Shown here: one piece after another, positions 1 to 64,000 of the stretch
Numbering within the stretch: position 1 is the first letter of the stretch
How the letters are laid out: every line of letters begins with the position of its first letter
Assembly (NCBI GenBank): GCA_038087875.1
Contig: JAXLNO010002420.1
Span: 1 to 64,000, forward strand
Length of the DNA stretch: 64,000 bases
DNA from: Malacoraja senta
Taxonomy: Eukaryota
Reading direction: 5' to 3'
Position numbers and translations under genes: made by a program
Notes under the pieces: generated by a model
The model's input: only the letters and a program-made list of their open reading frames with translations
What the model was told of the DNA's origin: nothing
Database searches by the model: none

Positions 1-830
1 CGTTCCTGCCTTCTCCCCATATCCCTTGACGCCGCTATTTTTAAGAGCCCTATCTAGCTCTCTCTTGAAAGCATCCAGAGAAACTGCCTCCACCGCCCTC
101 TGAGTCAGAGAATTCCACAGGCTCACCACTCTGTGAGAAATAGTGTTTCCTCGTCTCCGTTCAAATGGCTAACTCCTTATTCTTAAACTGTGGCTTCTGG
201 ACTCCCCCAACATCGGGAACATGTTTCCTGCCTCTAGCATGTCCAAGCCCTTAACAATCTTATATGTTTCAATGAGATCCCCTCTCATCCTTCTAAACTC
301 CAGAGTGTACAAGCCCAGCTGCTCCATTCTCTCAGCATATGACAGTCCCGCCATCCCGGGAATTAACCTTGTAAACCAACGCTGCACTCCCTCAATAGCA
401 AGAATGTCCTTCCTCAAATTAGGGAACCAAAACTGCACACAATACTCCAGGTGTGGTCTCACTAGGGCTGTGTACAACTGCAGAAGGACCTCTTTGCTCC
501 TATATTCGATTCCTCTTGTTATAAAGGCCAACATGCCATTCGCTTTCTTCACTGCCTGCTGTACCTGCATACATACTTTCATAGACTGATGTACAAGGAC
601 CCCCAGATCCCGTTGTACTTCCTTTTCCCAACTTGACGCCATTTAGATAGTAATCTGCGTTCCTGTTTTTGCTACCAAAGTGGGTAACCTCACATTTATC
701 CACATTAAACTTCATCTGCCATGCATCTGCCCACTCCCCCAACCTGTCCAAGTCACCCTGCATTCTCATAGCATCCTATCACAGTTCACACTGCCACCCA
801 TCTTTGTGTCATCTGCAAATTTGCTAATGT
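1..830 (-). mobile_element. CR1-clade LINE fragment (RT C-terminal region and 3' UTR)
   Basis: ORFs 169..642 and 500..769 carry CR1 RT motifs (LQGDLDRL..WA..WQM.FN..KC; LVRPHLEYCVQFW; RRMRGDLIETYKI), with a frameshift between them. Confidence 0.9.
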
Positions 831-831
831 T

Positions 832-1844
832 AGAAACATAGAAACATAGAAAATAGGTACAGGAGGAGGCCATTCGGCCCTTCGAGCCAGCACCGCCATT
901 CATTGTGATCATGTCCCCTATCAATAACCCATGCCTGCCTTATCCCCATATCCCTTGACTCCACTAGCCCCTAGAGCTCTATCTAACTCTTTCTTAAATC
1001 CATCTAGTGACTTGGCCTCCACTGCCCTCTGTGGCAGGGAATTACATAAATTCACAACTCTCTGGGTGAAAACTTTTTTCTCACCTCAGTCTTAAATGAC
1101 CTCCCCTTTATTCTAAGACTGTGGCCCCTGTTTCTGGACTCGCCCAACATTGGGAATATTTTTCCTGCATCTTGCTTGTCCAGTCTTTTTATAATTTTAT
1201 ATGTTTCTATAAGATTCCCCCTCATCCTTCTAAACTCTAGTGAATACAAGCCTAGTCTTTTCAATCTTTCCTCATATGACAATCCCACCATCCCAAGGAT
1301 CAATCTCTTGAACCTACGCTGTACTGCCTCAATCACAAGGATGTCCTTCCTCAAATTAGGAGACCAAAACAGTACACAATACTCCAGATGTGGTCTCACC
1401 AGACCCCTATACAACTGCAGAAGAACCTCTCTACTCCTATACTGAAATCCTCTTGTTATGAAGGCCAACATTCCATTAGTTTTCTTCACTGCCTGCTGTA
1501 CCTGCACGCCAACTTTCAGTGACCGGTGTACAAGGACGCCCAGGTCTCGCTGCACCTCCCCCTTACCTAACCCAACCCCATTGAGATAATAATCTGCCCC
1601 CTTGTTTTTGCTGCCAAAGTGGATAACCTCACATTTATCTATATTATACTGCATCTGCCACGCATCTGCCCACTCACTCAACCTGTCCAGGTCACCCTGC
1701 AACCTCCTAACATCCTCTTCACAGTTCACACTGCCACCCAGCTATGTGTCATCCGCAAACCTGCTAGTGTTGCTCCTAATTCCCTCTTCCAAATCATTAA
1801 TATATATGGTAAACAATTGCGGCCCCAACACCGAGCCTTGCGGC
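832..1844 (-). mobile_element. CR1-clade LINE, 3' part; continues at 6989 on the other side of the hAT insertion
   Basis: ORF 1052..1729 is CR1 RT. An (AGAAACAT)n tail at about 832-850 marks the 3' end. The sequence rejoins 6989 across the TSD CTTGCGGC. Confidence 0.9.
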
Positions 1845-3051
1845 CAGTGGCGGACTGGCCAGGGTATCAGCTTGCCCGATGGCAAGTGGGCCCCTGATGA
1901 AGTGCCCCCCCCCCTATATCAAATAAAAATGCAATAAACAAACAAACACAGATAACTGTTTTAGTAATAAAAAGGAATAAGATGTATCTGGCAGCTAGAA
2001 TTACACTGAAAGTTTAATTTTTAAAAATATCCACAGTATCAACAGGGATGAACTACTTTTGAGTTAAAATTAGTCACAAAAATTTACATTCATTCAATCT
2101 CACAGGACTTATCTTATAATAATTACTTACAATATTCTCTGATTTTACCGCTCCAGTGTGATTTTTAATTCTTTGAAAAGGTTCTCCCAATACTTAAATG
2201 ACACCAAATAATAATATACTCCCAAAAAATTTCGGTTGGCAAGTGAGAAAATTTTGTATCAAAGATATGTCCGTATTTTTGTCACACACACTTGAAAAGC
2301 CTCAGCCTGCCCCCCCCCCTTATTGAAGAGATGTTTTTAATTTTTAGTTTTTGTATATGTATAAAAGATCATTGTTGCATATAACTTCTTGTTGCATCAT
2401 TCACCAGGCGGCCAGACGTGGCGTGGCTCCTTTACCATTCTTTTTATATAGTTTTTCAAGGATCGTAAAAAAAAATTATCGGTAAACAATATCCAAATTC
2501 AGCTACATGTGAGTTCAAATTTAGATATTAGAAAAACGTAATTGTTACACCAGGGTAGGCTCCAGTTATCCATAGTAATTATCTGGTTATCAGTGACTGC
2601 ATTGAAAATATTATATGAAAAGTTAATGAAGCCTGTTCTTCAGCATATGTGCTTAAACATAAGTTATTGTTAAAGCTATGTGAGAGGTATTATCAATATT
2701 CAGGATTTTTTCATGCATATATTCTTGTGAATCATTGTTCTCAGTGATGAACATTAAGTATCGTAAAAGTAATAGCCTTACAGATGAAACTAGTAGTGCT
2801 TGCATATCTCTCAAGGTTAACAAATATAAACCGGATATAAAATATGTGTCATCAGCGATGCAGCAGCAGGACTCATTGATGCTAAATGTATAAAACGTCC
2901 ACAATTATTATTCGGTATGTGCTTAAAGGTATTATCTGTGAGCGACTACTTTCAGTTGTGCCAAGTAATGATGGTACAGGACAGGGACTTTTTGATCTAT
3001 TGATTGAAACATTACAGCATCTTAAAATTGACCCCCAAAAATGTTTATCTG

Positions 3052-4714
3052 TATTATGTTTAACTATATTACAAAGTTAGAAACTAGTATTCCAAATCTA
3101 TTAAATCTAATAACACAATTTGGTCAGTTCTCAGGATATAGGATTAATTGGAATAAAAGTGAAATTATGCCAATAACAAAATTCAACTTAAATACAATAC
3201 AACAATCCCCTTTTAAAATAGTTAAAGATAAACTTAAATATTTAGGAATCTATGTAACTAAGACATATACCTCTTTATTTAAACAAAATTTTCCATCCTT
3301 ACTTAATAAATTACACAAACATATTCAGTACTGGAAAACACTTCCTATTTCAATGCTTGGTAGAATTAATGCTATAAAAATGATTTTCTTACCGCAACTA
3401 CTATATTTATTTCAATTAATTCCGATATATATTCCAAAAAACGTTTTCAAAAAAGTCGACTCCATTGTTTCAAGCTTTATTTGGGATTATAAGAATCATA
3501 GAATAAGTAAAAAACATTTATGGAAGTCAAAGAGCAACGGAGGTTTGGCCTTGCCAAATTTATTATTTTATTTTTGGGCAGTCCATATTAAAAACATAAA
3601 TTTCTGGCTGGAAGAAATGGACCAACAACCAGAATGGTTAAGGATGGAAAAGGAAGACTGTTTACCTTTTGAAATAGGTTCGATTATATTTGCTACCACA
3701 AAATTGCATAAAAAAACCTATAAGGAAAACCCTATAATACATAGTGGAATACGAATTTGGAAACAATTAAAAAAGGCTTTAAAACTGAATAATATACCAC
3801 TATGCCTTCCCATTGTAAATAATCCTCTATTCAAGCCATCCATATTGGATAGAGGTTTTATACAATGGAAAAATCAGGGAATTAAAAGGATTGGACATCT
3901 TTATAGGGAAGGCATCTTTCTGTCATTTCAAGAGTTACAACAGAATCATGGACTACACTCAAATAACTTTTTCAGATATTTACAAATTAGAGATTATGTT
4001 AAATCCAATACACAAGTTTATAGGACTAGGGAACCAGAAATTCTTGATGAATGTTTGAATACGCATCCTAACACTGAAAAATTAATAGCTTATATTTATA
4101 AAATTCTCCAAAATAATGAGGAACCACCGATGGAACTATATATACATAAATGGGAAAATGAGTTAGGTTATCCTATTACGAAAGATATTTGGGACGAAAG
4201 TTTACAACATATACATCAATGTTCGTTAAATGCCAGACATGCTTTAATACAATTTAAAGTCTTACACAGATTACATTATTCCAAAATAAAACTAAATAGA
4301 ATTTTCCCACATATTTCTCCTATATGTGATAAATGCCTGCACCTAGAGGCCAATTTAACACATACCTTTGCAAATTGTATAAAAATTAAAAATTACTGGA
4401 CTGATATTTTTCAAATAATCTCTGAAGTTGTTAATACCAAATTGGCTCCAGACTCAAAATTAATAATACTTGGGATATCAGAACAAAGTTTAACACTCAC
4501 AACAAGCCAAAGAAACTTCCTTGACTACAGTATAATAACTGGGAAAAAATTAATATTAAAATTCTGGAAAGGCCCTACAACCCCCACAATTAAAATGTGG
4601 ATTGTGGAAATGTCGGAGACCCTACATCTAGAAAGAATTAGACTTGTCTTAATGGACAAGCAAGAACTTTTTGTTAAAATATGGGCTCCATTCATTGCCT
4701 ATTTGAAGGGATAG
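3052..4714 (+). CDS. L1 ORF2 remnant (post-RT region and C-terminal CCHC-type motif CDKC...HTFANC), uninterrupted
   Basis: Track ORF 3041..4714 (557 aa; its first codons lie in the TSD). Motifs SGYRINWNKSEI, LKYLGI, GRINAIKM, GGLALPN. The start is lost by truncation, so it is unlikely to be expressed. Confidence 0.85.
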
Positions 4715-4818
4715 AGTGGCCCAGCGCGAAAGCCCGACTGAAACTTTTTGTTAAAATATGGGCTCCATTCATTGCCTATTTGAAGGGATAGAGTGGCCCA
4801 GCGCGAAAGCCCGACTGA
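4665..4818 (+). repeat. Perfect 77-bp tandem duplication spanning the L1 ORF2 stop codon
   Basis: 4665-4741 is identical to 4742-4818 (aactttttgttaaaatatgggctcc...gcccgactga). Confidence 0.9.
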
Positions 4819-5592
4819 AGCTTGAACTCAGGATTAGATGTAATTATATTTCATAACCTACGAACTTATCTCCTATGACGTATTATAAGTTATTCATTCC
4901 ACCTCTTTTTCTTTTTTGATATTGTAATTCTTCTTTCTCTCTTTTCTTTCTTCTTTCTCTCTATTTTTCTTTTTCTATCTATATAAAAAAAAACACTAGA
5001 AGCAGAAATGACTGACAATTGACAAATTTAATAATGTATGAGTGATTGATGTATATGAAAAGTTTTTTCTTCTATTATAATATGTTACTCTACATTGTAA
5101 TATGTTTGCTTCTAATAAAAATTTATATCACAAAAAAAAAATGTTTATCTGATAGCACAGATGGCGCTGCAAGCTACTATGGCCAGTATAATGGTTTACA
5201 AAGTAAAATTGCTGATGTGGCTGATCAACATGTTCATATACAATACAATACAATACGGTTTTATTCGTCACATTGCACATAAAGTGCAAGTGAAATGGTG
5301 CTATGCCCATGTCTTGAATTTGGTGATAACTGAAACAACAAATGTTGTGAGCCTGCAGTTTCTTTTTTCAATTTGCTCCAGAATAGAGCAACTTTTGTGA
5401 AAGCATCATACAAGAGAATGGCTGTATGGATAGAAGTTGTTGGAAAACATCTAGGATAAGAAAAAAATGAAACGATTAAAGCTAATTGGTGAGACCAGAT
5501 GGTCAGGAAAATCCAATGCAGCAACAACTATATTTGGAAGTTTTGATGATGCCGCTGCCAGTACTTTCGTAAATCTATTGACATGATTATCA

Positions 5593-6630
5593 ATGATACA
5601 AGATTCAGAAAAGTTTGATGCAAAAACAAAACATGAAGCAAATGTTTTACTTCAAAGTCTTCTAAAGTTTGAAACCATATTGACAGCATTTCTTTACTTG
5701 TATATATTTGAAACTACAACCCCGTTATCAAGTTATCTACAGACAAGTGGGTTAGATATGTTTACTGCATGGAGTTTGGTAGATTCAGCTACAACAAAGT
5801 TGAAGGAACAGACAAGAACATTTAATAACGTTCACAGCAAGGCTTTGGAATTTGTAAAGAAATGTAATGACAGGATTTCACAGATGAATATGGATGAAAA
5901 TCAAACATTGGAAATTATTGCGTTGGAAACAGCATTGCCAGTTAAGAGGCAGAGGAAGAAGAAAATAATGGCAGATGAGCTTATTGATGATAAAAGAAAT
6001 TCCTCAGATTCTCTAGCTGATTTTTGAGTAAATGTGTTTAACCCAATAATGGATCGCATTGTCCAGTCACTAGAATCACGCTTTGTACAACACAAACAGT
6101 TGTATAAAGATTTGTCCTGCTTGGACCCAGCAAAGTTTAAAACTATTGCAGAGAAGGGCCTTGAAGATGAAGCATTGGAAGGTATTATTAAGCTGTTTCC
6201 ACAAATCAGCAAAGATCAAGTAATATTGGAATTGTTTTCTTTTGCTTCAAACTTTGATGTATTAAAGTTGCTTAATGATGGTGAGAATATGGATTCCAGT
6301 TGCAACAATTGTAAAATGTGCAGCACTTGCCCATCGAGTGTACTAAACATTCTGGCATCCAACAGACTTCATGACAAGGCATATGATAACCTTTATCAAC
6401 TTTATAAAGTCATCTGCACACTATCAGTTACTCAAGTCCAATGTGAGAGGACATTTTCAAAGCTAAAGATCATAAAGACAAGGTTAAGAAATTCGCTGTC
6501 TGAGGAGAATTTGGAATCATACATGTTGCTAACCATTGAAAAGGAATTGTTAGATGAATTGGATGCAGAAGCAATTATTGGCAGATTCGCACAATCATCT
6601 AGCGAACACAAACGATTGCTCTTAATATAG
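5593..6630 (+). pseudogene. hAT transposase C-terminal portion, one in-frame TGA at 6025-6027
   Basis: ORFs 5593..6027 and 6034..6630 are in the same frame, separated by one stop. The hAT dimerization domain is at the end. Upstream parts (about 2650-3050 and 5150-5590) are frameshifted. Confidence 0.85.
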
Positions 6631-6988
6631 TGGACTGCATGCAATGCTCTATTGTGCTTTTCAACTATCTGTTAATGTGTAAATTGTGCAGTAAATTATT
6701 TTAAAATATCAACCAATTACTTAAAATTAAAAAAAATTAAAAATTATAACATTCTGTATTTACATTCGGTATCTAGTGCCAGTAATATGTACAGTACATG
6801 TACACTGTAATTACTAAGAACCATTTTTTTCACAAAAATTTTAAATTGTACCCTTTTTTCCATATGTATTTTTTGAAAATATTATTTATTCGTTATGAAA
6901 ATTAAATGATAGCATTGTAGTTGTGGGTGGGCCCCCTTTGTCTCCTGGCAACCAATATTTTTAGACCCAGTCCGCCACTGCTTGCGGC

Positions 6989-7810
6989 ACTCCACTCGCC
7001 ACTTACTGCCATTCTGAAAAGGACCCGTTCACTCCTACTCTTTGCTTCCGGTCTGCCAACCAATTTTCTATCCATGTCAACACCTTACCCCCAATACCAT
7101 GAGCTCTAATTTTAGTCACCAGTGTCCCGTGCGGGACCTTATCAAATGCTTTCTGAAAGTCCAGGTACACTACATCCACTGGCACCCCTTCATCCATTTT
7201 ACTTGTCACATCCTCAAAAAATTCCAGAAGATTAGTCAAGCATGATTTCCCTTTCATAAATCCATGTTGACGGACTAATCCTTTTACTGCTATCCAAATG
7301 CCCCATTATTACCTCTTTAATAATTGACTCCAGCATCTTTCCCACCACCGAAGTCAGGCTAACTGGTCTGTAATTCCCTGTTTTCTCTCTCGCTCCTTTC
7401 TTGAAAAGTGGGATAACATTAGCTATCCTCCAATCCACAGGAACTGATCCTGAATCTATTGAACATTGGAAAATGATCATCAATGCATCCACTATTTCTA
7501 GAGCCACCTCCCTGAGGACCCTGGGATGCAGACCATCAGGTCCAGGGGATTTATCATCCTTCAGTCCCATTAGCCTACCCAATACTATTTCTCGCCTAAT
7601 GAAAATTTCTTTCAGTTCCTCTACCCCCTTAGATCCTCTGTCCTCCAGTACAGCTGGGAGATTGTTTGTGTCTTCCTTAGTGAAGACAGATCCGAAGTAC
7701 CTATTCAACTCTTCTGCCATTTCCTTGTTGCCCATAATAATTTCACCCGTGTCTGCCTTCAAGGGACCCACATTTGACTTTGCTACTCTTTTTCCCTTAA
7801 CATCTTTAAG
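6989..7810 (-). mobile_element. CR1-clade LINE, 5' part of the copy split by the hAT
   Basis: ORFs 7003..7257 (VDVVYLDFQKAFDKVPH) and 7232..7771 (KSPGPDGLHPRVL, NYRPVSLTSVVGK) are CR1 RT N-terminal motifs. Confidence 0.9.
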
Positions 7811-8094
7811 CTTCTTTACTCAATACTCTGACTGATGAAGGACAAAGTGCCAAAATATTTTTTGACCACCTAATATACCAGCGACTCAACCTTCAAGGAA
7901 CCATGCAACCATCAACCATTCCTCTGCCCACCTGGCTAATTGATCGAGATCCTGCTGCAATCTTTCACAACCATTTTCACTATTTGCAAATCCACTCACT
8001 TCTGTATCATCAGCAAACTTGCTAATCTTGCCCTGTTCTGTGACGTTTCACAGAGTGCTGGAGTAACTGAGTGCTGGAGTAATATTGCGAGGTC

Positions 8095-8665
8095 AGGCTG
8101 AGTACAGAAGTTGGGAGGTCATGTTGCAGTTGTATAAGAAGTTGATGAGGCCGCATTTAGAGTATTGTATTCAGTTCTGGGCACCATGTAATAGGAAAGA
8201 TGTCATTAAACTGGAAAGGGTACAGTGAAGATTTACGAGGATGTTGCCTCAGGACTAGAGGGCCAAGCTATAGGGAGAGGTTGAGTAGGCTGGTACTCTA
8301 TTTCATGGAGCACAGGAGGATGAGGGATGATCTAATAGAGGTGTATAAAATCATGATTTGAATAGATATGGTTGAGTCTTTTGCGCAGAGTAGGTGAATC
8401 GGGGAGCAGAGGACATAAGTTCAAGGTGAAGGGCTAAAGCTTTAATAGGAATCTGACAGGTATATTTTTCACGCAAAGGGTGGTAGGTGTATGGAACAAG
8501 CTGCCAGAGGAGGTACAGACAGGGACTATCGCAAAATTTAAGAAACACTTAAACAGGTATATGGATAGGACATGTTCGGAGAGATATGGATCAAATGTGG
8601 ACAGGAGGGACTAGTGTAGATGGGACATGCTGGGCCGAAGGGCCTGTTTCCACACTGTATCTCTC
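8095..8665 (+). mobile_element. Degenerate CR1 3' fragment
   Basis: Resembles the RT end and 3' UTR of the other CR1 copies (gaggccgcatttagagtattgt...gggcctgtttccacactgtatctctctatgact). Confidence 0.75.
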
Positions 8666-9159
8666 TATGACTATCTATCTTTCCCTCTCAAACCCATTCT
8701 CCTGCCTTCTCCCCATTACCTCTGACACCTGTATCAATCAAGAATCTATCAATCTCCTCCTGAAAAGTGTCCATTGACTTGACTTCCACAGCTGTCTGTG
8801 GCACTGAATTCCACAGTTCACCACCTTCTGACTTAAGAAATTCCTGCTCATCTTCTTCCTAAAGGAATGTATTTTAATTCTGAGGCTGTGGCCACTGGTC
8901 CTAGACTCTCCCACTAGTGGAAACATCCTCTCCACATCCACTCCATCCAGGTTTTTACCAGGCTGGGACAGACGGCAACAGCTTCACACCGTGTCCCAAA
9001 GCTTGTGTCCTGTCCTGCTTCACCCAGGCAGCAGAGACGTTATAGGAGAGGGCAAGCACCGTCACAAAGTAGTTCACGATGGTTTGGGTAACATTCAGGA
9101 ATGTCTATGCATGTCACATCATGAATATAACTGAAGAAGGGTCTTGACCCGAAATATAA

Positions 9160-9417
9160 TCTATACCTTTTCTCCAGAGATGCTGCCTGACCCAGTGATT
9201 TGCTCCAGCACTCTGTGAAATGTCACCTATCCATGTTCTCCGCAGATGCTGCCTGACTCACTGAGTTACTCCAGCGCTCTGTGACATGTCACCTATCCAT
9301 GTTCTCCAGAGATGCTGCCTGACCCACTGAGTTACTCCAGCACTCTGTGACATGTCACCTATCCATGTTCTCCACAGTTGCTGCCTGACCCGCTGAGTTA
9401 CTCCAGCACTTTGTGTC
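9160..9417 (+). repeat. About four copies of a 66-bp tandem unit derived from the Penelope terminal repeat
   Basis: The unit atgtcacctatccatgttctcc...gatgctgcctgacccactgagttactccagcactctgtgac recurs at 9220, 9286 and 9352. Confidence 0.8.
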
Positions 9418-10369
9418 TATTTTCCCTTCAGCCATGTGCCCAAGCCCACTCTCCCCTCTCCTTTCCTATGTTCCTTTCCACCCATAAACCTATCTCTACC
9501 TTTACATTTCACTCCTCTTTCAAATCTGCTCTACTTATCTACATGCATTTTTCTTCTTAACTTTTTAGTCATAGAATGATGCAGTGTGGAAACAGGCCCT
9601 TCAGCCCAACTTGCCCACACCGACCAACATGTCCCATCTAAACTAGTCCCACTCACACGCGTCTGGCCCATATCCATGTAAACCTCTCCTATCCATGTAC
9701 GTGTCCAAATGTCTCTTAAACATTAGGATAGTCCCAGCCTTAACTACCTCCTCTGGCAGCTTGTTCCATATACCCACCACCCTTTGTGTGAAAAAGCTAC
9801 CTCTCAGATTCCTGTTAATTTCTGAAATATTGGTCATGAATTTGATGCAAAAATGCTCCAAAATAAGGCTCAGAATGCATCAGAGAGCATCTAAAACCCC
9901 TGGACCCTGGCATCGAGGGACTTCACACTTCACGCTCGTGATGTGCACAGCGCGCACATTATTTCACATTACAATCATGCACAGCGCGCACATTATTTCA
10001 CATTACAATCTTTTTGTGATCCTGTCATGCCACCCCCCTTTTTGAAAAGCTTAGTACGGGACTGAGTTAGGAAGGCATGTTGGTGCTTTACAGGTCATCA
10101 GCCACTGTGTAGCACTGGGAGATGGTACTGATGAGTACAGTTTAGTCCTGGCACAGCAGTGTGTACTGATAGGGACAGATCTATCACTGCATAACAGAGA
10201 ATGCTGGAGAAACTCAAGAGGTCAGGCAGCATCTGTGGAGGGAATGGACAGACAACATTTTTAGTTGGGACTATTCTTCACACTGATTGTAGTATGGGGG
10301 AAGAAAGCTGGAAAAGAAAGCTGCCGTCCAAAAACGAAAACTTGAATAAGCCCTTGATATAAGCCTGGC

Positions 10370-10870
10370 CGATTGTTTCACTGAACACCTTCACTCATTC
10401 CGCCTGGACCTACCTGATCTCCCGGTTCCCAAACACTTTACTTCCCCTTCCCATTCCCACACTGACCTTTCAGTCCTGGGCCTCCTCTTTTGTCAGAGTG
10501 AGGCCAAACGCAAATTAGAGGAACAGCATCTCATATTTCACTTGGGCAGCTTACAACCAGTGGTATGAATATTGAGTTCTCTGACTTCGTAATCCCTGCA
10601 TTCCCTCTCTCTCCATCCCTCCCCCACCCAAGTCGTACCAGCTTCAAAGTCCCTTCTCACCTAACAAACAGCTAACAATGGCCTGTTTTCTTTATCATCA
10701 TTACTTTTGTGCAAATCTTTCATTGATTTGATCTATAGCTCTCTACATCACCGTCTATATCTCCCTTCCCTTTCCGCAGTCTGAAGAAGGGTCTCAAACC
10801 GAAATGTTACATTTTCTCCAGAGATGCTATCTGACCAGGTGAGTTACTCCAGCTTTTTGTGTCTATCTTC
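10370..10870 (+). mobile_element. Penelope-like element 3' fragment (end of GIY-YIG endonuclease and terminal repeat)
   Basis: Same sequence family as the endonuclease-coding copy at 49820-50480, ending in ctgaagaagggtctc...cgaaa...gatgct...gagttactccagc. Confidence 0.75.
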
Positions 10871-11631
10871 AGTGTAAGCTATAGCTTGCAAAAGGGTGGT
10901 TAATAAATATTATGTGAATGCTGCAGTGGGATTAAACAATGTCGACAATTGATGCGTAACTGACAGGAAGCAAAACTTTTTGTAAAATATCTCCTTTGTT
11001 CTGGAGGTGCATAACAATGTTGTCACTGCCCCTGTAGCATCTGGTGCCCTCTTGTGGTCAAAGTTACAGTAATCTGGCGGTTGCTGTCCACAGATATTTT
11101 ATTACAAATTTGGAACAACAAAATTGATGCTGAGTCTCATCCCGGAATGTCAATAATTTCCTCCCTCCCCACAGATGCTGCTCGACCGCTGAGTTCCCCT
11201 AGGCTCCAGCAGTTTGTTTGTTGCTCCAGATTATGAGAGGCGTAGACAGTCAGAACCATTTCACCAGTTTGGAAATGCTCAACTTTAGAGGCCAGAGCTA
11301 GAAAGTGAAAAGGGGAAGGTTTAATGGAGAAGTAGAGGGCATGTTTCTTTATACAGTGGGCGGGCGGGGGGGGGGGGGTGGAACGCACTGTATGGGTGGT
11401 GGTAGTGCAGATATGATAGTAGGATTTAAGAGACTTTCAGATAGGCACATGGAAGTGCGGGGAATAATAATGAATTTTATTTATGGGCGCCTTATACCGA
11501 GGTCTCAAGGACACCTTACAGAGATTTATGGTTAACATATAATCAGAATTAAAAAAAATAAGTTATAAAGGCCAATACACAAATCAGGGACAGAATTCCT
11601 TCCAAAAACACAAAAAAGAAAATCAGACCAT

Positions 11632-11945
11632 TTTGTTTAGTTTTAGAGATACAGCGCTGAAATAGTCCCTTCATCCTACTGAGTCCGCGCCGACCAGCGA
11701 TCCCCATAAACCAGCACCATCCGACACAGGTGAGACAATTTACCATTGTTTTTACCGAAGGACAATAACTTACAAACCTGTATGTCTTTGGAGTGTGGGA
11801 GGAAATCAGAGCTCCCGGAGAAATCCCATGTGATCACGGGGAGAACGTACAAACACCTTACTGACAGCACCCGTTGTCAGGATCGAACCCGGGTCTCTGG
11901 CGCTGTAAGACAGCAGCTCCACCGTTGCGCCATTGTGCCACCCCT
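11632..11945 (-). mobile_element. tRNA-derived V-domain SINE (HE1-like)
   Basis: On the minus strand: A-box-like GGCGCAACGG, B-box GGTTCGATCC, V core GATTTCCTCCCAC, CR1-like tail and (CTAAA)n end. Confidence 0.8.
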
Positions 11946-12769
11946 AAATATGTTCACTATTCTATTGCAGAATCTCCAATCTCTCCCTCAATGTCAGCAA
12001 GGTGAATTTGAAGGAGCTAGTTATCGACTGCTGGAAGGAAGATGGTGTACAAGCCATAAGCTTCTGGGATGCACCGCAGCGGCAGAAGAAAATGACCACG
12101 GATCGCCCCACGGAACCCAACACGAATCGACCAGGCGGCCGCCGAGAACGAAGATGGACTCGGCCGGTCGCCTGCAGCCATATGTGGCGGCAGGTTTGGT
12201 TCGCCGGTGTGAAGAGCAACCCGGTGGAAGCTGCTGAGCTTGGCCCCGAAACCCGGAGAGTCGTGGAGGAGGGAGCCGCTGCCGCCGACGGACTCAAGGA
12301 ATGGGCCGCTAAGAGAGGGACTGAGGTATTACCTCCAGGAGAGGAGTTGCCTCCCGGGACACAGAGCCAGTTGGGCGAGGAGAGGGACGTCTGTTGGCTG
12401 GCCGAGCTGGTCGAGGGTGACGGAGGAGGCCCCCCTGGCAATAGCCTGGGGTTTAACTGAGCTTACGTGGATCGGGGGTGCTCCAGTAAATCCAACATAC
12501 GGACCGGACATTGGACTTTTTCTTTTTCTTTTGTAAATACTGCCAAATTACGGCGACGGGAGCAAGAATTTCACTGTGCAGTGCATAAGTGACAATAAAG
12601 AATCATTGAAACATTGAAGTCAGAATCAATACTGTAGAAGTGCGAGTGCTGAAGTGGGAATGGTGAAGAACTTCAAATTCCTCGGCATGAACAACCTGTT
12701 GCATTTTAGTCACTGGGGCAGAACTTTTAAAAGAATGGACGTTTAACAATCCATCTGCAGCAATATAGA

Positions 12770-13225
12770 AACAGAGAAAGCAGGTGCAGGAGTAGAAAAT
12801 TATGGCCTTCAAGCCAGCACCGTCATTCAATATGATCATGGCTGAGCATCCAGAATCAATACCCTGTTCCTGCTTTCTCCCCATATCCCTTGATTCTGTA
12901 GCCCTAAGATCTAACTCTCTCTTGAAGACATCGAGTGAATTGGCCTCCACTGCCTTCTGTGGCAGAGAATTCCACAGATTCACAACTATCTGGGTGAAAG
13001 CGTTTTTCTTCATCTCATTCCTAAATGGCCTACCCTTTACTCGTAAACTGTGACTCCTGGTTCTGGACTCCCCCCAATATCGGGAACATTTTTCCTGCAT
13101 CTAACTGTCCAATCCCTTAAGAATTTTATATGCGTCTATAAGATCCCATCTCATCCTAAATTCCAGTGAATATAAGCCCAGTCAGTCCATTCTTTCATCA
13201 TATGTTAGTCCCGCCATACCGGGAA
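12770..13225 (-). mobile_element. CR1 3' fragment
   Basis: ORF 12603..13100 includes the CR1 end motif (HSLRVKGRPF...VNLWNSLPQKAVEA). Confidence 0.8.
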
Positions 13226-14771
13226 AAGAAATATTTTACTTTTTTATTGAACAATATCCTTGATTTTTTTGCTTTAAAAAAAAACATTCTGTTCCAGTCC
13301 CACCACAGAGATTTTTTGCTATATAATTCTTTGGCTCCTTTCCGCCTTCAATCAATTGAAAGCCAGAGTGGTAAAGACACTATTCATAGCATTGAGTATA
13401 AGAGTCAGGAAGTCATATGCTGCTTTATGGAACTTCAAAGATAGACACAAAATGCTGGAGTAACTCAGTGGGACAGGCAGCATCTCTGGATAGAAGGAAT
13501 GGCTGACATTTCTGGTTGAGTCCCTTCAGGCTGAAGAGGAAAGGGAGACATGGAGATAAGGAAGTGTAAGGTATGAAAGAATGACATCAAATGAGATGTA
13601 GTTCAAGGAAAATGTAGAATAGATCATTATTAGCCAGGAGTAGGTGTGAACGAAGCATACATAGATAATTTTTAATCAGGGGGACAGTCAGACTGGTCGG
13701 AGAATAGAACTTCAGATAGGCCACTTTTAGAATATTATCGGCATTTCTGGTTGCCCCAATGCAGGATGAATTTGGAAGCATGGAATTTGTGCAGAGGTGG
13801 TTTGCCAGAATGATGCACAGATTAGATATTAGCTGGAAGGAGAGGTTGGACAGACTTAGATTGTAATCGCTAGAATGCTGGAGGTTGATAAAAGTATATA
13901 AAACTATGAGAGGCATAGATGGGATAGAGAGTCAGAATCTTTTCCACAGGGTGTAAATATAAAGTAATGGAGAGCATAGTTTTCAGGTGAGTGGGACATG
14001 GTGTAAAGGGCCATGTATTAACAGAAGGCTCAATGAGAGATTTCTGCACTGATGTTGAGACTGAGCTGCACATTTACACCTAGACACAACTTTAAACTGA
14101 GCTCATGTCTCTCCTCCCAGCTGAAAAAAAAGACGCATGGTATTACCTCAAATAAGGGCTGGGAAATTATTACACATGCATTGTCCAATTTTTATTACTT
14201 AAGCAATAACAGTAAAGTGGACTAAAGACAGACACAAAAATGTTAGATAGAGCTCTAGAGGCTGGTGGAATCAAGGGATACGGGGAGAAGGCAGGCATTG
14301 ATTGGGGACGATCAGCCATGATCACCATGAATGGCAGTGCTGGCTCGAAGGGCCGAAGGGCCTCCTCATGCACCTATTTTCTATGCTTATAAAAAGATGG
14401 AGTAACTCAGCAGGACAGGCAGCACTTCTGGGAAAAAGGAAACGGTGACGATTTGTGTTGAGACCCTTCCCGAAATGTCACCTATTCCTTTCCCCCAGAA
14501 ATGCTGCCTGACCCGCTGAGTTACTCCAGCTTTTTGCATCTGCCTACAGTAAAACAAGCATCTGCAGTTCCTTCCTACACAGTAAAGTAGACTATCTGGT
14601 TTATCTAACACTGCAGTTTGTGGAATTGACTGCATTCTGAATTGTAAAATCATTATACTTTGAGAAACATCTATTCGGCTGTAAGATGCTATGTGAAATA
14701 TGATTTTGTAATTGTTGTCCTTAAAACACCAATATAATCCCTACCATAAAACCCAATCCGTAAACTGTATT

Positions 14772-14880
14772 CACTGGTAATTAGTGACGAGAACAAGTGG
14801 TCTCATTCCCATTGGATCTGGTTATCAGGTTTGTGTATACATGGACCAATAATTACCTTCACACCAGAGTTCTGTTAAAA
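14772..14880 (+). promoter_or_regulatory. MHC-type proximal promoter: X1-like (CTGGTAAT), X2/CRE (TGACG 14785-14789), Y box (ATTGG 14811-14815), CCAAT (14846-14850), TATA-like TTAAAA (14875-14880)
   Basis: Motif order and the 21-nt X2-to-Y spacing match the MHC class I SXY/enhancer-B layout. CTCATTCCCATTGG differs by 1 nt from the HLA-A CTCACTCCCATTGG as I recall it. The module lies 75-180 nt upstream of the leader ATG. Confidence 0.72.
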
Positions 14881-14953
14881 ACGTACAAGAGATTATGTTA
14901 CTGTTGCTGCATTTACTCTGCTGGTTAAATAGTGCTGTGGGCGGCTGTTAAAC

Positions 14954-15005
14954 ATGCTTCTTTTTACCTTACTGAACACTTACGGTGTGGCCACTGTCTC
15001 CTCTG
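14954..15005 (+). CDS. MHC class I-like exon 1, signal peptide MLLFTLLNTYGVATVSS
   Basis: ATG at 14954, hydrophobic 17-aa leader ending in small residues, donor G|gtaagc at 15006. The phase-1 G joins AT of exon 2 to give Asp1. Confidence 0.8.
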
Positions 15006-15308
15006 GTAAGCAATACTGCTTCAACCTGTGAACTTTGAGGAAACAACAAAACTGATTATATTTACTGTTGCACAGTGCCTGTGTTTGCCCTGGGTTCATT
15101 ATCTTGGATGTATTAATTGAATGATTGAATTGAATGTATTAATAATTTTGGGTAACGGTCTTTCCTTAGTTGTAAAGGCTCCTGTGGGAAGTTATATATA
15201 CTATGGTTACCTTGGCAATCCATTGAACAGAAGAACTGAATACATGTAAATAATGAACATAGAACATAGTACAATACAGCACAGGAGCAGGTCCTTCAGT
15301 CCTTCAGT

Positions 15309-15336
15309 CTGATGAAGGGTCTCGACCCGAAACGTC
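15309..15336 (+). ncRNA. Minimal hammerhead ribozyme-like core in a Penelope terminal repeat (intron 1, sense strand)
   Basis: CTGATGA, extra A, stem II GGGTC-TC-GACCC, GAAA, palindromic ACGT in place of helix III, GTC cleavage triplet. Hammerheads in Penelope termini are established; activity of this copy is untested. Confidence 0.6.
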
Positions 15337-18300
15337 ACCCGTTCCTTTTCTCCAGAGATGCTGCCTGACCCGCTGCTACCTCAGCATTTTGTCTACCTTC
15401 GGCCCACAATGTCTGTGCCGAACAAACTAAACTAATCTCCTCTACCTGTATGTGATCTGTATCCGGCCATTCCCTGCCTATCTATGTACCTATCTAAAAG
15501 CCTCTGAAATGTAACTGTTATATCTGCCACCATCACCACAACCACCACTGGCAGCGCGTTACAGATGTCCACCACCCTCCACATAAAACAACTTGCTCCG
15601 CTCATCTCCTTTGAACATTGCTTCTCCAACCTTAAAGTGATGTTCTCTGGTCTTCAACATTTCCACCCTGGGAAAAAGGTTCTGGCTGTCCACTCTGTCT
15701 GTGCCTCTCACCATGTTGTGCACTTTCATCAGGTCTCCCTTCAACCTCCAGTATACAAGAGAAAACAATCCATGTTTGTCCAATCTGTCCTTGCACTAAT
15801 GCCTCAGACAGAATTCAGGTGATGTGCACTTTCAATAAAGAAGTGACTTCTGCATTAGTAGGTGTTCCACCTCTCCAAGATTTCCTCAGCTGGTGTTAGA
15901 CACCCACATGATGGTAAAATTCAGCCTGCATTAAATGACCAATCAATGTTGTGTTAATGTTGTTGCCATCTTGTTGTTTGTTGCATGCTTCCTGTCCTGC
16001 AGACCCTATCCATTACCCCATCACCACTTCCCCAGAAGACGATAATGAGATTTAAGAAGCTTGAGGATAGGCACGTGGATATGCAGGGAATTGAGGGATA
16101 TGAATCATCTACAAGCATGAAGAGTTTAGTTGAACTTGACATCATGTTCGGCACAGACATTGTGGCCGAACTCCAGCCCATTACACCCTTAATGAACAAA
16201 AATCTATCAATCTCAATCTGGAAATTTTCAAGTGGGCAACATATTCAACAGATTACAGAATCGAGAACCAGAGGACATAGGTTTAAATTGAGGGGGGAAA
16301 GATTGAATGGGAATCTGATGAGCAATTTCTTCCCACACAATGGTACCTTTCTAACTATTCTGACATTCGTCAAGGCTTGGAGATTACAAACCTACTCGTC
16401 CTGAAAGTTTCATCCCATTGTTATCAAATGAAAGTAAATATAATGGTGTTAAAGAAGGAACTGCAGATGCTGGAAAATCGAAGGTACACAAAAATGCTGG
16501 AGAAACTCAGCGGGTGCAGCAGCATCTATGGAGCGAAGGAAATAGGCAACGTTTCGGGCCGAAACCATATAATGGTGATGGCCATGTTGAAATAATAACA
16601 TATAAAACAAAAATCCTTGGCTGTGGAGTGTTTTGCGAAGCCACATGGATTTTATCGTTACTGTATTCCACTCTTAGCCGTCTTATGTTTCTCCTGGTAA
16701 CACTGAAACAGACACTTCTAACTCTGCCCTCGGGGCCCCTTCTCACTTCACTTAAACACATGAACTTTGACACTGTCTGGTGTGCTGCATGTAATCTTTA
16801 TCACAGAACAAATACTGCTTATGCATGTGGAAACAAGAAACTGCACATGCTGGTTAATACACATAAAATACTGGAGTAATTCAGCAGGTCAGGCAGTATG
16901 TCTGGAGAACATGGTTAGGTGATGTTTCAGTTGACACAAGTGTAGGAAGGAAGTGCAGATGTGTAAGAAGGAACTGCAGAAGCTGATTTAAACCGAAGAT
17001 AGACAATAAAGCTGGAGTAATTCAGCGGCACAGGCAGCATCCCTAGAGAGAAGGTATGGGTGACGTTTCGGGTCGAGACCCTTCTTCTGACTGCTGATGC
17101 AGATGCTGGTTTACACCGAAGATAGATACAAAAGGCTGGAGTAACTCAGCAAGTCAGGCAGCATCGCTGGAGAAAAGGAATAGGTGGAGTTTCAGGTCAA
17201 GACACTGCATCAGACAGAGTCGGGGGTGCATATATTTCATTGTACTTTGTCATATCTCTCGGTTCTCTGTCCCCTGACTCTCATTCTGAAGAAGGGTCTC
17301 GACACGAAACGTCACCTTTTCCTTTTCTCCGGAGATGCTGCCTGACCCACTGAGTTACTCCAGTATTTTGTGTCGAGTTTCAATTTAGGCCCTGTTTATC
17401 TCAGTCTCCACCACCCCCCCCCCCCCCCCATCTCTATGAGCTGTGTTGCAGCTGCCTATGAGGACCTGGACTCAATCCTGATCTCTTACAACCTGGCTTT
17501 TTTTTCCCCCTGCAAACGTGTGTTTGCTATGGTTATTCCAGTTTCCCCGCACGTCCCCAAAATGCCGGGCTGAAAGGTAAATTGGCCAGTGTGAATTGGT
17601 CATGCATATGTATTAGAATTGGTGGAGGGGATGAGGGAGGTGTTAATGGGAGATTGGCAAATATTAAAAGGGTTAGCGTACCACAGGTATAAATAGGTGT
17701 TTGATGGTCACCACGAACTTGGTGGGCTAAAGGGCCTTTTATGTGCTGTACCCAGTGGACATAAGTTTAAGATGAGGGGGGAATGATTTAATAGGAACCT
17801 GAGGCATAGCATTGTTACACAAAGGGTGGTGGGTGTACTGAATGAACTGCCGGAGAAGGTAGTTCAGGCGCGTACTGTCACGACATTTAAGAATCATTTA
17901 ATCAGGTACATGGATAGGATAGGCTTATAAGGATATGGGCCTCAGTCAGCTGTAGAGCCCACATCAATGGATATTTCTCAGGTGGAGATTAACAGATTCT
18001 TGATCAGTATGGGTTTCAAGGGTTATGGGGTGCAGGCAGGAGAATGTGGTTGATAGGGAGAGATAGCTCAGCCATGATTGAATGGCCGATGGGCTGAATG
18101 GCCTAATTATTCTCCTAGAACTTATGTACTGATGAAATACAGGCAGTGTAGATGAGGCATGTTGGTTGGTGTGGCAAGTTGAGCCATAGGCCCTGATTCC
18201 CTGCTGTATGACTCTTTGACTTTACCTCTCTATGATTCTATAAAGTCTCCTTGACATTGTCCAGTTTCTTGATATAATAAAATATTCTTCAAATTTTGGA

Positions 18301-18439
18301 ATATTGTAACTAGTAGAACCTATCGACATGATAGACAATAATAGATCTTTGAAGATGGGAAACAATCCAGTAGGATCATTCAATACCTCGACCATAATTG
18401 GTGGAGTAGGTATCAGAGCCCATCATGCCAACTCTTGAA

Positions 18440-18750
18440 GAAGGCTCAGTGGTGCAGCGGTAGACTTACTCGATTACAGCACCATAGACCCAGGTTGGAT
18501 CCTGATTACGGATGCTGTCTGTACGGAGTTTGTCCATTCTCCCCATTACCGTGTGGGTTTTTCCCGAGATGTTCGGATTCTTCCCACATTCCAAAGACGT
18601 ATAGGTTTGTAGGTTAATTGGCTTGGTCTAGAATGTAAATTGTCCCTAGTGTGTGTAGGATAGTGTTATTGTGTGGGGGTTGCTGGTCAGTGTGGACTCG
18701 CACGAAGGGCCTGTTTCCATGCTGTATCTCTAAGCTAAAAACTAAACTAA
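18440..18750 (+). mobile_element. V-domain SINE (HE1-like), intron 1
   Basis: tggtgcagcggtaga...ggttggatcctgattacgg...ttcccacattccaaagacg...gggcctgtttccatgctgtatctctaagctaaaactaaa. Confidence 0.8.
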
Positions 18751-18941
18751 AGGCTCCTGACCCAAATTGTCACCTAATCATTGATGCTGCCTGCCCCACT
18801 GAGTTCATCCAGCACTTGCATCTGCAGGTCCTTGTGACTCCCTTATTCAAAGTTATTGTATTGTTATCAGTTTTAGCATTAATAACTTAGTTATTTTCAG
18901 TGAATGATACAATCATACTTATTTTTGTTTATGCATTGCAG

Positions 18942-19202
18942 ATTTACACCATCTTGCATTTTACTACCTGTTGAACCATGGATTGAATGAGCTGCCTGAG
19001 TACAGTATGGTAGCAATGCTGGATGACGTCCAGATAGCATATTTTGACAGCACACTAGAGCGGGCTGTTCCCAGACAGCGATGGATGGCCCAGTCTTTCC
19101 CGCAGGATCACTGGGATTCAATGGCCATCACAGTTGCAGGTTTTCATGGGATTGTCAGAGGAAATGCTGAGATAGTCTACCAACAGCAACATGGTATCTC
19201 GA
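18942..19202 (+). CDS. MHC class I-like exon 2, alpha1 domain (DLHHLAFYYLLNHGLNELPEYSMVAMLDDVQIAYFDSTLERAVPRQRWMAQSFPQDHWDSMAITVAGFHGIVRGNAEIVYQQQHGIS)
   Basis: Acceptor ttgcag|, donor A|gtaagt, 261 nt, phase 1-1. Overlaps track ORF 18971..19372. Alpha1 motifs P20, D29-D30, FDS, PR..W, W60. Confidence 0.92.
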
Positions 19203-19469
19203 GTAAGTGTCGTGAGCGGACCTGGGGTAGAGACCCAGTGATGACACAGATGGATTTTGTTTTAGTTTTATTGTTGACACATGATTCTCTGATACACTTT
19301 TTTTGCGTTAGTCAATCACATCAAAGAAAACTATTCATAAATACAATCAAACCAAACTCGTACAATAGGTAGAGCAAAGAGTGCAGAATGTAGTTCTCAG
19401 CATTGTAATGTACCAGTGCCAGAGACAAAGTCCAGTGTCTGCAATGGGGTTGAGGTGAACCCTAGCATA

Positions 19470-19880
19470 AGGGAGGACTGTTCAGAAACCTGATAACATA
19501 GGGGAGGAAACAGTTACTGAGTCTGGTGGTGCACGCTTTAATGCTTACGTACCTTCTGCAGGAAGAAGAAGGAGTGACCAGAAGGGGACAAATCTTTGAT
19601 TATGTTGTCTGCTTTCCTGAACCAGTTGAAATACAGATGGATTCACTGGTGGGGAATCATGTTTGTGTGATCGACTGTGCTACATCTCCACCTCTCTGCC
19701 ATTTCCAGCGGTCTTGGGCAGAACTCTTTCCAAACTAAGTTGTGATGCAACCTGTCAGTATGCTTTCTATGGCACATTTGTAGAAGTTTGTAAGAGTCAT
19801 TGGAGATGCCGCATTTCCTTAGTCTCCTGAGGCAGTAGGGGAACCAGAAACTCTCAACCTTTTTCACTTCAGCACCATTG
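19470..19880 (-). mobile_element. Rex1/Babar-like LINE RT 3' fragment, intron 2
   Basis: The minus strand reads LRRLRKCG...; it matches the + strand copy at 51680-52420. Clade assignment is from motif recall. Confidence 0.6.
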
Positions 19881-20952
19881 ATGCTGTTTCAGACATTTAC
19901 TCCATCACATTTTGATAGAGACACGGCCCATCGTCTATATTTAATGTGTCCTAACTGCTGAACACACAGTCATAACAGTTGGCTGGTGATAGTCTCTTTA
20001 TGGGTTAAGCATTTGATATTCAACACCAGTAATAAGTGGATGGATTGGATCATCTGTTTTGTTGGGCTGGAATGAGGGAGAAACCATTAGTTTATTTATA
20101 GCCTGATCATCTAGAGATGGGATCTTGATTTAAGCTGGTTGATGGTGACTATGAGGTATTCCCTCAGTAATAATATTGTGTTAATCCAGCATCCCCTCAA
20201 TATTGGCAACAATCCTCAGAGGGTGTAGCAATCCCACACAGTGCAACAGCCTTGATGTACTTCCCATCTGCATTGCCTTAACCTTCAGACTGACCTGTTG
20301 GCTCTGTAGCATTGCCCATCTGACAATGCACTTCTTCCTCTGTTCTTTATGTACGACAGTGCAGAATCTGAGTTCCACCCTTCTGACACAGCAGAACTCC
20401 TTTAGTGTTACATCCGCAACAGTAAAGCTCCCCCCCCCCATAACACTTGAGGTTAGTCCATGCCCTCAGTATATAGACCATGGGTTATTGAGTCACACAT
20501 CATGGAAACCGGCCCTTCTGCTCACTGAATCCACATTGATCATCCATTGTGCTAAGATGGAGTCACAGCAAACTGCAGATGCTGCCAATCTGAATTTAAA
20601 ACAAACAGGAGGAACTCAACGAGTCAGGCAGCATGCTGTGGAAAAAAGGACAGAAAACATATGAGACCAGGACCATTTAGAGTGATGGGGTAGAGTGGAG
20701 AAAGCTGGAAAAGAAAAGTAGTCTGTGTAGGATAGTGTTAATATGCGGGGACCACTGGTCGGTGCGGACTCGGTGGGCCGAAGGGCCTGTTTCCGCGCTG
20801 TATCTCTGAGCTAAACCTGCTCCTGTGCTGTACAGCTCCATGTTGTGTTCTGTTATGCCTGTTTGTACCATGCTGAGAACTGATTTGTAAATTGCCTCTC
20901 CCTTCCATCCACTCTCCCCAACACAAATCCTCCACCCCTACCTCAGCCCCAG

Positions 20953-21228
20953 CTGTTTGCTTTGTGCAGGGTTTCTGCGGCTGTGAAGTGGACAGTGACA
21001 ATTCCACTGATGGGTTTGTCAGACTGGGTTATGATGGGGAGGATGCCTGTGCTTTTGACAAGGACAGAATGCGCTGGATTGCACTACGTCCAGATTTCCA
21101 GATGCTAGCAGATCGGTGGAACGTCAACACCTTCATGAACAAGTATTTTAAAGATCTCCTGGAGAAGGACTGTGTGAAGTGGCTGCGGATATATCTGGAG
21201 TGTGGACAAGAAGCACTACAGAGGAGAG
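20953..21228 (+). CDS. MHC class I-like exon 3, alpha2 domain (TVCFVQGFCGCEVDSDNSTDGFVRLGYDGEDACAFDKDRMRWIALRPDFQMLADRWNVNTFMNKYFKDLLEKDCVKWLRIYLECGQEALQRR)
   Basis: Acceptor ccccag|, donor G|gtacac, 276 nt (the usual alpha2 exon length), phase 1-1. C101 and C164, GYDGED, W133, W147, W167 and Y171 are present. Overlaps track ORF 20892..21254. Confidence 0.93.
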
Positions 21229-21324
21229 GTACACGACGTAGGCACTCTGACTGATGGGCCAGAGGATATCCTCTGGATAGATCAGGTGGGAAATATCATG
21301 CACTTCAGGCTGTCACTTGAGTAA

Positions 21325-21620
21325 TTATTTAGTTTAGTTTAGAGATACAGCGCGGAAACCCACCGAGACCGCACCGAGCAGCCATGCCCGCACACTAACA
21401 CTATCCTACACACACTAGGGACAATTTGCATTTATACCAATCCAATTAACCTACAAATTTGTACGTCTTTCGAGTGTGAGGGGAAACCGAAGATCTCGGA
21501 TAAAACCCACGCAGGTCACAGGGAGAACGTACAAACTCTGTAAAGACAAGCACCCGTAGTTAGTAACAAACCCAGGTCTCTGGCGCTGTAAGGCAGTAGC
21601 TCGATCGCTTCGCCACCCTG
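21325..21620 (-). mobile_element. V-domain SINE (HE1-like), intron 3
   Basis: (TTTAG)n tail, then agatacagcgcggaaac...gtacgtctttcgagtgtgaggggaaaccg...tctctggcgctgtaaggcag. Confidence 0.8.
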
Positions 21621-22432
21621 TTCTACAACGTGGGTATCAGTAAATTGTCTGGCAACGTGCCTCTTAGATGGAACCAGTGGGTAGGAAGTGCAAGTGAAAG
21701 ATAAATATTGTACCAGTGTCCTTTATCCACAGTCATATAGATATTCAGGAAATGGAGGAATATGTATCTTGGTCTTATGTTTAGCACCGACCTTGTGGCC
21801 TGAAGGGTCTGTTGCTGAACTGATCAGAAACCCAATCAGATTCTCTATTTGCCTCTATTACTCCTTGGGATGGTGACATTCAATTTCCAACAGTTCTCTA
21901 TTTGAAGAACTTCTTCCTCCCATTCCCTCTTGGAATATTTAGTGTTATTATTCAGCAGAGATTCATGAACAGGTAGAAGCAATCATGTCTACAGTATCAA
22001 TCCCAATGGTGAGTTATACTGCTCCATTGGGCCTGCATTCCCCTTTCATCTGTGCTGTCAGTTAAAGTCTGGAGCTAAGATAAGGAGCATGTCAGTGATA
22101 TTAAAGCTAAATGTTTTGTTGTTTTGCCAGAAATGCAAAATGAAAAGAGAAAAGGCTGTAAACTTTGTGCAAGATAGAACTGCAGATGATGGTTTACACT
22201 GAAGATAGAAGATGTTGGTGTAACTCAGTGGGTCAGATAGCATCTCTGGGCATTCCTTCTCTCCAGAATGCTGCCTGACCTGCTGAGTTATTCCAGCATT
22301 TTGGGTCTAGGCTGAAAACTTAGTTCAGCCAGAGAAAAAACTCTGATTGGGAAAGTGGTGAGTTGCAGTGATCTTACAATTGAAGGCTTTTGTTCATGTC
22401 TTCACTGATTCTGACTCTTCTTACACTTGCAG

Positions 22433-22705
22433 AAACCCCTGAGGTGTTTATTGGGATTAAACGTGATGGGTCGCAATCACTGAGACTCTCCTGCCTTGTC
22501 ACAGGCTTCTAGCCACGGGCCATCGATGTAACGTGGCTGAGAGATGGTGAGGGGGTCCATGAGTCTGAATCCAGTGATCTGTTGCCCAATTGGGATGGGA
22601 CTTACCAGCTGAAGAATACAATTCAACTGAATAGAGAAGATGTGGCAAAATTCTCCTGTTACATCGAACATGCAACTCTGCTGCAGGGAGTCAATGTTCC
22701 ACAGG
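22433..22705 (+). CDS. MHC class I-like exon 4, alpha3 Ig-C1 domain with in-frame stop (ETPEVFIGIKRDGSQSLRLSCLVTGF*PRAIDVTWLRDGEGVHESESSDLLPNWDGTYQLKNTIQLNREDVAKFSCYIEHATLLQGVNVPQ)
   Basis: Translated by hand. Acceptor ttgcag|, donor G|gtaagt, 273 nt, phase 1-1. Ig-C1 motifs L.C..TGF.P..I.V.W, LPN.DGTYQ and FSC.IEH. TAG at 22510-22512 replaces the Tyr of GFYP, which is why the ORF track misses this exon. Confidence 0.92.
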
Positions 22706-22799
22706 GTAAGTGGCAAGTCAATGAGGCTGATCACTTGAGACCATAAACCTCCTGGACTGAGATAACAGTCTCAACTCACACTCTTAACTAAGCTGTGGA

Positions 22800-23435
22800 T
22801 TTAGACTTTAGGCTTTAGAGATATGCTGCAGATACAGGCCCCTCAGCTCACTGAGTCCTCGCTGAATAGTGATCAACCCATACATTTACACTAACCTACA
22901 CAGTACGGACAATTTACAATTTTACCTAAGCCAAGTAACCTACAAACCTGTATGTCTTTGTAGTGTGGGAGGAAACCCACGCAGTCACAGGGAGAACATA
23001 CAATGTCCTTGCAGACAGCACCTGTAGTCAGGATCAAACCCAGGTCTCTGGTGCAGTAAGGCAGCAGCTCTACCGCTACGCCACTGTGCCACCCATTATT
23101 AATTTGTGGTTATCTAATTGCTCATAATTATTGATAGTCAATGGAATGTGGTTTTAGTTTAAGAGATACAGCGCAGAAACCGGCCCTTCAGCCCACCGAG
23201 TCTGCGTCAACCAGCGATCCCTGCACACTTACATTATCTTACTTATTAGGGGACAATTTACAATTATACCAAGCCAATTAACCTACAAACCTGTATGTCT
23301 TTGGACTGAGTGAGGAAACCGGAGATCCAGGCAAAACCCACGCAAGTCCCGGGGAGAAGGTACAAAACTCTGTACAGACGGGACCCGTAGTCAGAATTGA
23401 ACCGGGTCTCTGGCGCTGTAAGGCAGCAGTTCCAC
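22800..23435 (-). mobile_element. Two adjacent V-domain SINE copies (about 22800-23095 and 23150-23435), intron 4
   Basis: Each has the tail, the V core (gtgtgggaggaaacc / gtgaggaaaccgg) and the tRNA-like head in the same orientation. Confidence 0.78.
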
Positions 23436-23899
23436 CGAGTGGGCAAAGCAGAGCCAAATGGAATACAGTGTAGCAAGTGTCTGGTTTTACATTTTGGCAG
23501 TCAGAATAAAGACATAGACTATTTTCTAAATGGGGAGAGAATTGAGAAACCTGAGCTACAAAGTGGGAGTACTAGTGCAGGATTCCCAAATAGTTCATTT
23601 GCAGATTGAGTCAGTGGTAAGTAAGGCAAATGCAATGCCAGCATTCATTTCGGGGGGCGTAGAATATAAAAACAATGATATAATGCTGAGGATTTATCGG
23701 GCACTGGTGAAGACACATTTGGAATATTGTGAGCAGATTTGGGCTCCATATTAGAAAGGATGTGCTGGCTTTGGAGAGGGTCGAGAGGATGTATGTCCTG
23801 GGGATGATTGATTTAACGTATGAGGAGTGTTTGAAGTCTCTGTGCCTGTGCTCATGGGATTTAGAAGGATGAGGTGGGAATCTCATTGAAACCTACCAG

Positions 23900-26800
23900 C
23901 AGGGCCGGATTTAGATGAAGAGAGGCCCTAAGCTGTTCCACTTGTGAGGCCCCCCCCCAATCCCCCACCCCCACGACCAGAGGAAGATGGTCCACCAGAT
24001 TGACACCGATTTGCAGCCGAGCGTGGCCAATGAGATAAGGGGCTGGAAAGCTGGGCTTTATTTATTTATTTATTGCCACTGCTAGTGTCGAGTTATTGGC
24101 TTAAAACACTATTATTCTGAAATGGAGGGCAAGGAAAATTACTGAAGTGTTGTTTAGAGACTACAGTGCGTTGTGACAGCATATGTAAGAAAGGCCTATG
24201 ACAGTGTCAAAAATATTATACACCTTGCAGGGCTCTCACTTAATTTTTTTTCTCTGTTGTCAGCCGGGCAACCTTGGTAGCTTTTTAAGTTGCCAAATGA
24301 CAGTTTAGGTGGTTATTTAAGATGGCTTGCATGACACGTGCGATAATGTGCTCGGACGACCAGTCAGAATTATGCTCAATGAAGCATTCACATATTATTT
24401 CTGCTTCAAATAAAGCCACAAACTAAACATATTCACCAATCAGGACATGATATATACCACAATGACATGCAGCACAATTATAATACTGTATCTTAACTCT
24501 TTTTACACGTTGCAATGAATGCAATTTCTATTATTTCTTTCCACTTCCAAAAAAAAATGTGGTTGGATTATTCAGCGTATGATCAACCTCGGTGAGACCA
24601 AGTGCAGGCTTGGCGATTGCTTCGCACAACACCTCCACTCAGTTCGCAATAACCAACCTGATCTCCCGGTGGCTCAGCACTTCAACTCCCCCTCCCATTC
24701 CGAATCTGACCTTTCTGTCCTGGGCCTCCTCCATGGCCAGAGTGAGGCCCACCGCATATTGGAGGGGCAGCACCTCATATTTGCTTGGGTAGTTTACACC
24801 CCAGCGCTATGCACATAGGCTTCTCTAATTTCAGGTAGTCCTTGCTTTCTCCCTCCTTCCCCTCCCATTCCCAGCTCTCCCACAGCCTACTGTCTCCGTC
24901 TCTTCCTTTATTTTTCATGTCATTCCCCCCCCCCCCCGACATCAATCTGAAGAAGGGTCTCGACCCGAAACATCGTCTATTCCTTCGCTCCACAGGTGCT
25001 GCCTCACCCGCTGATTTTCTACAGCTTTTTTGTCTACCAATGGGATCCCACAACTGGCCACATCTTCCCATCTCCTCCCCTGTTGGCTTTCCATAGAGAC
25101 CGCTCCCTCCGTAACTCCCTGGTCAATTCGTCCCTTCCCACCCAAACCACCCCCTCTCCTGGCACTTTCCATTGCAACTGCAGGAAATGCTACACTTGGC
25201 GTTTTAATTAAGTTCAAGACAATGGGGCTGTACATTGGCCATAAGGTTGCTGCCTAAAAGTGCCAGAGACCTGGAATTGATCCTGAATATGGGTGTTGTC
25301 TGTTTGGAGTTTGCTCCTTTTCACTTTGATCGCATGGGTTTTCTTCGGGTGCTCTTGTTTCCTTCCACATTCCAAAGGTGTGCAGGAACCTATTTCAGAA
25401 CCAACCCTAAACGTAATATTTCCCTTTTGTCCAGAGATTCTGTCTGACCTGTTGAGTTACTCCAGCTTTGTGTGTCTATCTTCAGTTTAAACCAGCATCT
25501 GCAGTTCCTTCCTACACACACGATACTATACGATAGAACTTTATTAATCCCAGGAGGGAAATTGTGTGTGTGTGCGTGTGGGTATATATACTATGCACAC
25601 ACACACACACACATATATATATACAATACAATTACAATACAATTTTATTTGTCTTTTGGACAAATTTGTCATTTGGACCCCGTTGAGGTCCAAACGAAAT
25701 GTCGTTTCTGCAGCCATACATTACAAAACGAAGAAGACCCAAGACACAACACAATTTACACATACATCCATCACAGCGCTGTGATGGAAGGCAAAAAACG
25801 TATCTCTCCACTGCACTCCCCCCCCCCACCCCCCCGATGTCAGAGTCAAAGTCAAAGCCCCCGGCGGGCGATGGTGATTATCCCGCGGCCATTAAAGCCA
25901 CGCCGGTTAATGCAGGGTCGCGCACCCCGCCTTGGTGTTAGAGCCCCGGCGCGCGCTCGCAAAGTCCGGCGGCCATTCCAAGCCGCGCGGGGCGGTGATG
26001 TAAAGCCCCCCTCCAGGTGCTCTTCAACCCCGCAACTCGGGCGGGAGAAGTCGCCGCTGCGGATGCCCCGAAAAGCGGTGTCCCACCAGGGGACCCACGG
26101 GCTTCCGGTGTTGCCGTCCGCCAGACCCGCGGTTGTAGCCTCCGAATCTCCGGGGGTCGGGTAGCAGCAGCGATTGTCTCCACCACAGCTATAAATATAC
26201 ACCGTTTTGTTTTCTCGTTTATAACATTGTTTACCGAGTACTATGTTTACATATTCTGTTGTGCTGCTGCAAGTAAGGATTTCATTGTTCTAACTGGGAC
26301 GTGAGAGAATAAACTCTTGACTCTTGACTTACTTCGCTAATGTGTGGGAAAGAACTAGTGTACGGGTGATCAATAGTCGGCGTGGACTCGGAGGGCTGAA
26401 GGGCCTGTTTCCACGCTGTATCTTCAAATTAAGCTAAAGACACTAAAACCAGAGGGAGTCTAAAGAAGTGTTTCTACCCGAAACGTCACCCAATTTCTTC
26501 TATCCTGAGTTGCTGGCTGCTCCATGGAGTTCCCCCGCACAATTAAAGCATGGAATAGTCTTCACCCTACCATAGTTACCCAACCAGACGCAACTAAATT
26601 TAAGGTACCTATTTTTTCCCCAAGAACCCTTTTTTGCTTAAGTCCAAGTCAAGAGTCAAGAGAGTTTTATTGTCATGTGTCCCAGATAGGACAATGAAAT
26701 TCTTGCTTGCTGCAGCACAACATAATATGTGAACATAATACAGAACAGGAGACCATATACCATAGACCATATATATACACAATAAATAAACAGATAAAAT

Positions 26801-27398
26801 GCAATAGGCTGTTATTGTTCAGCCCTCTACCACCTCCAGTTTAAATTCCTTTTAGAATATTTATGGAGGATCAGGAAACCAGAAGCGAGAGTTACTCCAG
26901 GGAGATACTCCTGATCCAGGGTCAGGGAGTGATTCTGTGTTAGTTTTCAGCGGTTGCGGCGAGGCAGCAATGGCGGCCAAATCTCCCACAATTCAAAGCG
27001 AGGGAGAAAGTGCCCAGCGCCGACCAGTTGCCGTGGCAGTGCGCATGCGCAGGGCGGCCGATGACGTGCGGGCTGTGGTTGTGCGCATGTGCAGGGGAGG
27101 ACGTGCTGGCCGTAGCAGTGTGCATGTGCAAGGCGGCCGGCCGTGCTGGCGGATGAGGAGCGAGCGGAGAACGGAGACCCGGACACGGAGAGTGACAGAC
27201 GGAGATAGAGATAGAGAGGGGGGCCGCCCCGCCCAGAGTTGAACGGCTGGTGTCCTGCCTTGGCCGGAGGCCCCCTATATTTCAGGGCCCCAGGCTTCAG
27301 CCTATGAAGCCTAGTGGTAAATCCGGCTCTGCGAGCCCCTCCTAGATCTCCAGGCCCTAAACTGAAGCTTGTCCATCTTATATGTAAATCCGGCCCTG
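23900..27398. mobile_element. Non-autonomous hAT element (3.5 kb including nested Penelope, SINE and other inserts)
   Basis: 14-bp TIRs CAGGGCCGGATTTA (23900-23913; reverse at 27385-27398) and 8-bp TSD CCTACCAG (23892-23899, 27399-27406). No transposase seen. Confidence 0.88.
24570..25200 (+). mobile_element. Penelope-like element fragment (GIY-YIG end, terminal repeat, then a repeated upstream segment)
   Basis: ORF 24519..24818 has GETKCRLGDCFAQHL...PVAQHFN..SH, followed by ctgaagaagggtctcgacccgaaac. Confidence 0.8.
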
Positions 27399-28754
27399 CC
27401 TACCAGATAATGAAATGCCTGGTTAGTTGATGGGAAAGGAAGTTTTCAGTAATGGGAGAGTCTAGCACAGCCTCACAATAAAAATACCTACCTTCAATAT
27501 GGAGATGAGGAGGAATCTCTTTAGTCACAGGGTGGTGAATCTGTGGAATTCATTGATACAAACAGCTGTGTGGGTCAAGTCATTGCATATTTTTCAAGCA
27601 GAGATTGATAGGTTCTTGATGAGTACGGGTGACAAAGGTTACAGGGAGAAGGCTAGAGAATGGGATTTAGCGGTAAAAAATAGATCTGCTATGACTGAAT
27701 GGTGGAGTAGACTCAATGGACTTGAAAAGCATTATTCCGCTCCAATATCTTATGGTCAAAATTATTCTTATGTCACCCTTAACTCACCCATCCAAATGTA
27801 GGAACAGTGGAAGCAAGATAGGCTGATCCTGGACAAGGTCTCTTATCTTCTTCCTTGGGCATCTAGCTAATTTTCTGATAGTAGCTAGTTACACAAAAGA
27901 CCAATAGTGGTGCCATATTATCAGGCTGAAGTAGCAGCACCTGTTCTGTAGCTGACTTATTTGTTCCAGACAAGACCTCTGCAAAGATCTTCACACCAGG
28001 GCTAAGCTGACATGGTTAAGATTGCTGGTCAGTACAAATAGACAGTAGTGTTAATGTCTGTGTGTGCCTATGTGTGTGTGGGCTCATGTGTGTGAGACAG
28101 TGAGGGGGAGAGAGAGAGAAAGAGAGAGCATGTGTATGTGAGAAAATTAAACTCAGATATCATTGAAATATCAGCAAAGATTAAAACCTTTGAAGTTTTA
28201 TCAACTATAAATGGGTTCACTTTTATTTGCTATAATAACAATCAACATAAGAAAATGGCCTTGTTGACCTCTACACTGTAAATAGTCATCTATTTCTGAC
28301 GTACTTGATTCTTTAAATTCTTAATTAAATGCTGCAGATAAAATCTCAATACCTCAATGCTAATATGAACTTAATGATTTTTCATTGATCATTTTAAGCA
28401 CATCCATCCTCTGTATAAATACTTAAATCTAAAACGTTATTACTTTTTAATTAGATATGAACAGTGCTACTTTAATTTAGATAATAAAATCATTACAATG
28501 TTGTTATTGATCACTAAATGTTTAAAATGCACTATACAGTGGCTTGCAAAAGTTTTCATACCCCTTGAACTTTTCCACATTTTGTCACGTTACAACCACA
28601 AACGTAAATGTATTTTATTGGGATTTTATGTGATAGACCAACACAAAGTGGTGCATAATTGTGAAGTGGAAGGAAAATGATACATGGTTTTCAAATTTTG
28701 TTACAAATAAAAAACTGAAAAGTGTCGCGTGCAAAAGTATTCAGCCCCCCTGAG

Positions 28755-29776
28755 TCAATACTTTGTAGAACCACCTTTCGCTGCAATTACAGCTGCAAGT
28801 CTTTTGGGGTATATCTCTACCAGCTTTGCACATCTAGAGACTGAAATTTTTGCCCATTCTTCTTTGCAAAATAGCTCAAGCTCAGTCAGATTGGATGGAG
28901 AGCATCTGTGAACAGCAATTTTCAAGTCTTGCCAGAGATTCTCAATTGGATTTAGGTCTGGACTTTGACTGGGCCATTCTAACACATGAATACGCTTTGA
29001 TCTAAACCATTCCATTGTAGCTCTGGCTGTATGTTTAGGGTCGTTGTCCTGCTGGAAGGTGAACTTCCGCCCGGGTCTCAAGTCTTTTGCAGACTCTAAC
29101 AGGTTTTCTTCCAAGATTGCCCTGTATTTGGCTCCATCCATCTTCCCCCATCAACTCTGACCAGCTTCCCTGTCCCTGCTGAAGAAAAGCATCCCCACAG
29201 CATAATGCTGCCACCACCATGTTTCACAGTGGGGATGGTGTGTTCAGGGTGATGTGCAGTGTTAGGTTTCCGCCACACATAGCGTTTTGCATTTAGGCCA
29301 AAAACTTCAATTTTGGTCTCATCTGACCAGAACACCTTCCTCCACATGTTTGCTGTGTCCCCCACATGGCTTGTGGCAAACTGCAAACGGGACTTCTTAT
29401 GGGCTTTTTTCAACAATGGCTTTCTTCTTGCCACTCTTCCATAAAGGCCCGATTTGTGGAGTGCACGACTAATAGTTTTCCTGTGGACAGATTCTCCCAC
29501 CTGAGCTGTGGATCTCTGCAGCTCCTCCAGAGTTACCATGGGCCTCTTGGCTGCTTCTCTGATCAATGCTCTCCTTGCCCGGCCTGTCAGTTTAGGTGGA
29601 CGGCCATGTCTTGGTAGGTTTGCAGTTGTGCCATACTCTTTCCATTTTCGGATGATGGATTGAACAGTGCTCCGTGAGATGTTCAAAGCTTGGGATATTT
29701 ATTTATAACCTAACCCTGTTTTAAACTTCTCCACAACTTTATCCCTGACCTGTCTGGTGTGTTCCTTTGGCTTCAT
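28755..29776 (-). pseudogene. Tc1 transposase (DD34E), inactivated by one nonsense codon near 29700 and a frameshift near 29140
   Basis: ORFs 29096..29686 (GRPPK, WSDETKIE, KHGGGSIMLWGCF) and 28755..29141 ([20 protein letters not shown]). Probable ATG (MKPKEH) at 29776. Confidence 0.9.
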
Positions 29777-29857
29777 GATGTTGTTTGTTCACTAATGTTC
29801 TCTAACAAACCTCTGAGGCCTTCACAGAACAGCTGTATTTATACTGAGATTAGATTA

Positions 29858-30210
29858 ATAATAATAATAATAATAATGGATGGGATTTATATAGCGCCTT
29901 TCTAATACTCGGCGCTTTACATCGCATTATTCATTCACTCCTCAGTCACACTCGGTGGTGGTGAGCTACTTCTGTAGCCACAGCTGCCCTGGGGCAGACT
30001 GACGGAAGCGTGGCTGCTAATCTGTGCCTACGGCCCCTCCGACCACCACCAGTCACTCACACACATTCACACACATTCACACGCAGGCAAAGGTGGGTGA
30101 AGTGTCTTGCCCAAGGACACAACGACAGTATGCACTCCAAGCGGGATTCGAACCGGCTACCTTCCGGTTGCCAGCCGAACACTTAGCCCATTGCGCCATC
30201 TGTCGTCCCG
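29858..30210 (-). mobile_element. tRNA-derived SINE of a different family (gtgtccttgggcaagacact core, L2-like tail with (TTA)n), nested in the Tc1
   Basis: 6-bp TSD AGATTA (29852-29857, 30211-30216). On the minus strand: A-box TGGCGCAATGG, B-box GGTTCGAATCC, tail gaaaggcgctatataaatccc followed by (TTA)n. Confidence 0.82.
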
Positions 30211-30527
30211 AGATTACACACAAGTGGACTCTATTTACTAATAAGGTGACTTCTGAAGGCAATTGGTTGCACTGGATTTTATTTAGGGGTATCAGAGTAA
30301 AGGGGGCTGAATATTTTCGCACGCGACACTTTTCAGTTTTTTATTTGTAAAAAAATTTGAAAACCATGTATAATTTTCCTTCCACTTCACAATTATGTGC
30401 CACTTTATGTTGGTCTATCACATAAAATCCCAATAAAATACATTTACGCTTGTGGTTGTAACGTGACAAAATGTGGAAAAGTTCAAGGGGTATGAATACT
30501 TTTGCAAGCCACTGTATATGCCAACAG

Positions 30528-30748
30528 AGAGGGCAGTGAAAGAAGATATGAAGATTAGGATCGTGACTGGAGCTGTAATTGTTCCTCTCATTCTCCTGGG
30601 GATCATCCTTGGAATTGGTTGCTGGAAGAAGAGGAAAAAGAGAAAACCTTTCAATGAACAGGTACCAGCTGACAACAGCAGAGACCAGGAGAGGACCATG
30701 AAGCACAATCAGCTTCCTTTGGGATGCAGAGGAGGTCTACCGGAATGA
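30528..30748 (+). CDS. MHC class I-like exon 5: connecting peptide, TM helix (IVTGAVIVPLILLGIILGIGCW), basic stop-transfer (KKRKKRK) and cytoplasmic tail; 3' boundary is either a donor after 30661 or the stop at 30748
   Basis: Acceptor caacag| in phase 1, compatible with exon 4. About 22 hydrophobic residues followed by a polybasic run. Within track ORF 30473..30748. Confidence 0.8.
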
Positions 30749-32949
30749 TGCCTGGATTAGTGGGGTATTAGCCACAGGGAGAAGTTGTACAGACTGGACA
30801 GTTGGATTGTTTTCTCTGGAATGTCGGGGATTGAGGGGAGACCTGACAGTAATATATCAAACTGGGAGGAGTAGAGATAGGGTAGACCATCAGACTTTTT
30901 ACCCAGGAAGGAAATATCAAATAAGAGCAGGTATTGCTTTACAATGAGTGGCAAAGTTAAAAAAAAGATGTGCAGGACAAGTGTTTTACGCCAAGGGTGG
31001 TGAGTGACTGGAATGTGCTGCTGGAGGTGGTGGTGGAAGCAGATATGATAGTGGCATTTAAGAGACTTTTAGATAGGCACATGTATATGCAGGGAATGGA
31101 TGGATATGGATTATGTGCAAGCAGATAACAATTGGTCTTGGCATCATGTTCGGCACAAACATTGTGGGTCAAAGGGCCTGTTCTTGTGCTGTACTGTTCT
31201 ATGCTCTTTATTGTATCAATGCTGACTGATGACTTTACATTCAGCCATTAATTTTTCAAATGCTGTCTTCACTGCAGTTACCCTGTGATTCCAAAGTCAT
31301 ACATTGCGCCACATTTTGGAATAAAAGGTCGCCTATTTGATTGATTGATACTTTATTATCACATGTGACATGTCACAGTGAAATTCTTTGCTTTGCATAA
31401 CATACACAAGGTATACATACACAAGTCACCATGTATAGGGTGTCGACACAGTTACAAAGTAATCATTACAGTCCCCAATGGTCCCTCTTTGTTCTCGGCA
31501 GCCCCTCCATGTTGGGTTCACCTGTGTTATCCGCGCCCCCTCCCCCCCCAACCCCGGGACCCTCTTTGTTATCTTTGTTCTCGGCAGTCCTCCCATGTTG
31601 GGTCCCTCTTTAAAATAGTTACGAAGAAGATTTATTTTCCAGGAGGTGTATGATTTGCCTGAACTTTCTATTCCAGCTGTGAAGACAAGGTGAATGAATA
31701 TTTTCTAGGTTGAGATATAGAGAATTTTAGATCAGAAATGAATCAAAAATTGCAGGAATTATGCAGTAAACTGATCAAAATCAGATTGGACATAATGTTA
31801 TTGAATGATGCAGTCTGTTCAAGGGGGCTTACAGCTGATTACTAATCTTATTTTATATAAAACATAAAAATGTTCATCTCAGGAAGAGGCCCTTTGGCCC
31901 ACAATGTCTGTGGTGAACATGATGAGATACTAAACTGATCCCATCCAACTGCAACATGATCCATATCCCTCTATTTCCTGCAGATCAGTTTGTCGATCTA
32001 AAAGCCTCTCAAACATCATATACATATCTTGCCAGAGATAGACACAAAAAGTTGAAGAAACTCACCGGGTCAGTCAGCATCTCTGGATACAAGGCATAGG
32101 TGACATTTCGGGATGAGACCCTTGTTCAGACTCCAGAAATGCTGTTTGACCCGCTGAGTCACTCCAGCTTTTTGAGCCTATCTTCGGGTTAAACCTGCAT
32201 CTGCAGTTCGTTCCTAGTTATTTTGCCACTTCTCTTTGTCACATACTGTAACCTGCATTCCTTGTTCACATACCTGATGGTGTAGTGGAGAAGTAATTGC
32301 CTTTGCATTTAATGCTTCACTCAGTGCTTCAAGTATTTGATGGGCAAGTCAACAAGGATCTTTGTTTTCAATACGAACCACGCTCTACACCACAGCTTAG
32401 ATAATATTGCTTAGTTTAGTTGAGTGATACAGCATGGATGCTGAGCCTTCAGCTCATCGAGTTGATACCAACCATCCAACACACCAGTTCTGTTATCCCT
32501 CTTTCACATCCTCTTTCCATACACTAGGGCAATTTTACAAAAGCCAACTCACCTACAAACCTGTACATCACTGAGATGTGCGAGGAAACCGGAGCACCGG
32601 GAGAAATCCCACGTGGTCACAGGGAGAACATGCAAACTCCACATAGACAACATCCCAGTACCATGTCCAGTGAATATTTATGGAACATGGTAACGTATGG
32701 GGACTGTGTTTTGTTGACCTGACAGAGCACTGGGAACAATACTCATTATCAAAGCTGTGGTGTAATAGCTGTGGAAGTGTTTTATGTGCAACAGACTGAG
32801 AATTTCATTGTATATCCACCAGTGTCATTTCTGAATTATGAGCATTTAATAAAATACTTTTGAATGAGTTTTACCAAGACGTTCGCATGCTACACTGACC
32901 TATATACTTGTTTTGTCATTGTTAATACTACAGACAGCTATTTACTCAA

Positions 32950-33380
32950 TCATAAGTTCATAAGATCATAAGTGATAGGAACAGAATTAGGCCATTCGTC
33001 CCATCAATCATGGCTGATCTATCCTATCCTCCAAACCACATTTTCCTACCTTCTCCCCATAACCCCCGACACCCGTTCTATTCAAGAATCTATCTATCTC
33101 TGCCATAAAAAAATATCCATTGACGGCCTCCACAGCCTTCTGTGGCAGAATTCCACAGATTCACCACCCTCTGAATAAAGAAATTCCTCCTCATCTCCTT
33201 CCTAAAGGAGTGTACTTTAATTGTGAGGCTTTGCCCTCTGGTGAGATGCTGACACTAGTGGAAACATCCTCTCAACATCCACTCTATCCAGGCCTTTCAC
33301 TATCAGGTAAGTTTCAATGAGGTTTCCCTCATCCTTCTAAACTCCAGCGAGTAGAGGCCTAGTGCCGTCAAATGCTCATT
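32950..33380 (-). mobile_element. CR1 3' end fragment
   Basis: Tail cataagttcataagatcataag, 3' UTR, and RT-end sequence (ccacagccttctgtggcagaattccacagattcacc). Confidence 0.78.
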
Positions 33381-34529
33381 TGAACAGAATAACAACAACT
33401 TTACTCTTCATATAACCAATTGTCAAAACTCACACCTCCACATTCAGGGACAGTCTCTTCCCAATTGTTATCAGGTAACTGAAACCATCCTACCAACAAC
33501 CAGGGTGCAGTCTTGAACTACTGTCTCCTGCATTGGAGATCCTTGGACAATCTTTGATCGGACTTTACTGCCTTTATCTTGCACCAAACGTTATTGACGT
33601 TATTCCCTTTATCATATATCTGTACACTATGGATGGCTCGATTGTAATCATGTATCGTCTTTCCACTGACTGGTTAGCACATTTAGTTTAGTTTAGTTTA
33701 GAGATACAGGGCAGAAACAGGGTCCGCACCAATTCCCGCACACTAACACTATCCTACACACACTTGGAACAGGTTTACATTTATACCAACCCAATTAACC
33801 GACATACCCATAGTCAAGATCAAACCCGGCTGTGTGGCACATAAGGCAGCAACTCCAGTGTTGCATCACCATGTTGCCCTTATTGTTGTAGGATGTGCAG
33901 GGAATGGAGGTATATTATGTGCCGGCAGATAGGAGTTGGTCTTGGCATCATGTTCAACACAGACATTGTGGGCCAAAGGGCCTGTTCCTGTGTTGTACTG
34001 ATCTATTGTGGTGATTGTGAAAACACATAATAATTACTTGATTGCTGATATCTTAAGTGTATTTACTAGGTACATTAAATATTCAGACAAAACTAAATTC
34101 CATTCCCGAGTCATCTAATTCCCACACCCTAGTCAGCATGAAACATCAACTTTCTTGATGTACTGATATTTATTTTCTGTTAATATTTAACTGTGAGTTT
34201 AATGTTACACCAAATGATAATTGGCTTGTTTCCATCAGTGTTTGCAATCTGGGTGACCCTGAATTTATTGCTTAGTTGTGAGATTCATCGCAAGGACTGA
34301 GATGAGGCAGAAACCTGACTGTTACAGACTTTTTGGAGGGGTTTGCAAGATTTTGACCCAACACCTCTGAAGGCAAGACAATATATTTACAAGCAGCCTC
34401 AACCGCACCTCAGACAGTGCCATCCAGGCACTCGTCACTGTCTGTGAAAAAACATGCCCTGCACATTTCCTTTAAACATTCATCTTAAAACTATGCCCTC
34501 TTGTATTTAATGTTTCCATCCATGTTGAG

Positions 34530-34845
34530 TTTAGTTTATTTTAGTTTAGAGATACAGCGTGGAAACAGGCCCTTCGGCCCACCGAGTCCGCACCGACTAG
34601 TGATCCCTGGGCATTAGCACTATCCTACACACACTCGGGACGATTTACACATACACCAAGCCAATTAATCTACATACCTGTACATCTTTGGAGTGTGGGA
34701 GGAAACCGAAGATCTCGGAGAAAACCCATGCTGTCATGGAGAGAACGTACAAACTCCACACGTACAGCACCCATGGTCGGGATCGAACCTGGGTCTCCCA
34801 CGCTGCAAGCGCTGTAAAGCAGCAACTCTACCGCTGCGCCACAGT
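34530..34845 (-). mobile_element. V-domain SINE (HE1-like)
   Basis: Full head, V core and tail: ttagtttagagatacagcgtggaaacaggcccttcggccc...ctctaccgctgcgcca. Confidence 0.82.
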
Positions 34846-35564
34846 GACTGCCCCTGTTCTGACTATCTATCCTATCTATACCTCTCATAGTTTTATGTAC
34901 TTCTATCCGGTGTCCCATCAAACTCCGGCATTGTAGCGGAAGCAATCCATGTCTGTCCATATGTTTCATGTAGCCAACACACCCTAGTTGAGGCATCATT
35001 CTTGTAAACCTCTGCACCCTTTCCAATGCCTCTACATCCTTTATGTAATGGGTCAACAAAAACTACACATAATACTCCAAATGTGGACTACCCAGCCCTA
35101 TAAAACTGTATTATGACTTCCTGTCTCTAGAAACCCAAGATTCAACCCCAAGATCTCTCTGTAGATTAATGCTGTTAAGGGTCTTGCCAATAACTGTATA
35201 CTTTTCCTTTACATTCGACCACTCAAAGTGTAACATACTTGCTCAAAATGAACTCCATTTGCAATTTTCTGCCCATTTCTGTATCTGATGTATTTCCCAT
35301 TGTACACTTGGGCAGCCTTCTTCACTGTTCGCAACTCCATCAATGTTGGTGGCGCCTGCAAACTAACTAACCAACCCAACCACTGGGTGGCGCCAGCAAT
35401 GGCTGTCTCGCCAACAGTCTGTCTGTCCCTTCCTTCTTTGTGTTTTAACAGTTTGTGTTAAATCAGGGGTTGGCAACCTACGGCCCAGATCCGGTCTGTA
35501 ACTCGAAATCATCCGGCACGCAGGCGTAACACAAAACACACACAACACTTATCCGAGAGTAGTT

Positions 35565-35597
<33 letters not shown>

Positions 35598-35628
35598 CCA
35601 ATTCCATATCACAATACCTGTCGACTCA

Positions 35629-35944
35629 AGGGCCTGTCCCACTGTACGAGCTAATTCAAGAGTTCTCCCGAGTTTCCCATGATTCGAACTCGGAGAATTA
35701 CAGTAATAGCCGCTCGTAGGTACTCGGGGCTCTCGTGGACATTTTTCAACACGTTTAAAAATCTTCACGAGTCTTCACGAGCTTACCGCGTTTCCTGAGT
35801 ACATGCCGTTAGCATTACGAGCCACTAAGAGACGTCCCGAGCTCCGACGTACCCGCTACGTACATTCTACGTACTTACCACGAGTTTGATTTTTTTTTAA
35901 CTCGGGAGAGCTCTTGAATTACCTCGTACAGTGGGACAGGCCCT
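35629..35944. mobile_element. MITE with long TIRs, Harbinger-like
   Basis: TIRs of about 45 bp (AGGGCCTGTCCCACTGTACGAG.TAATTCAAGAG.TCTCCCGAG). Flanks TCA and TAA resemble a 3-bp TWA TSD with one mismatch. Confidence 0.72.
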
Positions 35945-38699
35945 TAAATCTTTCTCCCCGTCCCTACCCTTCCACCCCCTCTTCCATCCTCCCGACCACC
36001 CGAAGTGAAAGCGCCCCCCCCCCCCCACCTCGGTGCTGCGGCTTGTGTGAAACTGCAGCGGGATGAGAGCGACTTCGACAACGCTGTGCTGGAGCGGTTT
36101 CTTCGGGAGCCCAGCGGTGGACGGGCTGGAGGAAAACAAAGCATCAGCGAGGTCGGTGAGCAATTCCGCTCCGGCCACAGTGTTGCACTTTAGTCGTATT
36201 TGTCCCGGGGGTAATTGTCTTTTTGTTACGATTTTTTAAAACTATAATTAATTAATTATTAACTATGGTGACAGATGTGGCCCTCCATCCACTCACAGAC
36301 ATGGGTCCTGGCTCCTATGCAGAACAAGGATGCTGACCCATGTGTTAAATGTATGTTTTTAGTGTTCTTTAGCTTGTTTTACGTGGGGTGGGGTGTGGGG
36401 TTGGGGGAAACCTTTTCTAATATCTTACCTCGATGGAGATGCGATTTTTTTCTGTATCGTATCTCGGTCCGCACTGCAGCCTAACATCCAGGAGTTGCCG
36501 TCCTTTGGTGGAGGCCGACTTTTGACAGCTCCACCACGGGAGCCTGCGGAGTTACCATCACGCAGCTCACAATCTCTTTGCCAGGGATCGACCTCGGAGC
36601 TCCAACTGTGGGTGCTTGCGGACTTAACATCACGGAGCTCGCGGTCTCTGGTCAGAGACCGACCTCGGGAGCTCCAAGCCGCAGGTGCTTTGACCACCCC
36701 AACACAGGAGCTTCTATCGCCTTGACACAGGTGCTTCAACTGCCCCGACCGCGGGAGAATAAAAAGAAAGAAGATTGGACTTTTTTGCCTTCCATCACAG
36801 TGAGTAATGTGGGAATCTGCCGTGGTGGATGTTTATGTTAACTTTTATGTCATTGTGTCTTGTTGCTTGTCTTGGGCCAGGGGTGGGATCCAGTACAGGC
36901 AACGCCAACAACTTTAATGACAATCAAAATAAGAATGCAAGGAAACAACAAGAGATCCAATCAGAACATAGACACAACATGCTGGAGTAACTCGTCGGGA
37001 CAGGCAGCATTTCTGAAGAGAAGGAATGGGTGACATTTTGGGTCGAGACCCTTCTTCAGGCTGATGTCAGGGGAATGGGAGGTCGATAGATAAGGATGTG
37101 GATAGATAAGGAAGTGTAAGATGTGAAAACAGGACAAAGGGAATGGAGATCAAGGAAAATGTAGCAGCAAAGGAAAGAGATAAAGAAGGGAGACTCTCGG
37201 AAAAGATTGACAAGGGGGGAGATCTGCTACATAGTGAGAAGCTGTGGTAAATATATCACCTTTATTTAACAGCAAGCTGCTTCGATAAACAAATAAGTAA
37301 CAAGCCAACAGATGGTTACACTGATAAAGTTATACCAACAAGGGTGTTTGCAGGTTCAAGTGCAACATAAACTCTGGCCTTGAAGTATGATACTGTTTGG
37401 TTGGTTTCTGTGTGCGTACACAATGAGATTCTTTACAATGTAAATCAGAATATGAAAAACGGAGAAAAAAGTAAAATATATAGATTCATTCTTGTAAAAC
37501 CTTTCACAACATTTTAAAAACATTTAGAACCACTGAGTATTTCTTGAAATGTAAACACTATTGAATGAATAAACAGAGAACATTGAGCAGGATCACACAG
37601 GGATAAGCCCTAGCATCACAACGTCTGTGCTGGCTATGTTGCCTTTACAAACTAATCCCATCTTCCTGCACATTGTCTATCCAGACTGAAGAAGGGCATC
37701 GATCCAAAACATCACCCAGTCCTTCTCTCCTGAGATGCTGCCTTTCCCGCTGAGTTACTCAAGATTTGTGTGTCTACCTTTGGTTTAAACCGGCATCTGC
37801 TGTTCCTTTCCACACACCCCTTCATTTCCTCTCTGTTCACATGTCACGACCCAAGAGAGACAAGAGAAAGCTTCTTTAATGAAATGTCTAATTAAATGTT
37901 CCAACAACAGAACAATTACATTATTACATGCAGCAGCCTAACAGGCCCATAAACAGAGTATAAATAGATAAACAAGAAAATAATAAAAATAAAAAATAAA
38001 AGAGCCACTGTGTGGCGCGACAGTCAAAATCAATTTATTAGTTAACATAAAACATAGAGCAGTACCACATACATGCCTGTTTAAATGCCTTTAAACATTG
38101 CTATCATATCTGTTTCCACTACTTCCTCTGACAGCATGCTCCAAGCACCCACCACTCTCTGTGTAAAAAATCATTTAAGATTTACTCCTCTCTACTCTGT
38201 GTCTCTCATAATTATATATACTTCCATCAGGTGTCCCCCACCCCCCTCATATTCCAACTCCACAAGAGCAAATGATCTAAGTTTGTCCAACCTGTCCTCA
38301 CCGCTGACACTCTCAAACACTGCTTTCAATTTTCATTCAAAGGGAAATGTGATGAGCGACAGATGATCTGTGTTCTTCGGTGGTATCAACTGCAAGATAA
38401 ATATCAATGAGGATTCTGGGATTAACCTGTATTCCTTAAATAACGTTTTGGGATTATTTTTTAGAGGGCTGAAATATATATCAGTCCATTCAGCCCAGCG
38501 AATCCACACCAGTCATTGACCATCCGTTCACACCAGTTCAGAGTTATCACATTTATGCATCACATTTTGACTTCACGGAGGCCAATTAAGCAACAAGCCA
38601 GCATGTGGTGTACGAGGAAGCTGGACCACCTGGAGGTAGCCAGCGCAGTCACAGGGGGAAGGTGCAAACTCCACACGGACAGTACTTGAGGGCAGGATC

Positions 38700-39255
38700 A
38701 AGGCCAGGTCATAAGGAATGGGTGTAGAATTAGGCCATTCGGCCCATCTAGTTCACTCCACCATTCAATCATTACTGATCTATCTCTCCCTCCTCACCCC
38801 AATTCTCCTGCCTTCTCCCCATAACCTCGGACACTTGTACCAATCAAGAATCTATCTATCTTCGACTTAAAAATATCCAGACGGCCTCCACAGCCTTCTG
38901 TGGCAACAAATTCCATGGATTTGCCACCCTCTGCCTTAAGAAATTTCTCCTCATCTTCCTAAAAGAACGTCCTTTAAATCTGAGGCTATGGCCTCCAGTC
39001 CTAGACTCTCTCACTAGTGGATACATCCTCTCCACATCCACTCTATCCAAACCATTCACTATTCTGTAGGTTTTAATGAGGTCCCCCCTCATTCTTCTAA
39101 ACTCCAGAGAGTACAGACCCAGTGCTAACAAATGTTCATGATAGGTTAATCTACTCATTTCTGGGATCATTGTTGTAAACCTCCTCTGGACCCTCTCCAG
39201 AGCCAGCACATCCTTTCTCAGATATAGTGCCCAGAATTGCTCACAATATTCTCTA
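38700..39255 (-). mobile_element. CR1 3' fragment
   Basis: ORF 38856..39341: EYCEQFWALYLRKDVLALERVQRRFT...RRMRGDLIKTY. Confidence 0.82.
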
Positions 39256-41402
39256 GCACTGAGGGAGCAGCTCTGCCAGTTGTGCCATTGTGCCGGCCTG
39301 GTAGTATTTTGTTTTAACATGTGGTTGTAAAATTGCATCACAAACTCTGCAGAACGTCCCGTATAGCACTAGATTCCACTGGTGTTTCTTTGGTGGGATA
39401 TTGACCCGTGGCTCTCTGACTGAGAATGGAGATATGCTGTGGCTGACACCGCATGAAAAAAATGTTTTGCACACAACTCACAGTTACTTCTTGCCTGGGT
39501 GGATAGAGCCCGCAGCGGGGGCTTGGGTCAGTGCCACAAAGGTGTCCGGAGAGGACCCGGCAGCGTTAATGAAAAGGCCAGTGTGGCGGTCGATGATGGC
39601 GCCGACCAATGGACGAGAACGGACTCGTGGAATTGAGGACGCCGCTGCTGAGGGAAGGAGCAAAGGAGGACCCGGCGTGGGGGACGGAGATTTGTAACTT
39701 TGTAAACGCCCTTTATGAGCAAATATTTCCATACCTTGTGTGTGCAAGCAAAGAATGTCACTGAGACTTGTCACATGTGACAATAAAGTATTCAATTCAA
39801 TTCAATCAACAGCCACCTCTCATAATCTATTGATAACAGGCCTTTTGTTACAAGATGGCATTCTCTGGAAAGGCGTAGGTTATTTAAAAATGTTTTAATC
39901 AATTTCTCTGATACAAGTGCACTGACCTCTTGTTCTGCTTTAGCTGTAAGTAGACACACTCTCTACAATACCTTTCTCACACGACCGAACTTTGAGGATC
40001 AGTTTGCACATGGTATGTTTGAGAGCTATTTCCATTTACTGGGAGACATCACAGCCTAGCCTGAACTAGACTGCATGCTACTCTATAGTTAATGGTGAGA
40101 TCAAGGCTTTTTGTCTGTCAGTCTGATATTGATTACAGTTGAATTCAGGAAACCCAATACCAAACACAGCCTTTCACAAGGAAAAGCAAACAAATTGTGG
40201 CATTTACTTCAAGAAATACTCACACTCCCTATTGGACAATGTTAATGAATTCTGCTTTCAAACAATGAGTTCAAACCATGCTAAACAAGTCCAAGGAATT
40301 CTTAATGTAAACAAAGGAACTGCAGATGCTGGTTTAAGCTGAAGATAGACACAAAATGTTGTAGTAACTCAGAGGCACAGGCAGCAGCTCTGGATAGAAG
40401 GAATGGGTGATGTTTTGGGTTGAGATCCTTTGGGGAAAAAATCATCCTGGCCTATGTGTAAATCGCATGTCAATGAGAATGGAGATGTTGACTGAAATGT
40501 GAGTCAGTGGGATTTGGATGGAAATGTGAATGCACAAAATTTTAAAGTAGTCTATTGGATCTGAACACATCTTGGTCTGAAGTAGGGTCTCGACCCACAA
40601 TGTCACCCATTCCTTCTCTCCAGAGATGCTGCCTGTGTGTTACTCCAGCATTTTGTGTCTCTCTCCCGTGTAAACTGGCATCTGCAGTTCCTTCCTACAC
40701 ATTTGGTATGTGAATCAGTATTGTGTGAATGGATAATTTTTTGAATGGGTATAAGCTTCAGAATGGTGTTGGTGGGGGCATTTTTGAATGGGGTATGTGA
40801 TTCAGAATGGTGTGAATGGAGGAATTTTTGAACGGGCATGTGATTCAAAATGGTGTGAACAGATCAAGTTTATCAATGACAGATACATTTATGCAATTAA
40901 TCTATATTTATCATATCTAATTTTATAACATAAATATGAACCAAATTGAATTAATTACGTTCCACCCTGTTACTTGATCTTTTAGATAGTTGAGAAGGTA
41001 TTGAAAGAGTTCCTTGTTCACTCAAGAACCCAGGCAATAGTGGACAGTTTATCAGCAAACACTTGGCCCAGTGCCTGAGGTGCTCCAGTCACTAAGTGAT
41101 GGAAATGTATTTGTCATTCCACAAATCTCACATTGTGTAAGAGGTTAGGGTTGGAGTCTCAGCCCAACAGATCAGTCAGAAGAGGTACAGGAACAGAGGC
41201 AGGGTGAATGTGTGATTTGTAGACTATCAGATACAGAATATTACAGGTCAGGAACTCACCCTTTGGCCCACAATGTATATGCCGAATATAATGCCAAGAT
41301 AAACTGACCTAGTCGAATGCAAACAGAAATTTTACATTCGATGAACACTTTCACATCATACAACCCATCTCCAATGAAAATTATCTCCTTCCTTCCATGA
41401 CT

Positions 41403-42620
41403 TTTAGTTATGGAGTCATAGAGTGATACAGTTTGGGAACAGGCCCTTCAGCCCAACTTGTCCACACTGGGCAACATGTCCCAGCTACACTAGTCCCACC
41501 TGCCTGCCTTTGGTCCATATCCCTCCAAACCTGTCATATCCATGTACATGTCTAACTGTTTCTTAAACGAGGGGATTGTCCCAGCCTCAATTACCTCCTC
41601 TGGGAGCTTGTTCCATACACCCACCACACTTTGTGTGAAAACGTTACCCTTCGGATTCCTATTAAATCTTATCCCATTGACCTTGAAACTATGTCATCTG
41701 GTCCTCGATTCCCCTACTCTGGGCAAAAGACTCTGTGCATCTACCCGAACTATTCCTCTGATGGTATTGTATACCTCTTACAAGATCACCCCTCATCCTC
41801 CTGCGCTCCAAGGAATAGAGACCCAGCCTACTCAACCTCTCCCTATAACTCACACCCTCTAGTCCTGGCAACATCCTTGTAAATCTTTTCTGACCAGTTT
41901 CAAGCTTGACAATATCTTTCCTATAACATGGTGCCCAGAACTGAACACAATATTCTAAATGCGGTCTCACCAACATCTTATACAACTGCAACATGACCTC
42001 CCAACTTCTGTACTCATTATTCTGACTGATGAAGGCCAATGTGCCAAAAGCCTTTTTGACCACCTTATCTACCTATGACTCGACCTTTAAGGAACCTTGC
42101 ACTTGTACTCCTAGATCCCTCTCCTCTCAACACTCCCCAGAGACCGACCATTTACTGTGTTAGACGTCCCAAAAAGCAACACCTCACACTTCTCTGTATT
42201 AAATTCCATCAACCATTCCTCGGCCCACTGGCCAATCGATCCAGATCCTGCTGCAATCGTTCACAACCATTGTCTACCTGCAACCGTTCACAACCATCTT
42301 CACTATCTGCAAAACCACTCCCTTTTGTATCATCAGCAACCTTGCTAATCTTGCCCCGTATTATATCATCCAAATCAATTATGTAGATGACAAACAGTAA
42401 CGGGCCCAGCACCGAACCCTGAGTCACACCACTAGTCACACGCCTCCAATCAGTGAAGCAACCTTCCACCATCACCCTCTGCTTCCTTCCATGGAGCCAT
42501 TTGCTATCCATTCAGCTATCTCTCCTTGGATCTCATGTGATCAAATCTTCCAGAGCAGCCTACCATGCGGAGCCTTTTCGAATACCTTTCTGAAATCCAT
42601 GTACACAACATCTACAGCTC
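41403..42620 (-). mobile_element. CR1 LINE 3' fragment, about 1.2 kb
   Basis: ORFs 42209..42511 (GVTQGSVLGPLLF, ADDTK) and 41689..42063 (LVRPHLEYCVQFW), with 3' UTR and tail. Confidence 0.88.
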
Positions 42621-43744
42621 TGTAGAGCTTCCACAGCTTGAGTTGTGCAAAGTCATGGAGAACACATCTCCAGTCAGTCAGCTAATTTCCATTGTGTTCA
42701 GTGTGTTGGACTGAGGGAAAAATGGGATTAAAGGATGAGATTCTTTCTCCAGTTGCTGTGATACATTGTAAATGGATCGATTGTAATGTGTACGAAGGAA
42801 CTGCAGATACTGGTTTAAACAGAAGATAGTCATAAAAAAGCTGGAGTAACTCAGCGGGGCAGGCAGCATCTCTGGAGAGAAGAATTGAAGAAAGTCTCAA
42901 CCTGAAACGTCACCCATTCCTTCTCTCCAGAGATGCTGCCTGTCCTGCTGAGTTACTCCAGCTTTATGTGTCTATCTTCAGATCGATTACAATCATGTAT
43001 TGACTTTCTGCTGACTGGTTAGCACACAACAAAAGCTTTTCACTGTAAACAGCTTTCACTATTTCACAATAAACTAAACTGAACTGAGACTATTAATACT
43101 TCATACCTGTGCATAAACCTGGGCAAATGAATTTTAAAATAATTCTTGTCTATAACCTGCTTATGTATTCAAGTGACAGTGGGTGCATTGATTCAATGGT
43201 TCAATGGTACTTTATTGTCACATATACCTGGGTTCAGTGAAATTACTTTTTGCCTACAGTTCTGTCAAACATTTACAATACACAAGGACAATCATACTTT
43301 AGTACAAGACTACAGGAAATATAGATTACATTGAGACAATACACAATTTGTATTGATTTCCACTAACATTTTGCATAAATCAAAACTCCAAAGTTATAAA
43401 CAATGTAGAGATTTAACTTGACCTGATAACCTATTGCTTTGGTGGCAGCACCGGTTTGGAGCTGCAGGGTTTAGCCCACAATGTTTGGTATTAGTGTAAA
43501 GTTCACAATATCAGGATTATTCTTGCATGGAACAGACACTGGTCCACAACCCCAACTTGAATCTGATTTCATGAATTAATTGGCCATTGTACACTTGGCC
43601 AGACATTCCTTATCAAGATTACCATAAGGGACAACCTGCCCTGCCAATGTTACCTCAAAGTGACTATGAGTGTGGTGAACATGGATTGACTTGGAAAGTT
43701 TCCTGAAAGATCAGCACACATTGAAATGATAACGCAATCAACTG

Positions 43745-44045
43745 TTATTCGATGCACAGAGACTTTGCCCAGAGTAGGGGAATCGAGGACCAGAGGACAT
43801 AGGTTCAAGGTGAAGGGGAAAAAGATTTAATAGGAATCCGAGGGTCAACATTTTCACACAAAGGCTGGTGGGTGTATGGAACAAGCTGCCAGAGGAGGTA
43901 GTTGAGGCTGGGACTATCCTATCCTTTAAGAAACAGTTAGACAATCGCAGGCAAGTGGGACCAGTGTAGTTGGGACATTGTTGGCCGGTGTGGGCGAGTT
44001 GGACCGAAGGACCTGTTTCCAAACTGTATCACTCTATGACTCTAT
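43745..44045 (+). mobile_element. CR1 3' end fragment
   Basis: gaggaccagaggacataggttcaaggtgaagggg...gtatcactctatgactctatga tail. Confidence 0.75.
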
Positions 44046-45089
44046 GATATTATTAATAAAATTAATTAACAACAATCAAGTAGATTGTTTGAAGCTGTTC
44101 CCATTCCTTATGCAGATCCAAGTAACCCAATCAAGGTAAATCAATGTTAGGTGCCTGGAAGATGTGGAGTACTCAATAATCAAGATCTGGTACTTTAGTG
44201 ACCTTCCTTCCATTATAAAGTCAAAAGTGATTGTCTGTTGTTGATTGCACAATGCTCGATTTCATTTCCTCATTTATTCACTGCACCACAAGCTTCAACC
44301 AGTGACAAAACACACTGCAGATACGTGTCATCTAGTCCATCAGAACATTCCAAACTCAACATCTCAAGCACAAGAACAACAAGGTCAGCAGATGTGTGGG
44401 AACCTGACCTGGGATCCATCCTGACTTAGAAATGAATCACCATTTGTTCATAATTGAGTTTGGTTTAGAGATATGTCATGCCAGCAGTTCGAAATAAACA
44501 GGTCGGGAGAGGGTAGAAGGCTGGCACAGGGGGTCAAAGAGGATGGGGTTTGTAGGATAAGGAGGACTGTGTTTTCACCGGGAGGTGAGGACTCCTTCCC
44601 GTAGAAAAAGGCTTGGAGGCGGAGGCAACTGAAGAAGATCTCTACATCATGGTGAGCCCTGAATTTGTTGAGGTGGGGGCGTAGGGATACAAAGATAAGG
44701 CCTCAGTTGAAGACTGACTGTTCTGTATCAGAAGGAAGTCGGGGGGGAAGGACCCCGGAGAGCTTTACTGTATATTGTCGGGGCCAGCAGCGTAGAGGCC
44801 CAAGGCCGGAAAAGGGGCTTGCAAACCATGTGTTGATGTCTTTGGCCGACTGGTGGCCGGTGAAGAGGCGAGGATCGGCGGAGTCAATGGGCCCACGAGT
44901 GGCTAGAGTACAGGTAAAGGTTGGCGGCAAACATGGCCTGGAAGCTTTGTGGGCCGATGGTGGCATGATCAACAGTGTCAGTAGGTCAGGCCTGGAAGCT
45001 CCATTAACCATTCTTCAGCCCACTTGTCTCACTGATCACGATCCAGCTGTAATTTTTGATAACTATGTTCACTGTTTATGATACCAACT

Positions 45090-45845
45090 AGGTCAATGTC
45101 ATCTGCAAAGTTTCTAATCATGCCGCACATTTTCATCTAAGTTGCTTATATAAACCACAATCAGCAATGGGCCCAGCACTGATCCCTGAGGGACACCTCT
45201 AGTCACAGGCCTCCAGTGTGAAAAGCACTTCCACTATCACCCTATGCTTCCATGAACGTAATTCTTTGTTTAGGCAGCTAGTTCTCCCTGAATTCCATGA
45301 GCTCTAATCATCCAGAGCAGCCTACCATGCAGAAACTTATCAAAGGCCTTGCTAAAGACCATATGTACAATGTCTATGACCTTATCATCATCAACCTTCT
45401 TGGTTACTTTTTCCAAAAACTACCAGATTGGCGATGCATGATCTCCCACGTACAAAACCACACTGACCAGCCCCTGTCTCTACAAATGCATATTTACCCT
45501 ATCTCTCAGAATCCTGTCCAGTAACTTACCTACTGCAGATTGTAGGCCCACTGATTTATAGTTTCTAGGCTATGCCCTGTAGTCCTTCTAACAATGATTC
45601 ATATCTCTCAGTCAGGGCGCTTGCAATTTTTTCTCTAGCTCCCCACAGTGTCCTCTGATATATCTGATCAGGTCTGGGTGAATTATCTACTTTCATATGT
45701 CTTAGGATGTCCAGCACATCATCGGCCATAACACGGACTGTCCTCCAGACATCTCCATTTCCTGTTGCAAGCTCCCTCATCTTCAAATCTTTCTCCACAG
45801 TAAAAACAGGGGAGAAATACTCATTGAAAATCTTGCTCATCTCAT
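45090..45845 (-). mobile_element. Degenerate CR1 RT fragment
   Basis: ORF 45565..45840 (NEYFSPVFTVE...DNSPRPDQIY) plus degenerate neighbouring RT sequence. Confidence 0.7.
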
Positions 45846-45939
45846 GCAGCTCCTCACAGAGATGACAGCTTTTATTTTCTGAGTGGATTTATTCTTTATC
45901 AAGTTACCCTCATTCATTTAATATAGGAGCGAAGAAGAC

Positions 45940-46990
45940 TGTAAAAACTTGTGAACACTGCCCAGTCCATCACGGGTTCTGACCTCCCCACCATCGAAGG
46001 AAGCTCAAAAAGGCAGCAAGGATCATCAGAGACCCACACCACCCTGGCCACACACTTATTTCACCCCTGCCATAGGGTAGAAGGTACAGGAGCCTGAAAA
46101 TTGTAACGTCAGGTTCAGCAATAACTTCTACCCTACAGCCTTTAGGCTATTAAACACTACAGCCTTAAACAAGCTCTTAACTACATAGACTATTATTGTT
46201 ATTGTTGCACCATTATTGTTTGTTTTTTGTGTGTACATATGAGTGTGTGTGTGTGTGTATATATATATACGAATATGGTCTCTATATATGTGTATTTGTG
46301 AGTATGTGTATACATACACACCCAGATATTTTTATTTCATGTTTCTTATATTGTTTACAGTGTACTATGTTTACATATTCTGTTGTGCTGCTGCAAGTAA
46401 GAATGTCATTGTTCTATCTAGGACATCTCTATATAACTAAAAGTCTTTGGCTTGTTTGTGCCCACGATGTGTCTGTGTGTGTGTCAATCTGGTAAATTCC
46501 TGTCTTCTTCCTAATGCTAGGCCACAGCCTTCCTATTTTCACACATCTTACTCACATTTTTCCCGTGGTGGCAATAAACATCTTCCCATCACATTTCCCC
46601 CTATATTTCCGAAGTTATTAATCGTTAAATTTTAAAAACAGTTTGATTTCTTCAAACTCTTCCATTTTGGAAACAAAATCCGAGTGACTTCACAATGCAC
46701 TCGCGAGGCAGGACAGGGCCACTCCAGGAGGGACGGACACTCCAATGCTCCAACCCTCCTTCCCCCCTCCCCACCCCCCTCCAGTGCACCAATCACGATG
46801 GGCTCTCAAGCTGCCGAGTGCCACACCCCCTGCCCCCTCCCCCTCATCATGATTAAAGTGTTTTTTTAAGCCAAACGGGTTGCGTTGGGGGAACGGGTGA
46901 GTGCTGGAATATTGCGTTGGGGGAGCAGACCCAACGGGTCTGCACTTGGTCTGGTATGACAATAAAACAATATTGATTCTTGAATGTACA
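45940..46990 (+). mobile_element. Rex1/Babar-like LINE 3' end, split by a Helitron
   Basis: The RT-end and 3' UTR sequence gctgcaagtaagaatgtcattgttctatctaggaca|tatgacaataaaac becomes continuous once 46426-46954 is removed; compare the uninterrupted version near 26255-26330. Confidence 0.65.
46426..46954 (+). mobile_element. Non-autonomous Helitron, 529 bp
   Basis: 5' TC, 3' CTGG (CTRR), subterminal hairpin GCAGACCC-aac-GGGTCTGC (46925-46943), inserted between A (46425) and T (46955) with no TSD. Confidence 0.8.
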
Positions 46991-48199
46991 TAAAGTATCT
47001 TTGGATTCTTCTTTGCCAGAGTTGACAACAAAATTGATAAGTATATTAGGTAATGATAATTGTTATCTAAGATTACAAAATAATGTTGATCAACCGGAAA
47101 GGTATGGAGGTGAGGGGATGGGAGGTGAGGGGGGGGGAGGAATGCCAGTTGAAATCTAACTCAAACAAGTGTGATTTGATGCATTTTGGGAATTCAAATC
47201 ATGACTGGCCAAATCTATTGCAGGATTGTAAATGGAGCTGTACCTTGGTGTACAATTACATAGTTCCCTGAAAATGGCATCATAGTTTGATAGGGTAGTG
47301 AAGGGAATATATGTCTGAAGAATCGCCTCAATCCAAAACGTCACCCATTCCTTCTCTCCAGAAATATTGCCGCTGAGTCTCTCTAGCTTTTTGTGTCTAT
47401 CTTCGGTTTACATTAGCATCTGCTGTTCATTCCTACACAGAGTATATGTTGTGCCTTGTTTCCTCAGCCATGGTACTGAGGACTAGGGTTGGGGTGTCGT
47501 GTTACAGTTGTACAGAATGTTGAACAGGCAACCATTAATCTGTCCAGGGGCTCAGCTGATTTGTTGCACAATAGACTCTAATCCAAGTTCTGAACTCCGA
47601 AAAGAAAATCAAGAAATTCAAGTTGCCACTCATCCAGGGACTGAATAACAAAACACATCTTAGTGTTGCTTATCTGGCTTGAGAACTCTTAACATTGATC
47701 TATTTTGCTTCATACTGTAGTCCAGTTAATAAACTGGTCATCCCCAGACATCCTGTGTCCACACTTTCCCAAGGGCACCTCACCTATTTTCAGCTCTGCT
47801 CTCAACAAGTATCAATCACATTATCCCTCTCTCTATCTATCATCTCTCTCCATCTCACTATATATATCTCTCTCTCTCTATCTCCCTATTTCCCTCCATC
47901 TATTTATCTCTCCATCTCTCATCCCTCAGCTCTATCTCTCTTTCCTTCATCTCTTTCATTTCTGCAAATTGAAATCATTAATCAGTCTGAGAGCACTGTG
48001 TGTGACTGAATGACATCAGAGCATCAGTCCCTGAGGCATACCACTGGTCACAGGCTTCCTATGTAAAAAAACAACCCTCCACTACCACTCTCTGACTCCT
48101 ACCACCAAGCCAACTTTGTGTCCAATTGACTAGCTCACCCTGGATCCCATGTTTTCCAACCTAATGGACCAGCCACCCATGTGGGGCCTTGCTGAAGGA

Positions 48200-48510
48200 T
48201 GGCATGGTGGCATAGTCGTAAGGCTACTGCATTACAGTGCCAGAGATCTGGGTTCAATCCTGACTACAAGTGCTTTTCTATATGGAGTTTGTACGTTCTC
48301 TCCGTGACCTGCGTAGGTTTTCTCCAAGATCTTCGGTTTCCTCCCACACTCCAAAGACGTACAGGTTTGTACGTTAATTGGCTTGGTATAAAAGGTAAAA
48401 TTACCCCTAGTGTGTGTAGGGTAGTGTTAAAATGTGGGGATCGCTGGTCGGTGCAGGCCCGGTGGGCTGTTGGGTCTGTTTCCTCACTGTATCTCTAAAC
48501 TAAACTAAAC
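48200..48510 (+). mobile_element. V-domain SINE (HE1-like)
   Basis: B-box gggttcaatcc, V core ggtttcctcccac, tail tgtatctctaaactaaactaaac. Confidence 0.8.
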
Positions 48511-48754
48511 ATAGACAACATCTGTCATCCAATCACACACTGGGCAATTTACAAAAATTCAATTAACCAACCAACTCGCATGTCTTTGAGATATAGGAGG
48601 AACGGAGCATTTGGTGGAAATCCACGTGTCATAGGGAGAACAAGAAAATGATACACGTTGTACCCGAGATCAGGATTGAATCCAAGTTGCTGTAGCAGAG
48701 GGGCACCAATTCTGCCAGTTGCCTCAATGTACTGCCTTTTAAAAAGAAAATTCA

Positions 48755-49070
48755 AAGCCTGTCCCAATGTACGAGGTAATTCAAGAGCTCTCCCGAGTTT
48801 TAAAAAAAATCAAACTCGTGGTAAGCACGTAGATGGTACGTAGCTGGTACGTCGGAGCTCGGGACATCTCCTAGCGGCTCGTAACGCTAACGGCAGGTAC
48901 TCGGGAAACGCGGTAAGCTCGTGAAGACTCGTGAAGATTTTTCAACATGTTGAAAAAAGTCCACGAGAGCCCCAAGTACCTACGAGCGGCTATTACCGTA
49001 ATTCTCCGAGTTCGAATCAGGGGAAACTCGGGAGAACTCTTGAATTAGCTCGTACAGTGGGACAGGGCCT
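48755..49070. mobile_element. Second copy of the Harbinger-like MITE, inverted relative to 35629-35944
   Basis: Same TIRs; the internal sequence is the reverse complement of the first copy. Confidence 0.72.
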
Positions 49071-49114
49071 TTAAGCTGTGTCTGCGTTGTCCATGCACAC
49101 ACTCTCAGGGCAGA

Positions 49115-49420
49115 ATTAGTTTAGTTTAGTTTAGAGATACAGCATGGAAACAGGCCTTTCGGCCTACCAAATTTGCGAAGACCAATGATCCCTTTACATT
49201 GGCACTTTCCTACACACACTAGGTACAAATTACAATTTACAAACCAATTAACCTACAAACCTGTACGTCTTTGGAGTGTGGGAGGAAACTGGAGCACCCG
49301 GAGAAAACCCATGCGTTCACCCAACATACAAACTCCGTGTGGACCGCACCCATAGTCAGGATCGAACCCTGGTGTCTGGTGCTATAAGGCAGCAACTCTA
49401 CCGCTGCGCCACCCTGCCGC
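49115..49420 (-). mobile_element. V-domain SINE (HE1-like)
   Basis: (TTTAG)n tail ... ggagtgtgggaggaaact ... ctctaccgctgcgccacc. Confidence 0.8.
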
Positions 49421-49819
49421 CCCTAAGTATAGATATAGGGAAAGATACAGCAGCCTGAAAACCGTGACAACCAGATTCAAGAATAGTCTCTTCTCAGCAA
49501 TCATCAGGCTCTTCAACACCACACAAAACTAACTTCAGCATCTATGATCATCTACGGACTGTCTTTGAATGTAATATGAATTTAGTTTTTTGCACTATTA
49601 TGATAGTCCAGTATTACAGTTATTAATTTATTGTTATATTGATTGTTTTATATTATCTCTGTGTTATTGCAGTTACATGCAGGTGAAGCTGCAGCAAGTC
49701 AGAATTTTGTTGTTCTATTGTTGATACATAAGACAATTAAACAACTCTTACCTCGCATTTGATTTTGGGTAAAGCTCACTCCATATTACCCCCACCATAC
49801 ACTCAGGAAAAGTACAAGG

Positions 49820-50865
49820 AACAAGTACATGTTTAAGAAAGAACTGCAGATGCTGGAAAAATCCAAGGTAGACAAAAATGCTGGAGAAACTCAGCAGTGA
49901 GGCAGCATCTATGGAGCAAAGGAATAGGTGACGTTTTGGGTCGAGACCCTTCTTCAGACTGATATGGGGGTGTGGGGCGGGAAGAAGAAAGGAAGAGGTG
50001 GAAATAGTAGGCTGTGGGAGAGCTTCGAAGGGGAGGGGAAGGAGGGAGAAAGCAAAGACTACCTGAAAATGGAGGTCAATGTTCATACCGCTGGGGTGTA
50101 AACTACCCAAGCGAAAAATGATATGCTGCTCCTCCAATTTGCGGAGGGTCTTACTCTGGCCGTGGAGGAGACCCAGGACAGAAAGGTCGGATTCTGAATG
50201 GGAGGGGGAGTTGAAGTGCTGAGCCACTGGGAGATCAGGTTGGTTAATGCGGACTGAGCGGAGGTGTTGGGCGAAGCGATCGCCAATCCTGCGCTTGGTC
50301 TCACCGATGTAGAGCAGTTGACACCTAGAGCAGCGGATGCAATAGATGAGGTTGGAGGAGGGGCAGGTGAACTTCTGCCTCACTTGGAAAGACTGCTTAG
50401 GCCCTTGGATGGAGTCAAGGGGGGAGATAAAGCGACAAGTGTAGCATTTCCTGCGGTTGCAAGTGAAAGTGCCAGGGGAGGGGAAGGTTAAGGAACGGGG
50501 CTTCTTCTCTTCGACTGTAGATGAGGCTCTCAGCAGGGTCTCTTCTATATCTCGTTGCTCCGCTCTCACTCCCCATCCCCCCACTCGTGACAAGTCCCCC
50601 TTGTCCTCACATTACACCCTACCAGCCGTCACATACAACAGATAATCCTCCGACATATTCGCCACCTCCAACGGGATCCCATCACTGGCCACATCTTCTC
50701 ATCTTCTCCCCTTTCAGCTTTCTGAAGAGACTGCACCCTCTGTAACTCCCTGGTCAATTTGTCCCTTCCCACCCAAACCACTCCCTCCCCTGGTACTTTC
50801 CCTTGCAACTGCAGGAAATGCTACACTTGTCGCTTTACCTCCCCCCTTAACTCCATCCAAGGACC
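49820..50865 (-). mobile_element. Penelope-like element (Neptune-like): Cys-rich linker and GIY-YIG endonuclease on the minus strand, with an oppositely oriented PLE segment at about 50520-50865
   Basis: ORF 49748..50593 contains TCNRRKCYTC, LIYCIRCSRCQLLYIGETKRRIGDRFAQH, PVAQHFN..H and GMN. 50400-50480 is repeated in inverted form near 50780-50865. Confidence 0.88.
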
Positions 50866-51679
50866 TAGGCATGCCATGCTATCCAAACAGATTGGATATA
50901 CCATACACAGATATAATCAATTAAAAGGGGAATAATATCATGCAGCATAACGATCTCAGCATTGTAGCGCATCAGTTCCAGTGAGAAACACCAATGATCT
51001 CGGTGGATAGAGGTAAATCATACTTACCATAACCTACAGAAAAACTGTTCAGTAGCCAGATAACAGAGGGGAAGAAGCTGTCGCTGAGGCTGGTGGTACG
51101 TGCCTTCAATCTTCTGCACCTTCTGCCAAACGGGAGCCAAACTTATCCATGCCTTTCATAATTTTACATACTTCTATCAGGGCTCCCCTCAACTAATTGG
51201 AGCAGGGAACCAATGTAAGGACAGTTTTGGCAATGATACAAAAATAGATGAAATGGCACGGTTTAATGAGGAAAGTATGATTTTACAACAGGATATAGAT
51301 AGCTTGAGTGATTAGTCAAAACCTGGCTAATGTGTTTAATGTGGGAAACTGTGAGGTCATGCTGAAGATAGACACAAAATGCTGGAATAACTCAGCGGGA
51401 CAGGCAGCATCTCTAGATAGAAGGAATGGGTGACGTTTCAGGTCGAGACCCATTTTCGGACTGTAGAACTCTCGTTGGAGAGAGGAGAACTTCTTCAAAG
51501 TAGGCATACCTTGAGGAGATTTCTCAGTGGAGTAGCCAAATTGTGTAGGAAGGAACTGCAAATGCTGCTTCACACTGAAGGTAGACACAAAATGCTGGAG
51601 TAACTTAGCAGGACAAGCAGCATCTCTAGGTAGAATTGGTGATGTTTCGAGTCATGCTCTTTGGCATAAGGAATCAAGT

Positions 51680-52420
51680 CAGCTTGCCCCAATCAGTATC
51701 AATGGTGCCAAAGTAGAAATGGTTGAGAGCTTAAAATTCTTTGGTGTAAATATTACCAACGAACCTTGATGGACCAACCACATTGAAGGGACAGCCAAGA
51801 AGGCACACCAATGCCTCCACTTCCTCAGACGACTGAGGAAATTTGGTATGTGTCCAATGACTCTTACCAACTTCCATAGATGCACCATAGAAAGCATACT
51901 ATCAGGTTACATCACAGCTTGTTTTCAGAATAGCTTTGCCCAAGACCACAAGATATTGCAGAGAGGTGTAGATGTAGCACAGTCCATCACACAGACCAGA
52001 CTGCCCATCATTGTCTCCATTTACACTTCCTGCCTCTTCAGGAAGACAGCCAACATAGTCAAAGACCTTTCTCACACTAGCGATTCCTTTTTTCTCCACT
52101 TCCATCAGGCAGAAGATGCAGAGCTTAAAGGTGTAGAGCACCAGACACAGGAACAGCTTCTTCTCCTCTGTTATCAGGCTTTTGAATGTTCCATGTGCTA
52201 GGACCCATTCCCAATTCTCCTTTACCTCAATATGGCCATTGGATTTTGTCTCTGGAACTGTTGTACAATAATGTTGAGAGCTATATTCTTCACTCTGTAT
52301 CTTATCCTTCAGTCTGCCTATTGTACTTGCGTTTGGCTTGATAGTATTTATGTATACAACAGCAAACACAATGCTTTTCACCGTACCTTGGTACACATCA
52401 CAATAACAAACCTCAAGCTA
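51680..52420 (+). mobile_element. Rex1/Babar-like LINE 3' fragment
   Basis: The + strand reads KVEMVESLKFFGVNIT...AKKAHQCLHFLRRLRKFGM...FHRCTIESILSGYIT (partly ORF 51848..52201) and ends in a cttttcaccgtacc...cacaataacaaacc tail. Confidence 0.72.
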
Positions 52421-53159
52421 AACCTTAAATGGTGGATTCTTGTCTAAATGGAGAGAGACTGTAACTGAGTGAAGTTCAGATGGGATCTTGGTATTCAAGT
52501 GCATGCATCAAATTAAGTTAGTAGCAGGCCCAGTAACCAATGGAAAAAATGCAGTCTTTACTGCAAAGGGGATGGAATTTAAGAACAGGGAAGTTATATT
52601 GGAATTATGCAGGATGATAGTGAGTCAATAACTGGAAAACCGCACACAGTTTAACATTAAATAGGGTATAGGAGCATTGGATGCAGACCAGGTGAAATTC
52701 ACCAAACTAAGTCAAGAGATGAAAAGGTTGTCCCATCAAGAGCGGTAAACACTTTAGGTCTGCATTCCTTGGAGTGTAGAAAGTGATGAGTGACCTTATT
52801 CACACATGCAATATCTTAAGGGGCTTTTCATGATAGATGTTGAGATGTTTCACTGGTGGGAAAGTCTAAAAACAATGGGAAACAACTACAGAATAAGGGA
52901 CCAGTTGTTTAAAAGTGAGGTACATAAAAATTACTTCTTTCAGAACGGTGTGAATCGCTGGAATTCTGTGCCCAGAGGTGGTGGTGGCTAAGGCATTAGA
53001 TATGCTTATGAACAGATAGAGAAATCTTTGAAAGATTCAGGCAATTGACGGTTTTGGGGTAAAGGAACAGAGGAGTAGTCCACTTCTGCTATTTTTACTT
53101 GTGTTGTGGACGATTACCCTCATGAATAAAGTTAGAACTTGCAACCAACATTTCAATCA

Positions 53160-53680
53160 GAGGGGCACAGCAGTGGAGTTACTTCCTTGCAGTACCTGTG
53201 ACTCCGGTTTGATCCTGACTAAGGGTGCTGTCTGTACCAACTTTGTATGTTCTCTCTGTGACTGCATGGGTTTTCCCTGGTGCTTTCGTTTCCTCCCAGT
53301 TCCAAAGACCTGCAGGTTTATAGGTTAATTGGCATCTGTAAATTGTCCTATGTGTATAGGATAGAACTGTGTAGGCAGCATGGTGACGCAAAGGGGTGGC
53401 ACGGAGTAGCAGCGGTAGAGTTGCTACAGTGGCAGAGACCCAGGTTTGATCTTGACCATGGGTGCTGTATGTATGGATTTTTTACGTTCTCCCTTTGACC
53501 TGTGTGGGTTTTCTCTGGGGCTTCCAGCTTCCTCCCACACTCCAAAGACATGCAGGTTTGCAGGTTAATTGCCCCAGGTGTGTGTAGGATAGTGTTAGTG
53601 TGGGGGGATCACTGGTCAGCACAGACTCAGTGGGCCTAAGGGCCTGTTTCAAGGCTGTACCTCTAAACCAAACTAATCTA
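53160..53680 (+). mobile_element. Two tandem V-domain SINE copies (about 53160-53365 truncated, and 53393-53680)
   Basis: Two heads and two V cores; the second copy carries the tail. Confidence 0.75.
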
Positions 53681-54559
53681 AGGAGCTGAGGCCAACTGAA
53701 CAGTGATCATTTTATTGAATGGTGGAACAAGTTTGGTGACTATTCTCAGGGGCTGATAGCCTACTACTGTTCTATTTCCTCCTGTTCTTGATAGTTCCCC
53801 TCATGGAGGAAACTAGACCTTGGAGGCCAAGGTTTCAAACTGAGGAGAAAATTGATTTATTTTTCTCCCAGATGATAACGAATCATGGGAATTTTCAACT
53901 GCAGAGTGTAGATTCATTACGTTACTGAGAAGGATGGATTTGTTTCTTTGGGAAGTTGTTGGTTACTGGCTACAGACTCTTCTGGTCATGAGTAGATCAG
54001 TCATGACCTAATTGAGCTGCAGAACAGACTTTACTCATGGCCAACAACTACTTCATTTTTCTTGTGATCTCTACAATTACCCACTACAATCATTGCACTC
54101 TTACTTGTTTATGATTGCACTCATGTATGGTGTATTATGACTGGATAGCATGCAAAACATGGTATTTCACCGTATTTTTGTACACATTACAATAATAAAC
54201 TCAACTTTAGGGAGAAGGGAGCAGAATAATGTGGCCTCTATCAGTGGTTGAGTAATATGGACTAAAACATTGGTTTGGACTAATTCTGCCAGTGGCTTGT
54301 GGGCCTATTCCTGCTTCTCCTTTCTTGTGTTCATGTATTTGATGTCTCTTGCTTACTGTGGTCACTGCTGTGAGTTATAACTCCAGTAACATAAGCAAAT
54401 TAGTTCAGCACTATCCGAGCAAAATTAAAAGCATTTTTAAAAATGCAGACTTAAATCTGATGTAGTGAGGGAGAAACACAGACATCTTTGGGTTGATTGA
54501 AATGATTTTGGTTAAGAGCTGAAAATTAAAATGAATAGAAATTAACATTTTGACATTAG

Positions 54560-54855
54560 ACTTCAGAGGTACATCATGGAAGCAGGCCCTTCGGCCCACC
54601 GAGTCCTCGCTAACTCCCCGTACAATAGTACTATACCACGACAGGTGACAATTTACAATTTTACCAAAGCAAATTAACCTAAAAACCTGTACTTCTTTGA
54701 GATGTGGGAGGAAACTGGAGCACCCAGAGAAAAACAATGCAGTCACGCATGGAGATGCAGGGAGAATGTACAAACACCGTACAGACAGCACCGTTAGTCA
54801 GAATCGACCTGAGTCTCTGCTGCTATAGGCAGCAACTCTACCGTTGCAACACTGA
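54560..54855 (-). mobile_element. V-domain SINE (HE1-like), degenerate
   Basis: gcaggcccttcggcccaccgagtc...gatgtgggaggaaactggagc...gcagcaactctaccgttgc. Confidence 0.72.
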
Positions 54856-55471
54856 GGATATCTTGAATTACAAAAGCAATATTTTGGGCTCATCACCAAC
54901 CATACCAGCACCTGCATTCTTTATATGGTACATTGATATGGAGTTTATTGCATTGAAACAGGCCCACAAGCCTGCCCTGTTGTTCAATACAATCCCTCAG
55001 TCATTCCTGATCTGGTTTGATTAGGATGCAAATAAAAGCTTTTCACTATATCACAATACAAGTGACAATAATAAACCAATACCAATGCTATTGTGTAAGT
55101 TCTCCCCATATCGGATATAGATCCTTGATAAATTTGTAGACACCATCGCCGTCTATATCCACCACCATTTGCTCCACAGTTTCAATGTCCAAACTAGCTT
55201 CCAATATAACTGTTTTACAGAATTCCATTTTGAGTTGAAAGATACAACATGGAAACAGGCCCTTCAGCCCACCATGCTGACCACCGGTCACCCCTTCATA
55301 CTAGTTCAATGTTATCCCACTTTTTTGTCCAATCCCCACACACACTAGGGGAAATTTACAGATGTCAATTAACTGACAAACCCACACACCTGTGGAATGT
55401 GGGAGAAAACCAGAGCACCCGGGAAGAACCCAGGTGGTCACAGGAAGAAGGAACAAAATCTATACAGTAGC

Positions 55472-55637
55472 TAGACAAAAATGCTGGAGAAACCCAGGGG
55501 GTGAGGCAGCATCTATGGAGCGAAGGAATAGTTTTGGGTCAAGACCCTTCTTGGAGGGTTTCGACCAGAAACGTCGCCTATTCCTTTGCTCCATAGATGC
55601 TGCCTCACCCGCTGAGTTTCTCCAGCATTTTTGTCTA
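55472..55637. repeat. Fold-back element: 60-bp inverted arms derived from Penelope terminal repeats
   Basis: 55472-55531 is the reverse complement of 55578-55637 with about 3-4 mismatches. The 46-nt centre holds two opposed hammerhead stem-II remnants. Confidence 0.82.
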
Positions 55638-56699
55638 CCTTCGATTTTTCCAGCATCTGCAGTTCTTTCTTAAAGAAAATCTACACAGACAATACCAGAG
55701 GTCAGGATCTAACGCTGGTCTCTGGTGCTGTGAGGCAGCAGCTCTACCTGCTGTGTACAGTGTTTGGTTTCCTCCTTTTTGTTCTGCATTGTAATGATTC
55801 AAGTCAGGATAGGCATTGGATTTATGGGTCTCCTGAATGGTAACATAAGGAGCAGTTAGCAGCATAAGAATGGAGTTATCTGAAACGTAATTACAGTTCC
55901 AGGCAACTACGCCCTGCCTTTCCATTCCATTTGCTATAGAGTGCGATAAAACCAAAGTGCTGGAGTAACTCAGCAGGTCGGGCAACATCTCTGGAGGACA
56001 TTGACAGGCGCTGTTTCAGATTGGGACCCTACTTCAGACTGACAATAGTCACCTATCCTTTTTCTCCAAAGATGCTGCTCGACCCGTTGAGTTACTCCAG
56101 CGCTTTGTGTCTATCGTCACCTATCTATGCCCTCCGGAGTTGTGACCTGACCTGCTGAGTTACACCAGCACTTTGGGTCTTTTGTTGTTGTAAATCAGCA
56201 TCAGCACCTCCTCGTGTCTCCATTACAGTCAATTGTTTCCTGCTGGTTCAATGACATCGCTCGACAACTGGTGACGACCCGTGGTATTTTGATTCTGATT
56301 GCATGATGAGATCCTGCTTTGATGTTGGTGAAGTTTGGCTCAGTTGCTGCTGTTGATGTGAGAGGTTGTGCGTGAAATGATTCTGTTCATCTTGTTGAGT
56401 TTCTTCCGCGTACAAGGGGCAGGTAAGTTAATGATTCTCATTTTATTCGCTACTGGCTAAAAGCGTCTTGGCTTTATCTCAATCTTGACCGGAGGCGACT
56501 GAGTTTAAAAAAGCGCGCAATACACATTCAGTCTGGTTCATGGTTCATGCGGACGGACGTTAAAAGGGTTTAATCTCCACTGTTTCAGTACAATCCAGAC
56601 TGGAATTTCTGCATTGATTTGCACAATGCCCCGTTTCCTTTGTGGAAGAAGGAACTACAGATATTGGTTTAAACTGATTTTAACTCGTGTAAAACAAAC

Positions 56700-57610
56700 A
56701 GGAGCGAGGCATTCACTAGGGTTTCCTCGCTGCTCCGCTCTTGCTCTCCCTTCCCCCCACATTCGTAACAAGGACAGAGTCCCCCTTGTCCTCACCTTCC
56801 ACCCCATCAGCCGTCGCACAGCATATGATCCTCCATCATTTTTTGCCACCTCCAACAGGATCCCAATACTGGCCACATCTTCCCATCTCCACCTCTTTCT
56901 GCTTTCCGTGGAGACCATTCCCTCCGAAATTCCCTGGTCAACTCGTCCTTTTCCACCCAAACCACCCCCTCCCCAGGTACTTTCCCCTGCAACCGCAGGA
57001 GATGCAACACGTGTCCCTTTCCCTCCCTTCTCGACTCCATCCAAGGACCCAAACAGTCTTTCCAGGTGAGGCAGAGGTTCACTTGCACCTCCTCCAACCT
57101 CATCTACTGTATCCGCAGTTGCAGGTGTCAACTTCTCTACATCAGTGAGGCCAAGCACAGGCTCGGCAATCATTTCACTGAACTACTCCGCTCTGTCCAT
57201 CTTAACCTACCTGATCTCCTGGTTGCTCAGCACTTCAACTTCCCCTCCCATTCACAATCTGACCTTTCTGTCCTGGGCCTCCTCCATTGTCAGGGTGAGG
57301 CCCAGTGCAAATTGGAGGAATAGCACCTCATATTTCACTTGGGTAGTTTACACCCCAGCGGTATGAACATTGACTTCTCTAACTTTAAATTGCCCTTGCT
57401 TTCCCTCTCTATCCCCTCCCCCTTCCCAGTTCTTCCACTAGTCTTAGTGTCTTCAACTACATTCTATCTTTGTCCCATCAACTCCCCTGACATCAGTCTG
57501 AAGAAGGGTCTCGACCCGATAGGTCGCCCATTCCTTCTCTCCAGAGATGCTGCTGGCCTGCTGAGTTACTCCAGCATTTTGTGTCTACCTTCGAGTTAAA
57601 CCAGCATCTG
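56700..57610 (+). mobile_element. Penelope-like element 3' fragment (linker, GIY-YIG, terminal repeat)
   Basis: ORF 57066..57323: FTCTSSNLIYCIRSCRCQLLYISEAKHRLG..., followed by ctgaagaagggtctcgacccg. Confidence 0.85.
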
Positions 57611-57867
57611 CAGTTCTATCCTACACAAAGTGCATTGTTTGACAGGTTCAAGTTTATGGCCAAATTCCTCGTATGTTGCAAAACATACTTGGCGAATAAA
57701 GTGTGATTCTGATTCTGATTGATCTGATTCTGAAATGTGGGAAGAGAGCGAGGCACTAGTACAATGCAAAATCATTAAAAGATTAGCACACACTGTGGAT
57801 TTTGCTATTGACTGAGTGACAACTCTTAGCTCCAAACGTGCGGTCGTCACGTTTATGTTGTTTAGTA

Positions 57868-58330
57868 GTGATGTGGCCAAGTTTGCAGATGATGCTAAAA
57901 TAGGTGGAGGGGCAGGCAGTGTAGAGGATGCAAGGACTTTGCAGAAGGACTTGTTCGGGTTAGGAGAGTGGGCAGAGAAGTGGCAGATGAAATCCAGTAT
58001 AGCAAAGTGTGGAGACATGCATTTTGGTAATAAGAATAAAGGCGTAGATTATTTTACAAATGGAGAGAGAATCCAGAAATCGGAGGCACACAGTGACATG
58101 GGAGTGTTGGTGCAGGACTCCTAAAAGGTTAATTTGCAAATTGAATCGGTAGTCAGGAAGGTGATTTATATCAAGAGGACTGGAATACAAAAACAGAAAA
58201 TGCCGCCCGATTTGTAAGAGTGTCAAAGGTCACAGGGAGATGACAGGAGAACGGCACTGAGAGGGAACGATAGGTCAGCCATGATTAAATTGTGGAGTAA
58301 ACTCGATGGGCTGAACAACCAAATTCTGCA
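57868..58330 (+). mobile_element. CR1 RT fragment with internal deletion and 3' UTR
   Basis: ORF 57816..58124: KFADDAKIGG...LQKDL..LGEWAEKWQMK. Confidence 0.8.
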
Positions 58331-61300
58331 CCTTTGACTTATGAAGTGAGTCAAAGTTCAGAACATGAGGGATGATCTTTTTATTTCTCCCCAGACTGGT
58401 GTGTCTGGAACCAAAATTCACAGTTTAAAAATAAGGCTTCAGACATTCTTATGGCACCAAAACATGGTGACACTTGTGTATTGCCTAGGTTAGGTCTGCT
58501 ATATGATTTTACCGTTGTATGCGAAACAAAGTATTTCACTGTACCTAGGTGCATGTGACAATAAAATATCATTGAATCGTTGAATTCAGTGCAGTAATGA
58601 GATGAAATCTTTTCACCCAGAGGGTAATTAGTCTTTCAAATTCTCTGTCCAAGAAGGCTGTGGGCATTCAGTCAATCAGATGCTTGAGGCAGGGATAGGA
58701 AGATGCTTGGATACAAAAGGAATTCTGGGTTAGTTCGGGAAAATGGTTGTCTGCTGGAGGATCGGTTATGATCTTATAGAATATCAGAGATTGGGAACAA
58801 AGGATGAATGGCAACATTTTGCTGATGTTAGGTTTGATCCCACTCCACAAGAGAATCCAGAAGGAAAGAGAGTATAGAGTGTTCAATTGTCATATGTGCT
58901 GACTACAAAACAATGAAATTCTTGTAGCAGCTTAGCAGACCTGTAAGACAAAACAAATAGATAACATACTAAAAATCCAGTTAATTGATAATCCCAATAC
59001 ATGTGCAAAAACACCTCGAATGCTTAGTTTAACCAAAGACAGTCCATAGGTCTACAGGGTCCGACTCGACACATTACCTATCCATGCTGCCTGATCTGCT
59101 GAGTTACTCCAACACTTTATTTTGTTCATTAATCATAGCTGAGTGTAGTGTAGTTCAGGGTTCAATATACGGGAAGATTTTAATGATCACATTCCAACAT
59201 GCATCTCTAGAGCCAAACAAAACAATGACATTCTCCTTTGATGGTAATAATCTAATTTGGTGAAAGGGGAAACAGGCTTAGATATAAAGAATAACATTTA
59301 TAGCAGTTCCAATGTAGGAAAATGCTTCAATGAGATTCGTAAGAATATTATTCTGTAACATTTTACTTCGAGCAGTATAATGGCATGACATGACAATTAG
59401 CAAAATAAACATTTAAGGTGCATCTTAAAGGAAGAATAAGAGGAAGGGATATTTAGAGAGCAATTCTATTACTTAGGCCTGCTCTTCAGATGAAATACTT
59501 AAATTTGTGAATAATCAGGAAGTTATACTGCCCGGTTCATCGTGGGTTCTGACCTCACCACCATCGAAGGGATCCACACGAGACGCTGCCTCAAAAAGGA
59601 AGGCAACATCATCCCCCTGGCCACGCTTTCATTACCTCCCACCATGGGGAAGAAAGTATAGGTGTCTGAAAACCATGACAACCAGGTTCAAGAATAGCTT
59701 CTTCCCAACAACTATCACGCACTTGAACAATACACAACGCTAACCTCAACTGTGAAATTGTATGGACTGTATGCATGCCGAGGGAGGAGCTGCGTAGGAA
59801 GGAACTGCAGATGCTGGTTTAAACCGAAGATAGACACAAAATGCTGGAGTAACTCAGCGGGTCCGACAGCGACTCTGGAGAAAAGGAATAGGTAGCGTTT
59901 CAGGTCGAGACCATTCTTCAGACTGATAGTCAGGGGAAAGGGAAACGAGAGATACAGGCGGTGATATAGAGATATATAAGAACAAATGATTGAAAGATAT
60001 GCTTTGAATGAAAGAGCTGTTGGTCTTAGATATTTAAATACAATGATCAGAGTTTAAAATCTGAATATTTTTCAATCAGAAAGATGATGGGTGAATGGGA
60101 TGGAGCAAGTTAGCACAATGATGACAAAGTTTGAAGAAGGGCCTCAATCTGATACATCACCCATTCCTATTCTCCAGAGATGCTGCCTGACCCACTGAGT
60201 TATTCCAGCATTTTGTGTCTATCGCTAAGTGCTGGAGTAACTCAGCTGGGCAGGCAGCATCTCCGGAGAACGTGGCTAGATGACGTTTAGGGTAAACACC
60301 CTTCCACAGAGTGAAGAAGGGGTCTTGACCCGAAACATCTATCCATCATCACATATCCATGATCTCCAGGGATGCTGCCGGACCCACTAAGGTGCTCCAG
60401 CACTTTGCGTCTCTTTGTGAACCAACATTTGTAGTTCCTTGTTTCTTCAATGTAAATTGACTGTCATTTGTAGGTAAGTGATAGAATCTGGAGAGAGATG
60501 ATGGGAACTTGCAGAGAATAAGAATGAGTTGATCAAGAGCAAGAGTTTAATTGTCATCTGTACTGGCAATGGAACAATGAAATTCTTATACACATATTAA
60601 ATATACAACAATCAATGGTAAAATAAATTACTCTTAGTTATACTAGGTAACCAGACCATAACAGTGGAAAAACAAACGTCCTTACTGCAACCAAAATAAA
60701 GTCCATCACAGATCAGATTTGTTGAGGTAAGGTTGTGGTTCGTGTTGTGCAGTGTTTAAATGCCTGCTGCTCATGAGAAAAAAGCTGCTCTTAAACCTGG
60801 AGCTGACAGTTCTCAGGCTCTCTAACCTCAGAGACAGTTGATTGGTTCAACGGTATTTTATATGTGGCAAGTACCGAGGTACAGTGAAATTCATTATTGT
60901 ATACAGTTTAGTACAAGTATCACTATATATAAGTCCTTAGATACATCTTAGATAAGCATCTCGGATACAGTATAAGTGTATAGCAGTAGTAAGCTGAGAC
61001 AGTATACAGTGTCGCCAGTTTATGGTGCCATTTTCATGTCCCAGTTGTTGTAAGTGAGGGTTCTTGGCCTGACCATGAGGCCCATTGTCCTGGTGTTGTT
61101 GAGGGTTGACCTGTCCAATCGAAGCTGTGGTGTCCTCTACTGCTGCAGGGCGCAACTGGTCCATGTGCCCGGCCTCTTGGATCAGCGCCTGGAACAGCCA
61201 AGTCCCAGGCTGCTGTAGGGCCTCCAGCACCCACTCCACTGTTGAGGCAGTCCATTCCCTCCCGCAGCCTGTCTGCCTATAAGCCATCCATCTGACTCCT

Positions 61301-63144
61301 TCCACTCTGGGCGGGAGAGCTGGGCCTTCCAGGTGGGTCCTCCATCCACGGTCCACAGCGAGCAAGAACTCAGTCCGTGATGGATGGGCCAGATCTTCCG
61401 GGCGAATTCCAGGTCCAGGGTGTCCGGCCCTGAGAGTATGGCCAGGGTGGTGTGGGTCTCTGATGATATTAGCTGTCTTTCTGAGGCAGCACCTCCTGTA
61501 GATCTATTCAATGGTGGGATGGAATGGTATGGAATGAGTGCTTCATGGTCAGTGGACTGTTGGCTGAAGGTTCTGTTTGTGTGTCTCTGTGACTATATGT
61601 GTGGAGAAGGCTTCAAAAGAGTAGGTGAAGGGGCATTCTAAATGATGGGATGCACATATCATTGTAAACGGGGCCCTCAAAGTATTGATCTGTAAAATGC
61701 TAAATCTGCATTTCATTGCAGTGGACTAGAGTTTAATGGTAGCCAATCCACATAAACACTTGTTCTTGTCTATGGCGAGTTTTGCAGACTGCTCCAATTA
61801 CAATAAATTAATATATAAAGAGAGTGGGATACTAGAAGGTACATTCCTTTTATCCATAGATGCTGCCTGTTCCACTGCATTACTCCAGTATTTTGTCTCT
61901 ATCTTTGGTGTAAGCCAGCATGTGCAGTGCCTTCCTACACACACAAGAAGGATCCCAACAATGGGTTCTGTTTGTATGGAGTTGATACGTTCTCCCTGTG
62001 ACCGCTCGGCTTTCCTCTTGGTGCTCAGAGGGCAGTGGAGGCCGGTTCTCTGGATACTTTCAAGAGAGAGCTAGATGGGCCTCTTAAAGATAGCGGGGTC
62101 AGGGGATATGGGGAGAAGGCAGGAACGGGGTACTGATTGGGGATGATCAGCCATGATCACATTGAATGGCGGTGCTGGCTCAAAGGGCCAAATGGCCTAC
62201 TCTTGCACCTATTGTCTATTGTCTATTGTTTCCTCCCACGTTCCAAAGACGTGTGTGTTTGTAGGTTTATTGGCCACTGTAAATTGCCCTGAGTGTGTAG
62301 GATGTGAAACAGGGAAAACATAGAACTAGTGTATGGGTTGATGGTCAGTGCAGACTCAGTGGGCAGAAAGGCCTGTTTCCATGCTGCATCTGTTAAAAAA
62401 GATTGGTGAGCATGATACCCGAATTCAAACGTCACAGAGAAACCAACACATTTTAGTTTGTACAGACAAGAACACCCAAGAATGTTTGTATTCAAACAGA
62501 CCAACAAAGTAATAAAGGTTTGCAGGTACAAAGTTCAACAGTGAGCATTGCTTAATCTAATCTTATACTTAGAACATTGTAGACGTAGGGCATTCAGCAC
62601 AGGGAGGCTGTCCCATTGAGGGGGACGAGAACAAATGGGGAACTGTGGGGATGGGGGCGCCACTAAGAACAAAGGGGGAACTGGTGGGGATGGGGTCTGC
62701 TGCCATGTGTGGCAACAGGCAGTGGATAGGACTGTTCGGTACTTTGTAACTTTGTCTGCGCCAACACATGACGACATTTTTGTACAGCCTAGGTTCAGTT
62801 TAGTTTATTGTCACGTGTCGAGGTACAGTGAAAAGCTTTTTGTTGCTTACTAACCAGTCAGTAGAAAGACAATACATGATTACAATAATGTTTAATGCAA
62901 GGTGAAGCCAGCAAAGTCCGGTCAAGGATAGACCGAGGTTGCATGGAAAACAAAGCATTTCACTATACCCAGGTACCCTGGGTACATGTGACAATAGAGT
63001 ATCATTCAATCATTCTTTCATTCATCAGTCCTATTCCTCACAATTTATTTTCCATATAACACAGGCACCCATGGCCGCCAATGCTCCTTTGATTTTCTTT
63101 GCCATTTACGTGTGTTGATCTGGCTAATGGGTTTTGTGAAGTAC

Positions 63145-63430
63145 AGCACAGTGGTGCAATGGTAGAGAGTTGCTGCCTCATAGCGCCAGAGACCCAGGTT
63201 CAATCCTGACTTCAGGTCTGTCTATGTGGCGTTTGCACATTTTCACTGTGACCGAGTGGGTTTCCTCCAGGTGTTCCGGTTTCCTCCCACAACCCAAAGG
63301 CATGCAGCTTTGTAGGTTAATTGGCCTATGTAAATTGCCCCTAGTGTGTAAAGAGTGGACGAGAAAGTGGAATAACTAGAGTGAATGGGAGATCAATGGT
63401 CAGCATGGACCCAGTGGGCCTGTTTCCGCT
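63145..63430 (+). mobile_element. V-domain SINE (HE1-like)
   Basis: gtggtgcaatggtagag...caggttcaatcctgac...ggtttcctcccac...gggcctgtttccgct. Confidence 0.78.
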
Positions 63431-63720
63431 ATAACCATATAATATAACCATATAACAATTACAGCACGGAAACAGGCCATCTCGACCCTTCTAGTCCGTG
63501 CCGAACACGTATTCTTCCCTAGTCCCATATACCTGCGCTCAGACCATAACCCTCCATTCCTTTCCCGTCCATATAACTATCCTATTTATTTTTAAATGAT
63601 AAAAACGAACTTGCCTCCACCACCTTCACTGGAAGCTCATTCCACACAGCCACCACTCTCTGAGTAAAGAAGTTCCCCCTCATGTTACCCCTAAACTTCT
63701 GTCCCTTAATTCTCAAGTCA
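63430..63720 (-). mobile_element. CR1 3' end fragment
   Basis: ORF 63582..63788 (FFTQRVVAVWNELP) and a (CCATATAA)n tail. Confidence 0.78.
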
Positions 63721-64000
63721 ACCCTTAACTCTAAACTAACCTTAAAAACCACAAAAATTACTGATTTATTGCAAGTAGCTAGATTCAAAACTATTTAAAC
63801 TACTGAAGACGGGTCCTGACTCAAAACATTACCTGTCCATTCCAACCACAGATGCTGCCTGACTCACTGAGTTCCTCCAGTATTTCATTGCTCAAGATTC
63901 CAACATGTCTCGATATTAACTACTTCTTTGAATAACACTGTTGTTTGGTATTTTTATGATATTTTTACGGTAGAATTGCATGCTGAAATGTTCATACCTT

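Follow-up and report, generated by a model that had tools for sequence, protein, structure and literature searches.

The class I gene found in the window, as we call the whole 64,000-nucleotide stretch of Malacoraja senta DNA that was analysed, is probably the skate member of an old, low-copy MHC class Ib lineage close to UGA and UFA (the orthogroup in the following), one whose groove would suit hydrophobic ligands and whose copy is disabled in this species. The features of the locus, in window positions, are as follows.

14954..15005, plus strand: exon 1, start codon and 17-residue leader, donor GT, phase 1
18942..19202, plus strand: exon 2, α1 domain (Pfam MHC_I, E 1.4e-5)
20953..21228, plus strand: exon 3, α2 domain (Pfam MHC_I, E 2e-16)
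22433..22705 (273 nt), plus strand: exon 4, α3 Ig C1-set domain, interrupted, donor GT at 22706
22510..22512, plus strand: in-frame TAG (codon 223 of 360) where the conserved GFYP motif has its Tyr
28534..30517, minus strand: decayed Tc1/mariner transposon, inserted in intron 4 and ending about 10 nt short of the acceptor of exon 5
30528..30748, plus strand: exon 5, connecting peptide, transmembrane helix, basic stop-transfer and cytoplasmic tail, ending with TGA
56377-56422: leader exon of the Malacoraja senta UGA gene, 25.6 kb downstream of the gene

The five exons have AG/GT sites and phase 1 throughout, and exons and splice sites alike recur in the L. erinacea orthologue. The α1-α2 platform (Pfam PF00129), the Ig C1-set α3 domain, the transmembrane helix and the phase-1 exons place the gene in the MHC class I superfamily. 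The gene model and junctions of the original prediction were confirmed by the splice sites and their phase, the Pfam domains and the L. erinacea counterpart exons; the α3 exon had been given there without its 3′ end, which is at 22705. The leader peptide of exon 1 is the same at the L. erinacea locus and resembles the leaders of the Pristiophorus and Heptranchias orthologues. The closest solved relative of the α1 exon is 9ch4 (UGA; E 2.4e-22), and the α2 exon encodes the C101-C164 pair and a free Cys at HLA position 99, which is kept in 12/12 orthologues. The C1-set match (E 6.9e-9) falls on the α3 portion downstream of the stop. Exon 5, which is conserved throughout the orthogroup, fits exon 4 in phase, is also used by RefSeq in modelling the L. 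erinacea orthologue and encodes a cytoplasmic tail without any Tyr. A possible donor within this exon (CAG/GTACC) was dismissed; L. erinacea has GGACC at that place. Contigs of a related skate, from a run whose identification as RNA is just a guess, fit the acceptor at 18942, where one match begins exactly after 21 unmatched letters, and the donor at 22705, where a match stops exactly and is followed by 38 further letters. RNA runs of Malacoraja senta were sought and none was found. A tblastn search of the 64-kb window with the exons of the gene and the lineage panel detected no other class I sequence except the UGA leader exon.

The full class I architecture that had been predicted is thus present as far as exons, splice sites and domains are concerned, but it is reached only if the in-frame TAG at 22510-22512 is read through. 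The TAG is very probably a real stop. Contigs of two Malacoraja senta DNA runs, X1 (22361-22741) and X2 (22369-22559), cover it with 0 differences, and no letter other than TAG was found there in either run. Since the depth of the unitig across the stop (171.7) matches the summed depth of the two variants (133.5 + 39.8), both variants carry it. Two related skates (runs X3 and X25) have C at 22512, which gives TAC, and Tyr occupies this column in 11/11 other aligned orthologues. The change from TAC to TAG ends the product after 25 residues of α3, so that the second Ig cysteine and the membrane anchor are lost, and since it lies 193 nt 5′ of the last exon junction, the mRNA would be expected by the usual rule to be degraded by nonsense-mediated decay. 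With its reading frame interrupted, as seen in the DNA contigs of both runs, this copy is unable to make a class I molecule, and most likely it is dead. In comparison with L. erinacea, the exons are 94.5-96.7% identical and the flanking and intron stretches compared roughly 92-94% (mismatches only), dN/dS is 0.63 and there are 5 derived changes on each side, which fits a recent loss.

The Tc1 element is the second lesion of the Malacoraja senta copy. The 2-kb insertion has inverted terminal repeats of 224 nt that are 95% complementary, and its transposase (HTH_Tnp_Tc3_2 and DDE_3 domains, minus strand) is broken into two frames. It is bordered by a TA duplication, and the site is empty in L. 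erinacea.

The gene might nevertheless be functional in the species, the TAG being either an error of the assembly or consensus or a rare null allele carried by the sequenced animal, and most animals having the full protein, but we regard this as clearly improbable. The TAG is the only coding lesion, every splice site is intact and the derived changes are not in excess of those in L. erinacea. Moreover, the two DNA runs belong to one study and their independence from the assembly is not assured; the stop could on that account be a null allele that is not fixed. However, the contigs of the two samples have TAG alone, whereas both runs show both alleles at 19028 (a V/L polymorphism) and 21122, and the depth argument assigns the stop to both variants. 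The insertion by the last acceptor is a further lineage-specific lesion, and the protein searches returned no protein of the same lineage from the Malacoraja senta genome. A dead copy remains the preferred reading.

The orthogroup is low-copy and comprises 12 sharks and rays (54-91% identity). Identity to the L. erinacea protein is 54-72% within it and then falls to 33-36% for other class I proteins. The window product is 91% identical to the L. erinacea orthologue when gene-model artefacts are removed, and the two loci are collinear over 23 kb. A second L. erinacea copy (P0182, L002) was rejected as the counterpart; this copy is partial, a paralogue with about 90-92% identity to the window. 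In the tree, the orthogroup is monophyletic (100/100) with a batoid/shark split within it, and the Malacoraja senta gene is nested with L. erinacea in the batoid branch (100/100). The whole signature of the orthogroup (F7, H59, Q84, L143, R146, L159, Y171, G97 and C99) is present in the window gene. The gene had been predicted to be non-classical, and this was corroborated by its position outside the classical-type sequences, with which it does not cluster, and by the replacement of six of the eight anchors. The suggestion that it might belong to UFA did not hold, since the UFA (8gm8) lineage forms a clade apart (100/100), which includes skate members of its own. The orthogroup stands beside UGA (98/91) and, judged from the tree, is most likely its sister, but this assignment is provisional because pairing with UFA instead was not rejected by the AU test (p = 0.30).

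UDA has been described as a single-copy elasmobranch class Ib gene (PMC10751288), and the orthogroup may already bear this name. Literature giving UDA, UFA and UGA by sequence was not found, the MBE supplement labelling its genes only "MHC-Ib", nor was a primary paper found by searching with PDB codes and lineage names. It is possible, although we put it forward only tentatively, that the orthogroup represents a third, so far undescribed CD1-like lineage that presents ligands in sharks and rays. It would then date back at least to the shark-batoid split and have the most apolar and most invariant groove of elasmobranch class I, with an invariant free cysteine on its floor. If so, Malacoraja senta would be a natural knockout. 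The Malacoraja senta copy itself adds little beyond indicating that loss of the gene is possible in a skate.

The grooves of classical class I molecules of the UAA type have the anchors Y7, Y59, Y/R84, T143, K146, W147, Y159 and Y171, and this full set was seen in teleost U and in one shark sequence. In the MAFFT alignment (HLA numbering) the window gene has F7, H59, Q84, L143, R146, W147, L159 and Y171, a pattern that is fixed in the orthogroup; W147 and Y171 alone are kept. All the replacements read earlier from a hand alignment (Y7>F, Y59>H, R/Y84>Q, T143>L, K146>R, Y159>L) were reproduced, and none of the anchors was restored. The non-polar residues listed in the original prediction were likewise all recovered, both on the floor (L5, F7, Y9, M24, G97, C99, V114, L116 and C124) and on the helices (M63, V67, F70, I73, V74, I80, V81, M152, F156 and L159). 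Over 45 groove positions, the window gene is 62% apolar with 2 charged residues and the orthogroup 62-68% apolar with 2-3, compared with 43-53% and 6-11 in classical-type grooves. The groove of the orthogroup is the most apolar and least charged among the elasmobranch class I groups compared, and, judged from the aligned residues, its apolarity is beyond chance. Invariant positions make up 26/45 of the groove versus 53/133 of the rest of α1-α2 (permutation p≈0.01), and the lineage shows no variation at Gly69, Gly76, Gly97 or Cys99. Stronger conservation in the groove than in the remainder of the platform is an argument that the site is occupied.

The structure was modelled with AF2 on α1-α2 of the L. 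erinacea orthologue (91% identical) in place of the window product. The model has the platform fold (pLDDT 91.4), and among solved structures it comes closest to shark UGA, 9ch4 (37% identity over α1-α2, with Z 25.1 and an rmsd of 1.8 Å for 179 residues); the PDB titles name 9ch4 as UGA and 8gm8 as UFA. By sequence, the L. erinacea orthologue (P0001) matches 9ch4 with E 3e-60, the skate UGA orthologues with E 9e-118. The top solved-structure matches include no member of the orthogroup, and this, together with the apolar and conserved groove, makes the protein a good target for ligand elution and structure determination in species in which the gene is intact.

CD1 and EPCR are class I-like lipid binders with apolar grooves, and cartilaginous fish have several non-classical class I lineages. 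For the lineage studied here, lipid-type binding, as originally proposed, can reasonably be inferred from groove composition and kinship. In species with an intact gene, the locus encodes a transmembrane class I heavy chain, which presumably pairs with β2-microglobulin. Its groove, from which six of the eight peptide-terminus anchors are lost and which appears to be lined almost wholly by invariant apolar or small residues, would hold one conserved hydrophobic ligand, most likely lipid acyl chains, and the ligand might be displayed to an innate-like lymphocyte receptor.

Two other uses of the groove have to be weighed. It could take a small hydrophobic metabolite, possibly via Cys99, or be closed, the molecule being a ligand-free partner like HFE or FcRn. 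This is rather unlikely, but several observations are consistent with it: α2 is nearest to MR1 chains by sequence and the RefSeq label is MR1-like, the tail has no tyrosine sorting motif, Gly69, Gly76, Gly97 and Cys99 are invariant, and HFE and ZAG match as well as CD1 structurally (Z 21.6-21.9). Against it, the Schiff-base Lys43 of MR1 is replaced by Ala and its Arg9 and Arg94 by Tyr and Val, UGA is the nearest relative and shares half of the groove consensus, and the conservation of the groove above that of the platform speaks for occupancy. Hydrophobic peptides or lipopeptides bound in the class I manner, as in chicken YF1, are highly improbable. W147 and Y171 are kept, R146 is a conservative change from K146, and chicken YF1 with acylated glycine (Z 23.3-23.5) comes within about 2 of the top match; however, six of the eight anchors, including Y7, Y59, Y/R84, T143 and Y159, are replaced across the lineage, and the groove is invariant between species, not variable. 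Lipid binding thus remains the reading that we prefer for the intact orthologues.

MR1 binds ligands through the Schiff-base Lys43, and its Arg9 and Arg94 contact the ribityl chain. The orthogroup resembles MR1 in that MR1 chains score best of the solved families against the α2 exon (6e-17), in the two-residue shortening before W51 and in the DHW motif at 58-60. It differs in having Ala at 43, Tyr at 9 and Val at 94; identity is 30%, and other structures are nearer than MR1. Because the Schiff-base Lys43 and the Arg contacts are missing, the window gene is not an MR1 orthologue, and "MR1-like", the RefSeq name given automatically to the orthogroup, is unsupported by the groove residues.

CD1 of mammals, birds and reptiles, being monomorphic and class I-like with an apolar groove that lacks the anchors, provides a working functional analogy. 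There is no signal of orthology or of closest similarity that would make the window gene a CD1: the CD1 sequence stands apart in the tree as a long outlier, the match to Pfam MHC_I_3 falls under the cut-off, and the CD1 structures (chicken CD1-1, Z 21.9; human CD1d, Z 19.8) match no better than HFE or classical class I. Most CD1 molecules carry a tyrosine sorting motif, whereas the tails of the orthogroup have no YxxΦ and no conserved tyrosine motif. The absence of this endosomal motif counts against a lipid reading modelled on CD1 or UGA.

Whether lipid presentation dates from the first jawed vertebrates is an open question, to which UFA and UGA are now being applied. UFA has been described as CD1-like (PMC10751288) and UGA has been reported as lipid-binding on the basis of a personal communication quoted in a review (PMC12562908); what is said here of lipid binding by UGA and UFA comes from that review and from the PDB titles. 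UFA (8gm8, nurse shark) shares with the orthogroup the broad elasmobranch class Ib clade (94/83), the lack of anchors and the occurrence in sharks and rays. It differs in identity (32% over α1-α2, Z 19.6), in its poorly conserved groove (4/45 positions invariant), in its shorter proteins, in Cys instead of Trp at 133 and in having its own skate member (P0264). The window gene was rejected as UFA: nurse shark P0260, an "MHC class I protein" with the length and name of chain 8gm8_A, groups with its relatives in a clade of its own (100/100).

UGA (9ch4; skate XP_032898133 and XP_055521885) is the best solved match by both sequence and fold and the favoured sister clade. The two genes are head-to-tail tandem neighbours in Malacoraja senta, and 23/45 groove consensus residues are common to both groups, including L5, Y9, Y22, G69, F70, G97, M152, F156, L159 and Y171. 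The window gene is not UGA itself; each of the two clades has 100/100 support and includes both sharks and batoids, and a UGA gene of its own exists in the skate. UGA keeps Y7 and Y59, whereas the orthogroup has F7 and H59; F99 and W81 of UGA stand against C99 and V/F81 in the orthogroup, and at 34, 67 and 80 the polar or charged residues of UGA stand against apolar ones. A YxxΦ tail (DYQNI or DYQTI), found in skate UGA, contrasts with the orthogroup tail without a tyrosine motif. The orthogroup adds a third relative to UFA and UGA, with a groove more apolar and more conserved than that of either.

Window positions 14954-30748 carry one MHC class I gene of five exons on the plus strand, with AG/GT boundaries and phase 1 at all five. 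The three exon junctions of the original prediction (15005/18942, 19202/20953 and 21228/22433) proved correct when the exons were checked at AG/GT sites, and the 3′ end of the α3 exon, absent from that prediction, was set at 22705 by the donor GT at 22706. Pfam finds MHC_I, MHC_I and C1-set domains on the exons, but the predicted full class I architecture would require read-through of an in-frame TAG in the α3 exon, which the same first reading had recorded separately from this prediction.

Features of the class I gene
14954-15005, plus strand: exon 1, leader
18942-19202, plus strand: exon 2, α1 (Pfam MHC_I, E 1.4e-5)
20953-21228, plus strand: exon 3, α2 (Pfam MHC_I, E 2e-16)
22433-22705, plus strand: exon 4, 273 nt, α3 (Pfam C1-set, E 6.9e-9)
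28534-30517: Tc1/mariner element of 1,984 bp, frame-broken transposase on the minus strand
30528-30748, plus strand: exon 5, connecting peptide, transmembrane helix and tail

The TAG (22510-22512) occupies the place of Tyr in the conserved GFYP motif and lies upstream of the second cysteine of the Ig domain and of the membrane anchor. Contigs from four public runs were compared with window positions 18700-22900. In two DNA runs of the same species (X1 and X2, two samples from one study), the stop site is covered by perfectly matching contigs (22361-22741 and 22369-22559), and no alternative letter was seen at 22510-22512 in the contigs of these runs. They resolve two alleles, at 19028 (Val/Leu) and at 21122 (silent), and the contig depth over the stop (171.7) equals the depths of the two variants at other sites added together (133.5 + 39.8); TAG is therefore present in both variants. 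Two related skates, one represented by DNA (X3) and the other by a run guessed to be RNA (X25), have C at 22512 and thus TAC. In one X25 contig the match starts at 18942, after 21 letters that do not align, and another stops matching at 22705 and continues for 38 letters. These exon-bounded contigs are consistent with a spliced transcript in a relative, the RNA nature of X25 being only a guess. A search for RNA runs of the window's species found none. The window copy cannot make the class I molecule and, because the stop lies 193 nt upstream of the last exon junction, nonsense-mediated decay of its mRNA would be expected by the usual rule.

The Tc1/mariner insertion is counted as a second lesion of the gene. 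The element has terminal repeats of 224 nt each (95% complementary); a duplicated TA marks its insertion point, and the exon 5 acceptor follows after about 10 nt. In Leucoraja erinacea this site is empty. Both DNA runs also showed two variants of the locus at 19028, 19019 and 21122 in a depth ratio of about 3:1 rather than 1:1, which points to a pool of several animals or to an additional, nearly identical copy. The G/C difference at 19028 changes Val to Leu, the L. erinacea state, and those at 19019 and 21122 are silent.

A HMMER scan with α1 found a single 95%-identical protein, the L. erinacea XP_055486430, named 'MR1-like' in RefSeq. The L. erinacea locus aligns collinearly with the window for 23 kb and shares exons, splice sites and leader with it; the exons are 94.5-96.7% identical and the compared flanks and introns about 92-94% (mismatches only). 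The dN/dS ratio of 0.63 and the balanced derived amino-acid changes (5 vs 5) are consistent with a recent inactivation of the window copy. The RefSeq model of XP_055486430 is faulty at residues 182-193 and 88-91: it reads 12 residues of intron 3 as protein and joins α2 at another acceptor. It also omits the leader exon, though the leader is present in the locus (L001 100-151). Further orthologues, 54-72% identical, were found in batoids and other elasmobranchs (Pristis, Mobula, Hypanus, Pristiophorus, Heptranchias, Scyliorhinus, Stegostoma, Hemiscyllium, Mustelus, Cetorhinus and Chiloscyllium); outside this orthogroup, identity to any other class I falls to 33-36%.

In a maximum-likelihood tree of 57 sequences, the orthogroup, UGA and UFA were each monophyletic (100/100), each with sharks and batoids. 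The orthogroup joined UGA (98/91), followed by UFA (94/83) and then by a chimaera group. The AU test did not reject the alternative pairing with UFA (p = 0.30), and the sister relationship with UGA is therefore favoured, not proven. Membership in UFA itself, which had been considered, is contradicted by the separate UFA clade. Entry titles in the structure search show PDB 8gm8 to be shark UFA and 9ch4 to be shark UGA; by sequence, XP_055486430 matched 8gm8 with E 3e-32 and 9ch4 with 3e-60, and the skate UGA orthologues matched 9ch4 with 9e-118. The non-classical assignment was upheld, since both the tree and the anchor pattern place the gene outside classical class I. Classical class I, CD1 and MR1 identities were rejected, the last by the replacement of Lys43 with Ala.

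The orthogroup may already bear the name of the single-copy lineage 'UDA'. L. erinacea has a second, partial copy (contig JAMYXN010000412.1, 10226-14271; intron 2 through α3), about 90-92% identical to the window and to the main copy alike, and the lineage is thus not strictly single-copy in skates. The RefSeq model for this copy is an unusual protein of 263 residues (P0182).

Further downstream on the plus strand, at 56377-56422, is the leader exon of the skate's own UGA (MILFILLSFFRVQGA, donor GT at 56423), an arrangement paralleled in L. erinacea, which has both genes called on one contig. No further part of this UGA gene falls within the window, which puts its first intron at more than 7.5 kb. 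An ATG at 56356, upstream of the leader, is directly followed by TGA; at this position L. erinacea and Amblyraja encode Arg. At 3041-6627 (plus strand) the window also contains, in an AT-rich stretch, a long ORF of 557 codons with no Pfam match, adjoining a hAT dimerisation-domain remnant, and at 49751-50593 (minus strand) an ORF whose weak GIY-YIG match may mark a Penelope-like element.

The groove was scored at 45 positions in a MAFFT alignment with re-derived HLA numbering, in which all the groove residues originally listed were present.

Composition of the 45 groove positions
This lineage: apolar 62-68%; charged 2-3; invariant 26/45
UGA: apolar 47-56%; charged 4-7; invariant 17/45
UFA: apolar 43-67%; charged 3-8; invariant 4/45
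Classical-type: apolar 43-53%; charged 6-11

The anchors F7, H59, Q84, L143, R146, W147, L159 and Y171 are fixed in the lineage, except for Leu at 147 in three carpet sharks. Cys99, a free thiol on the groove floor and the first cysteine in a conserved C-G-C motif at the α2 start, is invariant in 12/12 species; batoids carry a second Cys at position 124. Invariance is higher in the groove (26/45) than in the remaining α1-α2 (53/133; permutation p≈0.01), and this extra conservation is the reverse of what a polymorphic presenter of peptides would show. Given its composition, its conservation and its relationship to UGA, the best-supported mechanism for the lineage is a monomorphic heavy chain, presumably paired with β2m, that would hold a conserved hydrophobic ligand, most likely lipid. 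For lipid binding by UGA, a review cites a personal communication (PMC12562908; see also PMC10751288).

The AF2 model of L. erinacea α1-α2 (pLDDT 91.4) was closest to the UGA structure (Z 25.1, rmsd 1.8 Å over 179 residues), followed by MR1 and duck, chicken and fish class I (Z ~23.5). UGA and the lineage have 23/45 groove consensus residues in common, whereas the polar groups of UGA at positions 34, 67 and 80 are gone in the lineage, smaller side chains are found (C99 for F, V/F81 for W), and the tail is without the tyrosine sorting motif of UGA.
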